Source of the DNA: Macrostomum lignano
Taxonomy: Eukaryota
Assembly: GCA_002269645.1 (NCBI GenBank)
Contig: NIVC01000568.1
Span: 434,001-498,000 of the forward strand
DNA: 64,000 nucleotides
Reading direction: 5' to 3'
The stretch's first letter is position 1. Each line of letters starts with the position of its first letter. The notes below the pieces were generated by a model. That model was not told the DNA's origin and searched no databases. It saw nothing but the letters and a program-made list of their open reading frames with translations. Below are positions 1 through 64,000 of this stretch, in pieces. The position numbers and the translations under genes are program-made.

Positions 1-498
1 GGAACTGCGGCCACCTCAAAGCCGTAACCGTAGCCGGGCTGCCGGGTGACCGCGACCTCCATCTGGCACTGTTCATGGAGGAATGGAAGAATTTGTAAGG
101 ACAACTGAATCGGGAAAACCGGCTGAGTCCGGTGTCCTCTTGCTCTGCGGTGCCCCGTTTCCTGTCCCTTGGCTAGGGTATTTTGAGCTGGGTAGACTCG
201 CCCATAGCGAAATTAGCTGCCCAAATTTTTCGCTCCAATTTCTCTTGGGTCATGTCGTTGGTGGGTGGCCTGGGGGCAGTCTTTGCATCTGTCCATCCAC
301 CTGATTCCGCTGTTGGTCCTCGGTGTCCCCATCAGTAGCTGAGCTCTGAGCTCTGCTAGGGCAAGTCTCCTAAGGCCCAATCCTGGCGACCCGGGCTATA
401 CGCCCTGGTGGAATCGCCCTAAATGATCCCGCGGTAGAGCCCTTCCCTGGGCTGATCCGAGGCGAGCCTAGGCGACAACAACAAGGACAACTGATGTA

Positions 499-2347
499 CT
501 TACTTACTTACTTACTACTGACGGGGGGCGCAGGCGCCGCGAATAGGCCGCGAGGCCCCTATCGCAACCCAAGGTAAAAGAGCACAAGGATTAGCCTTGG
601 GGTGCGCCCAGTCCCCGCCAGTAGTCGGCAGGTCCGCAGTGGAGGCATCGGCGACCCTCATCCGGCCGGAGTCCCGGACGAAGGCGCGGAGGTCTCGGAT
701 ATTGTCCGCGGTGGTCAGCTCGTCCATCCGCTGGGGGTGGCCGAGGTATTTGTGCCGCGCCTTGTTGAAGTAAGGGCAGAAGGTGACGTGATGCTCCGCG
801 GTCTCCTCTCCTATGCCACAGAAGGGACAGGTGGGAGGGCAACCGGTTTGCAACGATATATGTCTCTGGAAGAATCCGTGGCCGGTTAGGACCATGCACA
901 TCTCCCTGAGGTCGGTTTTGTTAAGCGAAATCAGATAATCAGAGACTTTCCTGTTCAGGTTAGGCATGGCAGAGCGGCTCTGCCTGTACTCGGTGCAGCT
1001 GTTCCAGTGGAGCTGGTGCTGCTGATGGAGCCACCTGTTGATATGGCGGGTGACTTGCGACCTGGGGGTGGGTAGCCTCATCAGACGGTGGTTGCCGTCT
1101 GGGTTGCTGCCCTCCTTGGCGAGAGAGTCCGCGAGCTCGTTGCCCAGGATGTTGCTGTGACCAGGTGTCCAGATAATTCTAATCCTGTTAAGGACTGAGA
1201 GAGATTGCACACTGCGGTGGCATTGAGATACTGTAGCAGCGGAGATATTCTCAGTGGTTAAGGCCTTAATAGCAGCTTGGCTATCAGTGTAGAAATTAAT
1301 GTCAAAATTATTAATGTTCGCCTGAAACAGTTGCTGGGCACACTGCTCAATGGCGCAAATTTCAGCTTGGAAAACTGAGGTGTTCTCACCGAGGTGCAGA
1401 CTTTCCTGGAGAAGCATCTTACCCTCGTGGAAAATGGCAATACCCGCTCCAGCGCGGCCGTTGAACAGCGAGCCGTCGGTGAAGCAGTGAATGCCCTGGC
1501 TGCGCCGGTTCACACCGACATCCAGCGGAATGTTGTCTCGGCCAGGGATGGCGGTCTTGAAGCCCCTCCTGATGTTGAGGGCGGGAGGTCGACTATCCAC
1601 ATTGCCCAGGTCCATGTGGATGTTGTTAAGGTCGCGGCGGACAAAGTCCATATGCGGGATTAATGTTTTCATTGGCATAAAGCCAGAGGGCGCGTTATTT
1701 AACGTTTTATCTCTGATAAGCCGGGAGGCAGACTTCATAGCCTCCGCCCTAATAAATAGGTGAAGCGGAGGTAGGTTAAGGATAGTGTTCAGCCCCTCGT
1801 AAGGGGTGGACGGGTACGCACCTGTGATGGCACGGCAAATGCTGCCCTGAAGCTGGTACAGCCGCTGACGGGCGGCCTTCTGCTCCAGCACGCTAGTCCA
1901 GATGAGACTCGCGTATGTGATACTGGGCCGGATGATGCCGGTATAAATCCAACGGACCGTTCTAGGCGAGAGGCCCCAAGTCGGCCCGATGGCTCTGCGC
2001 AGCTGGGCAAAGCAGCGTTTTGCCCGACCGATGACGTTATCAAGGTGCTTCGTCCAGCGCAGGTCATGCGTTAGCGTCACACCGAGGTATTTGACCTCCT
2101 TCTTGAAGGGGATGTTTCTGCCATAGACAGTGAGGTTTTTCATCTCCCACTTACGGCGCTTGGTGAAAACGACAGCGACAGTCTTAGTGACGCTGATTTT
2201 TAGGCCATGCTGTGTAGCCCAGTCGGCCGCCTTGTCGGCGAATTGCTGCATCAGGTTGCGCAGAGTGGCGGGGTCGGGTCCGCTGACGACCGCGGCAACG
2301 TCATCGGCGTAGCCCGCCCTGGTGATACTGCTGGGAATGTCAGCGGT
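499..2347 (-). mobile_element. 5'-truncated non-LTR retrotransposon (LINE with RT, RNase H and C-terminal Cys/His motif; R1/LOA-like)
   Basis: 13-bp target-site duplication GACAACTGATGTA at 486-498 and 2348-2360. (TAAG)4 tail at 499-514 lies directly after the stop codon. Truncation point is just upstream of the RT YADD motif. Confidence 0.93.
515..2347 (-). CDS. Partial LINE ORF2: RT C-terminal half, RNase H and zinc knuckle, uninterrupted
   Basis: Motifs [55 protein letters not shown] and CPFC..EHHVTFC. The first ~9 residues of the listed ORF come from flanking DNA and the TSD. Confidence 0.9.
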
Positions 2348-3274
2348 GACAACTGATGTAGAAGGACGCTGCACTAGATTTTCTTAGAAAAACTCAAACA
2401 ATGGGTCAGTTTTACCATCTCGAATTGTCTATCGTTCACAAGTCTTCATTCTGTTAGTGCATTTGCAAATCCCTGTTTCACATGCATAATGCTCTACTCG
2501 TTGAACTACTAACTATCACAAGACTATAAAATAAGAGATCTTACCGTCTTCATCGCTTGAGCTCTTGGCGGCCAGCTGTTGTGCTGGTAGCTCTGCGTTC
2601 TTACAGTAAGGCTGCTTATACGCTGCTTGTCTCTTTGCGTCTCTCACTGCCTCTCTCTTTCCGTGTGACTCGCCAAGCCCTTGAATCGATCCCAATTCCC
2701 CAATAGCAGCACGCCTAAACCCGCGCCTTAATCAATCAATCAGTCTGCTCTTTAGCTACAAAACTGCCAACGTACTCAGCAGTATTGTAGCTTTTTAGCA
2801 GGCGCTTTAAGTCTTTCTTGTACGTTGAATAAAAAACCTACTATTGTAGTTCTTACACCAGCATTGGATGAGGTCTGCACAGGATGCGCCTATATAGCTA
2901 TCTATGTGCGAGAGCGTATAATGAATGCAAATTTGCCCAGCAGACATTTGATCTGAGTGCACAATTTATTGCATTTGGTTCGCGAATCTTCTGATTAGTA
3001 ACAATTTGCATTGCACAGGCTATCTACATGTATAGGGAGGCTTCTAGGGCAGAAAAGGGCGTTGACTGCAAGACGGAATTCGAAGTTGTAGGAGTGAGAA
3101 TTTATTTGATTAGCACTGAGAATGATCCAACCACGCGACCTAAGCTACAAGCGTAGATCTGGCACCCAATTTTGCTTAAATGGTTCAATGCCTTTCTAAT
3201 GATGTGCGAACAAAATCTGCCTGTAATTACAAATTTTATCCCAGATTAGCTTTCATAATTCCTCTCCGGTCCAC

Positions 3275-3650
3275 AGCCACCCCCTCCTCTCACCCCCAGC
3301 AACCCCTCCTCTCACCCCAGCCACCCTTCCTCTCACCCCCAGCAACCCCTCCTCTCACCCCAGCAACCCCTCCTCTCACCCCAGCCACCCCTCCTCTCAC
3401 CCCCAGCAACCCCTCCTCTCATACCCGGCCACCCCTCCACTCACTTCCCGGCCACCCCTCCACTCACTTCCCGGCCACCCCTCCTCTCACTTCCCGGCCA
3501 CCCTCCACTCACTTCCCGGCCACCCCTCCACTCACTCCCCGGCCACCCCTCCACTCACTCCCCGGCCACCCCTCCACTCACTCCCCGGCCACCCCTCCTG
3601 TCACTCCCGGCCACCCCTCCTCTCACTCCCGGCCACCCCTCCTCTCACTC
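3275..3650. repeat. C-rich minisatellite (~21-23-bp units, e.g. CCGGCCACCCCTCCACTCACT)
   Basis: Direct tandem repeats; they account for the Pro-rich ORF 3180-3833. Confidence 0.9.
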
Positions 3651-4028
3651 TTTTCTCAAACCCCTAGTCACATCCAACCCGCCTCATTTAAAGATAAAGG
3701 TAAAGATGAGTATTTTTATTCGCAGTTCTATAGATCAATCGATTTAACGGTATTATGGAAGTCAATAAGTGAAATTTACTTTATTTTTAAGTCATACTTT
3801 ATACTTTGTTCTTTACCTTCCTTCATGGAATAATAACAGTAAATTTTTATGCCGATATGAATGGAGCAAACGAACCACTTCAAGCGTAAGAGCAAGCGTA
3901 CTTTAGAGCGTAGCAGGATTACAGGTTTGCTTAGCTCACTACTTTGCTGCTGCAAGTGAAATAATTAGTCAGTAACGAAAATAAGCAGTTTTTTTAAGTA
4001 AAGTGCAGAAAAATATTCGTTGCCATTG

Positions 4029-6565
4029 TCAGCGATTCTGCTTGCGAAACTTTGCACGTCGGTTTTTGAACCAAACCTGAAAGGAAGTAAATAGTGCTGA
4101 TTCTATTGGTCTCTTTCAGTTGTGGTGTTGGTGTCTATCTGGTAAATTGGGATTCTAATGGATATGGTGGCACCACAAACCATCAGGTAAGGCTTGGCGA
4201 CACAAACCATCAGGGTTGGCGCCACAAACCATCAGGGTTGGCGCCACAAACCATCAGGGTTGGCGACACAAACCATCAGGGTTGCCGCCACAAACCATCA
4301 GGGTTGGCGACACAAACCATCAGGGTTGGCGACACAAACCATCAGGGTTGGCGACACAAACCATCAGGGTTGGCGACACAAACCATCAGTGTTGGCGCCA
4401 CAAACCATCAGGGTTGGCGCCACAAACCATCAGGGTTGGCGCCACAAACCAGGGTTGGCGCCACAAACCATCAAGTTAGAGTTGGCGTCACAAACCATCG
4501 GGTTAGAGTTGGCGCCAAAAGCCATCAGGTTAGGGTTGGCGCCAAAAGCCATCAAGTCAGAGTTGGCGCCACAAACAATCAGGTTAGGATTGGCGCCACA
4601 AACCATCAGGTTAGGGTTGGCGCCACAAGCCATCAGGTTAGGGTTGGCGCCAAAAGCCATCAAGTCAGAGTTGGCGCCACAAACAATCAGGTTAGGATTG
4701 GCGCCACAAACCATCAGGTTAGGGTTGGCGCCACAAGCCATCAGATTGGTGCTAGGCAGTGATCAGGTTGGTGCTATGCAGTGATCAGGTTGGTGCTAGG
4801 CAGTGATCAGGTTGGTGCTAGGCAGTGATCAGGTTGGTGCTATGCAGTGATCAGGTTGGTGCTAGGCAGTGATCAGGTTGGTGCTAGGCAGTGATCAGGT
4901 TGGTGCTAGGCAGTGATCAGGTTGGTGCTAGGCAGTGATCAGGTTGGTGCTAGGCAGTGATCAGGTTGGTGCTAGGCAGTGATCAGGTTGGTGCTAGGCA
5001 GTGATCAGGTTGGTGCTAGGCAGTGATCAGGTTGGTGCTAGGCAGTGATCAGGTTGGTGCTAGGCAGTGATCAGGTTGGTGCTATGCAGTGATCAGGTTG
5101 GTGCTTGGCAGAGGCGCCACAAGCCATCAGGTAGGTGCTAGGCAGTGGCGCCACAAGCCATCAGGTTGGTGCTAGGCAGTGGCGCCACAAGCCATCAGGT
5201 TGGTGCTAGGCAGTGGCGCCACAAGTCATCAGGTTGGTGCTAGGCAGTGGCGCCACAAGCCATCAGGTTGGTGCTAGGCAGTGGCGCCACAAGCCATCAG
5301 GTTGGTGCTAGGCAGTGGCGCCACAAGCCATCAGGTTGGTGCTAGGCAGAGGCGCCACAAGCCATCAGGTTGGTGCTTGGCAGTGATCAGGTTGGTGCTA
5401 GGCAGTGGCGCCACAAACCATCAGGTTGGTGCTTGGCAGAGGCGCCACAAGCCATCAGGTTGGTGCTAGGCAGTGGCGCCACAAGCCATCAGGTTGGTGC
5501 TAGGCAGTGGCGCCACAAGCCATCAGGTTGGTGCTAGGCAGTGGCGCCACAAGTTATCAGGTTGGTGCTAGGCAGTGGCGCCACAAGCCATCAGGTTGGT
5601 GCTAGGCAGTGGCGCCACAAGCCATCAGGTTGGTGCTAGGCAGTGGCGCCACAAGCCATCAGGTTGGTGCTAGGCAGTGGCGCCACAAGCCATCAGGTTG
5701 GTGCTTGGCAGTGGCGCCACAAGCCATCAGGTTGGTGCTAGGCAGTAGCGCCACAAGCCATCAGGTTGGTGCTAGGCAGTGGCGCCACAAGCCATCAGGT
5801 TGGTGCTAGGCAGTAGCGCCACAAGCCAGAAGCAGGTCGCAATTACTGTAAACATGCACTCGCCTCGACCCGTTCCTCTCGCAGCTGAATCCTGGCCGCC
5901 AGCTGCTCCCTGATGGTCACATCCGGGTAGTGGGTCAGCGCGAACAGTCGCTCCAGCTCCTCCAATCGGCGCTCACTAAATATGGTTCGATTACGTCGTC
6001 TTCGCCCGAAGCTCCGACGGTTCTGCTCTTCCATGACCTGCCGCGGCTCCGCTACTGAAAAAGATGGAGGCTGCTGCAGAGGCTGCTGCGGAGGCTGCGT
6101 CGGCAAGATGAAAGAGCAGCGACAGTCGTGATAAGCGGCAAATGCGGGCGCAATAAGTTGTTGCTGCTGCAGAAGCTGAACAAAATTATTGCCTGTTGAA
6201 CAACGTATGGTAAATTAGCAGGTGATGTAGCTAAATCCCAACAGGTGCCGGCTTTGACCCTACAAGATCTTAGTTTAACAGGACGCATACACACACTGGC
6301 GGTAAGTAAAAGTTTCCTGATCAACAGGTGGTATGACTAAATTTAACAAGAATTGTATACGTAGTTTGTAGGTTGTATACGTAGGCTCCAACAGATTATG
6401 AGCCGCACACAACTCACACAGGTGCGCGCTTGTTTGATTCCGTAGTAGAGCCCGATAATTGCTGATATCTGCAGCTCCGGCAGCTCCAAGTTCGCTCGAC
6501 ACCGGAGTGTGCAGTATGCTGTCAATGGTGAAACTCACTGTTGAGTTGCTTCCAGCTTGGCTCAT
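4029..6565 (-). CDS. gsc: Goosecoid homeobox protein, 174 aa; exons 6565-6418, 6192-5864, 4076-4029
   Basis: N-terminal eh1 motif FTIDSIL. Homeodomain [46 protein letters not shown]|[14 protein letters not shown] has K50 and the Gsc-type RTIF and LREERVE signatures. The PRD-class intron lies between residues 46 and 47. Exon phases (1, 0) join in frame: 148+329+48=525 nt. Confidence 0.92.
4167..5829. repeat. Composite minisatellite filling gsc intron 2 (22-bp, ~27-bp, 22-bp and 34-bp unit zones)
   Basis: Units GCGCCACAAACCATCAGGGTTG, then GGCGCCACAAACCATCAGGTTAGGGTT, then GTGATCAGGTTGGTGCTAGGCA, then GTGGCGCCACAAGCCATCAGGTTGGTGCTAGGCA. Confidence 0.95.
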
Positions 6566-6623
6566 TCTAGATCGAGTGTGTCAGCCCCACGGTTGAAATC
6601 AGAGAGCGTCCCCGCACACGGGG

Positions 6624-6631
6624 TTTAAATA
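6624..6631 (-). promoter_or_regulatory. Possible TATA-like box of gsc
   Basis: TATTTAAA about 60 nt upstream of the gsc ATG on the minus strand; supported by position only. Confidence 0.3.
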
Positions 6632-7189
6632 GACACAAGATCCTCTCTGGAGCGGCCTGCAATCCGATGAGCTTAGAAACCGATGGAGTGATGATGCGAT
6701 GATGAAAGTTTACTTTTCGCCCAGGCATGTTCCGCGCCCAGCCTCCTGGCGAAGGGAACCGCGCCAGATGGAGGCTCTTCGAGTGTGTGCGGAAAAATCT
6801 CAGAAGCCCAAATCCGATCCCTGGGACTCGAACGTTTTCAAGGTCTGCCGAAGACAAATACCATAAGACTCTTCTCAGCTTTGATTTTCATTAATTCCCC
6901 ACCTCCAAAGCTGATTGCCACGGGAAGTCTTCCCGTACTGTCGGAATTCCCCGAATGGTGGCGAAAGAAGAGCCCCACACGAAATTAGCTGCTGAAATTC
7001 AACACTGCGGTGGCAGGAGACTCTGACCCAAGCTGCCCGCCGCAGGACGGGAGCCGCCAAGCAACAAGTTTTTTAGAAATTTTTTTCGGGAATGGGGAAT
7101 CAAGCCAGTTTGCTTTTTGCTCAGTAAAAGATATGCATAGACAGAGGAAATTTGAAAATATAGGCACTTTCTCGAATCAGGGTTTCATA

Positions 7190-7525
7190 CTCGTAGCTCA
7201 GAGCCTCATAGCTCAGAGTCCCGTAGCTCAGAGCCTCATAGCTCAGAGCCTCATAGCTCAGAGCCTCATAGCTCAGAGTCTCATAGCTCAGAGCCTCATA
7301 GCTCAGAGCCTCATAGCTCAGAGTCCCGTAGCTCAGAGCCTCATAGCTCAGAGCCTCATAGCTCAGAGCCTCATAGCTCAGAGTCTCATAGCTCAGAGCC
7401 TCATAGCTCAGAGCCTCATAGCTCAAAGCCTCATAGCTCAGAGCCTCATAGCTCAGAGTCCCGTAGCTCAGAGTCTCATAGCTCAGAATCCCATAGCTCA
7501 GAGTTTCATAGCTCAGAGTCTCATG
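7190..7525. repeat. 15-bp minisatellite (GCTCAGAGCCTCATA)n, ~22 copies
   Basis: Direct tandem array; it generates the AQSLI and LSYEA repeat ORFs. Confidence 0.95.
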
Positions 7526-7650
7526 GTACGTAGGACTTCTTGAATCCACATACCTGGAGAACCGACAAAAACTACTGAAATATTTTTTCCAAGGACCACA
7601 CTAGATCCAAGGATATAATACTAGTGATCCTTGTATTTATCTACAAAAAG

Positions 7651-7777
<127 letters not shown>

Positions 7778-8497
7778 TGCCAGGACCTGCACCGGAGCGG
7801 TTACGAAAATTAGATTTCTCGGTAGTTGCACGCACTCTTTTGCACTACTTGAGTAGTCTGATTTTCGTTCGGCATAGCTGTTTCCAGCAGGTAGTTCCTC
7901 TGGTAAAAGCGCTTACCGCACCCATTGGCTTTCCAGCTGCCTTAATCGTTTCCGGTGATCTTGTGTGCGTGCTTTCAGCTTGATTGGCTGCGGCAAGCAA
8001 GCTCGAAAGAGCTCGCTTCGCTCGCTCTTTCTCACTATCTACTATCTATCTATCTGTCTATCAGACATGCACACTTTGCAGAGCTGTTTCGAAATTAGAC
8101 GAATTTTTTCTTACTAGAAAACTGTATATCCAATATTAATTTTTGTTGTCTCCACTAGCCAGACGTTTGTCAATTCCCACACTCTAAATTTACTTTGTAG
8201 AACTGATCAGAATACTGCAGCTGGCACCCATGAAGCTATATCCATATTTGTAGAGAAATTCGTGCAATTTCTGCTAGAGACATTTTCCCTATCTAAACTT
8301 AAGTCGAGTTCCATTGTTTGAACGAAATTCAGATCCGGTTGCAAAACTCAAAAAGGAAATCTACAAGCTACATGTGCCAGCTACTTTATTTGTTGAAGTT
8401 TGCATCCGGCATTGGGTTGGTGTGACCTGCCAACATTTATCATGGTAACTGCAAACTCTGATATTTACCACCGATCCAGCGCTACTGGGCAAACAGG

Positions 8498-9101
<604 letters not shown>

Positions 9102-9257
9102 CCGACCGCCATCAGTTTTATATTTCCAGCCGAAGTTGTTTGCTTATTGATTCGATCAATATCTTCGATCATAAACGGATCTTTTAAAAACTTTGAGAGA
9201 TGCAGTTAATCCTAAATATTGTTGCTGTCATCTCATAGTTAAAACAAAAAGTTTTAA

Positions 9258-10094
9258 TTAGACAACCAGCAGTAGTTTGATGCTTTTCAACGAGTAGCTT
9301 CCATCGGCGCCGCTCCAATAGTATCTGCCAACAGAGGAAGATCGAGTGGCAAAGTAGATTCCGTTTGGGTTGCAATGCGAGCAGGATTTGAACCACCAAC
9401 CCCCATTGCCTCCCGAAGAAGAGCAGAATACAGAACTATGCTGATCATTGTCTCTGTCCATTGTGGAAAACTGCATCCCCTTGTGATAAAATAGAGAGTC
9501 AGATGTTGTGTTGGAGCTGCCGGACAGATACTTGTCGAAGGTCATCGTGTAGTTAGTGCTGGCGTTTCCCACGGAGAAGCCGGAGTACTCGCAGACGTAC
9601 AACACATTCGACCAGGTGACAGCTTCCACTCTCAGGCGCCTGGGCGTGTTTCCAGTCAGTTCGTGTATTTTTCGCAGACCTGAATGACAATTGGCAAACA
9701 CTGAGTAATTCACTCAGTTAAAATCTTAGATAGTTTGCATTCTGCAGAACTGCTCACCCATCCAACCGTCGACCTCGTTGCCGAATCCGTTTTCGTACTC
9801 GGACCAGCTCCTGGCGAAGCTCAGACTGGCGCCAGTTCGAATCAGCATGACTCCATCTGGTAGATCTGTCACCGGTTTCATGAGCCCAATATTTACTAAT
9901 AAGCAATAAGTATAAATGTAAGAAAGTATTTTCTGGTATAATGATCTATCATTACCTTTCCAGCGGATTCGATACACGAGGCTTCCAGGAGCAGTCGCGG
10001 CAAAGTCCGCATTCCTGGCAGCAGAGAAAAGGCAGAACCGCGAGCCCGATACGAAAGCAGTGGCAGATAAATAATCTGACCAGGGACTACTCAT
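9258..10094 (-). CDS. Fibrinogen-related domain (FReD; ficolin/angiopoietin-like) protein; probable exons 10094-9956, 9895-9758, 9679-9258
   Basis: Motifs FARSWSEYENGFG, WMG|LRKIHELT, FSTMDRDND and GGWWFKSCSHCNPNG. The phase-1 GT-AG intron 9757-9680 joins the two listed ORFs. The start codon and first intron are less certain. Confidence 0.82.
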
Positions 10095-11760
10095 GAATCT
10101 GACAGTCTTTTATTGCCTGATAAATACTGCGGTTGCTCAGGCAACCGGATTTTCTCCCCTCCAACCCACTGTTTCCCTCTCTCACTCACTCACTATTTCT
10201 GCATTGGGATGGCTCTACCCTCAGTTTTCTACTTTAAGTAGCAAGTTGAGTATTCAGGTCGTGCCATTAACTAGTTTCTGATCTGCATAACTTTCTTTCT
10301 GTTTTTATCAAGGATGTATCTGCAAAATATTGTTAGTTATCGGATAGGCTTTGCGCCCAGTTTTTCAAAACGCAATATTTTTAGTTAGCACTGTTTCGAC
10401 TGCAAGATATGTAAAAGATTATGCAAAAGATGTAAATTACCGGAAAGCACAAGCCATCATAAATTTTCCACAGAAACCCAGCCTTGACTTTTCGATGTCG
10501 GTTATAAACTAGGGCTTTAAGTTAGCCAAATCGATAGTTTGCTGACAGACCTGCAAGCAGTACAGTCCGGCAAGTGTGTTTATAAATACGAACTGCAAGG
10601 GCGCAATGATAAAAGGACGGCAGGCATCCATCTCGCTGCTCAGCCAAACTACGCGCCTTACTCCGCAGCCCGCGAATTCATTCGCCCCCTCCCAGGGGAG
10701 CAGAGCCTCGGGCACTCACGCTGGTTCTTTCCCGCGCCATTTTTTTTTACGTTCGTCCATCTTTCCTTCCTGCGTTCTTTCGTTTCTATTTCCCATTTTC
10801 AGCGCTATCTCCCTCTCACTAGGATCGCGTATTCCTAATTCCCTTTTTTCTTCTCCCGCACTCACTTTGCGTCCCGTGGAGGGCGGGGCAATATTGGCCG
10901 CATGTTCGGCACCACCTTGGCCAAAGGCTTCCGCCCGCTGCTCACACCCGGCGTGCCTGCTCGGGCCTCTCCGGCTGATTTATCTCACTATGGACCCAGT
11001 ATATAGCCCATAATTCCTCTCACCACATTCTCCCTTCCCGGTTGCCCCCGCTCTTTCTAGGCACTTAGTCCCGGTACAATTAAGCCTTCTCTCCCGCTAT
11101 CGGCTTATCTTCAACTCAACCTCCTCCTCTTAACTACCCTCGTTTTTTTTCTTCCGCAAAGCAGCGCGGCAAAGCAGCTGCACGGGCCTCTCCTTGGGCC
11201 CCGCATATTTCAGTTACCCGACGCACGTCAATAAGGCCGGGCACTTGCACGCAAAGAGCTCGCACAAGTGCATGGTAATCAGTTAGTAATCGGCACTTTG
11301 CTGCGCTCGTTTGTCTGTCTCCGAGTGTCTCTAATTAGGGCTGATTTCGAATCGCTCGTCGCAGGTTTATAGGTCTATTGCATTTATTCAGATTCATTTG
11401 TTTTCCACTCACGCGTCGTGCAATTTTGCAGACTAAAAAGAAGCTTATACATTTGTCAACAAGGAAACTCAAGTCACGAAAACTAATAATCCACCTATAC
11501 TATATTGCGCTAAAGTGCTGGAAGTTACAATTTTTTGTCAAGGCATTACTTCCGAGCAATAGATGCAGTGCTGAGTTTAATATCTATTGGCGATTGAGCA
11601 GATGACTGGGGAGGGACAATCAATGTGTCACAGAATTCGCTTTTCTGTAATCCGCCATAGAATACGGTTCGTAACTTCTGAGGACTGATAGCGGGCTGAG
11701 CTACGAGCTATAATAAATAATCTCAACAGACGGCTTTGGTTTTCTATATAGTACGAGTAC

Positions 11761-12502
11761 TGTAATGACTTAGAAGTAAGTCTTGACGTTTAGTCCAAAG
11801 CTCTGCCTGGGAGGGGGTTTCACAAACTCGAAATTTCACAACGTCGAAAGCACCCTCCTTCATAAGGTCGAAATATTCATAAGGTAGAAATTTCACAACA
11901 TCGAAAACTTTAGCAAGAGACTTCATAAGGTCGAAATTTCACAAGGTCGCGAAAACTCAAATAGCAGCCACTTCACAAGTTTGAGTTTCGATGTTATGAA
12001 ATTTCAACCTTGTGAAATTTCGACCTTATGAAAGTGGCTGCTTTTCGAGTTTTCGATGTTGTGAAATTTCGACCTTGGGAAATTTCGACCTTATGAGGTA
12101 TTCTGCTAGAGTTTTCGATGTTGTGAAATTTCGACCTCGTAAATTTCGACCTTATGAAGTCTCTTGCTAAAGTTTTCGATGTTGTGAAATTTCGACCTTG
12201 TGAAGTTTCGACCTTGTGAAAGCACCCCCCTGGGAGCGGATCCCGTGAGCAGGCAGGCAGTCAGTAAAAACGTGGAGAGACCGAGGGGGTCGTGTTTGCC
12301 GTTATATTTCTGGGCTCTGGGCCCGAACCGTATAGGCGTGCTGTGGTACGAACACGTACAGGGGATGCGTAGCATGAAGCAATGGAGAGCGTGCAGTAGG
12401 GGTGACACGGTGAGTCAGTGAGGGGAACAATCGGTGCTGCTTAGTCAGTGGGAGAACGCATACTGGCCCTGCTGCGGAGGGTCCGCAGCCCAGGCCAGGA
12501 CA
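11761..12502 (-). repeat. 3' LTR of the Gypsy element (TGT...ACA), ~320 bp native plus an inserted foldback element
   Basis: Starts TGTCCTGGCC after the PPT and ends ATTACA next to the TSD. Confidence 0.85.
11814..12228. mobile_element. Foldback-type non-autonomous DNA element inserted in the Gypsy 3' LTR
   Basis: 8-bp TSD CCTGGGAG at 11806-11813 and 12229-12236. GGGGT...ACCCC termini. The two arms are inverted arrays of GAAATTTCACAACATCGAAAACT and CATAAGGTCGAAATTTC modules, with one exact inverted match of ~43 bp. Confidence 0.85.
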
Positions 12503-12759
12503 TCTCCCCCCTCAGGCTGGTGCTCAGCCGAGTCGAAGTCGGTCAGGAGGTACCCTGGCTCGCTCGGGTACCGCCGGGCCGGCGAGCCCGCCGCAGGCTT
12601 CACAATGCCATCGCCAGGCCGGGCCGGCGCCAGGTTTCCGTCGAAGAGCCGTCCTGGTGCCGCTGGCAGGTCGCCGGTCTCGGCAAACGTCCTGGTCGGT
12701 CTTGGCGACTGCTGGAGCGCTGCCTCCTGCTGCCGGTGACGGTTGCTGACGAGCGATGG

Positions 12760-14900
12760 CGTCAGCAGGTCCAGCCGAGATCGGAGTCGTAGAGCAGTAG
12801 AGCAGCTGGCTGGGAGCTGCGCCTGTGGCCGAATGCAGCGTGTTGCGATAGGCGAGTAGGAGCTGCTGCAGAGCTCTCTGACAGTCCCGATTTCTTTAGG
12901 TGCTGCTTCAGCACCTTGACGAACCGTTCGGCTTGCCCGTTGGTCGCAGGATGAAACGGAGCTGAAGTCACATGCTCGATGCTGTTGAGACGCAGGAACT
13001 CGCTGAATTCGGATGACGTGAACTGAGCTCCGTTGTCAGACACCGGAGTCCGAGGTAGACCCTGGCGCGCGAAGATCTCGCGAAGGCAGTTGATGGTCGC
13101 GCCTGACGTCGTGCTGGTCAGCTGCTTTACCTCCGGCCACTTACTGTGCGCGTCGATAAGCACAGGAAGGTGCGGCCGTCGACAGGGCCAGCGAAGTCGA
13201 TGTGTAGCCGGGACCACGGCTCCGATGGGAAGGGCCACGGGTGCACAGGCGCCTTGGGCGGATCGGCCTGGTTGAGCCGGCAGGTTTCGCACGCCTTGAC
13301 GGAGTCCTCCACGTCCTTGTCCAGGCCGGGCCACCACACGTAGCTGCGAGCGAGCGCCCGCATGCGGCTGGCTTCAGGTGGGCCTGGTGCAGTTCGCTGA
13401 GGACCTTCGAGCGGAGGGCGGACGGAACGATGACTCTGGACCCCCAAAGCAGGCAGCCCTGCTCGATGTTCAGCTCGTGCTGTCGGCCAGAGAACGCTTT
13501 GAGGCCCCCTGCAGCTGGGATCGGGCGCCCGACTGCAGACACAGCAGCACTCTGCCGAGCTGCGCGTCCGTCCGCGTCCTCTGCGAAATCACCTTTGCCG
13601 TCAGGGCCGAACCGACATCTTCGTCGATGAGGAGGCAGTTCACAGCTGGCTCCTCGATGAACTGGGTGCCAGAGCGGAAGGCGAGAGAGCGAGTCGCAGT
13701 TGCCGTGCCGCGCCGTTCGTCTGAACTCCAGGCTGTAGTCGTAGCTGGAGAGCCGGATGGCCCAGCGCTGCATGCGAGCTGCGGCGTGTGCCGGATGGCC
13801 TTGCGCTCACCAAGCAGTCCAAGTAGGTGCTGGTGGTCCGTCACGATGACAAAGTGCCTCCCGTACAGGAACTGGTGGAACCGGTGCAGGCCGAACATGA
13901 TGGCGAGCGCCTCTTCGTCCAGCTGCGCATAGTTGCGCTGAGCGGGGTCAGGCTGCGACTCGCGAAGGCAATCGCCTGCCTCTGGCCGCCGATCTTGTGG
14001 CGACAGGACCACCCCCAGACCGAATCGCGAGGCGTCGCACTCCAGGTACAGTGACAAGTCTGGGTTGTAGTGGCACGAGAGCGCCCGAGGACAGCAGCAG
14101 TTGCTTGACTGCTCGAATGCTCGCTGCTGCGCGTCACCCCAGAACCACTTGTGTTCTTGGTCAGCAGCTGGTTCAGCAGCTGGCGCCACTACCGCAGACA
14201 GGTGCGGCATGAACTTCGAGTAGTGGGTCAGCATGCCGAGGAAGGCGCGCAGCTGCTAACGTCTTTGGTGCCGGCGCGTTCTGCACCGCTGCGACCTTGT
14301 CTGGCAGAGGCTTCAGGCCATGCGCGTCGATTTGATGACCGAGGTAATCGACGGAGTGTTGACTGAGGTACTCGACGGAGTCTTGAAAGAACAGGCACTT
14401 GGACCTGTTCAGTCGAAGGCCGGCTTCCTGGAGACGCTGCAGCAAGCTGGTCAGGTTCTGTCTGTGCTGCACCTGAGTCTTGCCCGTGATGAGAATGTCG
14501 TCCACGAACAGTGGACGCCGTCGTGGTCACCCAACAGCGTCTCCAGTGTGCGCTGAAAGATGGCGCTGGCTGATTTGATGCGGAAGGGCAGTCTGTTGAG
14601 CTGAAACAGACCTCGCGGCGTGTTGATGACCAATACCAATTAGGCCCGGCTCTCCTCGGACAGCGGCAGCTGTAGAAATGCGTTGGACAAGTCGAGCTTT
14701 GTCCACTTGCAGCCTCCGCCGAGCTTGGCGAAGATGTCCTCGATCTCGCCGTTCGCCTTCACTACCGGGACAATGGGAGCCGCCCAGTCTGAGTGCTTGA
14801 TGGGCGTGATGATGCCTTGGGTCTTAAGTCGTCTCAGCTCCTCGTTCACCCGCTCCCTCAGAGCGTACGGGACCGGCCTGGCCTTGAAAAACCGCGGTGT
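12760..14900 (-). pseudogene. Gypsy pol (RT, RNase H, integrase), frameshifted and internally deleted
   Basis: WAAPIVPVVK, LDLSNAFLQL, NTPRGLFQLNRLPF, VDDILITG, ECDASRFGLG, NYAQLDEEALA, HHCC region RSYVWWPGLDKDVEDSVKACETC, PWSRLHIDFAGP, SDNGAQF and ATNGQAERFV, spread over three frames. Confidence 0.9.
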
Positions 14901-15003
14901 GGCTGCTGCGTTAGGTCAGTGGTGTCAGAGCTGGTGCTGACTGAGTTGACCTGAGCCATGATTGCGTGACAGTCCAGTTTTAGTCGAGCCATCCAGTCTC
15001 GTC

Positions 15004-16110
15004 CTAGGAGAGGGAACTGCCCTGGGAGACCACGAGCAGCGGGAGGATTGCCTTCTGGCCATTGTGACTGACAGCGACTCTGGCTTCACCTAGCGGCTTG
15101 AACTGCTCGTTGGTGTATGTGCGTAACACCATCGCCGTTGGCTGTAGACGCAGTCCTGGGAGCCGCTCATCCGCCATTTTCTTTGGGATCAGCGTGACGG
15201 CTGATCCAGTGTCCAGCTCGAACGGGCAGTCGCGACCGTCCACCTCCAAAGTGACCGTCAAGGATCGGGACGATCGAGATCCGACGTAGAGGATCGAGCC
15301 CTGGCTGTCACTGTCCTGGTCCGACGCAGCTGCAGCGGAGTCCAGTTGCTTGACCCTGGCTGACCTGCAAACATTCTGGATGTGGCCTGTCTTCTCGCAG
15401 GCGTGGCACTTGGCATCGCGGAATTTGCAGCTTTGTCGATCGTGACGGCCACCGCAGCTGGCGCACGGCTGCTGCTGGTGTGGGTGCGGCGACGCTAAGC
15501 AGCGAGTCAGGAGCTGCGGCCTCTCGTGCTTACGCGTCTGTCCGCTGCCAACATCCTTGCTGATCGCTGCGGCGGTCTCCAGTGTTCTGGGCGCGATCTC
15601 GCTCGCGTAGCGCTGCGCTGCCTCCATCGATGACACCGTCGCGACCATCAGGGCGTAAGTCAGCTTTGAGATTTCCAGCAGCTTTGAGCGGATGGCATCG
15701 TTCCTGAGACCGAAGACGGCCTGGTCTCGCAGTCTCTCCTCCAGCGCCGTGCCGAAGTTGCAGTGCAGAGTGGCTGCCTTCAGCCCTGCCAGGAAGGTGG
15801 CGAAGTCCTCTCCCGGCAATTGCATTCTCTGCTGGAACTTGAAGCATGCGGCGATCTCGGATGGCGCGGGAGCGTAATGGTCTTGCAGAATTTTCTTTAG
15901 GCCGTCGTATGACCTTTCTGAAACCTTGTCCGGCTGACATAGGTTGCGAAGCACCGTGTAGGCGGTTTCTCCTATGGCAGTGCAAAGTGTGGCCACTTTG
16001 GTGGGCTCCTCAGTGACTTTAGCGCATACGAAGTATTGTTCGAGTCTCTCAATGTAAACTTCGAAGTCGGAGTCCCTTGATAACTCCGGAATGCGGCTAA
16101 AGGCTGAGCT
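15004..16110 (-). pseudogene. Gypsy gag and aspartic protease
   Basis: YIERLEQYF, LRDQAVFGL, CCHC knuckle CHACEKTGHIQNVC and protease FELDTGSAVTLI. Confidence 0.88.
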
Positions 16111-16340
16111 CGTCGCCAGGACAAGTACGTTCTGTTAAAGTGCTTCAAAATGAACTTTGTCACATAGCATCCTTGTCTACATTGTCTAGCAGCCTTGACT
16201 TTGTCACATTGGGGCTTGTGCACGAAAAGTTAGCCAACGGTTGTGAGATTCACAATCATGAGGGCATGCCTGACGATTGGAAAGTCAGTGCCGCTGTACA
16301 CCCTGTGTGAGCGAGTGTATGAGTGCGTGCCTGCGGTACA

Positions 16341-16825
16341 ACAACAACAACAACAAAGTACTTTACCTGCCAGCCATGCAGTGGCCAGAAAGGGGGAGAA
16401 GTCAGCGAGTGCGTCTCTGGGCCATAGCCCTCAGAAAGTCACACCCCCAGCTTGGTCCGGGGCGCCAGCATCCGTCGAAAGCCTGTCAGGACATCTCGCC
16501 GTTCGCCCTTGGCCTCGCCTACGCGGTCCCTGCAGCTTGAGCAGCAGCACCTCGTGCAGCGGCTCAAGGCGGCGAGCCTCCGACCTGATTACGTGGCTAG
16601 CCAGTCGAAGTCGCCGCCCGAGCAGCAGGTCAGAAGGCCGCTTCAGGCGTGCCCTCGTGTAGAGCGCGGCGTTGGTCTCGCTGCCTGGACCGTTGCGCAC
16701 TCCTAACGCCGCACGCAGCATGGCCGCATACGCAGCGTCCAGCTGCCTCTCCAAAGCGTCCGTCAAGGTCCAGGTCTCGGCGTTGTACAACGAGACAGTC
16801 TCAACGACTGCTTGAAACAGCCCGA
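16341..16825 (-). mobile_element. 5'-truncated RTE-clade LINE (3' ~490 bp)
   Basis: TSD CTGCGGTACA at 16331-16340 and 16826-16835, (TTG)n tail, and peptide LFQAVVETVSLYNAETWTLT...RRLRLASHVIR...RRRGQGR typical of RTE ORF ends. Confidence 0.85.
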
Positions 16826-17556
16826 CTGCGGTACAGTATTGGCGCATTTTCATGTGCTTAGGAGTCAGCGGAATGGGCAGAGTTGCCGTCAGCGCTAGTT
16901 GTGGAACGATGTCATGCAATATCAATTTCAACCCCATAGTGGGGTCTCGTCTCCCGGAATCGGTATACGGTATTATTCTTGACATTCGACTGACCGCATG
17001 TGTGCAAAATATCTAGCCTAATTACTACTTCAAATGTCGTTACCACATGCAGTGCAGTTTGCAAATGTGATTTATGTTAATAGTATGTTTTAAAACCGTC
17101 GCACGAAAGCAGCCATGAGCAAGTTGGTTTAACCATGCGTGACTACGTGACTCGTATTGCATGGCTGGCTATTTCTGTTCTGCTGAGCTAGACAAAATTA
17201 CATTGTCTAAGCATGGAATAACTCAAGATATATTTAACATAAAAAATAAAAACTTCTTAGCCAGCAGAGATAGGCAGGATTATAATTTTCTACAAATCCT
17301 CAGGTTTAATCACTTTCAATGATAGCTGAGATGGTATTTGATAGCAGTAATGCTGGTGCCTATTGTCTAAATATACCACTTATTTACATCGTGCACAAGG
17401 AAAGGCACTCCGAGTGGAAGTAAAGAACGATGGATAAAATCACAAGTCGGCGTGACAGAGCCCAGATTTTAGCGAATAGAATTAAGAATGCGATTATATC
17501 CTGTTGCCGATTCAGTATGCCGAGGGACCGCGGGATCAGCTCGTGCTTCAACTGGG

Positions 17557-18147
17557 CTATGCAACCGTTGGTCCGTCGTCAAAGACGCTGCCGAACTCGC
17601 CGCCGACGCCACCGGCAGCGCCGCCGCGCCAACTGGACGTCTGGCCGGGTCGGCAGCAGCAGCAGCAGCATCTGCACCAGCTGAGACACCAGTGACAGCA
17701 CCTGGCAACTATTGAAAACTCTGCGCGTCGTTTTGCTAGAGCACAGAATGCGGCCCCCACTAGCATTATGGCGCAGCTGCCGGTGAGACTAGCAAAGCCG
17801 CTAGCCATCAGGCTGCTCGCGCTAGTACCGTCTGGTCCGAGGCCGGTGCGCACAGACAGAAGAAGCGAGGCCAGAATGAAGACGCTTAGGCCAAGCACGA
17901 ATAACAGGACCGAGCCCAGCTGCCAGAGTCGCTGCTGGCATGGCACCACGACCTGATTGGTGCCCTGGCTCTGACTCTGGCGCTGCTGCTGAGTCTGCTG
18001 CTGTTGCTGCTGCTGCTGCTGCTCACGTTGATCTTCGGCTTTGGTGGGGGCGTCATTGATGGAAACTGAGCACTTGCTAATCATTTGAGGCCGAATTGGA
18101 TTAACTCGATTTTTATAGTTAGTAAATTTCTGACTGAACTTCTGCAA
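17557..18147 (-). CDS. Putative exon of an unknown membrane protein (poly-Q tract, two hydrophobic helices, Cys-rich segment)
   Basis: 196-aa open frame preceded by a TTGCAG acceptor. Hydrophobic segments LGSVLLFVLGLSVFILASLLLSV and ASGFASLTGSCAIMLVGAAFCALA. No family recognised. Confidence 0.55.
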   Translation of the reverse strand: MQKFSQKFTNYKNRVNPIRPQMISKCSVSINDAPTKAEDQREQQQQQQQQQTQQQRQSQSQGTNQVVVPCQQRLWQLGSVLLFVLGLSVFILASLLLSVRTGLGPDGTSASSLMASGFASLTGSCAIMLVGAAFCALAKRRAEFSIVARCCHWCLSWCRCCCCCCRPGQTSSWRGGAAGGVGGEFGSVFDDGPTVA

Positions 18148-18584
18148 AGACAGCTATAATTACTTGTAGTTCACGCGTTTTGGATCACCACGTTTCTTTT
18201 GCAGCCTCTACTCACGGCACTGGCAGCTTCCAGAAGCCCATTGCTCTGGCCAGCTCTGTATTAGGATGCAGCTAAGCTGAGACAAGCCTTCGCTGTTTTT
18301 GTCTGATATTGCCTTCTTCCAGCCTTCTTACGGGTCTATCCCCCGATTCTGATTGGCTGATCAGCCGATGTCTGCGTATGGCTGCATTTTTCTACAATAA
18401 GAGCCTAAAGACAAAAAATTCAAAGGCTCTTATAGAAAAATTTCAGCTGAAAAACTGAGCTGACCAAACAGAGTAAGAAATCAACCAACAAAACATGAAA
18501 TCTTTTCACCGATTTGAATGCATCTCGTCAGAAAAAGATGAGGATTTCATTTTGTTTCCGTTTCTTTTTTCTCCTCTCCTCTCT

Positions 18585-18609
18585 CATCTCCCTCTCTCTC
18601 CTCTCTCCC

Positions 18610-18647
<38 letters not shown>

Positions 18648-18695
18648 TCTCTTCCTCTCTTCCTCTCACCTCTCCTCTCTTCTCTCTTCTTATCT
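18585..18695. repeat. CT-rich microsatellite
   Basis: (CT)n and CCTCT runs. Confidence 0.9.
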
Positions 18696-19331
18696 CACCT
18701 GGCCCGCAGTCATGCGCTATCTGACTATTAAGTTAAAAAAAGTTTGCCAACCCCTGTTTTAGAGCGAGGTAACTGCATAATTAAATTAAGGTCCAACTGA
18801 ATTTAAAACCAACTTTATAATGTTGGAATGCACGCGATTTAAAGGTTGGAATTTAAGCTTCGTTAGTCCCATTGGTTATGTTTACTCTTTATTTCTAAGA
18901 GGGTTCGTACAGGCGCCGTAAATCTGTCGGGGTGTGGAACGGCAAAATTGAAATGGCATGCTTTCCACAGTGAACTGGTTCGCAACGGAAATTCAAGGTG
19001 CTGCTGCACGTTTGCACATTTACAATCGTGCGCATTTCCAAGAAAATTTCTAGGAATCTGCGACGCCTGAACTTCGATAGCCATAGGCTAAGATCTTTAT
19101 CGGCAGATTTCACTATCTGCCTGGCTAACTAGTTGGCAACATACCTGATAAGTTCAAGCATATAGTTTCATGCAGTTTATAAGCTTGATCGCACCGAGGC
19201 TTCGGGCCGAGAGCAATCTCAAGAACTTATAAAGAAAGAAAGATTCGCCCAAATACCAAATTTCAGCTTAAAAGAAAACTATTAAATTTTATCATTTCTT
19301 TAACTGACAACGGAAGCAGTGAAAGAAAAGC

Positions 19332-20668
19332 ATGGCATCCTATCTGTGCTCATCTGCTCCCGTGCTGCTGCTGATTATATTCATAGGCAGCACTGCGGCT
19401 GCTTCAACTGGGCGGAAGATTTCCTGGCGCCAAGCCAAAGGCCGGGTCAATTGCACAACTGATCGTGAGTCTTACTGTATAGCTAGGTGCTCTATCGAAA
19501 TGCTATATACTAAAATAGAAAATTTTTTAATTGGGTCCTTTAAAGAACCTGGACAAAGCAGAAGCACAGAATTTCATGAAACCAAAAGCTTCCACTATAA
19601 AAATATCGCCTGTTAACTTCGGTGAAATTATGACATAAACGTTTCCATCTATTCTATTAGAGATGAGTGAATATGAATTTATTCAGTATTCATACATATT
19701 CACTCAACATTCCACAACGTAAAAGTCAAGACACCTAAAACACAAGCTATATTTAAAATCACTACATGCAGCTAACTATAAAAGGGACGCCAACTAAAGC
19801 GCCGGAACCGAAGTAAAGCTCTGGACTGAACCAAGCCGACCCAAATCTATTACTTCTCTGACCAGTCAACTAAAAACACTGAGAAACTACACCCCATCCG
19901 GGTGCTCTCTTTGTGCTTCCAAGTATTTACTCAGGAAGCTACTTAAGTTCTAAGTATAGACTCGTTCACACCGCCATCAAAATAAAGTCAATTTTAGCGC
20001 GATCACACGGATAATTCACACTTTTCGACGCTTTGTAGCTCGGGCATCACTGATTTAGTGATTTGTTCGATGTTGTGAATTAGTTTCACCAAACAATAAC
20101 CTTGTCCAACCAAGCATATTGACTCATTGGAACTCTACTCATTGACAGAATGAACTCAGTAAAAACAAAATCATTATCTTATCGCCTCAAAAATTCAGCC
20201 AAGTATCTGTGCGGCCGAGTCAAATCGGTGCACGACGGCGACTCGTTGCGCATCATCCCGGAGACGAACGACGACGGCGACAGGGCGTCGGTTCGTGTCC
20301 GCCTGATGCAGATCGACGCGCCGGAGTTGAGCCAAGCTCACGGACGAGATTCTCGCAAAGCACTGGCCAGCAGGCTGCCGCGCGGTACCCGAGTCTGCGT
20401 GATCTCACCTGGTCGGGATTCCTATCATCGAATACTTGGATTTGTCTGTCTAGCTAAAGACGACATCGCCTACCGGATGCTGGCCGAAGGACACGCCTGG
20501 TGCTACCACAACACCTGCAACTTGCGGTACAAAGCAGCCACCAGCGCTGCCAGGGTCGCAGGGCTCGGTCTGTGGACGCCCGGACAGACGCCAATGGCTC
20601 CGTGGGCTTATCGTCGGTTTCAGCGGAGACGCGCCAGAAAGCACCGACAGCAAGGAAAGAAAGAATGA
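19332..20668 (+). CDS. Secreted single-domain staphylococcal nuclease (thermonuclease/SNase family), 200 aa; exons 19332-19464 and 20199-20668
   Basis: Exon 1 encodes a signal peptide (MASYLCSSAPVLLLIIFIGSTAAA) and ends at a C|GTGAGT donor. The TTCAG|CC acceptor restores frame (phase 1; 133+470=603 nt). SNase motifs VHDGDSL, VRLMQIDAPE, RDSYHRILG, MLAEGHAW, ARVAGLGLW and PWAYRR. Confidence 0.88.
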
Positions 20669-20738
20669 GGGGCAAGAGCTGGAATGCAACTGTAGCTTTT
20701 GGGATGATGCCTTTGATTTACAGCTTCAATAATACAAC

Positions 20739-20744
20739 AATAAA
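20739..20744 (+). promoter_or_regulatory. Polyadenylation signal of the SNase gene
   Basis: AATAAA about 70 nt after the stop codon. Confidence 0.5.
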
Positions 20745-21224
20745 AACAATAAGGTGATAAGAGCAATCGTGTGTCCTAATGAATTTCCATTTACCAACAC
20801 GTAATATGATATATGATTATTACACACCAAATCATGTTACGCTGAAGCAGTGTCTGACACTATTTTTTCGTGCATCGTAGTGAGTCCAGTGTCCAGCAGT
20901 AAACAAACCAGCTCAATACGCTAAAAATAAAGAACTTCTAAAATTTAAAGCGCCCTATAATGTGTCTGTCTACTAAATAATGAGTTACTAAGTAGTATGT
21001 TACGCTAATGTAGACAGATAAATTACGATCGAATTTCCGTTTTTCAACGCAATAGCATTCAAATAGCCTGACTTATTAATGATAGTATCAAACGATACTT
21101 TCTCCTTTTTTCGTTATTTTGAAAAGAACGATAGGGTACTCGACGGTACGCTCGTATGAGTAAATTAAAAGGGCAGTGGCAGTACTACTAGCGTAGGGAA
21201 TATGGATCGTTTCTTCTATCATTA

Positions 21225-21530
21225 CCTCTCTCTCTCTCAAGGTGCCATACATGTATCGACGGAGGACGTTGGCGATGGCGACCACAGTCTTCCACAAAGC
21301 ACGGTCCATTGAGGCGTGGAGTATTTCCAGTCTTGTTCATGTCATCCATTGAGACAGGTTCTTCAGAAATATTTTTCGTTGCCCTGCCTCCCATGGTCTC
21401 TTTTTCCTTCAATCTGCCCAGTCACTGACAGGCGTGACAGCTGCTCGATTCCTGTACCTTCTTCATAATAAGGCCAAAGGACTCCAACCTGCCGTCTCCT
21501 AATTTTCGCCATCAACTTCCTTCTGCAATC
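21225..21530 (-). mobile_element. Decayed RTE-like LINE 3' end
   Basis: Broken frames give LMAKIRRRQVGVL...LSVTGQIEGKRDHGRQ and MDRALWKTVVAIANVLRRYMYGT*, followed by a (GA)n-like tail. Confidence 0.65.
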
Positions 21531-21534
21531 AACA

Positions 21535-21646
21535 GGGGGAAAACCTCCAGAGGGAAAACTCGCTGCGGGAGAATATCGCTGCGGGAAAAGCACGCGAGGG
21601 CGAACCTCGGCGGGAAAACTTCCTGCGGGAAATTCTCATAGACCCA
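21535..21646. mobile_element. Solo arm of the foldback family seen at 52752-53288
   Basis: Tandem GCGGGAAAA-like modules ending GGGAAATTCTCATAGACCCA, close to the reverse complement of the 52752 terminus (GGGCAATTCTCATGGACCCC). Confidence 0.6.
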
Positions 21647-22599
21647 CTGTATGCATCAGCCCCAGCCTCTAGCTCTTGCCCCAATTAGCTGATAGATGAC
21701 GGCTGGGGGTGCATTATACGAGTATAATAATTGGAATAATTAAAGACAGCGTAGCATTTATATTTTTCTGGTTTAAGATAGCGCCTGTATGCAACCCACT
21801 TCTTGCTATGGCCTGTTTCCAAATTACTTTTTTTCTATTCTGTACAATCTCTCAAGGCTTGGCTGATTACTCTAGTGGATAGGCCACCGCAACCACCATG
21901 GCATATAGCATACAGTGCAAATAGATCAGTGCTCAGTGCTGCTCAAAATTATCTGCTCCAACTCGTTTATACGTTTCTATTATACTCGAATTTAATTACT
22001 CTACGCTCGTATATAGGTGTCCTTAGAGTGACCCTTTGCTCTATGCATGCTCACAGAGTTAGGAGAGAAGGTGGTAGAGAACTCCGAGCTCTCGAGGCTT
22101 TTTGGATGCTTTTCTATAATGACCCTATAAGAGCTTATTACAATCTTGAGTTGCTGTCTCTGGCCTCCGCTCATTCACCCGTCTGTCAATCTTTCTGACA
22201 ATATCTGCAAAACCTTTCATACTATAGCTCTATATTGAATATGCATTAAGCTGTGAAATCTCGCTCCAGCGCTTTTGAAAGGTGATGCAGCTGAGTTAAA
22301 TACTCTGGCAAAAGCTGGATTTTCATCTTTGGAATCCGTTCTTTTTCGTCAATGCACATTTGTTAATCGTTTCTTTTGATTTGTTTTGACATTTGCTGCT
22401 TTTTTGATCCAGAATTGAATTATTCATTCCCGGATTTTGAAGAACAATTGCTACACATAGCTGCTGATGAAGTGAGGTACTGGAAAAATAAGACAGGGAT
22501 ACAGGGGAATTCAGGCGGAGGTGCAGGCGGGGGAAATGAGACGGAAACAGACAGGGTGTTAGAGAGAGGGTACTTGTTTTGAGGGGAGTTCTGATGTGA

Positions 22600-23725
22600 G
22601 TTGTGATCCCGGGATTCTCGGGATCAGGATATCCCGGACTTTGCCAATCCAGGGATCCCGACGAATTGGGCCTACCGCTGAGCTGAGCTACCGGCACTTG
22701 TCAGGTGAAAATCGTAATCGTGCTTTGATTTATTAATCTTTTAATCATGCAGGCTAGTGAGAAGGCTATAGGGCTGCAGGGATATAAAACTGAAGCTGTT
22801 GGCAGATCGTAAGATTTCAGGTGTAATAATGTACGTGCAACTATATGCATAAGTACTCGCAGACTAATGTAATTATTATTCCAAAACCTGTACACAGAGC
22901 CTAAAGCAATAGAAGCCAATTATGCTGGTGAACGCAGCATTCAGCAAGGCGATTCCTCATTGTTTCCGATCACAGCGCTGGCGCTTGCCAGACGGGAGTC
23001 AAATAATTTTTCATTTGAACTCTCCCACTATCTCAAACCCAGCTAAAATCAGGGCCCAGGGGGTCTCGACTCTCGACCTTGCGCAGATCAGAAGCCCCTC
23101 TCTATGCGAAAGACATTCTCAGCACTGTCAGGATACCCAATTTAGATGCCCAGCACATAGGAAGTGGTGGCAGAACTACATGTACTTAAAGCAGTCCCTA
23201 CTTTCAAAACTCCTTGGCCGTAGTTGGGATTAGAATAGTGCGACCTTGCTATCGGACCACTCACCCACAACCCAAGCTACATATATACCAATTCTCCATC
23301 TATAGGGCGGGTGCCCCTGGGAGGGTGAGGTCTAATCCCCTTCTAACCAGGTATCCAGCAGTACCTCAGGCCATACGTGTATAGCTCTGTAAGCTATCAT
23401 TCCCCAGGTTGCATCACAGGCATGAAGTGTGATTTTCATGAGCTGAATGTAAAAATGCGCGTCTATTGCGCCAGCCCGTACATCACACTCCAATTCAGAG
23501 CTCACTGTCAGTTTCTTCTTTGCAAAATATTTTATTCTGTTCTACTTTGTTATTGAAAGCCCCTTAAACGATGGCTTCGCCTTCGACAGCCAAAATTGCA
23601 CCAACAAAGATTAGAAAATTTTCAACTCCGGGATCCAGGGGTCCCGGCCTAATTGGTCGGGATCCCGGGATTGGCAAAGTCCGGGATATCCTGATCCCGA
23701 GAATCCCGGGATTGGCAAAACTCTC
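22600..23725. repeat. Inverted-repeat pair of ~70-bp GGGATCCCG-rich arms, probably an old MITE
   Basis: 22610-22670 is a near reverse complement of 23648-23710. No clear TSD. Confidence 0.6.
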
Positions 23726-23743
23726 CTACATATTACTATCAAG

Positions 23744-24550
23744 TAGGGATGTCGATTCCCCGGGGAATTTTCTTATCGGGGACCCCGGGGAATTTACTGT
23801 CGTTCCCCGGGGACTCCGAGGAAAAGAAAAAATAAGTAAAATACGGCGGATAACTTTTAAGTGGAATTTTTTAACTTTGATTTAAGCTTTGGACTACGTG
23901 TTCAAGGCGCAAGGGTAAAAACTCTAAAAAAATGTTTATTTAAAACTGCATTTGACAACGTGGCATCACCAAATCGTGCGCGCACCTTTGTCAGAAAGAG
24001 TCCAGACTCCGGAGGCGGAAAATGCATGCTCAGCAGCTGTGCTCGTGGGAGGATAATTAATGAATGAGACTGCTGTTATAATCGGAATTTTTATTTCTGC
24101 GATAAATCACCATTTTGTCCTTGTCTAATAGGGAGTATTTTTTTATTGTATGACACCCCCTATGCGTCAGTGACTGACGCAGGACGCAGCGCTGTGCCTG
24201 CGTCAAATGCGTCAGGCCGTCAACGCAGACCAACACAGTAGTCAGTAAGGCTTCTTTTTCCTGACGGGTTTCTACGTGCAATTTGCTTGATTGAAAGACT
24301 AATAGTGAAAAAAACATTTAAACGTGTGTTGTGTTTGAAATAATACATTTAAATAAGCAGCTTTGCGGTAAAAAAAAGCATAGACAGAGTTTCAATCAGC
24401 TTTCAGTGAATCATTTTCTTATTTTAATGGCAAAAAATAAGTTAAAAATGCTTTTTTTCTTCCCGGGGTCCCCGGTCCAACTCCCCGGGGAGTATTCCCC
24501 AACAAGCTCCCCTGGGCCCCGGGGAGCACTCCCCGGGGTCGACATCCCTA
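23744..24550. mobile_element. Non-autonomous hAT-type element (807 bp)
   Basis: TIRs TAGGGATGTCGA / TCGACATCCCTA, 8-bp TSD CTATCAAG at 23736-23743 and 24551-24558, and subterminal CCCCGGGG motifs. Confidence 0.9.
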
Positions 24551-26149
24551 CTATCAAGACTAAGAAATGTCCTTCAAGACTCGGTCGAATGTTGATGGAC
24601 TGATGCAAAAATAATGCTCTGGAACTTGTAGCAAGCATTTGCAGCAAGCAAACTCGTAAAACGGAAGCAGTGTTGCAAAATTGAACACAAAAATTTGTCC
24701 CGAGATTCGGCACTCCTGGGATTGCAATCCCTAGACACAAGATACAACGTACCAATACCAATACCAACTACCAGGCTACCAGATTACTTAAGACTAAAAC
24801 TTAAATGAGAGGCGAGAGCTAGCAGGCAGCAGCCTAGCCCTAGTAGTGGACACTGAGCGAAACCGTGGCAGAAACGGGTGGGTCAGTGTCAGTAGGTGGC
24901 CAAACGAAGGGTGGGTGGGTGAATTTGTGGGCGCCGGGACAAGTGCTGCTGCTATCGAAAACAAAACTCAGTCCAAGGCGCATCCACCGGTAAGGGTCAC
25001 CCAGCCCCCCTCTCCAATCTGAAAGGAAAACAAAACCAAAGAGCGGCAATGCCTGACTTGAGGGTGTGTATGTACAACGATGTACGTTAATTCCAGCCCG
25101 GCGGAAAAACTCACACTTCGATCCGGACCGCCTAATTGGTCAGTTGGAGGTGGGGTGCTCGCTGGGGTGTTGGGGTGAGGGGTGCTTCTCCAGACAGTCC
25201 CCCTCAAGTTAGGCCGAAAACCCTGCTTGCTATGGCTTGAAGCTTGAAATTAGGTTTGGGTTGATAAAGAGGTGGTGGGGGTCTTAAAAGCGCGCCCGTG
25301 TTGTATTAAACGTCTCTGCTTGTTATATAGTGAGTCATTTTAGTTTCTCGCTGTACATAGCGGCACTGGCCCCTTCCTCCCCCAGCCCTCTGCTAGCATT
25401 CAGTCCATTCTCTCTTTTTAATTCAATCTGGGGGGACGGGCCCTCACCCACCCGACACAAGCGCATAAAAGTAAAGCAGGGGGCACGCCTTCGTTTTACT
25501 GTCTTACTCGCTCCGCGTTGCACGTAGAACCAGCGCGGTCATCCAGAGAGATAGCGCAGCACAAGGTAAGACGAAGAATCAGAAAAGCTTTAACCGGTTA
25601 ATCAGTAATACTGCAACAAAGACGCTTTCGAAGCCTGGTTTGTTGCCTGTGTTGCGGGTTATGAGTTATGACAAGCTTATTCAGGACTCGATTGTACTGC
25701 CTCCCCCTATTTATCACTTAAATTAATCTCTGGTTTGTGCGGGAGTACCCGTCTAGAGCATGCCGATCTGATGTTGAAAAACGATCTGCGTTCATGACTA
25801 GATTGCTACTCCTTAACAACCTTGGATTGTGCAACGGATTGTTCATTTAGCATTACGCAAATTTGATTTGATTCACGACTGTTCCATGATTTATGATCAT
25901 ATTGTGTTCCATGTTGCTCTTTGTGTTGTGTTAATGTTCATTGTTCATTCCTCATCCTGTTCTTGAAATATTTGAAGGCTATAAAAGTTTATCTAGGATT
26001 AGGAAGTTATCCAGTTATTCTGCTAAAAAAAATAGAATCGGTCAAAGTGTGAAGCTCCTCTTTTGAAACATTAACCTTATGGTTAAACACAACTTCATAG
26101 AAATAGTATGTTTCTTGTGGACTTGTGGTCGCTTTTAACTCCGAACTAC

Positions 26150-26204
26150 CCTCATTTTACCCTCCAAAATCCGCCCCCCCAACTAATTTCTGGTTGCGCT
26201 ACTG
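26150..26204. mobile_element. Terminal fragment of the 26961-27290 MITE family
   Basis: Ends TTTCTGGTTGCGCTACTG, the reverse complement of the left end of the 26961 element. Confidence 0.6.
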
Positions 26205-26960
26205 ACAATTAATAAGAAACCAGAGTATTGAAGTCTACGTCCTGCGTCCCACTCTACAGTCGGCCACTCTTGATCAGTTATTTATTCAGCTTTAAATATC
26301 AGGTACTCGAAATTGCTAGCACTGCTACTTCGAGTACTTTGTGATAACTTGGAGCTTGAAATATTTCGACAAAAAAACGAACAAATAAATACAAAAGATA
26401 TTTCAGTGAACATTAATTCAGCCTTGAAAGCTGTGAATTTATCTTGTACTTGTGCTTGGCTCACTGTCACCAAAAAATATTGAAGCGCATACTGCATGTG
26501 CATGCAGAACACGCTTGCGCATTATAATAAAAAATAAACATCAGAAAAATTCTGGCCACTGTCCAGGAAACGCAGCCCGAGATCTGGAATTGACACCCCC
26601 TCCAGACAAAAAAATGCTGGGCAAGATATCGAAGATCTTCACAGAATTCTCGATTACTTTCAAACAGCGATTAAATCTATCTGGGATCTGGCCAACTTGT
26701 TCTCACTGCAAAGGTGGGTAGCTTTTCACAATTCATGAAATTTTATCATCATTGTAAAGTTGGGATGCAGACTATAACTTTATTCCTTAAATTGAATTTT
26801 TAATAGTTTGACTGACTTTTTTAGGAAAGTGCAGCTCCATCAAATCATATCGAGTTTCTTTCACACGCGTTCAGATTCGGAATTAGAAACGCGGTATAAT
26901 CCCAATTCTGGTAGCCCCCAATTCTCAAGAATTCCAGAATCGATTTTACAGCACAGTTTT

Positions 26961-27290
26961 CAGTAGCGCAACCTGAAATTTGTTAAGGGGGCGGATTCTG
27001 AAGGGTATAAAGACCCGAGGCGGGCGGATTCTGGAGGGTAAAGACCCGAGGGGGCGGATTCTGGAAGGTAAAGAGATCCGAGGGGGCGGATTCTGATGGG
27101 TATAAAGACCCGAGGGGGGCGAATTCTGGAGGGTAGAGACCCGAGGGGGCGGATTCTGGAGGGTAAGAGTAAAGATCCGAGGGAGCGAAGGATTTGGCTG
27201 TTTTTGGCGAAAATTCGCTTGGTCCCCCATTGATTTTTTCAGGTCTCAGCTTAAAGGGGGGCGGGGCACCCCCCTCTGGTTGCGCCACTG
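26961..27290. mobile_element. hAT-type MITE (330 bp) with an internal ~29-bp tandem array
   Basis: TIRs CAGTAGCGCAACC / GGTTGCGCCACTG, 8-bp TSD ACAGTTTT at 26953-26960 and 27291-27298, and internal GGGGCGGATTCTGGAGGGTAAAGACCCGA repeats. Confidence 0.9.
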
Positions 27291-27544
27291 ACAGTTTTCC
27301 CAGTTCATCAAACTTTAATCGATTGGGAAGAAGTCATTCAGCTTAAAACAAGCCAAATTTATACAAACCTAACGTTTGTCCAGTCAGGTTAGTCTGCTTC
27401 GGCCAAATTGTTTGGAAAGAGTGTCATTTCCATGTTCAAGAACTGTCTTAGAAATGATTCAATTCGAAGATAAAAAATGAACACTGTGCCCAGGCCGGTA
27501 AAAATAATTTTCTGTTATTGTTAACAAAGTAACATTTTCCAGTT

Positions 27545-30097
27545 CTAAGAAGCGTCGACTCGATTTCGGCACCACTTTGTCCACAACTTTTTTACTTGTT
27601 GTTGACTCGCTTCTCTGTCGGATTCAGGGCTGGAGCTTTGGCTGCTGCTGATGTAGTCCAACTCAAATTCATCAGGCGTAGCTGATCTGAACGTTTTGTT
27701 GTCTCGACTGTCCACCATCTCGGTGGTATTGTGATTGGTAGGAATTGTGTAAGCGGCAGGAAAATTTGACCTACCTGCAGATGTAGACGGTGCAGTCCGT
27801 TCGCGTGGCAGCTCTGCGCAACTTCCTGTGTCTACGTGTACCTCAATAGGAGAAGCAGAGCTGCTTTCATCCGTCTGTTTATCTTCATCGCAGTCGGAAA
27901 CTAAAATACTTCCAACTTCCATAGTTGCGCCGTTTAAGTTGTGAATGTAACTATTATTTAACACGGTGGTTGGGTCTGTAAAAAGTAGTTCCCTTCTGTC
28001 TTTTGGATTGTCACAAGTCGTATGATTCGCAACGGCAGCTGCTGGTTGACTAATTTGTCGATAGCTATTATTAAAGGCATCAAATTCAGCGGAAACTCCA
28101 AACTTAATGAGGTCTGCATCATCAAGTTCGTTGTCAACCGGCGCAGTTTGTGAGTCGATGACGAATGAAAAGCCTGCGTCATTATTATTACTGGCGGAAC
28201 TGCGGGACGAAAGCTTTTCCTCTCTAGAACCTAGCACTTCAAATATGACGCGTCCACTGTCTTCGGTAGTTACATGTACCTCTTCTGGTTGGGCAGTTTT
28301 GTTTGCTGCAGAAAAGTCGATCAGGTCTTGCTTCTTCGCATGGGCAGTTTCGTTTGCTGCAGAAAAGTTGACCCGGTCTTGCTTCTCCTCATGGGCAGCT
28401 TTGTTTGCAGCAGAAAAGTTGATCAGCTGGTCTTGCTTCTCCTCATGGGCAGTTTTGTTTGCAGCAGAAAAGTTGATCAGCTGGTCTTGCCTCTCCTCAT
28501 GGGCAGTTTTGTTTGCAGCAGAAAAGTTGATCAGCTGGTCTTGCCTCTCCTCATGGGCAGTTTTGTTTGCAGCAGTAAAGTTGATCAGCTGGTCTTGCTT
28601 CTCCTCATGGGCAGTTTTGTTTGCAGCAGAAAAGTTGATCAGCTGGTCTTGCCTCTCCTCACGGGCAGTTTTGTTTGCAGCAGAAAAGTTGATCAGCTGG
28701 TCTTGCCTCTCCTCATGGGCAGTTTTGTTTGCAGCAGTAAAGTTGATCAGCTGGTCTTGCCTCTCCTCATGGGCAGTTTTGTTTGCTGCAGAAAAGTCGA
28801 TCAGATCTTGCTTCTCCTCATGGGCAGTTTTGTTTGCGGCAGAAAAGTCGATCAGGTCTTGCCTCTCCTCATGGGCAGTTTTGTTTGCAGCAGTAAAGTT
28901 GATCAGCTGGTCTTGCTTCTCCTCATGGGCAGTTTTGTTTGCGGCAGAAAAGTCGATCAGGTCTTGCCTCTCCTCATGGACAGTTTTGTTTGCAGCAGTA
29001 AAGTTGATCAGCTGGTCTTGCTTCTCCTCATGGGCAGTTTTGTTTGCGGCAGAAAAGTCGATCAGGTCTTGCCTCTCCTCATGTGCAGTTTTGTTTGCTG
29101 TAGAGAAGTCGATCAGGTCTTGCCTCTCCTCCATTTCGTACACATAGCTGTCGCTGTCATCGTCATCATGATCTAGTGATCCTCCTGATACATGGAATTC
29201 GTGTATTTTCGCGGCACTGCTGCTACTAGACTCCTCAGCGATTTTACTGAGTATGAACTCGCGTCCATCTTCATCTCCCTGCCTTGTCACTTCAAGTGCT
29301 TGTACACGAGGAAAGAGACAATCAGCTGTGCAAACACGGCCAGGGCCTTCTATAGTGGGCGTAAAGCTGAACGTATGGTTAATAGGCATATCTATGGATA
29401 TTTCGCTCTGCATTGCGACATCAAAGGCGATCACGAAGCACTTTCCAATATCCTCGACCTCGTCGGAATAAACCATCACGTCAGATTCCAAGGCTGGATG
29501 AATATTGTTGTCCATTTCAGTTACCTTGCAGCTGTGAAGTGAGGCTTCGGAGTTGCTGTAAGAGTCTTCCGATTCGACTGCGTCAGTAGACAGTACATGA
29601 AACGATTCTGTTGTTTCTCTTCTAATTCGCTTTGGAATTCCTGAGCTGGAGTTGCGCAACCGAGACCGCGCAGACCGCGTTGTTGCTGTCGACGAGCCAT
29701 CTTCCGTTTCTGGTGTCTCCCAGTCGCCGCTCGCTTGTTCCGTCAACTCCGGTCGTTGAAAATCAATTTGTTCAACGCCGCCATGCGGCTGCCTGAACAG
29801 ATCTCGAATTCTCCCGGCAGGATGTTGCCGCTGATACACGCTGACTGGCGCAGGCTTAGCGACGAATTTATTGGCGGTGTTAAACTGACTGTCAGCTTGA
29901 TCTTCGCTATCTGTCTCTTCAGTCGAGCAGCTACCGTCGATTAGTACAGGTGACCATTCACAGGTGCTCTCATAGCATTCTGTCGTAGTTTCCATTACAA
30001 CTCTAGCGGCTCTAACTGAGCTGGCTTGAGAGGCTGTAGTAGAATTTTCGCTAAAGTCGCGCGAGTGCGAAATTTTTGATGCTGTAATTTGCCGCAT
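27545..30097 (-). CDS. 850-aa acidic, Ser/Thr-rich low-complexity protein (or large exon) with 16 tandem 17-18-aa repeats
   Basis: 2.55-kb uninterrupted frame, including ~320 aa and ~250 aa of non-repetitive sequence on either side of the array EE(R/K)QD(LIDF|QLINF)(S/T)AANKTAH. Possible donor CAA|GTAAAA near 27594. Confidence 0.7.
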   Translation of the reverse strand: MRQITASKISHSRDFSENSTTASQASSVRAARVVMETTTECYESTCEWSPVLIDGSCSTEETDSEDQADSQFNTANKFVAKPAPVSVYQRQHPAGRIRDLFRQPHGGVEQIDFQRPELTEQASGDWETPETEDGSSTATTRSARSRLRNSSSGIPKRIRRETTESFHVLSTDAVESEDSYSNSEASLHSCKVTEMDNNIHPALESDVMVYSDEVEDIGKCFVIAFDVAMQSEISIDMPINHTFSFTPTIEGPGRVCTADCLFPRVQALEVTRQGDEDGREFILSKIAEESSSSSAAKIHEFHVSGGSLDHDDDDSDSYVYEMEERQDLIDFSTANKTAHEERQDLIDFSAANKTAHEEKQDQLINFTAANKTVHEERQDLIDFSAANKTAHEEKQDQLINFTAANKTAHEERQDLIDFSAANKTAHEEKQDLIDFSAANKTAHEERQDQLINFTAANKTAHEERQDQLINFSAANKTAREERQDQLINFSAANKTAHEEKQDQLINFTAANKTAHEERQDQLINFSAANKTAHEERQDQLINFSAANKTAHEEKQDQLINFSAANKAAHEEKQDRVNFSAANETAHAKKQDLIDFSAANKTAQPEEVHVTTEDSGRVIFEVLGSREEKLSSRSSASNNNDAGFSFVIDSQTAPVDNELDDADLIKFGVSAEFDAFNNSYRQISQPAAAVANHTTCDNPKDRRELLFTDPTTVLNNSYIHNLNGATMEVGSILVSDCDEDKQTDESSSASPIEVHVDTGSCAELPRERTAPSTSAGRSNFPAAYTIPTNHNTTEMVDSRDNKTFRSATPDEFELDYISSSQSSSPESDREASQQQVKKLWTKWCRNRVDAS

Positions 30098-32451
30098 ATT
30101 CTTTTTTCTTATGAATTAGGAAAATTCGATTCTGGCTTTTTAAAATTGCTCATGTAAAACGCACGTATTTATTAAAATTAAAATGAGGCTATTCCAATAC
30201 AATGTATAAATTGTCTGTGGTAGTTTTTATAAATGAAACTGCACGTGGCTATCGAGTACTATGTGTGACGATTAACCGGCAGACTCGAAATTAACTGAAG
30301 AAAACAAATACAGCAGAGGCAAATTTTGTAGCGGTAGCACTTGATGATAGTAGCGAATGATGCGGGCGGTGGCCGCAGTTCTTATTTATTGTAACCGTAT
30401 GAGTGGATAGTTAGGGCTCGTTATTATCGATTCCGTCTGGGTAGTTAATAGAGATGGGCCGGAGTATTTGCTGAATCCGTAAGGAATGCACTGGGCGGCT
30501 ACGCAACAATAAGATCGATAGATGATAGATAATAGAGCGAGTCGATGAGCCTGAGGCAATGGCGACGATGTGATGGCAGTGATCGTGTGGTGGCGGTACT
30601 CGTAGCGAGAACCCCTTTACAGACGGTAGTGGTGGCGTGATCGAGAATTGGCGGTGGCGGTGGTGTGACTGAGACTTGGCAGAGGCGCGGTTTAGAACTG
30701 TGGCGGAGTGAGAAGACGGGTAAACAAGTAAACAATTAGGGTCTAACCCCCAGCCAGACAGGACTGATAAAGACCGGGCTGGGGGTGGGTGCGCGAGGAG
30801 AGCTTAATTTCAGGCTAGCATAATTTATGCGCGGCTTTTGATCTATTGGCCGGCGAGAAAAACCAGCTTGAAAACAGAAATTATCGATCGCATTGTACAT
30901 AGGCTTTACAAACGCACGCAATGTTGTTTAAAATTCTTTGGGCATTACTTTAAGCAGACGTTAAAGTACGAGACCATTAAATTAACAATATAATACGTCG
31001 TAGATTAGCACTGCTTTCGCTAAAACGGCCCTTGTCGGGGCTACCTCAACTGACAACGTCACAACTACATGTAAATCCACAAAATTTTCTTTCTTTGAGA
31101 AGTCCGAAGTTATATCCGTTGCAAGTGACAGCACGGGTTCCCAATTGTGGATCTTATTGTTGTTATACATGCACATGCATGCGCTACATGTACATGTACG
31201 TAGGTACACATAACATGTAGATGCACATGTACAGCTATACCTATAGTAATGCTGTGTGACGTTTCCTGAGACCAGAGGGATTCTTTCATTTCTCACTATC
31301 TATTCTCACTTGAATTCATGATGAACTGAATATATGCAGGTTTTTGGTACATGTACATGTATTATGTAACATTAGTGCAAGTACATGTACGAGTGCCTCA
31401 GCTGCAATAGTAATCAATATAATGTGCATGTTCCCTTCTTTCATTATATAAATGCTGATCAACGTGAATAAAGAAATTGAATAAATTATAAGAAAACATT
31501 ATTTAATGCTTTCATTATACAATACAAACAAGGGGACTGACTACTCAACTCCCGTATGAGTATTGAGTGGTCCCTAACCTAGGTAAAAATAAAATGTATT
31601 AATTTATACCGACAATTTTATACCGACCAGATGCTAAACTCGTTTTTCTCGTACTAATCAATTATTATCGCGCATCTACGTACTTCGGCATGTTCTCTGG
31701 CATGCTCCATTATGCTTTTGACCGCTTTTGCAGCTTTAAATACCGCAAAATTAATTTAAAATCGTGCAAATTCATGAAAGTTCAACAAATTCTCGATTGT
31801 ATAACAAAAAATTATTATCATGCAGCAAACAAAAAATATATAGATTAACTCGTATTGGCCAAACAGGCTGTTCAGCTCCTGTGGTTTAGCTTGAGCCACT
31901 ATTAGTACTACTTACTAATAAGCAATAAAAGTTCTATTATTCTGTTCCATAACAACTAAGGACCACGTATCATTGATGCGATGAAAAAAGATTTTTTCTA
32001 TTTCCGAAGTGTATTTTTTCCAGGAAATCGACCTCCTAAAAATTTACACGATCTTAGAGTTCGTGTGATTTTATGTACAGTTGGGTCCCTGCCATAACTA
32101 TGGCACAAAAAATACCCAGACTAAAATAATAATCATAAAATAAGCGCTACAATAAATGAGCATGACAATTTTTTACGCTGCAGTGCATTTGAAATTTATT
32201 TAATTAAAAACTAAGTACATTTGGAAAAAACAAAAAAGCAGTTTTATTGTTAATTCTTGTACTTCTTTTGTAATTTTTGTTTTTTCTTCTTTACGTGGGT
32301 TTACGATAATTTAAATGGCGAGATCGACGCACAAATTTTCTAATTTTTGCGCATTTTTTTTTCGAAACTTTGTTGGTTAAGGTTCTTTAGTTAAAAAATC
32401 ATTTAATGCTTAAGGTCTAGAATAAATTGTTTGCTTCATCGAAAAAAGTCA

Positions 32452-32493
32452 ATGGCGCAGCCTATTCCCATAAAATTTCAGGAGCATTTTCAA
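32452..32493 (+). CDS. CLTC: Clathrin heavy chain exon 1 ([14 protein letters not shown]), too short for the ORF track
   Basis: ATG...CAA|GTAAGT. The 14 codons match the known CHC N-terminus MAQILPIRFQEHLQ. Confidence 0.93.
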
Positions 32494-35400
32494 GTAAGTA
32501 TTTTAAAACATTAAACAACAATTTGTTTTGTTCACTGAATCATGCGATTTAATTTGTACCATTTTACTGGGATTTCGTTTGTGCTTTTTACAATGTAGCA
32601 CTATTCACATTTTAAGAGTTTCTGTATGTAGAATATAATCATTTCCTTTGCCTTCGTTCGACTTAGATATTTCTTGTGTGCAAAAAGAATGCTTGCTTAT
32701 TAGTTATTTTTTACTTTTTAGACAGCTACGGCCTAGTCAGACACAATACCAATACCGATACTTCAAATTTCCTTAATCATACTATCATAGCCTGCGAAAA
32801 TTAGTATTAAAAATAATCTTAAAACTGTAGGGCCAAATCTAGGACTAGGGAAAGGTATGTAGAAGCTTAATTTATGCCTTTATATTTTTTAAGAGATTGC
32901 ACTTTGTAAAAACAAAGTATTATAATAAAGTATCAGAATTGGTTTCAACCCACTTTGGCAAAATATTTTTTTAGTAAAAGTCAATAAAGACAAAAATACT
33001 TTAGTTTCACAGTGACCATTTTGTCTAAAGCTAGTAATTATGTCAAAAAATTTGTTAAGATTGATCTAGGCCTCAATGAAGAGTTTTTATTGTTTTAAAA
33101 ATTCAAAATAAAAAAGGAACTTTATAATAGACTATGAAGATATTATATAGTTATATCTGCAAGCAAGCAAGATTTTCATTTTAAGTATAATAGATATGTA
33201 ACAAAATACCCTATTGGAATAAATGTTGAAAACCCGCGGACTTGCGCTTTAGAAAAGTCAAACTATTTTACCGCACTTTAGGATTAGGCCTATTAGAGAT
33301 GTTCCAAAAAGAGCTGCAGTTTTGTCAAAATCAAAATTCGCTAACTTTCCAAAATCAAAACTGAAATTTCCTGAAATCATAACTTAGCAAAACAAAGTTT
33401 AGTAGGACCAATACTCACTTTTTCACTTTTAATTTATTGCAAAATGTAATACATGTATATGTAGTAGAAAGTAGTTTTTTTAGCAACTTTTTAGACACTA
33501 TCAAAATTTATACTTCTAATTTTTTTCAAAATTGAAATTCACTCTTAAAAATTTCAAATTTTGGAAAATTGAAATTGAATTTTCGGAACAACCTTAAGCT
33601 TAATAAATTAAAAGTGTATAAGCCCCTTCCACAGAGGTATTATACCCATTTCCATGTATATGTATTTGCTAGAGCAGCAGCCAGTAAGAAAGGGCAGCGC
33701 ATGCGCAGGTGCCATGCCTGTGCGCGCACTGCGCTTTAGAAAAATTTCAAAAGTGCGCCGGACACCGTCCGCAGTTTTACAACTTTTTTCCTATAGGGAC
33801 AAAATATATTGTTGCTATAACATAAGTTGTTATAATTGTAAATTATTGCTAGTTTTTTTCTAGGAGTCATTCCTTTCAAAAGCATGATAAGCCATTTCAA
33901 TCAGAGGGTAAAAAAGGTTTTAGTTACAAGCAAGGTAAAACCAAAAATACTAAAATTAAAAGAATAAAATATATAATTGATTTCTTATTTAGTAAGTAAT
34001 GCAATACATTGTAAATATGAATAGTATAAAAAATGTCAAATGTCTTCAAGTTTAAGCATTTGCTACTACTCTTTAGTCAGGATGATGTATATTACGCCAG
34101 AAATTTCCGGCATACAATTGAAAATTTTACTTTTTGGCGTACCTTTTGGCGTGATGCTATGGTGTAAATACGCCAAGCAGCGTATGCCAACTCCAACCTT
34201 CATGCCAAAGTTAATATTAACAATTGTTGGTATAACGACATAACCTCAGAATCTTATTATAAAATCATAAAAACTGTAAAACTTGTAAGATAAAAGTTCA
34301 TAAATTTGTGATTTATAAAAATTTAAAATTCCATGCAAACTAATCGTGTAATTTTCTAAAAAACTTTAACAAAAAATTGATTTTTGTTGGCATTATCTGT
34401 AAGCCAATTTACTTTAAATGAAAACCACACATTTGTTAAATAATTATTTGAAGAAAAAGAAAAGTAGACAAAAATGTGTAACACACAAAAAGGTCATTTA
34501 TTGTAGCAAAGCCTAGAAAACCTGGCGTAAGTTCCTAGGACCTTGGCATACGTTTCAGTATAAAGTGGCATAGATTTTTTAGGGGACTTTTTATTCCAGT
34601 GTATACCATGATATGATCCTGACTATGGCTACTACTACCTTGGCCAAACTAATCCAATTGGCTTAGAGGCAAAATGGTTTATGCCCATGGCCAAAATAAT
34701 CTATGGGTGAAATGGTCTATGGAAAAATGGTCTAAGGACAAAATGTCTACGGTCTAAATTTTTTATGGGCAAAACAAAAAATTACCCTTTTTCTATCGGC
34801 AATTTTATTATTTGATTAATAGAATTTTTAGGTGCCATTCTATTATGGTGGGATTTCAAAATATAATTTAGGAACTAAAACTGAAAAACCATTCTATCAT
34901 TCCTAATCTTTTAATTGCACTTTGCTATTAGCTATAGCTAAGTCATGAGTTTTTAAATTTACTAATTGAAAAGGCAAGTCAAGTCAATGAATAATTCATT
35001 AAACCTAAAAAGGCCTATAATCACCAATGTGGTATATTTGCAATTATAAATAGCTTATCTTTTTACCAAAGTAGTCATTTTCTTTTGCCAAAAATATGTT
35101 TTAATAAACTAAAAATTCACTTTTAAGTGTCTTTTGCAAAAAATTCCTTTGCCTAAATGGGCTGCACTTTCAGAATTAGGATATCAAAGATAATTAAATT
35201 TGGGTATCAGACTCTTTGCAGCTATTGGTGATTTTTAAAAAAAGGGTATTAGATTGGTACTTTTTACCAATACTTTTTTGAACATTGTGCCTAGCACTGT
35301 ATTTAATAATATACTATAAATAAAAACCAATGCTATATTTAGCTCTACAAGTTTTCTAATCATAGAAGAAACTAACAATTTTGGGTCTATACCATATGTC

Positions 35401-38400
35401 AATGTGGTATGTGTCAAACTTCTAGTTCTATATTTTCACATAGGTACTTATGAATTCTAAAACAATTGAACATATAGTCAAAGCATAAGCTATGCTAATA
35501 GTCATTTTTTATTACTAAATTGGCAATTTGCAAATCAAGGCAATCTAGCAAGTTTCTTTTAAAATTACTTTATAAGTCAAATGGCCTAACCTAAGAAATG
35601 CATGCTTCCTTGGTTATTAGACTGATGCAAATTGCAGTGGAGCTAAAGATACACAAATTCCATTTAGTGCTACAAATTGGCAAGAAAGATGACATGATCA
35701 AAGCTTGAGAACAACCATGAGAGTACTATGTCTTATAAACCGGCTTTCTAAGCATATGGGTAGACTTTTATCTCAAAGGCCAGATAAAGAATGCAGCTTA
35801 TGGCTAAAGGGCAGATGAGAGTAGAAAGAAGGAATTGACAATTCAAAAAGGAGAGGCAAGAAGGGGATAAAAGAAAAGAAAGAAAATAATAGGAGAGATA
35901 AGAAGGTGAGGACAATAAGAGAAAGAAGGGAGAGAGGAAAAGTGAGATAAGAGAGGAAAGAGTAGAGAGGAGAAAGAAGAGAGTAAATGCATGAAAGAGT
36001 AGAGAGCCATATGAGAGAGAAGTAAAGAGAAGAAAGAGGTGAAAGGGAAGAGAAGAGAGAAGAGAGGAAATAGTAAGAGAAGATAAAAGTTTCAAAGGAT
36101 CCAAGGGATGTAAGGAAAGTCAAAGGCAAAGGCCAAAGCTTGTCAATATATGTTTTAGAGTCAGATAGAATTGCTTGAATTCAATCCTTGACATTCAGCA
36201 CCCCAGCCAATAATATCAAATGTTTGCTTCAAACTCCACTTTATATTTACCTATATCCTACTAACTATTAAAAAGTTTTTGATTGAGTATGGCCTCAGAC
36301 TTCAGAATATATGCAAAATAGTTCCAGGGATTGGAATTCCCTAGGTTCAAAATCTATCAGTTTCAATAGCTTGTATAAATATAAATAAAAAACAAAGAAT
36401 AATAGTTATAGACAAAACATTTTTGTAAAATTTGTATAATTTATTTCCCCACTTGGTATTGTACAAAATATGCTTTTTTATATATGCTATACACTAATGC
36501 TTTTTGTATATACTATTATACACTGTGCTGTCTATGTTAGACAGTGTAGACTCTGTAGAGCTTGACCACTTTCTGTTACACTGCACTAGGTAATGTGATG
36601 CTAGACTTACTTTCTGCATTAGAATTTCCTACAAAAAGGCCACCTTCCTAACTATGGCTATTACCCCTGTAAGTTATTATCAAGACTAATGATGGCCTAA
36701 ACTGAGTTTATAGATTTTACTGCATTGTATTTTGGTAATTGTGTTATCATTTTGTTAATATTTTGTTTTAGTTCCAGTTACACATTTTGGCACCAATTTG
36801 AATTTAATGTGCACATCTACAGTTATGCTAGTTAGGTATATGGAATTTCTATTATCTTAGACAAGGCCAAAACAACTAAAATATATGATGTTTCAAAAAG
36901 TAAAGTTCTGTGGGACTTCTACCAGTTTCTATGCTTTTGGAGCCTAACATTTGGAATCCCAGGTCCTCAGCTTGCTTTTCAATGTTTTAATTGATAACAA
37001 TTAAATTATAAAGTAATCTATTCAGAACTTCTCTACAATGACTTTATTATTGTTATTGTTATTATATTATTAGGGCAAGCATTTATTTTATTGAGCTTTA
37101 TACCCTTATCCTATATATGAAGTCCTAAGTAGCTAAAAAGTTTAGAATAACTTTTTTTAGCCAAACCTTTTTAACATCAGAGCAAAGAAAAGAGGGACTA
37201 TTGTATGAAAAGTAACTTAGGATAGCAAATAGCTACTTTGTATAGTAGATAAGGATGGGTATTATTAGCATAGATTGATGCTGATAAAAATGAGAATAAG
37301 TACTTTTATTTTCCTTTGGCTTACTTGGCTGACATTATGTGTAAGTTCGATGCTTGATTTGTCCTTGCCTTTCATGTTCTAAGTCGCACAAGTGTTTCTG
37401 TTTGATGCCTCAATTGCAAATAATTCGAACTCATTTTTATTCAACCCAGCTGCAAAACATCGGCATCAACAATGCCAGCATCGGGTTCTCCACCCTCACC
37501 ATGGAGTCGGATCGGTTCATCTGCATCCGAGAGAAAGTTGGCGAAACCGCCAAGTAGTGATTGTGGACATGAACGATCACAATAATCCTACTAGGCGGCC
37601 AATATCGGCCGATAGTGCCATCATGAATCCCGTTAGCAAAGTGATCGCGCTGAAGGCCGGCAAGAGTTTGCAAATATTCAACATCGAATTGAAATCGAAA
37701 ATCAAATCGCACGCCATGACCGAAGAGGTCACCTTCTGGCGTTGGATTACTGTCAATACTATCGCTTTAGTGACGGAGACGGCCGCTTATCATTGGAGTC
37801 TGGAGGGCGATTCGACTCCAGTGAAGATGTTCGATAGGCATGCCTCGCTGTCCGGCTGTCAGATAATTAACTATAGGTGCGACAATAGCCAGAAATGGCT
37901 GCTAATCATAGGCATATCGGCCCAGCAGAATCGCGTGGCTGGAGCTATGCAGCTGTATAGCGTCGAGCGCCGCGTCTCCCAGCCAATAGAAGGCCACGCC
38001 GGCGTGTTTATGGAATTCCGCGTCGAAGCCAATGCCCAGCCGTCTAATCTGTTCTGCTTCGCCAATAGAGGCCTGCAGGGAGCCAAGCTGCACATTATTG
38101 AAGTTGGCCAGCCACCGTCTGGCAATCAGCCCTATCCGAAGAAGCAGGTAGATCTGTTCTTCCCACCCGAGGCCACTTCGGATTTTCCCGTTGCTATGCA
38201 AGCCTCTTCTAAGCACGGCGTTATCTACATGGTCACTAAGTACGGCTATATTCACCTGTATGACTTGGACACGGCCACCTGTCTCTATATGAACCGGATC
38301 AGTAGCGAGACTATTTTTGTCACCGTACCGCACGAAGCCAGCGGCGGTATAATGGGCGTTAATAGGAAAGGCCAAGTGCTCAGTGTCAGCATGGATGAGG

Positions 38401-41400
38401 ACAATGTTATCGGTTAGTTTGAATCTGTTTTTAAACTGTTTAGCTCTTTAGGCATTCGAGTGGTTGGCGGTAATTTTATAATAAAACAGTTTTTTGCGAC
38501 GGTCACCTTAAGCTCAAAGAGTCGGGCTGAGGGGGTTTGCGGCAGTTTCAATGAAGATGTTTGATTTGCGGCAGTTTCAATGAAGATGTTTGATTTGCGG
38601 CGGTCACTTCAAAGAGTCGGGCTAGGGGGGGGTTGGCGGCAGTTTTATCGAGACTGATCTGTCGGCGGTCACTTCAAAGAGTCGGGCTAAGGGAGTTGGC
38701 GGCAGTTTCAATGAAGATGCTTGATCTGTTTGCGGTCACTTTAAAGAGTTCGGACTGAGGGGGGGGGGGTTGCGGCGGTTTCAATAAAGATGTTTGATCC
38801 GTTGGTTGTGACTTCAAATTAATCTAGCTAATTAACCTAACACCTGGCACTCTCACTTTAGGCTACGTGACCAACAATCTGCAAAATCCCGATTTGGCCC
38901 TGAAGCTGGCTTCGCGCAACAACCTTCAAGGCGCGGACGATCTGTTCCTGCGCAAATTCAACGCCCTGTTCCAGCAGGGCAACTACTCCGAAGCGGCCAA
39001 AGTGGCCGCCAGCGCGCCAAAGGGTATCCTGCGTACGCCGCAAACTATTCAGCGATTTCAGCAGGTGCCAGTGCAGCCTGGCACTACTTCGCCAATGCTG
39101 CAGTACTTCACCATCCTGTTAGACCAGGGCCAGCTGAACAAATACGAGAGCCTGGAGCTGTGCCGACCAGTGCTGCAGCAGGGTCGCAAACAGGTTGTTG
39201 AGAAATGGTTGAAAGAGGACAAGCTGGAATGCTCTGAGGAGCTTGGCGACCTGGTGAAACAGACTGATCCAACACTGGCTCTGAGCGTCTACCTGAGAGC
39301 CAATGTGCCCCACAAGGTCATTCAGTGCTTTGCCGAGACTGGGCAGTTCCAGAAGATTGTGCTCTACGCCAAGAAGGTGAGACTAACAGTTGGTCTTGAG
39401 GCTTATGGCCAATTTAGGGTCTGTTAATAGGTCAGGCTCGGTCTTAAGGTCATGATTTGGGCCCTTGTTGGTTGCTTCTCACATGTAGGTTATAAATGGG
39501 CCTAATGAGTCATGCGCTGGGTCAAGTATCAAATCTTAAAATGAGTCTGCCACTGGGTCAAAAATCGAGCTCTAAAGTGGGTCATGCGCTGGGTCAAGTA
39601 TCAAGTCTTAAAATGAGTCTGCCACTGGGTTAAGGATCGAGCTGTAAAGTAGGTCGGGCACTGGGTCATGGATCAAGTCGAAAAATGGGTCGGGCACTGC
39701 AAGGATCGAGCTTTAAAGTGGGTCAGGCACTGGGTCAAGGATCGAGCTCTAAAGTGGGTCGGGCACTGGGTCATGGATCAAGTCGTAAAATGGGTCGGGC
39801 ACAGGATCAAAGATCCGATTTAAAATGGGTCAGCCACTGGGTTAAGGATCGAGCTCTAAAGTGGGTCGGGCACTGGGTCAAGGATCGAGCTCTAAAGTGG
39901 GTCGGGCACTGGGTCATGGATCAAGTCGTAAAATGGGTCGGGCACAGGATCAAAGATCCGATTTAAAATGGGTCAGCCACTGGGTTAAGGATCAAGCTCT
40001 AAAGTGGGTCGGGCACTGGGTCAAGGATCGAGCTCTAAAGTGGGTTAGCCATTGGGTCAAGGATCGAGCTCTAAAGTGGGTCAGCCATTGGGTCAAGGAT
40101 CGAGCTCTAAAGTGGGTCAGCCATTGGGTCAAGGATCGAGCTCTAAAGTGGGTCGGGCACTGGGTCATGGATCAAGTCGTAAAATGGGTCGGGCACAGGA
40201 TCAAAGATCCGATTTAAAATGGGTCAGCCACTGGGTTAAGGATCAAGCTCTAAAGTGGGTCGGGCACTGGGTCAAGGATCGAGCTCTAAAGTGGGTTAGC
40301 CATTGGGTCAAGGATCGAGCTCTAAAGTGGGTCAGCCATTGGGTCAAGGATCGAGCTCTAAAGTGGGTCAGCCATTGGGTCAAGGATCGAGCTCTAAAGT
40401 GGGTTAGCCATTGGGTCAAGGATCGAGCTCTAAAGTGGGTCAATCAAGGATCGAGCTCTAAAGTGGGTCAGCCATTGGGTCAAGGATCGAGCTCTAAAGT
40501 GGGTCGGGCACTGGATCAAGGATCGAGCTCTAAAGTGGGTCGGGGTCAAGGATCGAGCTCTAAAGTGGGTCATGGGTCAAGGATCGAGCTCTAAAGTGGG
40601 TTAGCCAAAGGATCGAGCTCGTGGGTCGGGCAGGATCAAGGATCGAGCTCTAAAGTGGGTCAGATTTCAAATCGATGTGGGTTAGCCATTGGGTCAAGGA
40701 TCGAGCTCTAAAGTGGGTCGGGCACTGGATCAAGGATCGAGCTCTAAAGTGGGTCAGCCATTGGGTCAAGGATCGAGCTCTAAAGTGGGTCAGCCATTGG
40801 GTCAAGGATCGAGCTCTAAAGTGGGTCAGCCATTGGGTCAAGGATCGAGCTCTAAAGTGGGTCAGCCATTGGGTCAAGGATCGAGCTCTAAAGTGGGTCG
40901 GGCACTGGATCAAGGATCGAGCTCTAAAGTAGGTCGAGCACTGGGTCAAGGATCAAGTCCTAATTGGGCAAGGCTCAAAGATCTGATTCGAGTCCTCAAT
41001 GAACCGGGTACTGTGGTGTCAGGAAACAGCCTTAGCCGGCTCAAGAGTAAAGCTCTGGATGGGTCACGCAGTGTGACAAGATTCGACATTAGCTGGTTTA
41101 AGAATCCAACTCTGAAAAGAACCGAGGAAAAAGAATGGAGCCTTTGATTTTAAGTTAATGAATTTTGAACGGCAGCTTTGGCCTTCGATTAGCAACATTA
41201 TTTTCCCCATTCCCCCCTTCTTAACAGGTCGGCTATTCGCCCGACTACATCTTCCTGCTGCGCAACCTGATGCGCATCAACCACGAGCAGGGCCTGCAGT
41301 TCGCCCAGATGCTGGTCCAAGACGACGAACCGCTGGCCGATATCAGCCTCATTGTTGACGTCTTCATGGAGCAGAATCTAGTGCAACAGTGCACCAGCTT

Positions 41401-44400
41401 CTTGCTAGACGCTCTGAAGAACAATCGGCCTAGCGAGGGTCACCTGCAGACTCGCCTGCTAGAGATGAACCTCATGTCCGCGCCTCAGGTGGCCGACGCC
41501 ATCCTTGGCAACCAGATGTTCTCGCACTACGACAAGGCTCACGTTGCCAGCCTGTGCGAGAAGGCTGGCCTGTTGCAGCGGGCGCTGGAGCACTACACGG
41601 ACCTGTACGACATCAAGCGGGCCGTGGTGCACACCCACATGCTCAACCCGGAGTGGCTGGTCAACTACTTTGGCAATCTGAGCGTTGACGACTCGCTTGA
41701 ATGCTTGAAAGCTATGCTGCAGGCTAATATTAGACAGAATCTGCAGGTAAATATGTCATCGTGTTCGCTGTGGTGCTACTGACCAGTCAGTAGTATGATC
41801 TCTTCTCCCTCCCGACCTATAGGCTCATTTATCTGCTTATCGTTCGCGCCATTCCAAGCAAACTCTGCGGCCCTGTCGCTTCTCTGTCCCCATTTTATTG
41901 CCCCACCTTATCGCTCGCCCCTTGGCTGGGGAGAGGTTTTTGTCGCCATGTACATTATCTGCCACGCTGACTGATGTACACTGTGCCTGCACTGATATCA
42001 CGTGACTCTTCTAAAATCGATTTTGCAAATTTAGTTTGCCCTAGGCAAAAAATAGTTACCACTTTCTGTGCTTGCTACTGAATGGAAAGTAGTTAAAACG
42101 ATAACTAAAAATAGACTAATCCCTCATCCTCCCACTATTACCCAGGTGTGCGTACAAATCGCCTCGAAATACCACGAGCAGCTTGGCGCCGCCGCCCTAA
42201 TCGAGATATTCGAACAATTCAAAAGTTACGAGGGCCTGTTCTACTTCCTTGGCAGTATTGTGAACTTTAGCCAGGACCCGGAGGTGCACTTCAAGTACAT
42301 CCAGGCCGCCTGCAAGACCTCCCAGTTCAAAGAGGTCGAACGCATCGTTCGCGAGTCCAGCGTCTACGAGGCCGAGCGGGTAAAGAACTTTCTGAAGGAG
42401 GCCAAGCTGACCGACCAGCTGCCGCTCATCATCGTGTGCGACCGGTTCGACTTTGTGCACGACCTGGTGCTCTACCTGTACCGCAACAGTCTGCAAAAGT
42501 ACATTGAGATCTACGTGCAAAAGGTGGGCTATCGAATGGTTCTAAGAATCGCTCTTTAGCTGTAAATTAACTTCCGAAGTCATTCATTTCTTTTTGAGAG
42601 TCGCTCTCCATCTCCTCTTGAGAATCGCCCTCCATCTCCCCTTGAGAATCGCCCTTCATCTCCCCTTGAGAATCGCCCTCCATCTCCCCTTGAGAATCGC
42701 CCTTCATCTCCCCTTGAGAATCGCCCTTCATCTCCCCTTGAGAATCGCCCTTCATCTCCCCTTGAGAATCGTCTTCAATCTCCCCTTGAGAATCGCCCTT
42801 CATCTCCCCTTGAGAATCGCCCTCCATCTCACCTTGAGAATCGCCCTTCATCTCCCCTTGAGAATCGCCCTTCATCTCCCCTTGAGAATCGCCCTTCATC
42901 TCCCCTTGAGAATCGCCCTCCATCTCCCCTTGAGAATCGCCCTTCATCTCCCCTTGAGAATCGCCCTCCATCTCCCCTTGAGAATCGCCCTCCATCTCCC
43001 CTTGAGAATCGCCCTTCATCTCCCCTTGAGAATCGCCCTTCATCTCCCCTTGAGAATCGCCCTTTATCTCCCCTTGAGAATCGCCCTTTATCTCCCCTTG
43101 AGAATCGTCTTCAATCTCCCCTGGAGAATCGCCCCCATCTTCCTTTAGAATATCCTCTATATTTTCCTTGAGAATCATCCTCTATCTCACCTTAAGAATC
43201 GTCCTCTATTTCACCTTGAGAATAATCTCCATAATTCTCACAATACCTGTCGCAGGTGAACCCAAGCCGTCTTCCGGTAGTAGTGGGCGGCCTACTGGAC
43301 GTCGACTGCGCCGAAGACGTGATCAAGCAGCTCATCCTGGTTGTTCGCGGCCAATTCTCAACGGACGAACTCGTTGCCGAAGTGGAGAAGCGCAACCGAT
43401 TGAAACTGCTGCTACCCTGGCTGGAGCACCGGGTGCATGAGGGCTCGGAGGAGCCGGCCACGCACAATGCCCTGGCCAAGATCTACATCGACGCTAATAA
43501 CAATCCGGAGCGGTTCCTCAGGGAGAACCGGTTCTACGATTCCCGGGTGATTGGCAAGTACACTGAGAAGCGCGACCCTCACCTGTCCTGTATCGCCTAC
43601 GAGCGGGGCCAGTGCGACGACGACCTCATCCGAGTGTGCAACGAGAATTCTCTGTTCAAATCGCAGGCCAGGTATCTGGTTAAGCGCAAGGATGAGGCTC
43701 TGTGGGCCCGCGTGCTGCAGAGGACAACGTCTATCGGAGGCAGCTGATTGATCAGGTCTGTACAGCTGTTAATGAATCGCTAATCTAATTCACACATTTA
43801 AAAAGCTAGTTTTTATTTAGGCTGAATTAATTAGCATTCGAGGTTCAGTAATGTGAAAGTAAAGGTAATTATTTCGCAAGGGGTTTTAATTATTACGTAG
43901 GATAAACAGCCAAGGCTAATTGCTGTGTTAGCGAGGCTAGTTATAAATGATAAACAGCTATGGCTAATTGCTGTGTTAGCGAGGCTAATTATAAATGATA
44001 AACAGCCAAGGCTAATTGCTGTGTTAGCGAGGCTAGTTATAAATGATAAACAGCTATGGCTAATTGCTGTGTTAGCGAGGCTAATTATAAATGATAAACA
44101 GCCAAGGCTAATTGCTGTGTTAGCGAGGCTAGTTATAAATGATAAACAGCTATGGCTAATTGCTGTGTTAGCGAGGCTAATTATAATGATAAACAGCTAT
44201 GGCTAATTGCTGTGTTAGCGAGGCTAATTATAAATGATAAACAGCCAAGGCTAATTGCTGTGTTAGCGAGGCTAATTATAATCAGTCTGGATAATTAATA
44301 TGTTAAAATTCCTATCCCAGGTGGTGCAAACCGCTCTCTCCGAGACAAACGATCCTGAGGAGATCTCCGTTAGCGTAAAATCCTTCATGGCTGCCGACCT

Positions 44401-47174
44401 GCCCAACGAGCTTATCGAGTTGTTGGAAAAAATTGTGCTGGACAATACGGTGTTCTCGGATCATCGCAATCTGCAGAACCTACTGATCCTCACCGCCATC
44501 AAAGCCGACCGCAATCGGGTCATGGAGTACATCACTAAGCTGGAGAACTTCGACGCACCTGAGATTGCCCAGATTGCCATCAGCAATCAGCTGTTTGAGG
44601 AGGCTTTCGCCGTATTCAAGAAATTTGAAGTTAACGAGAGCGCCATTAAGGTGCGTTATTGATTGGACGATTATATTTGGATAAACTCCTAAACGAATCC
44701 GCGTCCCCACAAGTGCTAATCGAGCGCATCCGCATAACAACTAAACCCCAAATCGAATACTCGTCCCCACAGGTGCTAATCGAGCACATCCGCATCCCAA
44801 CTAACCTCCCAATCAATTCCGCAGTCTCACAGGTGCTAATCGAGCACATCCGTTATATAGCAACTAAACCCCCAGTTAAGTTCGAATCTCACAGGTGCTA
44901 ATCGAGCACATCCGCATAGCAACCAAACCCGCCCCGATAAAATTCGCTTCTCACAGGTGCTAATCGAGCACATCCGCAACCTCGATCGAGCCTACGAATT
45001 TGCCGAGAAGTGCAACGAGCCGGCAGTGTGGTCCCAGCTAGCCAGCGCTCAACTCGAAGAAGGCTTCGTCAAAGAGGCCATTGACAGCTTCATCAAGGCC
45101 AACGATCCCAGTTGCTATGTGGACGTTGTTCGAGTTGCCGGCGAGACCGGGCACTGGGAAGACCTAGTAAAGTTCCTGCTCATGGCTCGCAAAAAGGCCA
45201 AGGAGTCCTTCATCGAGACCGAGCTGGTGTTTGCCTACGCCAAAACCGGTCGCCTAGCGGACATGGAAGAGTACATCAACTCGCCTAATCACGCAAAAAT
45301 TGCCGAAGTTGCCGATAGGTGCTTCGACCAGGAGATGTACGAGGCCGCCAAGATTCTTTATAGCAACGTGTCTAATTACGCTAGGCTGGCCATCACCCAG
45401 GTTAAACTGGGCGAGTTCCAGAGCGCCGTCGAGTCCGCTAGGAAGGCTAATTCTACAAAAACTTGGAAAGAGGCGAGTCATTGTCTACACGATGAAAATT
45501 GTTTTACATAATTCAATAGCCAGCAGCTTTTTTACTTGCTAGAAAACTCCATTTTAGCTGTAAGATCCCAAACAAAGCTGAAAGATCCCACACTAAGTTA
45601 AAAGATCCCAAGCTAAGCTAAAAGATCCCAAGATAAGCAAAAAGGTCCCAATAAGCTGAAAGATCCCAAACAAAGCTGAAAGATCCCAAATTAAGCTGAA
45701 AGATCCCACACTAAGTTAAAAGATCCCAAACTCAGCTAAAATATCCCAAGATAAGCAAAAAGATCCCAAGATAAGCTAAAAGATCCCAAACAAAGCTGAA
45801 AGATCCCACACTAAGTTAAAAGATCCCAAACTATGCTGAAAGATCCCAAGCTCAGCTAAAATATCCCAAACTCAGCTAAAAGATCCCAAGATAAGCAAAA
45901 AGATCCCAAGATAAGCTAAAAGATCCCAAACAAAGCTGAACGATCCCACACTAAGTTAAAAGATCCCAAACTATGCTGAAAGATCCCAAGCTCAGCTAAA
46001 ATATCCCAAACTCAGCTAAAAGATCCCAAGATAAGCAAAAAGATCCCAAGATAAGCTAAAAGATCCCAAACTATGCTGAAAGATCCCAAGCTAAGCTAAA
46101 AGATCCCAAACGAAGCTGAAAGATCCCAAGATAAGCAAAAAGATCCCAAGATAAGCTAAAAGATCCCAAACTAAGCTGAAAGATCCCAAGCTCAGCTGAA
46201 AGATCCCAAACTAAGTTAAAAGATCCCAAGCTATGCTGAAAGATCCCAAGCTCAGCTGAAAGATCCCAAGCTCAGCTGAAAGATCCCAATAAGCTAAAAA
46301 GATCCCAAACTAAGTTAAAAGATCCCAAGCTATGCTGAAAGATCCCAAGCTCAGCTGAAAGATCTCAATAAGCTGAAAGATCCCAAACTAAGCTGAAAGA
46401 TCCCAAACTAAGCTGAAAGATCCCAATAAGCTGAAATATCCCAAATTAAGCTGAACGATTCCAAACTGTATCTCATATATCCCAGTTAATCACAATATCA
46501 ACCACAACTTTTTACCATCCTATAAACTCCCCCCCCACCTCGTCATCATTATCCAGGTGTGCTTCTCTTGCCTAGAGAGCCAGGAATATCGCCTAGCCCA
46601 GATCTGCGGCCTGAACATCATCATACACGCTGACGAGCTCGAGGAGCTGATCAACTTCTACCAGACCAGGGGCCTGTTCAACGAGCTCATCTCCCTGTTC
46701 GAGGCCGGCCTCGGGCTCGACCGCGCCCACATGGGATTGTTCACCGAGCTGGCCATTCTGTACAGCAAGTACCGGCCAGCCAAGCTCAAGGAGCACCTGG
46801 AGCTGTTCTGGTCCCGCATCAACATTCCCAAGGTGCTGCGCGCCGCCGAGCAGGCCCACCTGTGGTCCGAACTCGTGTTTCTATACGAGAAATATGAAGA
46901 ATTCGACAATGCCATACTCACTATGATGAAGCATCCCACCGAGGCCTGGCGAGAGTCCTTCTTTAAGGAGATGATCTCCAAGTGCGCTAATATCGAAATC
47001 TATTACAAGGCTATAAAGTTCTATCTGGACTTTAAGCCTCTGCTGCTCAATGACCTGCTGCAGGTGAGTCCGCCTGTAATGAATTTCATGTCTGTGTCTG
47101 GTTGTCTGTCTGTCTGTCTGTCTGTCTCTGTCTGTCTGTCTGTCTGTCTGTCTGTGCCTGTCTGTCTGTCTGTC

Positions 47175-47233
<59 letters not shown>

Positions 47234-47282
47234 GCCTGTCTGTCTGTCTGCCTGTCTGTCTGCCTGTCTGTCTGTCTGTCTA

Positions 47283-47368
<86 letters not shown>

Positions 47369-50300
47369 CTAGTGTCTGTCTGTCCTCCTAGTGTCTGTCT
47401 GTCTGTCCTAGTGTCTGTCTGCCTGTCTGTCTGTCTGTCGCTGTGTCTGTCTCTTTCTGTGTGTGTCTGTGTCTATCAGTCAGTCAGTCAGTGGGTCCTC
47501 AGTGAGGACTAAGCGTGTGCCGCATGCCCAACCCAACCATCCCAGGTGCTGATCCCACGCCTGGACCACACCCGCACGGTGAGCTTCTTCTCTAAGGAGG
47601 GCAAGATCGCCATGGTGAAGCCCTACCTCAAAGCGGTGCAGCAGAACAACAACAAGCACATCAACGAAGCCCTGAACAGTCTGTACATCGACGAGGAAGA
47701 CTACCAGAGCCTTCGCGCCAGCATCGAGGCATTCAACAATTTCGACAACATCGGCCTAGCGCAGAAGTGCGAAAAGCACGAGCTGCTGGAATTCAGGCGC
47801 ATTGCCGCTTTCCTGTACAAGGGCAACAACCGGTTCAGCCAGAGCATCGAGCTGTGCAAGCGGGACCGGCTGTACAAGGATGCCATGCAGTTCGCTGCCG
47901 ACTCTCGCGACTCCGAACTTGCCGCCGCCCTGCTGCAGTGGTTCCTCGATGAGAAGCTCACCGAGTGCTTCTGCGCCTGTCTGTACCAGTGCTACGATTT
48001 ACTCAAGCCGGACAAGGTGATGGAGCTGGCCTGGCGGTACAACCTCATGGACTATACGATGCCCTATCTGGTGCAGGTCATGGCTGAGTACCAGGCTCGG
48101 CTGGAGCGGCTCGAGCAGGCCGAGGCTGTGCGAGCTGAGAGCGACGAGAAAGCCGACAGCGGTAGCAACCCGATTGTGATGCCGAGTAAGTGCGGAATTC
48201 CCTTGTAGGTTACATTCCCCTGTAGGTTACATTCCCCTGTAGGTTACATTCCCCTGTAGGTTACATTCCCCTGTTAGGTTACATTCCCCTGTTAGGTTAC
48301 ATTCCCCTGTAGGTTACATTCCCCTGTAGGTTACATTCCCCTGTTAGGTTACATTCCCCTGTAGGTTTCATTCCCCTGTAGGTTACATTCCCCTGTTAGG
48401 TTACATTCCCCTGTAGGTTACATTCCCCTGTTAGGTTACATTCCCCTGTAGGTTACATTCCCCTGTAGGTTACATTCCCCTGTAGGTTACATTCCCCTGT
48501 TAGGTTACATTCCCCTGTTAGGTTACATTCCCCTGTAGGTTACATTCCTCTGTAGGTTACATTCCCCCGTAGGTTACATTCCCCTGTAGGTTACATTTTC
48601 CTGTAGGTTACATTACCCTGTAGGTTACATTACCCTATAGGTTACATTCCCTGTAGGTTACATTCCCCTGTATGTTATATTCCCCTGTACATTAAATTCC
48701 CCTGTATGTTACATTCCCCTGTAGATTAAATTCCCCTGTAGGTTACATTCCCCTGTAGGTTACATTCCCCTGTAGGTTACATTCCCCTGTATGTTACATT
48801 CCCCTGTAGATTAAATTCCCCTGTATGTTACATTCCCCTGTAGATTAAATTCCCCTGTATGTTACATTCCCCTGTAGGTTACATTCCCCTGTAGGTTACA
48901 TTCCGCTGTAGATTAAATTCCCCTGTAGATTAAATTCCCCTGTATGTTACATTCCCCTGTAGATTAAATTCCCCTGTAGGTTACATTCCCCTGTAGATTA
49001 AATTCCCCTGTAGGTTAGATTCCCCTGTAGGTTACATTCCCCTGTAGGTTACATTCCCCTGTAGATTAAATTCCCCTGTAGATTAAATTCCCCTTTAGGT
49101 TACATTCCCCTGTAGATTAAATTCCCCTGTAGGTTACAGGAGTGTCCAGTCAGCGTTCTCATCTTTAGACTCCATAGATGTTTATAATCCCCATTCTCGA
49201 AAACTTTGGATTATGTCAAAACATCGATTTTATTAAACGAATCGTTACTTATAGCACTTTTGATCGTTTATTTTAATTCAAACGATATTCGTTTACAAAT
49301 TCAATGACATTAATCGTTTATCCTTGTCTGATAATCCAAGACTTGAACCAGCCGGCACTGTGCTGGGGTGCCGGTCCCCAGTTTCATCAAGGATTATCTC
49401 CTCAGATGCCTTCCTCTATGTTTAGCGGCAGCAATTCGAGTAAATAATCCAACACTGCGCCTGTGCCGGTTTTTAGTTAATTTTTATACGTTTCTATAAG
49501 GGTTTTTTTCTGGTTGGGTTCTGCTCCGTTCACAGCTTTTTTATTTATTGTAATTTTTTGTATACTACTCTTCATTCATTAGCAGCAGCAAGATTGGAGG
49601 AAAACTTGTAAAACCAAAATCCAGCAGTACGTGTTACATAGCGAGCACGAGAGAAAAGAGGTGGCGTGGCGCCTTAGGTCCCAGACAGGCCCTGACTTTG
49701 ACCTCTCTTCTTACTACTCTCTCATCGGCTGAGCCAGATTGGGCCTGCCCTCCCCTAGGCTGAGTTTCGTCCATCTAACTATGACTTCTCTCCTTATTGC
49801 TCTCTTATTGGCTGAGCCAGATTGGGCCTGCCCCCCCCCCCAGGCTGAGTTTCGTCCATCTAACTATGACTTCTCTCCTTATTGCTCTCTTATTGGCTGA
49901 GCCAGATTGGGCCTGCCCCCCCAGGCTGAGTTTCGTCCATCTAACTATGACTTCTCTCCTTATTACTCTCTTATTGGCTGAGCCAGATTGGGCCTGCCCC
50001 CCCCCAGGCTGAGTTTCGTCCATCTAACTATGACTTCTCTCCTTATTACTCTCTTATTGGCTGAGCCAGATTGGGCCTGCCCCCCCCCAGGCTGAGTTTC
50101 GTCCATCTAACTATGACTTCTCTCCTTACTGCTCTCTTATTGGCTGAACTTGATTGAGTCCGTATCCCTAAGACTGAGATTTGTCCAGTTCTTGCTTTCA
50201 CTTCTGTACCTCTAGTTTAAACACACTGCGCGGACAAACCACTAAAAATGGAGACGCTCTACTTTTTAACAATTTTATTTGCGAGTTGACACATCTACGA

Positions 50301-50903
50301 ATAGTTATTCGAGCCAGTGAGTTGAGCAATTTTAAGATTGTATCAAGATAGAGTCACGTGTCACATTTCGTTATTAGTGCGGGTAGCGACAGGCAGAGAT
50401 AAATGAGCCAATAGGAAGTCGGGAGGAAGTAGAGATCATACTACTGAGTTAAAAGTAGCATAAAAGTGGACTTTTATGCTTTTTTACGGTAAAGAACTGA
50501 AACTTACTGAAACTTTTTGCTTGCCCTAAATAGAATAGCGCATCCTACACTCTTATTTCAGTCCTGACGGGACTTTCTGCTAAATCTTCAATACGATAGA
50601 AAATTTCCAAATTATTCCAGCATCTGCTATTCAATTAACTTATTTTTTATAAAGTGCCATCAGTCTTTTTGCTTCGCGGTTTTCTTTTTTCAGTGTCGGT
50701 TTTTTGTTCTATGGTTGACTATTATGACTTGATTTATTAATTAATGTATGCCAATTCCATCCCCAACAGGCAATCCCATGCTGATGCTCACCAACACTCC
50801 GCACTCGATGATGCCGCCTGGAGTGGCCGGCATGCCGCCTTACCAGCCTCCGCCGCCGCCTCATCAGGGCGGCTATTACCCGGGCATGCCGCAGCAGTTC
50901 TGA
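32452..50903 (+). CDS. CLTC: Clathrin heavy chain, 11 exons, ~1681 aa after correcting two 1-bp deletions
   Basis: Exons 32452-32493, 37450-38412, 38862-39376, 41228-41746, 42146-42523, 43256-43755, 44321-44650, 44957-45472, 46557-47063, 47546-48185, 50770-50903. Recognisable clathrin sequence runs from [14 protein letters not shown] through the terminal domain and CHC repeats to the PIVMP...LMLT tail. All junction phases are compatible. Confidence 0.97.
35820..36090. repeat. GA-rich low-complexity tract in clathrin intron 1
   Basis: Purine-only AAGAG/GAGA sequence. Confidence 0.8.
37450..38412 (+). CDS. CLTC: Clathrin heavy chain exon 2 (beta-propeller terminal domain)
   Basis: LQNIGIN...[15 protein letters not shown]...[13 protein letters not shown]...DEDNVI. 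One 1-bp deletion at ~37550. Confidence 0.95.
38485..38815. repeat. Degenerate ~59-bp tandem repeat in clathrin intron 2
   Basis: Recurring GCGGTCACTTCAAAGAGTCGGGCT...GCGGCAGTTTCAATGAAGATGTTTGAT. Confidence 0.8.
38862..39376 (+). CDS. CLTC: Clathrin heavy chain exon 3
   Basis: [16 protein letters not shown]...KIVLYAKK|GT. Confidence 0.95.
39500..40975. repeat. 36-bp minisatellite in clathrin intron 3
   Basis: (GGGTCAAGGATCGAGCTCTAAAGTGGGTCAGCCATT)n with higher-order variants. Confidence 0.93.
41228..41746 (+). CDS. CLTC: Clathrin heavy chain exon 4
   Basis: [18 protein letters not shown]...NIRQNLQ|GT. Confidence 0.95.
42146..42523 (+). CDS. CLTC: Clathrin heavy chain exon 5
   Basis: [14 protein letters not shown]...YIEIYVQK|GT. 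Confidence 0.95.
42590..43225. repeat. 24-bp minisatellite in clathrin intron 5
   Basis: (CCCCTTGAGAATCGCCCTTCATCT)n, ~26 copies. Confidence 0.95.
43256..43755 (+). CDS. CLTC: Clathrin heavy chain exon 6
   Basis: [18 protein letters not shown]...YRRQLIDQ|GT. One 1-bp deletion at ~43718. Confidence 0.93.
43905..44282. repeat. 48-bp minisatellite in clathrin intron 6
   Basis: (GGCTAATTGCTGTGTTAGCGAGGCTAGTTATAAATGATAAACAGCTAT)n, ~8 copies in two alternating variants. Confidence 0.93.
44321..44650 (+). CDS. CLTC: Clathrin heavy chain exon 7
   Basis: [16 protein letters not shown]...NESAIK|GT. Confidence 0.95.
44695..44980 (+). repeat. Five tandem 60-62-bp copies of the clathrin intron 7/exon 8 junction
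   Basis: CACAG|GTGCTAATCGAGCACATCCG at 44773, 44833, 44895 and the true site 44957. The copy at 44713 has CACAA in place of CACAG. Confidence 0.92.
44957..45472 (+). CDS. CLTC: Clathrin heavy chain exon 8 (ends at a GC donor)
   Basis: [17 protein letters not shown]...ANSTKTWKE|GCGAGT. Confidence 0.93.
45555..46460. repeat. ~20-bp minisatellite in clathrin intron 8
   Basis: (AAGCTGAAAGATCCCAAACT)n-like, ~45 copies. Confidence 0.93.
46557..47063 (+). CDS. CLTC: Clathrin heavy chain exon 9
   Basis: [19 protein letters not shown]...[10 protein letters not shown]|GT. Confidence 0.95.
47090..47460. repeat. (CTGT)n microsatellite in clathrin intron 9
   Basis: Tetranucleotide run. Confidence 0.95.
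47546..48185 (+). CDS. CLTC: Clathrin heavy chain exon 10 (proximal leg to trimerisation helix)
   Basis: [15 protein letters not shown]...SNPIVMP A|GTAAGT (phase 1). Confidence 0.95.
48200..49138. repeat. 17-18-bp minisatellite in clathrin intron 10
   Basis: (GTTACATTCCCCTGTAG)n, roughly 50-55 copies. Confidence 0.95.
49341..49439 (+). CDS. CLTC: Probable alternative (cassette) exon of the clathrin C-terminal tail, 33 codons
   Basis: CCAAG|AC acceptor and A|GTAAAT donor; 99 nt, phase 1-1, stop-free: [33 protein letters not shown]. Confidence 0.65.
49727..50150. repeat. ~80-bp tandem repeat (~5 copies) in clathrin intron 10
   Basis: GGCTGAGCCAGATTGGGCCTGCCCCCCC-AGGCTGAGTTTCGTCCATCTAACTATGACTTCTCTCCTTATT unit with a variable C-run. 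Confidence 0.9.
50770..50903 (+). CDS. CLTC: Clathrin heavy chain terminal exon
   Basis: AACAG|GC then [44 protein letters not shown], a Pro/Gly/Tyr-rich tail with the LMLT motif. Confidence 0.9.
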
Positions 50904-51849
50904 TAATAGAGGCTCCTCGAAAACAATAATGGAATTCTCTCAACTGACTACTTAGCATGCTTAGTAGTGTGATAGTAATAATGACTGGACAAGTAGACTC
51001 TGAAAATGGCATCCCTTAATCTCTATTTCCTGTCGTGCACAATCTTGTCTTTAAGTTCGCCTAAAAACTGTTGCTTAAATTTGATTACAAACAGCTATTC
51101 GAAAAATCTAAAATTGCTTCGAAAGTCAATGAAAATCCTAATAAAAAGTCATTTTGAAAATATATGAAATATTATAAGAACTTGTTGGACACCGCGCCAC
51201 TACATTTCCCTAAACTTATACTGTTTACTCAAAAACTACCATTTTATTCCATTGTTTCAATTTTTGCTTGTCTTTTCTCTCTGCCTGTAGTTACGATTCT
51301 GTTGTTGGTTACAGCTTAATACCGCACATATAATATCTTAATGATATACAAATATGGAAATTTCTGATAAGAACAGACAGTTGGTTAATCTTTTTGACCG
51401 GCATTATTTGCCGCGTACTACTTACTGAAATGTGTGGAACTAATAAATCCTGTTTATTTTATTGTTAGCAGTGCAATTGTCGTGGCCCTAAGAACAGCCT
51501 GTCTTCTTGTTACAACCAGAAATTTTTATTAATTAAGGTATTTAATAATTGTTTGCACTTTGGATTCAAGCGCTTTATTCCTTAAACTGTTATTCACTAA
51601 TTTAGCACTGAGAATCGTTGAACCGCAGCAGAGTACAGCTGGAGTTTATGCGCAACTTATTGTTCTATCTTTATATTATTTTACTAATATTTATGAAACT
51701 GTTTACGGACGCACTATAAATCTCACCCTCGGTTATTGCCTGTCAATTTCTCTTAACTATATTTTGTTTGTTATATTTCTTGTTTCTTGTTGTCAATTCT
51801 ACGTTAAATTTGTGTGTTTTGTGCCATTTTCCCTCGTCAAAGTCGTAAC

Positions 51850-51852
<3 letters not shown>

Positions 51853-51901
<49 letters not shown>
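51853..51901. repeat. (CT)n microsatellite
   Basis: Perfect dinucleotide run. Confidence 0.95.
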
Positions 51902-51904
<3 letters not shown>

Positions 51905-52751
51905 GTCTCTTCACAGGCTTTCCATTTTATTTCCAGTTTTTGTGTCCTGTCTGTTTCGCCACATTAATTTTGTCAAATATCTGACAGCCCTCGTGTTGTT
52001 TCACGGTTTATTAATAAAGTCATTTTACTCTTTATTCCCAAAGTAGATATTGTAGACTAATAAAGTAACAGCACGTATTTCAGCAGCTGGTTTAGCTTCG
52101 ATTGTGTTTTCAAACCCCTACCATTTTGTTTAGTGATTAAATAAATTTATTATTCATAAATTAACGGACCTGTCATTAGATGAACGACAACAAAGTTTCT
52201 TTTTATTCAGGTCTGCTTTGTTTCTTCAGCTTTGCTGCTTCTCAACCACACATTGTTCCTAATTGTGCTCCAGGGCACAAGCTAGTTAATATTAGTTTTA
52301 CACTAATCTATACAATAATTGTGACGTGTCATTTGTTATGAACAGTTTTGTCCTCGTTTATAAAAGGTGGATTGCTTTACCCTGAAAATTTTGTCTGTTT
52401 CTTGTTTTAGACATGGCTTATCGCTTGGCTAATAAAATAATACACCTGACTGATCCTTAAATACCTGGATTTATTATTCTGATTATGTCGTATAAGTGTT
52501 GTATGTGGTCTTAAATAACTTTTCTATTTTTTAGCTAGTAGCGTAGCTATAACTGTAAAATGATGGATAACTTTGGTTAGGAGGGAAAAACATTAAAATT
52601 TCGAAAATGCGAAAAGCTTTCATTTTTGGTCAAAATCATTCAATCGTTCATCCCGTGACATCATTGCAAATCAACAGCTTCCTAGTTCTTTGCCCATTAA
52701 TTTTTTTAACTTTGAGTCAGTGACGAGTCTCGCAAATACCCTTAGCAAAAA

Positions 52752-53288
52752 GGGGTCCATGAGAATTGCCCGCCGAGATTTGCCCGCAGGAGATTTGCAC
52801 GCCGAGAATTGCCCGCCGATATTTGCCCGCAGTGCATTTTGCCCGTGAGCGAATTGCCCGTGAGCGAATTGCCCGTGGAGATTTGCCCGCCGAGTTTTTT
52901 CCCGCTGAGGTTTGCCCGCAGTGCTTTTTTCCTGCAGCGCATTTATCAGCTAGATTCTGTCTGCAACCCCCCATCCCCCTAGAGAGATATGCATTTGATA
53001 TGCAGTTACTATCAAAGCGTTTGATCGGGTAAATCTCTTTATTAAAAGTTACTAAGCATTGGGGAGGCAATGCAGACAAAATCTGCCGCGTGGCCAAATG
53101 CGCTGCAGGAAAAAAGCATTCGCTCTTTTTTTCGCTCGCTATCGCGGCCGTTGCGGGCAATTCACTTGCGGGCAAACTGCACTGCGGGCAAATCTCGGCG
53201 GGCAATTCTCGGCGGGCTAATCTCCACAGGCAAATCTCGGCGGGCTAATCTCCACGGGCAATTCGTCTACGGGCATTTTTCGTGCCCC
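52752..53288. mobile_element. Foldback-type element with long modular inverted arms
   Basis: The left arm is a tandem array of GATTTGCCCGC modules and the right arm is its reverse complement (GCGGGCAAATC). Inner IR TGCTTTTTTCCTGCAGCGCATTT and GGGG...CCCC termini. No clean TSD. Confidence 0.75.
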
Positions 53289-54321
53289 CAGCAAGGGTGG
53301 TTGTAAAGATGCCTCCAAGGGCATTCCAAGTTCTAGCTCTGACTTTTTTTAACCGTATAACAAAGCTTGCTATATCAAGGTATGATGAAAAATAAATTAA
53401 AATCATATGGTTCTGAAATTTAAACGAAATAACTGTTGTAAAAACTAGCTCTCGTAGTTAAATATGATATCAATTTAAAGGACACAACAATAATCAGGTT
53501 TAATTTAAGCAATTTGTGAATTTCGCAATAGCTCACGGCACGGCCGGATAACTTCAGCAACTGTTACTAGCAAAAATCATTAACAGTAGAGCGGCAGTGA
53601 CAAGCGATACCTGAACTATTTGTTTTCAATCGTGAATTTCGTGTCAATTTTATTCACTTTAAAATCATCACTTTAGTCCCAGTAGTAATGAGCCGTCACT
53701 CTAAATAATGCATCTATGAATAATCCAACTACACAGATTTGTCTGGCAGACGTTGTGTCTTGGTCTATTGCCTGCTGTCCCTTTAGTTTGATGTGCAGTG
53801 CAAAATAGCTAGAAAAAATCAATAAGATATTAAACAATCTATATTTTTAGCTTTTAACAGCATAGAAGGACTTTAACAGCAATGCTATTATGCTAATTTC
53901 TTATTTATTTATTTCTAGTTTAGTATTGAACTTTTACTCCATTAATTTAATGACTTAATTTTATAGAATAGGGCCAATGCATCCTAATATTAGGGCCATA
54001 GTCACTGTCATTTTAGGGGGAGAGAGTAGCCTAAACCTAGAAGTTAGGCCCCTTAAGGTTAACTCATTTATGTAGTTCAATTCATAGGGACAGGGTGGTA
54101 TAGTATACCTGTATAACTTTCACTGACACATTTTAAAACACATCTTTTGACACTTTTTATAACACTTAAAATGTTGCAAAAAGTTTTATAAAAGTATCAA
54201 AAAAGTGTTATAATAGTTAACTTTTATTGACACATTTTTAGAATGTAGGCCCTATTCCAACACTTAAAACGTCACTTAGAGCTAGGTCATGTATATATAA
54301 TATACATGTACTATTCATGTA

Positions 54322-54515
54322 CAGGCGCTGCGGAACGAGTTTTTGCCAGGGGGGCAGGACCAAGTTTCCGAAACTCAAGCCCAGACCCTGACTTGGACAA
54401 TGACCAAAAATTTGAGCAAAATTATGCTGTTGAACAGTATTTGAGGGGGGGCAATGCCCCCAACTCAATGTCAAGGGGGCAGCTGCCCCCCTGCCCCCCT
54501 GTTCCGCGGCGCCTG
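54322..54515. mobile_element. hAT-type MITE (194 bp)
   Basis: TIRs CAGGCGCTGCGGAAC / GTTCCGCGGCGCCTG and 8-bp TSD TTCATGTA at 54314-54321 and 54516-54523. Confidence 0.9.
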
Positions 54516-55655
54516 TTCATGTACAATTTGTATATATATATATGTTTCTTAAGATACTTCAGCAGCCTGCAGTATACATGTAAGACTTTTATGTGTACAA
54601 AGTATACATGTATAGGCCTATAACGCTATAAATATATCAATTAATGCAAATGATGTGCAACAGTTGCGTGAATTTCTGAGGCACTATGGTCAGTGCCCCA
54701 AAGAGTGAAGATGGCATTTCGCTAAGCAATAAGTGAGTGCATATCCATGTGTGTTGTTGAGTATCAGCAATAAAAGCATAAACAAATTTTAAAATGCAAG
54801 CTCTTCTGTTTGCAAGTAAAGTAATGAATTTAATGCTTTATTTTTCTATGCATTATGTTGTCTATAGACAAATTTCAGTTAGTTAAGTGAGCATCATTTT
54901 GCAATTGGGCCTTGGTATTGCTTAAACAAGACATTTATCAATACCTTCTTAATGAATGAGTACAGAAGTAGACTATTGTAAATTTCAATACAGTTTATGT
55001 AACTGTATGGTATAAGTACTATTACTTTTGTGGGCATAACTTTTGTTATTCTCTAGTATTCTCTAGTATCAATTTTGAAAATTCAAAAAGCAGTTTATAG
55101 AAAAGATTGCCACTATCAGTTCATAAAAATTTAAGTCACAAAAAGCTATAGAATGAGAGCTATAGTTAAAATTAACACTACTTTTGGGACAACCCTCATA
55201 GATCTTGTCATTCTTTATTAGCAATAGTGGCATCAGAACAATGCAATTTCTTTTTTAGGTAGGTGTTCAACAAAATTAGGTTGGTAGTTAGTGGCAAGAT
55301 CTTAGGAACTGCAGCCCTTGTCAACTTTTAGAGTCTAAAGAGCTGACAATGAGATTGATTTTATCTAATAAGAGTCGTGAACCATAATATATTGTATTGT
55401 TTTGATGCAGATTTATTGCCTGTTTTCAATGTTGTTACCATGCAGATCTCCATATAACAGAGGCTATTAGGCTATACTTTAGGCTATACCCTATTTTTAG
55501 GGCAAGACTTGGAATACCAACTTTAGCATTAATTTTGTATAGCAGCCAAGTTTTTAAAGCCACACATATTCCAAGTAGCAATGACATGAAAGTCAAAATA
55601 TCTAGTGTCGAGAGCAGCTAGTAGACTAAGATTTGGCTTGCTTGTTACAATTTGC

Positions 55656-58600
55656 TAGAGGTCGGACGAGCAAAAATTTTTGGGTCGGGCGTGAGTAGTC
55701 GTGAATAATTTCAGCTTTGCCGTGATCGTGATCGTGATCGTGATTGGTTCGTGAAAAATTAAAAGTAAAAAATTTCCGTTCAAATTTTGTTTTTTTTTCT
55801 TCAAATTTGAATTTTTCTATCAGTTAATGTGTTTGATTCTATTTTTAAGTGCTTCTATACCATCAGCTTATACCATCTGCATCTGCCCATCTGGCTTTCT
55901 TCTCTGGTTGAGAAGGAACTCAGAGTCTGGCTGAGAAGTAAGAAGTTCTTACTTCTTAGACATTTGTGTTGCTTTTTGGCTTTCTCAAAGCTCAAACTAA
56001 GCTGAAAGCTGTAACTATTTAGTATTTTTATTTTTAAATTTTTAATTTAAAAGTAGTATTTGCTACTATTACTATTTTAGAATTTAGTATTAAATAAATA
56101 GTTAAAACAAAAATTTCATTTCATTTTGATCATGAATTTGCATATTTGAGTTTTTCTTTCTTCTTATTATTTTTATGCTATAATAATGTATAAATAGATT
56201 AGATACTATACAGATAGATAGTTGATACTAGAGCATAATTTTATAATCTGATTGTCTAATAGTTATTTAGTAATTATAATTTATAACTAATAATTTTTAA
56301 TATATAAGCATAGTATTTTTTTACTAAAATAAATTGCTGTAAATTAAAAATTAAGGTTGACTAAGTCTAAGTACTAAGTAGCAAATATACTTGATGGATA
56401 TGCTAAATTAAATTGTTATTTGCTATTGTTATTGTCATTTGTTAATAGTAATAATAATAGTCAAACACAAATATTAAATACTTTTTCTTCTTGAATTGAA
56501 TTGAATAATGAATAATATTCAATATTCAATATAGTATTAACTATTATGTACTAGTACTATCATGTGGTACACTGGTATATTGAATATGTATGCCTGATTG
56601 CCTGATGCATAGTAGTATATTTCTAATCTATATGGTTAGTCTAAAAATATTTTTTTCTAGCCTATTTGACTTTAAAGTCTGTAGTGACTTTACATTTACA
56701 CTATACTGCTATACTATGCAATATTTTATTTAAAATATAAATAAATATTTTAATTTAAAATAATATAATACTTGTTTTTTCTTTGCTTTTCTACCTAGCA
56801 AATTAAAATAGGCAATTACACAATATTACATTACAATTTACAATTTACAAATCAAACAATTTCAGCCATTCATTTGCAATGGCCTCTGTTGATAAGCCAA
56901 CCCAGCAACCTCGAGGAAGAGGCAGTGCTGTGTGGTTGTACTTTAAAGACGTTGAAGGAAAAGAGAATTCTGCTGCTTGCCTAGCTTGTAAGAAGGAGGT
57001 TCTACGAAACACAGGATCAACAGGCAGCATGCGAAGACACATAGAATCCTGCCATCCAATTCAATTCAAAGAGCTCCTAAACACTGAGGCAGATCGTGCA
57101 AAGCCAAAATGTAAAGATGGACCACAACCATTGAAGCAGCAGAAGTTGAGCACAATGTTTGCTCAAGCAAATGCTCAAGAATGGTCGGATTCGCACCCTC
57201 GTTCGGTTGCAATTGATCGAAAAATTCTCCGCTTTATTGTGTTGGATTCACAGCCATTCTCTGTGGTAGAAGGTGAAGGCTTTCGCGATCTGTTGAAAGA
57301 AGCATGTCCGCAATATCGATTGAAGAGCACTCGATTTTATCATGACAAGCTAGAGACTCTCTATGAAGAAATTAAATTGCAGGTCCAGGACGAAATAGAC
57401 AGACTGCGAGATTTCGGTTTCACGTGTGACTTGTGGAGTGACGGCCAGTTGGCACTCATGTCCTTCACAATCCATTCTATCACGCCAGATTTTGAGCGTA
57501 AGCAGCTTTTACTGTGCGTAAAGCCATTCACTGATGCCCATACTGGGCTTAACATCTCGGCCGTTTTTTCGACAACCCTTGGTGAGTGGGGCATTGGCTT
57601 AGAGCAAGTCAGCCTCCTCCTGCGTGATGGGGCCAGCAACATGAAGCTTGCAGGAGAACTTCTGAAAGTACCATCTGCCCATTGTGCTGCCCACAAGCTG
57701 AACCTTGTTGTTAAGGATTCCATCTCCGGTCATCGAGGACTGAAGACAATACTTGACAAAGCACGGAGCATTGTTGGCCACTTCCACCACTCTGTAACCG
57801 CTCAAGCAAACCTCAAAACACTGCAGCTCCAGCTGAAGCTACCAACACACAGCCTCGTGCAAGATGTAGACACACGCTGGAATTCAACACTAGCCATGTT
57901 ACGCCGAATCAACGAGCAAGAGGAAGCGTTTAGTGTCTATCGCACCAGACACCGACCAATTGAAATCCTGACGGACAATGAGTCAGATGTTTCAAAGAAA
58001 GCTGTCAAACTTCTTGAGATTTTTGAGGTTTTTACGCTAGAAGTCAGCAGGGAAACTGCCAGCATCTCGTGTATCTTGCCGATGGTGAAAGTGTCGCTGG
58101 AGCATCTGCAGCAGGTAGACTGCTTTGGCATCACGTACCTTCGAGACGACCTGGTGAAAGGGTTGACTCAACGCTTCTCTGACGAAAAAAAGAGTCACCA
58201 CCACATTGTTGCTACGATGTTAGACCCACGCTTCCGGCTAGATTTTTTCGATGAAGAGCAGCGCAACTTTGCTAAGGCTGAGCTCGTAAAAGCAATGAAT
58301 GAAATTTTGCGTGAAACTTCTCTTCCTACTGTTGATGGCGATACAGCCATAGACGAGGACCTCTCCGATGTATCTATCGAAACTGAGCCGTGAGTATTTC
58401 CTCTATTTCATAATTCAATGTACATGTACATGTAACAAAAAAATTAAATTATAAATTACATTTGCTACATCTGTAAGTTATAAATTTTATAACTAATATA
58501 TCAAAGTTCTCTTTGTTTTAACTTTTAACTTTTAATTTCACCTTTTTAGACAAACTGAGTCTCAGCCTCAGCAGCTATCTATGTCAGCCCTGTTCGAGAA

Positions 58601-59869
58601 GTCTTCTACTTCTAGTGCTGCAGCTGCAACTCTGCGTGACCTGTCTAGGGCCGGAACGCTACTGCCAGTTTCAAACAGAGGCAATGCTATGGACAAGTTG
58701 GCTCGTGAAATGGCAGCCTACCTATCAGAGCCTCGACTTCCATTTGAGGAAGACCCAATGAAGTTCTGGAGAGACAAGACTCCATCAACTGCAATGTCAG
58801 CACTTGTTCGGAAATTTCTGGGACCACCACCTACCAGTGTTCCAAGTGAGCGTATCTTCAGCAACGTTGGAAACATCTACGAGCCGAAACGACGTCGCCT
58901 GCTTGGCGAAACCGTTGAAAAGCTTGTTTTTATTAACTATAATGTTCGGAAGTTTGACCCATAGAGAAATGAGCAGGGTCCATTCAATTCATTGCTGTTA
59001 TTGCTGATTAGTGATTAGTTTTACTTTTTTGAAGATTGAGATCAGAGAGACAAGATAATGATAGAGAAAATAAATAATCAAAGACTATAGAACAAGTAGA
59101 GTTGGAGCTACAAGAAAAAGTTTATCGATAAGGAATAGATAACTGTTGCTATAGTGTGTAGCTGTGTACTCTGTAGTCTGTAGACTCTGTAGTATGATTT
59201 TTTGCATGTAGCTAGTATAGTATAGATTAGACTTAAATTAGTCATTGTAATAACACTATATGTGTAGAACGTAAAAGTAAAGTAGTAAACCTACATGTAC
59301 TCTTTTATACTTCATATTCATACACTGATAAGCTTTTCTGTTTTTCACTTTTCACTGTTTTTAGTTCTGTAGGCAGCTAAGCAAGTTAACAAACACTTGT
59401 CTGTACATGTCATGTACTATCATGTAGTGAAATTTATATACAGTCATACATATATACAATTTATATTTTCATTCAGTGCTTTTCAGTTTTAATTTTACAT
59501 TTTACAAAATAAACAAAAGATTGAAAAGAATAAGGCAGTAAGCTTTGAACTTCGAAAATCCACTTTAACTTCGAACTTTCTGAACTAAGTAAAGTAAACT
59601 GAAAACTCTATTCTGTAAGTTTTGTGTTAAAACACATTCGTTGTATTTGAAAAGAAAAACAAAAACCAAGTAAGTCTACATTTAGGACTGTACACGATTG
59701 TGGTTTGGGGAACTGAAAAGTATAAACATAGTAACATCTGAAGCTGAAAGAAACCCACAATCACGATCACGCACGTGAAAAATGTTTCACGACTCGTGAA
59801 TTCACGACACTGAAAAAGGTCGTGAATTCACGATATCGTGATCACGATCGTGATCACGTCCTACCCCTA
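55656..59869 (+). mobile_element. Full-length hAT DNA transposon (4214 bp)
   Basis: 8-bp TSD CAATTTGC at 55648-55655 and 59870-59877, TIRs TAGAGGTCGGACG / CGTCCTACCCCTA (11 of 13 match), and subterminal CGTGAT/ATCACG arrays at both ends. Confidence 0.95.
56879..58964 (+). CDS. hAT transposase, 641 aa; exons 56879-58389 and 58550-58964
   Basis: BED finger (SAVWLYF...CLACKK...MRRHIESCH), catalytic FTCDLWS and LLRDGASNM, CAAHKLNL, DTRWNST, PTSVPSERIFS and the C-terminal dimerisation region. The phase-2 GT-AG intron 58390-58549 restores one frame (1926 nt). Confidence 0.93.
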
Positions 59870-61698
59870 CAATTTGCAATTCTTTCAAAAACCAAGCAAT
59901 TTCTAGCATTCTAGTAGTGCAAAGACTCACTTAACCTCTACTGGCAAGGTGCACTTCCCACAATGAGAGCCCCAGATTGATTCATAATAGCCACATCATT
60001 TCTTGCAATGGCCTTTTTGTCATCATTTCATTTGCTCAATGGTTTCTAAAAAATCCACTGGATACTTGCTTGGAAGTAGAGCTGCTGAAATTAGAGCTTT
60101 GCCAGCTACTACAAATAACTTTTGCTTTTTTTTCACACTATCCTCATAGTCTACTGGTCAAAATTTACATCTTTGGCAATGCTTGTACAGCTCACAAGCA
60201 TGAAAAAAGCCAAAGCAGAATTTGCATAGAAGATAGCTAAAAGATATTTTGGTAGAACCTTTGTTTCAGATGACAATAATCTCTCCTTGTTTAGTTTTTG
60301 ATAAAACTTGAATATTGTGCTCAAAGTTGCCTAGCAGATATAGTTTGGTCATGGCTCACTTATACTCTTGAGAAGCCTTTGGATGAGCAGCAGCTGCAGC
60401 AACAGCAATCTCATTTTTGTGGTAACAAAGCAAGTGATCCCATGGACAAGAACAGAGGACACCACAAAAATAGCACAAATGTCTCTTTTTCACCTTTTTA
60501 TCTGCACTAGCAGCATTACATTCATCGCCAACTTCCTCCTCATTTTGACTACTCAGTGTATCATCAATGCCAGAATTTGGGTCATCAACAAGTTTGCCAT
60601 CTTGAAGTTCGTGCACAAGGCTGCAGATAGCATTGTCAGTTAAAAAGAGTGCCTCAATAAATTATTAGATTACTTTATTCTTAATTCATTGCTTAGATTA
60701 GAAGCAGTAGGTGCAGCCACAGTGCCAGGATCAGCTGTTGCTGAGATGAGAGCAGCTGCTGCAGTGGCTGGGACAGAAACAGCCGCTACAGTCACTTGGA
60801 CTCTTGGAGCACTCAATTTGTTGTATAAAATTGTTTTTTGCAAGTTGAATCTAAAATCTAACAAAGCACTATTCTCTATTTAGAAGCAAAAACATGCTAA
60901 TTAAAGACAATTTAATTAGTGTTTCTATTAAATTATCATTAAAAAAATTGCTCTAGCCCTATACGACACCTGATTACTATGTATTTTATTATTGATCATT
61001 TAAGCTTTCATTAAAGTCATTTTACTTGAGTTAGAAACTATAGTTCAAGACAATTTTTGTTATTTTGAGGCAAATTTGTTTTTTATATTCTATCATTCAT
61101 TTTTATTTGCTAATATGCTTAAAAGACATGGTATATATGGTGTCTGCCAATAAGAGATTAACAGAAAGTAAGTAAGCAAGTAAAAATCAGGAATGGGTTT
61201 CTACACAACAATCCTGCATTTATACATTTGCACCCAAGCATAAATTATTTCATGATTGATAATTTTTGGGACAAAAAAAACATTTGTTTGCATAACATTT
61301 CTGTAAAAGCTTACTTATAGTAGATTAGTAAGAAAAACCTATTTGAAAAACTCCAAAGTTTTTTTAACCTTTACAAAATATTTTAAAATCTTTAAAATTT
61401 TAGAATCCTACATAATGGGATCAATTTGTCAGTTGAGAAAGTTCACTGCCTATGTGATAGAACTATAGTTATTTTATAGTTAATATATTTACTCTATTTT
61501 TAGTTTCAGATTAGCATTCATTTTACATTGAAAGTAGTATTATTATAACAATTTACAGTGGTAGACATCAAATATTCAAAATCTAAGCACTTTATATTGT
61601 TGGCATTTGTTTCCCACAGCGGAGCGGTTGTTCCACCGTCTCTAGCGATCTCGCTCACTGCCCAATAAATCCTAAACAACACAAGCAACTAATAAAAC

Positions 61699-61896
61699 AT
61701 GACCCGCGGCAACCAGCGCGATCTGGCTAGGGCTAAGAATGCCAAAAAGCAGGCCGAGCAGGGCAAGAAAAAGGCCGCTAACGAGAAGAATGGCAACAGA
61801 GGCCTGACGCTGGAGGAGCGCCGTCAACGGGACGCTGAGATACTTCGACAAAAGCAGCAGAAAGCTGCTGAGAAGGCGGCCGGAGAAAATAAATGA
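61699..61896 (+). CDS. SERF: Small EDRK-rich factor (SERF / 4F5 / MOAG-4 family), 65 aa, uninterrupted CDS
   Basis: MTRGNQRDLARAKNAKK...LTLEERRQRDAEILRQKQ is the family signature. AATAAA at 62097-62102. Confidence 0.93.
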   Translation: MTRGNQRDLARAKNAKKQAEQGKKKAANEKNGNRGLTLEERRQRDAEILRQKQQKAAEKAAGENK

Positions 61897-62118
61897 TGGA
61901 CAGGTGGCGAAGAGAAGAGGGGGAGCTGTCGATAAGACTCTTAATCCTGGACTAATATTCGTGCGCATACAGCAGTTCTCTACTTGCCCGACTGCTTTTA
62001 AGCAAGTTAATAAGTCCAAGTTTATACATGCGCAACCCCGCTGATTTACACCGGCCGTACGACTTACTTTTTGACCAAAAATGCAACTTAACTATGAATA
62101 AAACAAGCAAAGTTTTTT

Positions 62119-62183
62119 GGGTCAACGGCGGGAGTAACTATAACTGTATTATTGAGCCTAAATGCATCGTCAGGTAATTAGTG
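62119..62183 (+). other. Isolated diverged fragment of cytosolic 28S rRNA (domain IV, H69-H71 region)
   Basis: GGGTCAACGGCGGGAGTAACTAT-18 nt-AAATGCATCGTCAGGTAATTAGTG is colinear with the recalled 28S consensus GGGTAAACGGCGGGAGTAACTATGACTCTCTTAAGGTAGCCAAATGCCTCGTCATCTAATTAGTG (~52/65 identities by eye). It is not part of an rDNA unit. Confidence 0.75.
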
Positions 62184-63151
62184 CCCTAACAGTTTTTCCG
62201 GTGGGCATTTTCGCGACCTACCTCGGCTGGGCCCCTTGCCAGCCGGCCGGGTGTTGCGCGTGTACGACTCCAAGTAATTGAAAACTTTGCAACAGTTTTG
62301 TTGATCGGCAAGACAGAGAATTGCATACTTAGTAATCGTATTGTATATGAGTATTAGCTGACAAATCTATAACAAATATTTTTGCTTGGTTATAAACAAG
62401 GGCAATTCGAATTTGAAAGCAAGGTTGAACTTATTTATTCAGTCTTGCACTTTGCATGGGCCTTTCCTTTTTTAAATTCGACCGCTCCTAATAAAACAGG
62501 CAACAACACGCACTTTATATATATAACCTACTAATAGTACTGTAGCGCGCTTCATTCTATTGTATTGTACTTATTTTTGCGTCAATTTAATCAACAAAAC
62601 CCAGTTGAAACGCACCGAAAGTAAGTGCTAAATTTGCTACTCACAAGTAGGCCCCTTGGCGATGCGTGTGTACAAACACTGTTCGAGCTATCTCAGTCTC
62701 CGCTTGTTATGTTCGTTGTAGTTGCTCTGATATAGGATTATAGGAAGGCAAACCTCGAAAGTTCAGTTAATTTTGCAGTCCACTTTTACATTTGGTTGGT
62801 TTGTTTTTTTCTAATTTCACGAGACGGTGGCTTCAAAGCGGCAACAGTGATAGGTTTTTTGTACAACTATATTAATTCATTGGCTGACGGGTTCACCTTG
62901 TCAGTCTGTTTAATTTAAATATACCTGCCCTTTTCCTTTTATTCATTCATTGTCTAATTGTCGGCTGAGAAATTATTAACTTAAACTATTTATTGCTAGC
63001 TAGAATTTTCTGCCAAGTATTATTTATTTCCTTAACGTGACTAGTGCTTAGGTTAGTGTAATAGAACAGTGGACACTCCACAGGCTGCAGTAGTCAGTGC
63101 TGCATTTGCACTATTGAGTCTGTATATGGACGTTTTTTAAGTTCAGTATTT

Positions 63152-63546
63152 TCCATGTTTGTCATCATTGCCGTCAGCACTTTCCATGTTGGTCATCATT
63201 GCCGTCAGCACTTTCCATGTTGGTCATCATTGCCGTCAGCACTTTCCATTTTGGTCATCATTGCCGTCAGCACTTTCCATGTTGGTCATCATTGCCGTCA
63301 GCACTTTCCATGTTGGTCATCATTGCCGTCAGCACTTTCCATTTTGGTCATCATTGCCGTCAGCACTTTCCATGTTGGTCATCATTGCCGTCAGCACTTT
63401 CCATGTTGGTCATCATTGCCGTCAGCACTTTCCATTTTGGTCATCATTGCCGTCAGCACTTTCCATGTTGGTCATCATTGCCGTCAGCACTTTCCATGTT
63501 GGTCATCATTGCCGTCAGCACTTTCCATGTTGGTCATCATTGCCGT
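63152..63546. repeat. 31-bp minisatellite, ~12.5 copies
   Basis: (TTGGTCATCATTGCCGTCAGCACTTTCCATG)n with a periodic G/T variant. Confidence 0.95.
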
Positions 63547-64000
63547 CGGAGCAACGCAGTCACACGAAATTCAAGAACACGGGCCAAATTTTTGTTGCGA
63601 ACCTTCTCAAACAAGACTCAAGTCGCCAGCCCTCCGAACCGTCGAGGTATTCAACGATTCTGCCAGAAGGTCGGATTTTCCCCATAAGCGCTAGTGTATT
63701 CAGTACACCCTTGTGCGCCAAACAGCACTGCGCCTCAGTGCAGCCTTGCCAACCAAATTTCATCAGCACGTCGAACACATGTGTCTGCATCAGCACTGCC
63801 TTCGTTGGTCACTGGCCTTCACCCAGACGGGGCTTCTGGACCTTCATCACGTGGCAGCAAAGGTGACTTTAAAGGCCCTATTGCAAATTTCTCTGATGTC
63901 GCTGACCAAGCCTCGACAGTGGGCAAGCCGCAACTGCTGGGTATCCTCAGCTAGTCTCTCCAGCATTCGGTCGTTATCCAGACGCCATTCTTGAAAATTA

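What the first reader, a model, noticed from the sequence alone, without database searches (positions are those of the whole stretch)
49341..49447. Hidden 99-nt symmetric exon in the clathrin tail, next to the Hsc70 uncoating motif
Seen: inside intron 10 a stop-free 99-nt segment is bounded by AG and GTAAAT in phase 1-1. It would insert [33 protein letters not shown] between the trimerisation region (PIVMP) and the LMLT-containing last exon. If its donor is ignored, it ends at TAA 49445-49447 and gives an alternative C-terminus lacking LMLT. Its [10 protein letters not shown] resembles the vertebrate tail QPQLMLTAGP, which suggests an exon duplication. Established: QLMLT is the Hsc70 site for auxilin-dependent uncoating, and vertebrate CLTC is alternatively spliced near its C-terminal trimerisation region. 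Inference: isoforms may differ in uncoating kinetics or lattice type.
Basis: partly seen in the sequence, partly recalled or inferred. Interest (0 to 1): 0.7.

Follow-up and report, generated by a model that had tools for sequence, protein, structure and literature searches.

The report
Weak cryptic exon in flatworm clathrin intron
The 99-base open segment is really there, in the last intron of a Macrostomum lignano clathrin heavy-chain gene, and its donor is used in one public RNA-guided gene model, but it looks like a chance, weakly spliced cryptic exon rather than a conserved in-frame isoform.

Summary
The sequence facts are correct. The segment 49341-49439 is 99 nt, stop-free, bounded by AG and GTAAAT, and in phase 1-1 between exon 10 (end 48185) and the last exon (start 50770) of a Macrostomum lignano clathrin heavy-chain gene.

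It is no more than chance gives:
- Intron 10 holds three such frame-preserving open AG..GT segments, and shuffled introns nearly always hold at least one.
- Both splice sites score below all 35 real sites of the three paralogous genes.
- Codon usage is intron-like.
- The closest paralogue has a roughly 200-nt (GACA)n intron here, with no counterpart.
- No clathrin protein in the collections searched contains the peptide.

GenBank protein PAA52987.1 (89 aa, 'hypothetical') is exactly join(49304..49439, 50770..50903). It was annotated from RNA-seq on a contig that breaks inside this intron. So the junction 49439^50770 is probably used. That model, however, starts 37 nt upstream of the proposed acceptor, so it is not the in-frame cassette.

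Best reading: a low-level cryptic donor or unproductive variant. The 33-residue insertion, the exon duplication and the altered-uncoating idea remain unsupported. Interest is low.

The parts
47546..48185 (+). Clathrin heavy chain coding exon 10. It ends ...SNPIVMP plus the first base of a split codon.
   Evidence: The junction enumeration reproduces GenBank and UniProt M. lignano proteins P0241 and P0123 exactly.
48186..50769 (+). Intron 10 (2584 nt, phase 1). The donor is GTAAGT and the acceptor is ccccaacAG.
   Evidence: Annotated proteins use 48185^50770.
48197..49138 (.). 17-nt minisatellite (ATTCCCCTGTAGGTTAC, about 55 copies) filling the 5' third of the intron.
   Evidence: GenBank contig NIVC01003153.1 breaks inside it.
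49304..49439 (+). Intron-derived first coding segment of GenBank model PAA52987.1 (BOX15_Mlig023955g1, 89 aa). It runs from ATG 49304 to the cryptic donor.
   Evidence: P0373 equals the translation of join(49304..49439, 50770..50903).
49341..49439 (+).
   Evidence: The acceptor tccaAG|ACT scores -2.2 bits, below all 35 real acceptors. The codon log-likelihood is -0.50 per codon, below every window of real CDS.
49440..49445 (+). GTAAAT cryptic 5' splice site, with CGA on the exon side.
   Evidence: It scores 0.5 bits, below all 35 real donors. It is nevertheless the donor used in GenBank model PAA52987.1.
49445..49447 (+). TAA that ends the frame if the donor is not used.
49331..49343 (.). Left copy of a 13-nt direct repeat, ATAATCCAAGACT. 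The right copy, ATAATCCAACACT, lies at 49444-49456. The pair brackets the GC-richer segment.
   Evidence: Such short two-copy repeats are about as frequent as chance gives here.
49352..49469 (+). Inverted repeat CCGGCAC (49352-49358) with GTGCCGG (49368-49374 and 49463-49469). The predicted long-range closing stem is followed by TTTTT.
   Evidence: (z = -2.75). There is no Rfam match.
49695..50147 (.). 83-nt tandem repeat, 5.5 copies.
49734..49853 (+). Second chance frame-preserving open AG..GT segment in the same intron (120 nt).
50179..50316 (+). Third chance frame-preserving open AG..GT segment (138 nt). Its donor CCA|GTGAGT scores 8.7 bits, far above the candidate's.
50770..50903 (+). Last coding exon: (S)[43 protein letters not shown] plus TGA. 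It carries the LMLT Hsc70 motif.

Best explanation
The window is Macrostomum lignano, and the gene is one of three paralogous clathrin heavy-chain genes. The 99-nt segment is ordinary, lineage-specific intron sequence that happens to be open in frame.

Its GTAAAT at 49440 acts as a weak cryptic 5' splice site. This site is occasionally joined to the normal last-exon acceptor at 50770. The RNA upstream of it is either retained intron, the product of one of several weak upstream acceptors, or a start inside the intron. All of these put a stop codon in the clathrin frame, so the products are unproductive by-products and not a clathrin with 33 extra residues.

The by-product became visible as an 89-residue 'hypothetical protein' only on an assembly contig that breaks inside the intron. 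There the dominant 48185^50770 junction cannot be mapped.

Shown: the sequence facts, the lack of conservation, the weak splice sites, the intron-like codon usage, and the exact identity of the GenBank model to join(49304..49439, 50770..50903).

Inferred: that real reads support that junction, that its level is low, and that it has no function.
For: Identity of the locus:
- A full-length search gives M. lignano proteins. P0123 and P0241 have tails identical to the canonical splice.
- GenBank contig NIVC01000569.1 is the same locus.

Chance level:
- There are three frame-preserving open AG..GT segments of at least 99 nt in intron 10 and 299 in the gene's introns. Shuffled introns give at least one in 93-100% of trials.

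Splice sites, scored with a PWM built from 35 real introns of the three paralogues:
- All 35 real acceptors are YAG, and 34 are CAG.
- The candidate acceptor scores -2.2 bits (real minimum -0.7, median 11.2). 21% of intronic AGs score as well.
- The donor scores 0.5 bits (real minimum 2.4, median 9.6). 25% of intronic GTs score as well.
- Nearby acceptors at 49178, 49352 and 49406 score higher, and all lead to in-frame stops.

Coding signal:
- The log-likelihood is -0.50 per codon. Real 33-codon windows have mean 0.65 and minimum -0.23. Intronic open windows have mean -0.88, and 16% are at least as high as the candidate.
- GC3 is 0.58, against 0.74-0.89 in real coding sequence.
- Another frame scores higher than the proposed one.

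Conservation:
- Paralogue cluster 2 is 94.5% identical in protein and 33% different at 4-fold sites. Its last intron is about 180-234 nt of (GACA)n in two copies.
- Cluster 3 has a 1.2-kb intron with no trace of the segment.
- Exons align between paralogues and introns do not.

Proteins:
- All 15 M. lignano clathrin heavy-chain entries have the canonical tail.
- No 5-mer of the peptide occurs in the 372 fetched proteins.

Transcript model:
- P0373 (PAA52987.1) is exactly join(49304..49439, 50770..50903). It lies on contig NIVC01003153.1, which starts in the minisatellite of this intron.
- The annotation was made from RNA-seq with STAR, StringTie and TACO, using --isoform-frac 0.75 (PMC5730564).
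- On the complete copy of the locus only the canonical isoform was kept.
A transcript that contains ATG 49304 therefore cannot be the in-frame cassette.
Against: - No read-level data could be examined, so the level at which the donor is used and the 5' end of the transcript are unknown.
- TACO's filter only says that the variant is below 75% of the major isoform on the complete copy.
- StringTie may have extended the first exon upstream through intronic pre-mRNA reads. In that case a true acceptor at 49341 would be hidden.
- The segment is frame-preserving. It shows a 6/10 match to the ancestral-type tail QPQLMLTAGP at the homologous place after PIVMP. I estimate the chance of such a match in this intron and frame at about 0.03, from the window-wide rate.
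- Its average similarity to the 20 best-matching clathrin tails exceeds 98% of shuffles.
- A PWM built from 35 sites is crude.
Confidence: 0.58

Rival explanations
1. One reading: a genuine in-frame cassette exon, 49341-49439. It is included in a minor or tissue-specific clathrin heavy-chain isoform and places 33 residues between the trimerisation region and LMLT. With the donor skipped, it gives a tail without LMLT.
For: - The segment is frame-preserving and open.
- The donor junction 49439^50770 is present in an RNA-guided GenBank model.
- The motif QP.L...AGP sits at the homologous position.
- Ranked similarity to clathrin tails is above 98% of shuffles.
- The spacing of QLMLT from the hub matters for uncoating (PMC2830701).
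Against: - The acceptor is the weakest AG in the neighbourhood and scores below all 35 real acceptors.
- The one transcript model extends upstream of that acceptor.
- No clathrin protein with the peptide appears in any search or cluster.
- There is no counterpart in the paralogues.
- Codon usage is intron-like.
- The open frame is expected by chance.
- No AATAAA follows the TAA, so an alternative 3' end is not evident.
Confidence: 0.1
2. An independent short transcript starts inside intron 10, from an intronic promoter or by spliced-leader trans-splicing at an upstream AG. It is spliced 49439^50770 and is either non-coding or encodes the annotated 89-residue protein: 46 intron-derived residues plus the 43-residue clathrin tail with LMLT.
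For: - The GenBank CDS starts at ATG 49304, inside the intron.
- The pipeline removed transcripts that overlap annotated repeats. The model's 5' end therefore probably lies in the unique stretch 49139-49304 (inference).
- M. lignano trans-splices 38.8% of its genes.
Against: - The contig lacks exon 10, so an apparent internal start is what a truncated assembly would produce anyway.
- The complete copy of the locus has no such separate gene model.
- The intron-derived part has no coding signature.
- There is no homologue anywhere among 1.84 billion representatives apart from the model itself.
Confidence: 0.12
3. Nothing is spliced here at all. The GenBank model is an artefact of multi-mapping reads and a broken contig, and the segment is inert intron.
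For: - STAR was run end-to-end in two-pass mode with up to 1000 multi-mappings.
- The last three exon bases before both donors are CGA. In the second pass, canonical junction reads with 3-nt overhangs could therefore be assigned to the cryptic junction and inflate its count.
- Both splice sites are at decoy level.
Against: - A junction enters STAR's second pass and StringTie only if at least one read spans it with an anchor of 10-12 nt or more. This rests on my knowledge of those programs' default settings.
- The 12 nt before the two donors share only 4 positions. Canonical reads also have perfect alignments on the complete copies, so mis-assignment is unlikely to create the junction from nothing.
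Confidence: 0.13
4. The GC-richer island (about 49344-49470) is a relic of something else. It could be a decayed ancestral or duplicated terminal exon, a small inserted element flanked by a 13-nt target duplication, or an intron-hosted structured RNA.
For: - GC is 0.54, against 0.32 and 0.41 in the flanks.
- A 13-nt direct repeat brackets the island.
- The predicted fold has a 9-bp closing stem followed by TTTTT, with z = -2.75.
- The island keeps AGP as in the planarian and vertebrate tails, whereas the used exon has NTP.
Against: - There is no similarity to the present last exon.
- There is no second copy in the window or in about 90 kb of paralogous loci.
- There is no Rfam family or tRNA.
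- Direct repeats of this size are at chance frequency in this stretch.
- The matched residues exclude the functional LMLT.
Confidence: 0.05

Closest known systems
Cryptic (pseudo-) exons and unproductive 'poison' splice variants in introns of highly expressed genes
   Same: It is intronic and has weak, non-consensus splice sites. It is not conserved in paralogues and has intron-like codon usage. It is seen only as a minor transcript model, and most ways of including it put a stop codon in the host frame.
   Different: The particular 99-nt reading from the AG at 49340 would keep the frame. Actual inclusion levels and the 5' boundary are unknown.
Vertebrate CLTC exon 31 (7 residues, developmentally regulated; PMC7480091)
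   Same: It is an alternative coding segment near the C-terminus of clathrin heavy chain that would change triskelion hub properties.
   Different: Exon 31 lies inside the helical tripod of the trimerisation domain, is 21 nt long, and is conserved and experimentally validated. The segment here lies after the tripod, just before LMLT. It is 99 nt long, unconserved, and lacks RNA proof of its acceptor.
GenBank PAA52987.1 / UniProt A0A267DWI6, 'hypothetical protein BOX15_Mlig023955g1' of M. lignano
   Same: It is identical: its 89 residues are the translation of window join(49304..49439, 50770..50903). This means 45 of its first 46 residues come from this intron segment, and the rest is the clathrin tail.
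   Different: It is annotated as a free-standing small protein on a contig that lacks the rest of the clathrin gene.
Predicted truncated clathrin isoform X2 of the hemichordate Glandiceps talaboti (P0165)
   Same: It is an annotated isoform whose alternative 3' end removes the whole tail, including the Hsc70 motif.
   Different: It branches earlier (after ...REYLTK). It is a computational prediction in another phylum, and its sequence is unrelated.

Membership tests
Clathrin heavy chain (host gene) | Full-length similarity to solved clathrin heavy chains: propeller, linker and CHCR repeats. | tested here: met
   phmmer against PDB gives E = 0 and about 85% identity over residues 15-685, continuing to residue 1259. 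The Pfam Clathrin families are found on the M. lignano homologues.
Clathrin heavy chain (host gene) | C-terminal Hsc70 motif (Q)LMLT after the trimerisation helix. | tested here: met
   NPMLMLT lies at the start of the last exon. The motif's role is taken from PMC2830701.
Functional alternatively spliced cassette exon | The upstream junction (48185^49341) is observed in RNA. | not testable with these tools
   No read data are available. No protein in any search contains PIVMP followed by NLNQP. The only model that includes the segment extends upstream of the acceptor.
Functional alternatively spliced cassette exon | The downstream junction (49439^50770) is observed in RNA. | tested here: met
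   The RNA-guided GenBank CDS PAA52987.1 uses exactly this junction (pipeline described). This is transcript-model evidence, not read counts.
Functional alternatively spliced cassette exon | Splice sites within the range of the gene's real sites. | tested here: not met
   The acceptor scores -2.2 bits and the donor 0.5 bits. Both are below all 35 real sites of the three paralogues, and about a fifth to a quarter of decoys score as well.
Functional alternatively spliced cassette exon | Conservation with coding-type constraint in relatives. | tested here: not met
   There is no counterpart in four paralogous loci of the same genome. The allelic or duplicate copies are identical and so uninformative. 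Other Macrostomum species were not available.
Functional alternatively spliced cassette exon | Coding composition (codon usage, GC3) like the host gene. | tested here: not met
   The log-likelihood is -0.50 per codon, against a real minimum of -0.23. GC3 is 0.58, against 0.74-0.89.
Tandem exon duplication of the terminal exon | Detectable nucleotide or protein similarity to the present last exon beyond chance. | tested here: not met
   The best local nucleotide alignment is within the shuffle range. Identity to the species' own NPMLMLT.. tails is 3/10 (my count by eye). Matches of 6/10 to the vertebrate motif occur three more times by chance in the window.
CLTC exon 31-type alternative exon | Located within the helical tripod of the trimerisation domain; short (21 nt); conserved. 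| tested here: not met
   The segment lies after PIVMP, downstream of the tripod. It is 99 nt long and unconserved (PMC7480091).
Cryptic or unproductive intronic exon | Inclusion introduces a premature stop in the host frame. | tested here: inconclusive
   Every acceptor other than 49341 (49140, 49178, 49352, 49406) and retention of the upstream intron give stops. Only the weakest acceptor keeps the frame. Which one is used is unknown.
Known RNA families (snoRNA, tRNA-derived and others) | Match to an Rfam covariance model or a tRNA fold. | tested here: not met
   There is no Rfam hit at E <= 1 in 48100-51000. ARAGORN finds nothing in the window.

The most novel reading that the evidence does not exclude
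The segment is a young, paralogue-specific alternative exon of one M. lignano clathrin heavy-chain gene and is really translated. In one version it is a 33-residue spacer that moves the LMLT Hsc70 site away from the triskelion hub. In the other, from an intronic start, it gives an 89-residue free 'tail-only' protein carrying LMLT, which could compete for Hsc70 during uncoating.
Probability: 0.08. Interest if true: 0.55.

Novelty: new member of a known kind. Interest (0 to 1): 0.2.

Why it matters
If the in-frame isoform were real, it would be a natural experiment on how the distance of the Hsc70-binding LMLT motif from the clathrin hub affects uncoating. It would sit in a transgenesis-capable flatworm that keeps three clathrin heavy-chain paralogues.

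As the evidence stands, the finding matters mainly as a caution:
- Frame-preserving open AG..GT segments are expected by chance in every kilobase-scale intron of this genome.
- A fragmentary contig turned a rare cryptic junction of a highly expressed gene into a stand-alone 'hypothetical protein' in the public databases.

Tried and rejected
**1. Short protein queries.** The 290-aa C-terminal query returned only fragments of 502 aa or less, at 70% identity or less. I wrongly took this to mean that no close relative existed. Judging from the listed hit lengths, the tool appears to return hits only up to about 1.75 times the query length. It also lists only the top 120 by bit score. The species was found only with the 1714-aa query. 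The 89-aa protein P0373 was missed by all three word-index searches and found only by the exhaustive search.

**2. Exact look-ups of ORF-style products of the window.** Eight ORFs were tried and none is in the collection. P0242 has no genomic record.

**3. Exon duplication.** Local alignment of 49200-49650 against 50650-51100, and of the segment against the last exon, stays within the shuffle range. Rejected.

**4. Repeated element.** blastn of 49139-49700 against the window and against the paralogous loci finds no second copy.

**5. Structured RNA.** There is no Rfam or tRNA hit. The fold z-score of -2.75 is noted but not pursued.

**6. Target-site duplication.** The 13-nt direct repeat is at about chance frequency for this stretch. 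It is not used as evidence.

**7. Pseudogene reading of the host gene.** Two 1-nt frame breaks suggested it. It was rejected because GenBank contig NIVC01000569.1 has the intact base at the second site. Proteins from other annotations read through both sites.

**8. Lophotrochozoan isoforms X1-X3 as precedent for a tail cassette.** Their differences lie in the N-terminal propeller, not the tail.
Full report
**Observation.**
The coordinates and reading are right.
- Exon 10 of a plus-strand clathrin heavy-chain gene ends at 48185 (…PIVMP plus one base, donor GTAAGT).
- The last exon starts at 50770 ((S)NPMLMLT…QQF, stop TGA at 50901-50903).
- The segment 49341-49439 is 99 nt, preceded by AG and followed by GTAAAT.
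- It keeps phase 1-1 and reads [33 protein letters not shown].
- Without the donor it ends SSK-TAA (49445-49447).

**What the locus is.**
- Alignment to solved clathrin structures and junction enumeration give eleven coding exons: 32452-32493, 37450-38412, 38862-39376, 41228-41746, 42146-42523, 43256-43755, 44321-44650, 44957-45472, 46557-47063, 47546-48185 and 50770-50903.
- A full-length protein search identifies the organism as the free-living flatworm Macrostomum lignano.
- UniProt A0A1I8JFX5 (P0123) and GenBank PAA80732.1 (P0241) have C-termini identical to the canonical splice.
- M. lignano has three clathrin heavy-chain clusters. The window gene is cluster 1. Cluster 2 is 94.5% identical in protein with 33% of 4-fold sites different. 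Cluster 3 is 86% identical.
- GenBank contig NIVC01000569.1 (L002) is the same locus as the window (98.8% identity). The two are identical over the unique intron stretch 49100-49720.

**Is it more than chance? No.**
- All three forward frames are open across much of the segment.
- With the phase of each intron respected, the gene's introns contain 299 stop-free AG..GT segments of at least 99 nt whose length is a multiple of three. Three of them are in intron 10: 49341-49439, 49734-49853 and 50179-50316. The last has a far better donor.
- Block-shuffled intron 10 yields at least one such segment in 100% of trials. Its 1.2 kb of non-repeat sequence does so in 93%.

**Splice sites.**
- From 35 real introns of the three paralogues, every acceptor is YAG (34 CAG, 1 TAG), usually after a C-rich tract.
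- The six donors that lack G at -1 all have GTRAG.
- The candidate acceptor tccaAG|A scores -2.2 bits. Real sites scored leave-one-out have a minimum of -0.7 and a median of 11.2.
- The donor CGA|GTAAAT scores 0.5 bits, against a real minimum of 2.4 and median of 9.6.
- 21% of intronic AGs and 25% of intronic GTs in this gene score as well.
- Neighbouring AGs at 49178, 49352, 49382 and 49406 all outscore 49341.

**Coding signal.**
- Codon log-likelihood was trained on the two paralogous coding sequences against intron trinucleotides. The proposed frame scores -0.50 per codon.
- This is lower than every 33-codon window of the real coding sequence (mean 0.65, minimum -0.23).
- It lies inside the distribution of open intronic windows (mean -0.88; 16% are at least as high).
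- Another frame scores higher. GC3 is 0.58, against 0.74-0.89.

**Conservation.**
- Between paralogues the exons align to within a few bases of their ends, and no intron aligns.
- In two copies of the closest paralogue, the last intron is about 180-234 nt and consists almost entirely of (GACA)n.
- In cluster 3 it is 1.2 kb of a donor-like minisatellite plus about 300 nt.
- Neither blastn nor tblastn finds any trace of the segment in these loci.
- The segment is therefore at most specific to this paralogue. Other Macrostomum species were not present in the collections.

**Proteins and transcripts.**
- None of the 15 M. lignano clathrin heavy-chain entries carries the insertion.
- No 5-mer of the peptide occurs in the 372 proteins fetched.
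- The exhaustive search with the 56-codon open frame did find one perfect match. P0373 is GenBank PAA52987.1, 'hypothetical protein BOX15_Mlig023955g1', 89 residues. It is exactly the translation of window join(49304..49439, 50770..50903).
- It lies at the very start of contig NIVC01003153.1. That contig begins inside the 17-nt minisatellite of intron 10 (window 48315) and so lacks exon 10.
- The GenBank annotation of this assembly was built from RNA-seq. The pipeline used STAR end-to-end in two-pass mode, StringTie, TACO with --isoform-frac 0.75 and TransDecoder (PMC5730564).

**What that model means.**
I infer that at least one real read spans it.
- On the complete copy of the locus the pipeline kept only the canonical isoform. 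This fits a minor variant that surfaced only where the dominant junction could not be mapped.
The only AG between 49277 and 49340 is that acceptor itself. A transcript that contains 49304 therefore cannot be the in-frame cassette.
- If such a transcript is joined to exon 10 through an upstream acceptor, or through intron retention, the clathrin frame hits a stop. For retention this is [12 protein letters not shown]. For acceptors at 49140 or 49178 the stop comes within about 25 codons.
- The alternatives are an intronic start or an artefact. Both are listed as rivals.

**Exon-duplication idea.**
- [10 protein letters not shown] matches the vertebrate and planarian QPQLMLTAGP at 6 of 10 positions. 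The matches exclude LMLT.
- The species' own three tails ([30 protein letters not shown]) match it at only 3 of 10.
- Three unrelated 10-mers in the six-frame translation of the window also reach 6 of 10.
- There is no nucleotide similarity to the present last exon.
- Against 232 clathrin tails, the best local score is not unusual (p = 0.24). The mean of the top 20 scores is mildly high (p = 0.017).
- I treat this as a weak hint, not as evidence.

**Other features.**
- The segment is a GC-richer island (0.54, against 0.32 and 0.41 in the flanks).
- It is bracketed by a 13-nt direct repeat.
- It is predicted to fold with a long-range stem, CCGGCAC with GTGCCGG, followed by TTTTT (z = -2.75).
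- There is no Rfam or tRNA match, and no second copy in about 150 kb examined.

**Comparison with known cases.**
QLMLT is the Hsc70 site, and its distance from the hub matters (PMC2830701). CLTC exon 31 is a validated 7-residue alternative exon (PMC7480091).
- This segment is not of the exon 31 type. It differs in position, size and conservation.
- Annotated isoform differences in molluscan clathrin heavy chains lie in the propeller, not the tail.

**Verdict.**
The most likely reading is a low-level cryptic donor or unproductive variant in a repeat-rich, fast-evolving intron (confidence 0.58). The in-frame cassette keeps about 0.1. Interest is 0.2.

Noticed in passing
window 37549-37555 and 43712-43722: Two single-base homopolymer contractions break the clathrin reading frame in highly conserved exons. 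GCC-CAA is read as gccaa, and CAG-GAG as cagag. GenBank contig NIVC01000569.1 has the intact base at the second site, and annotated proteins read through both. These are probably long-read assembly errors in the window's assembly, not a pseudogene.
   Followed up: partly
L005 975-2571 (GenBank NIVC01003153.1) = window 49304-50903: The public 'hypothetical protein' PAA52987.1 / A0A267DWI6 is not an independent gene. It is the tail of a clathrin heavy-chain gene plus 46 intron-derived residues, called on a contig that breaks inside the intron's minisatellite.
   Followed up: yes
L003 19441-20370 (paralogue cluster 3, last intron): The intron begins with about 25 tandem copies of a roughly 35-40-nt unit that repeats the exon end and donor (GCTATGCCAG|GTGAGTGTCTAATCC). 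This gives a long array of decoy 5' splice sites right after the real one. How the spliceosome picks the first is unclear.
   Followed up: no
window 48197-49138: Each 17-nt unit of the intron-10 minisatellite (ATTCCCCTGTAG|GTTAC) juxtaposes an acceptor-like CCCCTGTAG with GT.
   Followed up: partly
window 37450-38412 versus L001 13841-15851 and L003 6605-8879: The window gene's exon 2 corresponds to three exons in both other paralogues. This paralogue has lost two introns, or the others gained them. The paralogues have 11, 13 and 14 coding exons.
   Followed up: partly
window 45473-45478: Intron 8 of the window gene has a GC donor (GAG|GCGAGT), whereas the cluster-2 paralogue has GAG|GTGAGT at the same junction. 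It could be a true GC-AG intron or another assembly error.
   Followed up: no
window introns at about 39500-41150, 42560-43230, 43900-44280, 45550-46470 and 47095-47470: Nearly every intron of this gene is dominated by a different mini- or microsatellite array. These account for most of the spurious long open frames in the window. In the paralogues the corresponding introns carry unrelated arrays.
   Followed up: partly
window 515-2374 (-), 12760-16000 (-): Retroelement remains. One is a non-LTR-type ORF with reverse transcriptase and RNase H. The other is a fragmented LTR-type element with aspartyl protease, RT-RNase H and integrase pieces in different frames.
   Followed up: partly
window 9258-9713 (-), 20150-20668 (+), about 56850-58950 (+): Other genes are present: an exon encoding a fibrinogen C-terminal domain; an intron-less 172-residue staphylococcal-nuclease-like ORF; and, by correspondence with L005 8537-10634, a 645-residue zf-BED/hAT-dimerisation transposase-like gene.
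   Followed up: no
window 27545-30097 (-): An 850-residue ORF with about 20 tandem copies of a roughly 16-18-residue unit (…ERQDLIDFSAANKTAHE…). It has no Pfam match, and its function is unknown.
   Followed up: no
P0165 (Glandiceps talaboti clathrin heavy chain isoform X2): A predicted hemichordate isoform ends …REYLTKMNRSL and lacks the whole tail, including the Hsc70 motif. It may be worth checking whether tail-less clathrin isoforms are real anywhere.
   Followed up: no
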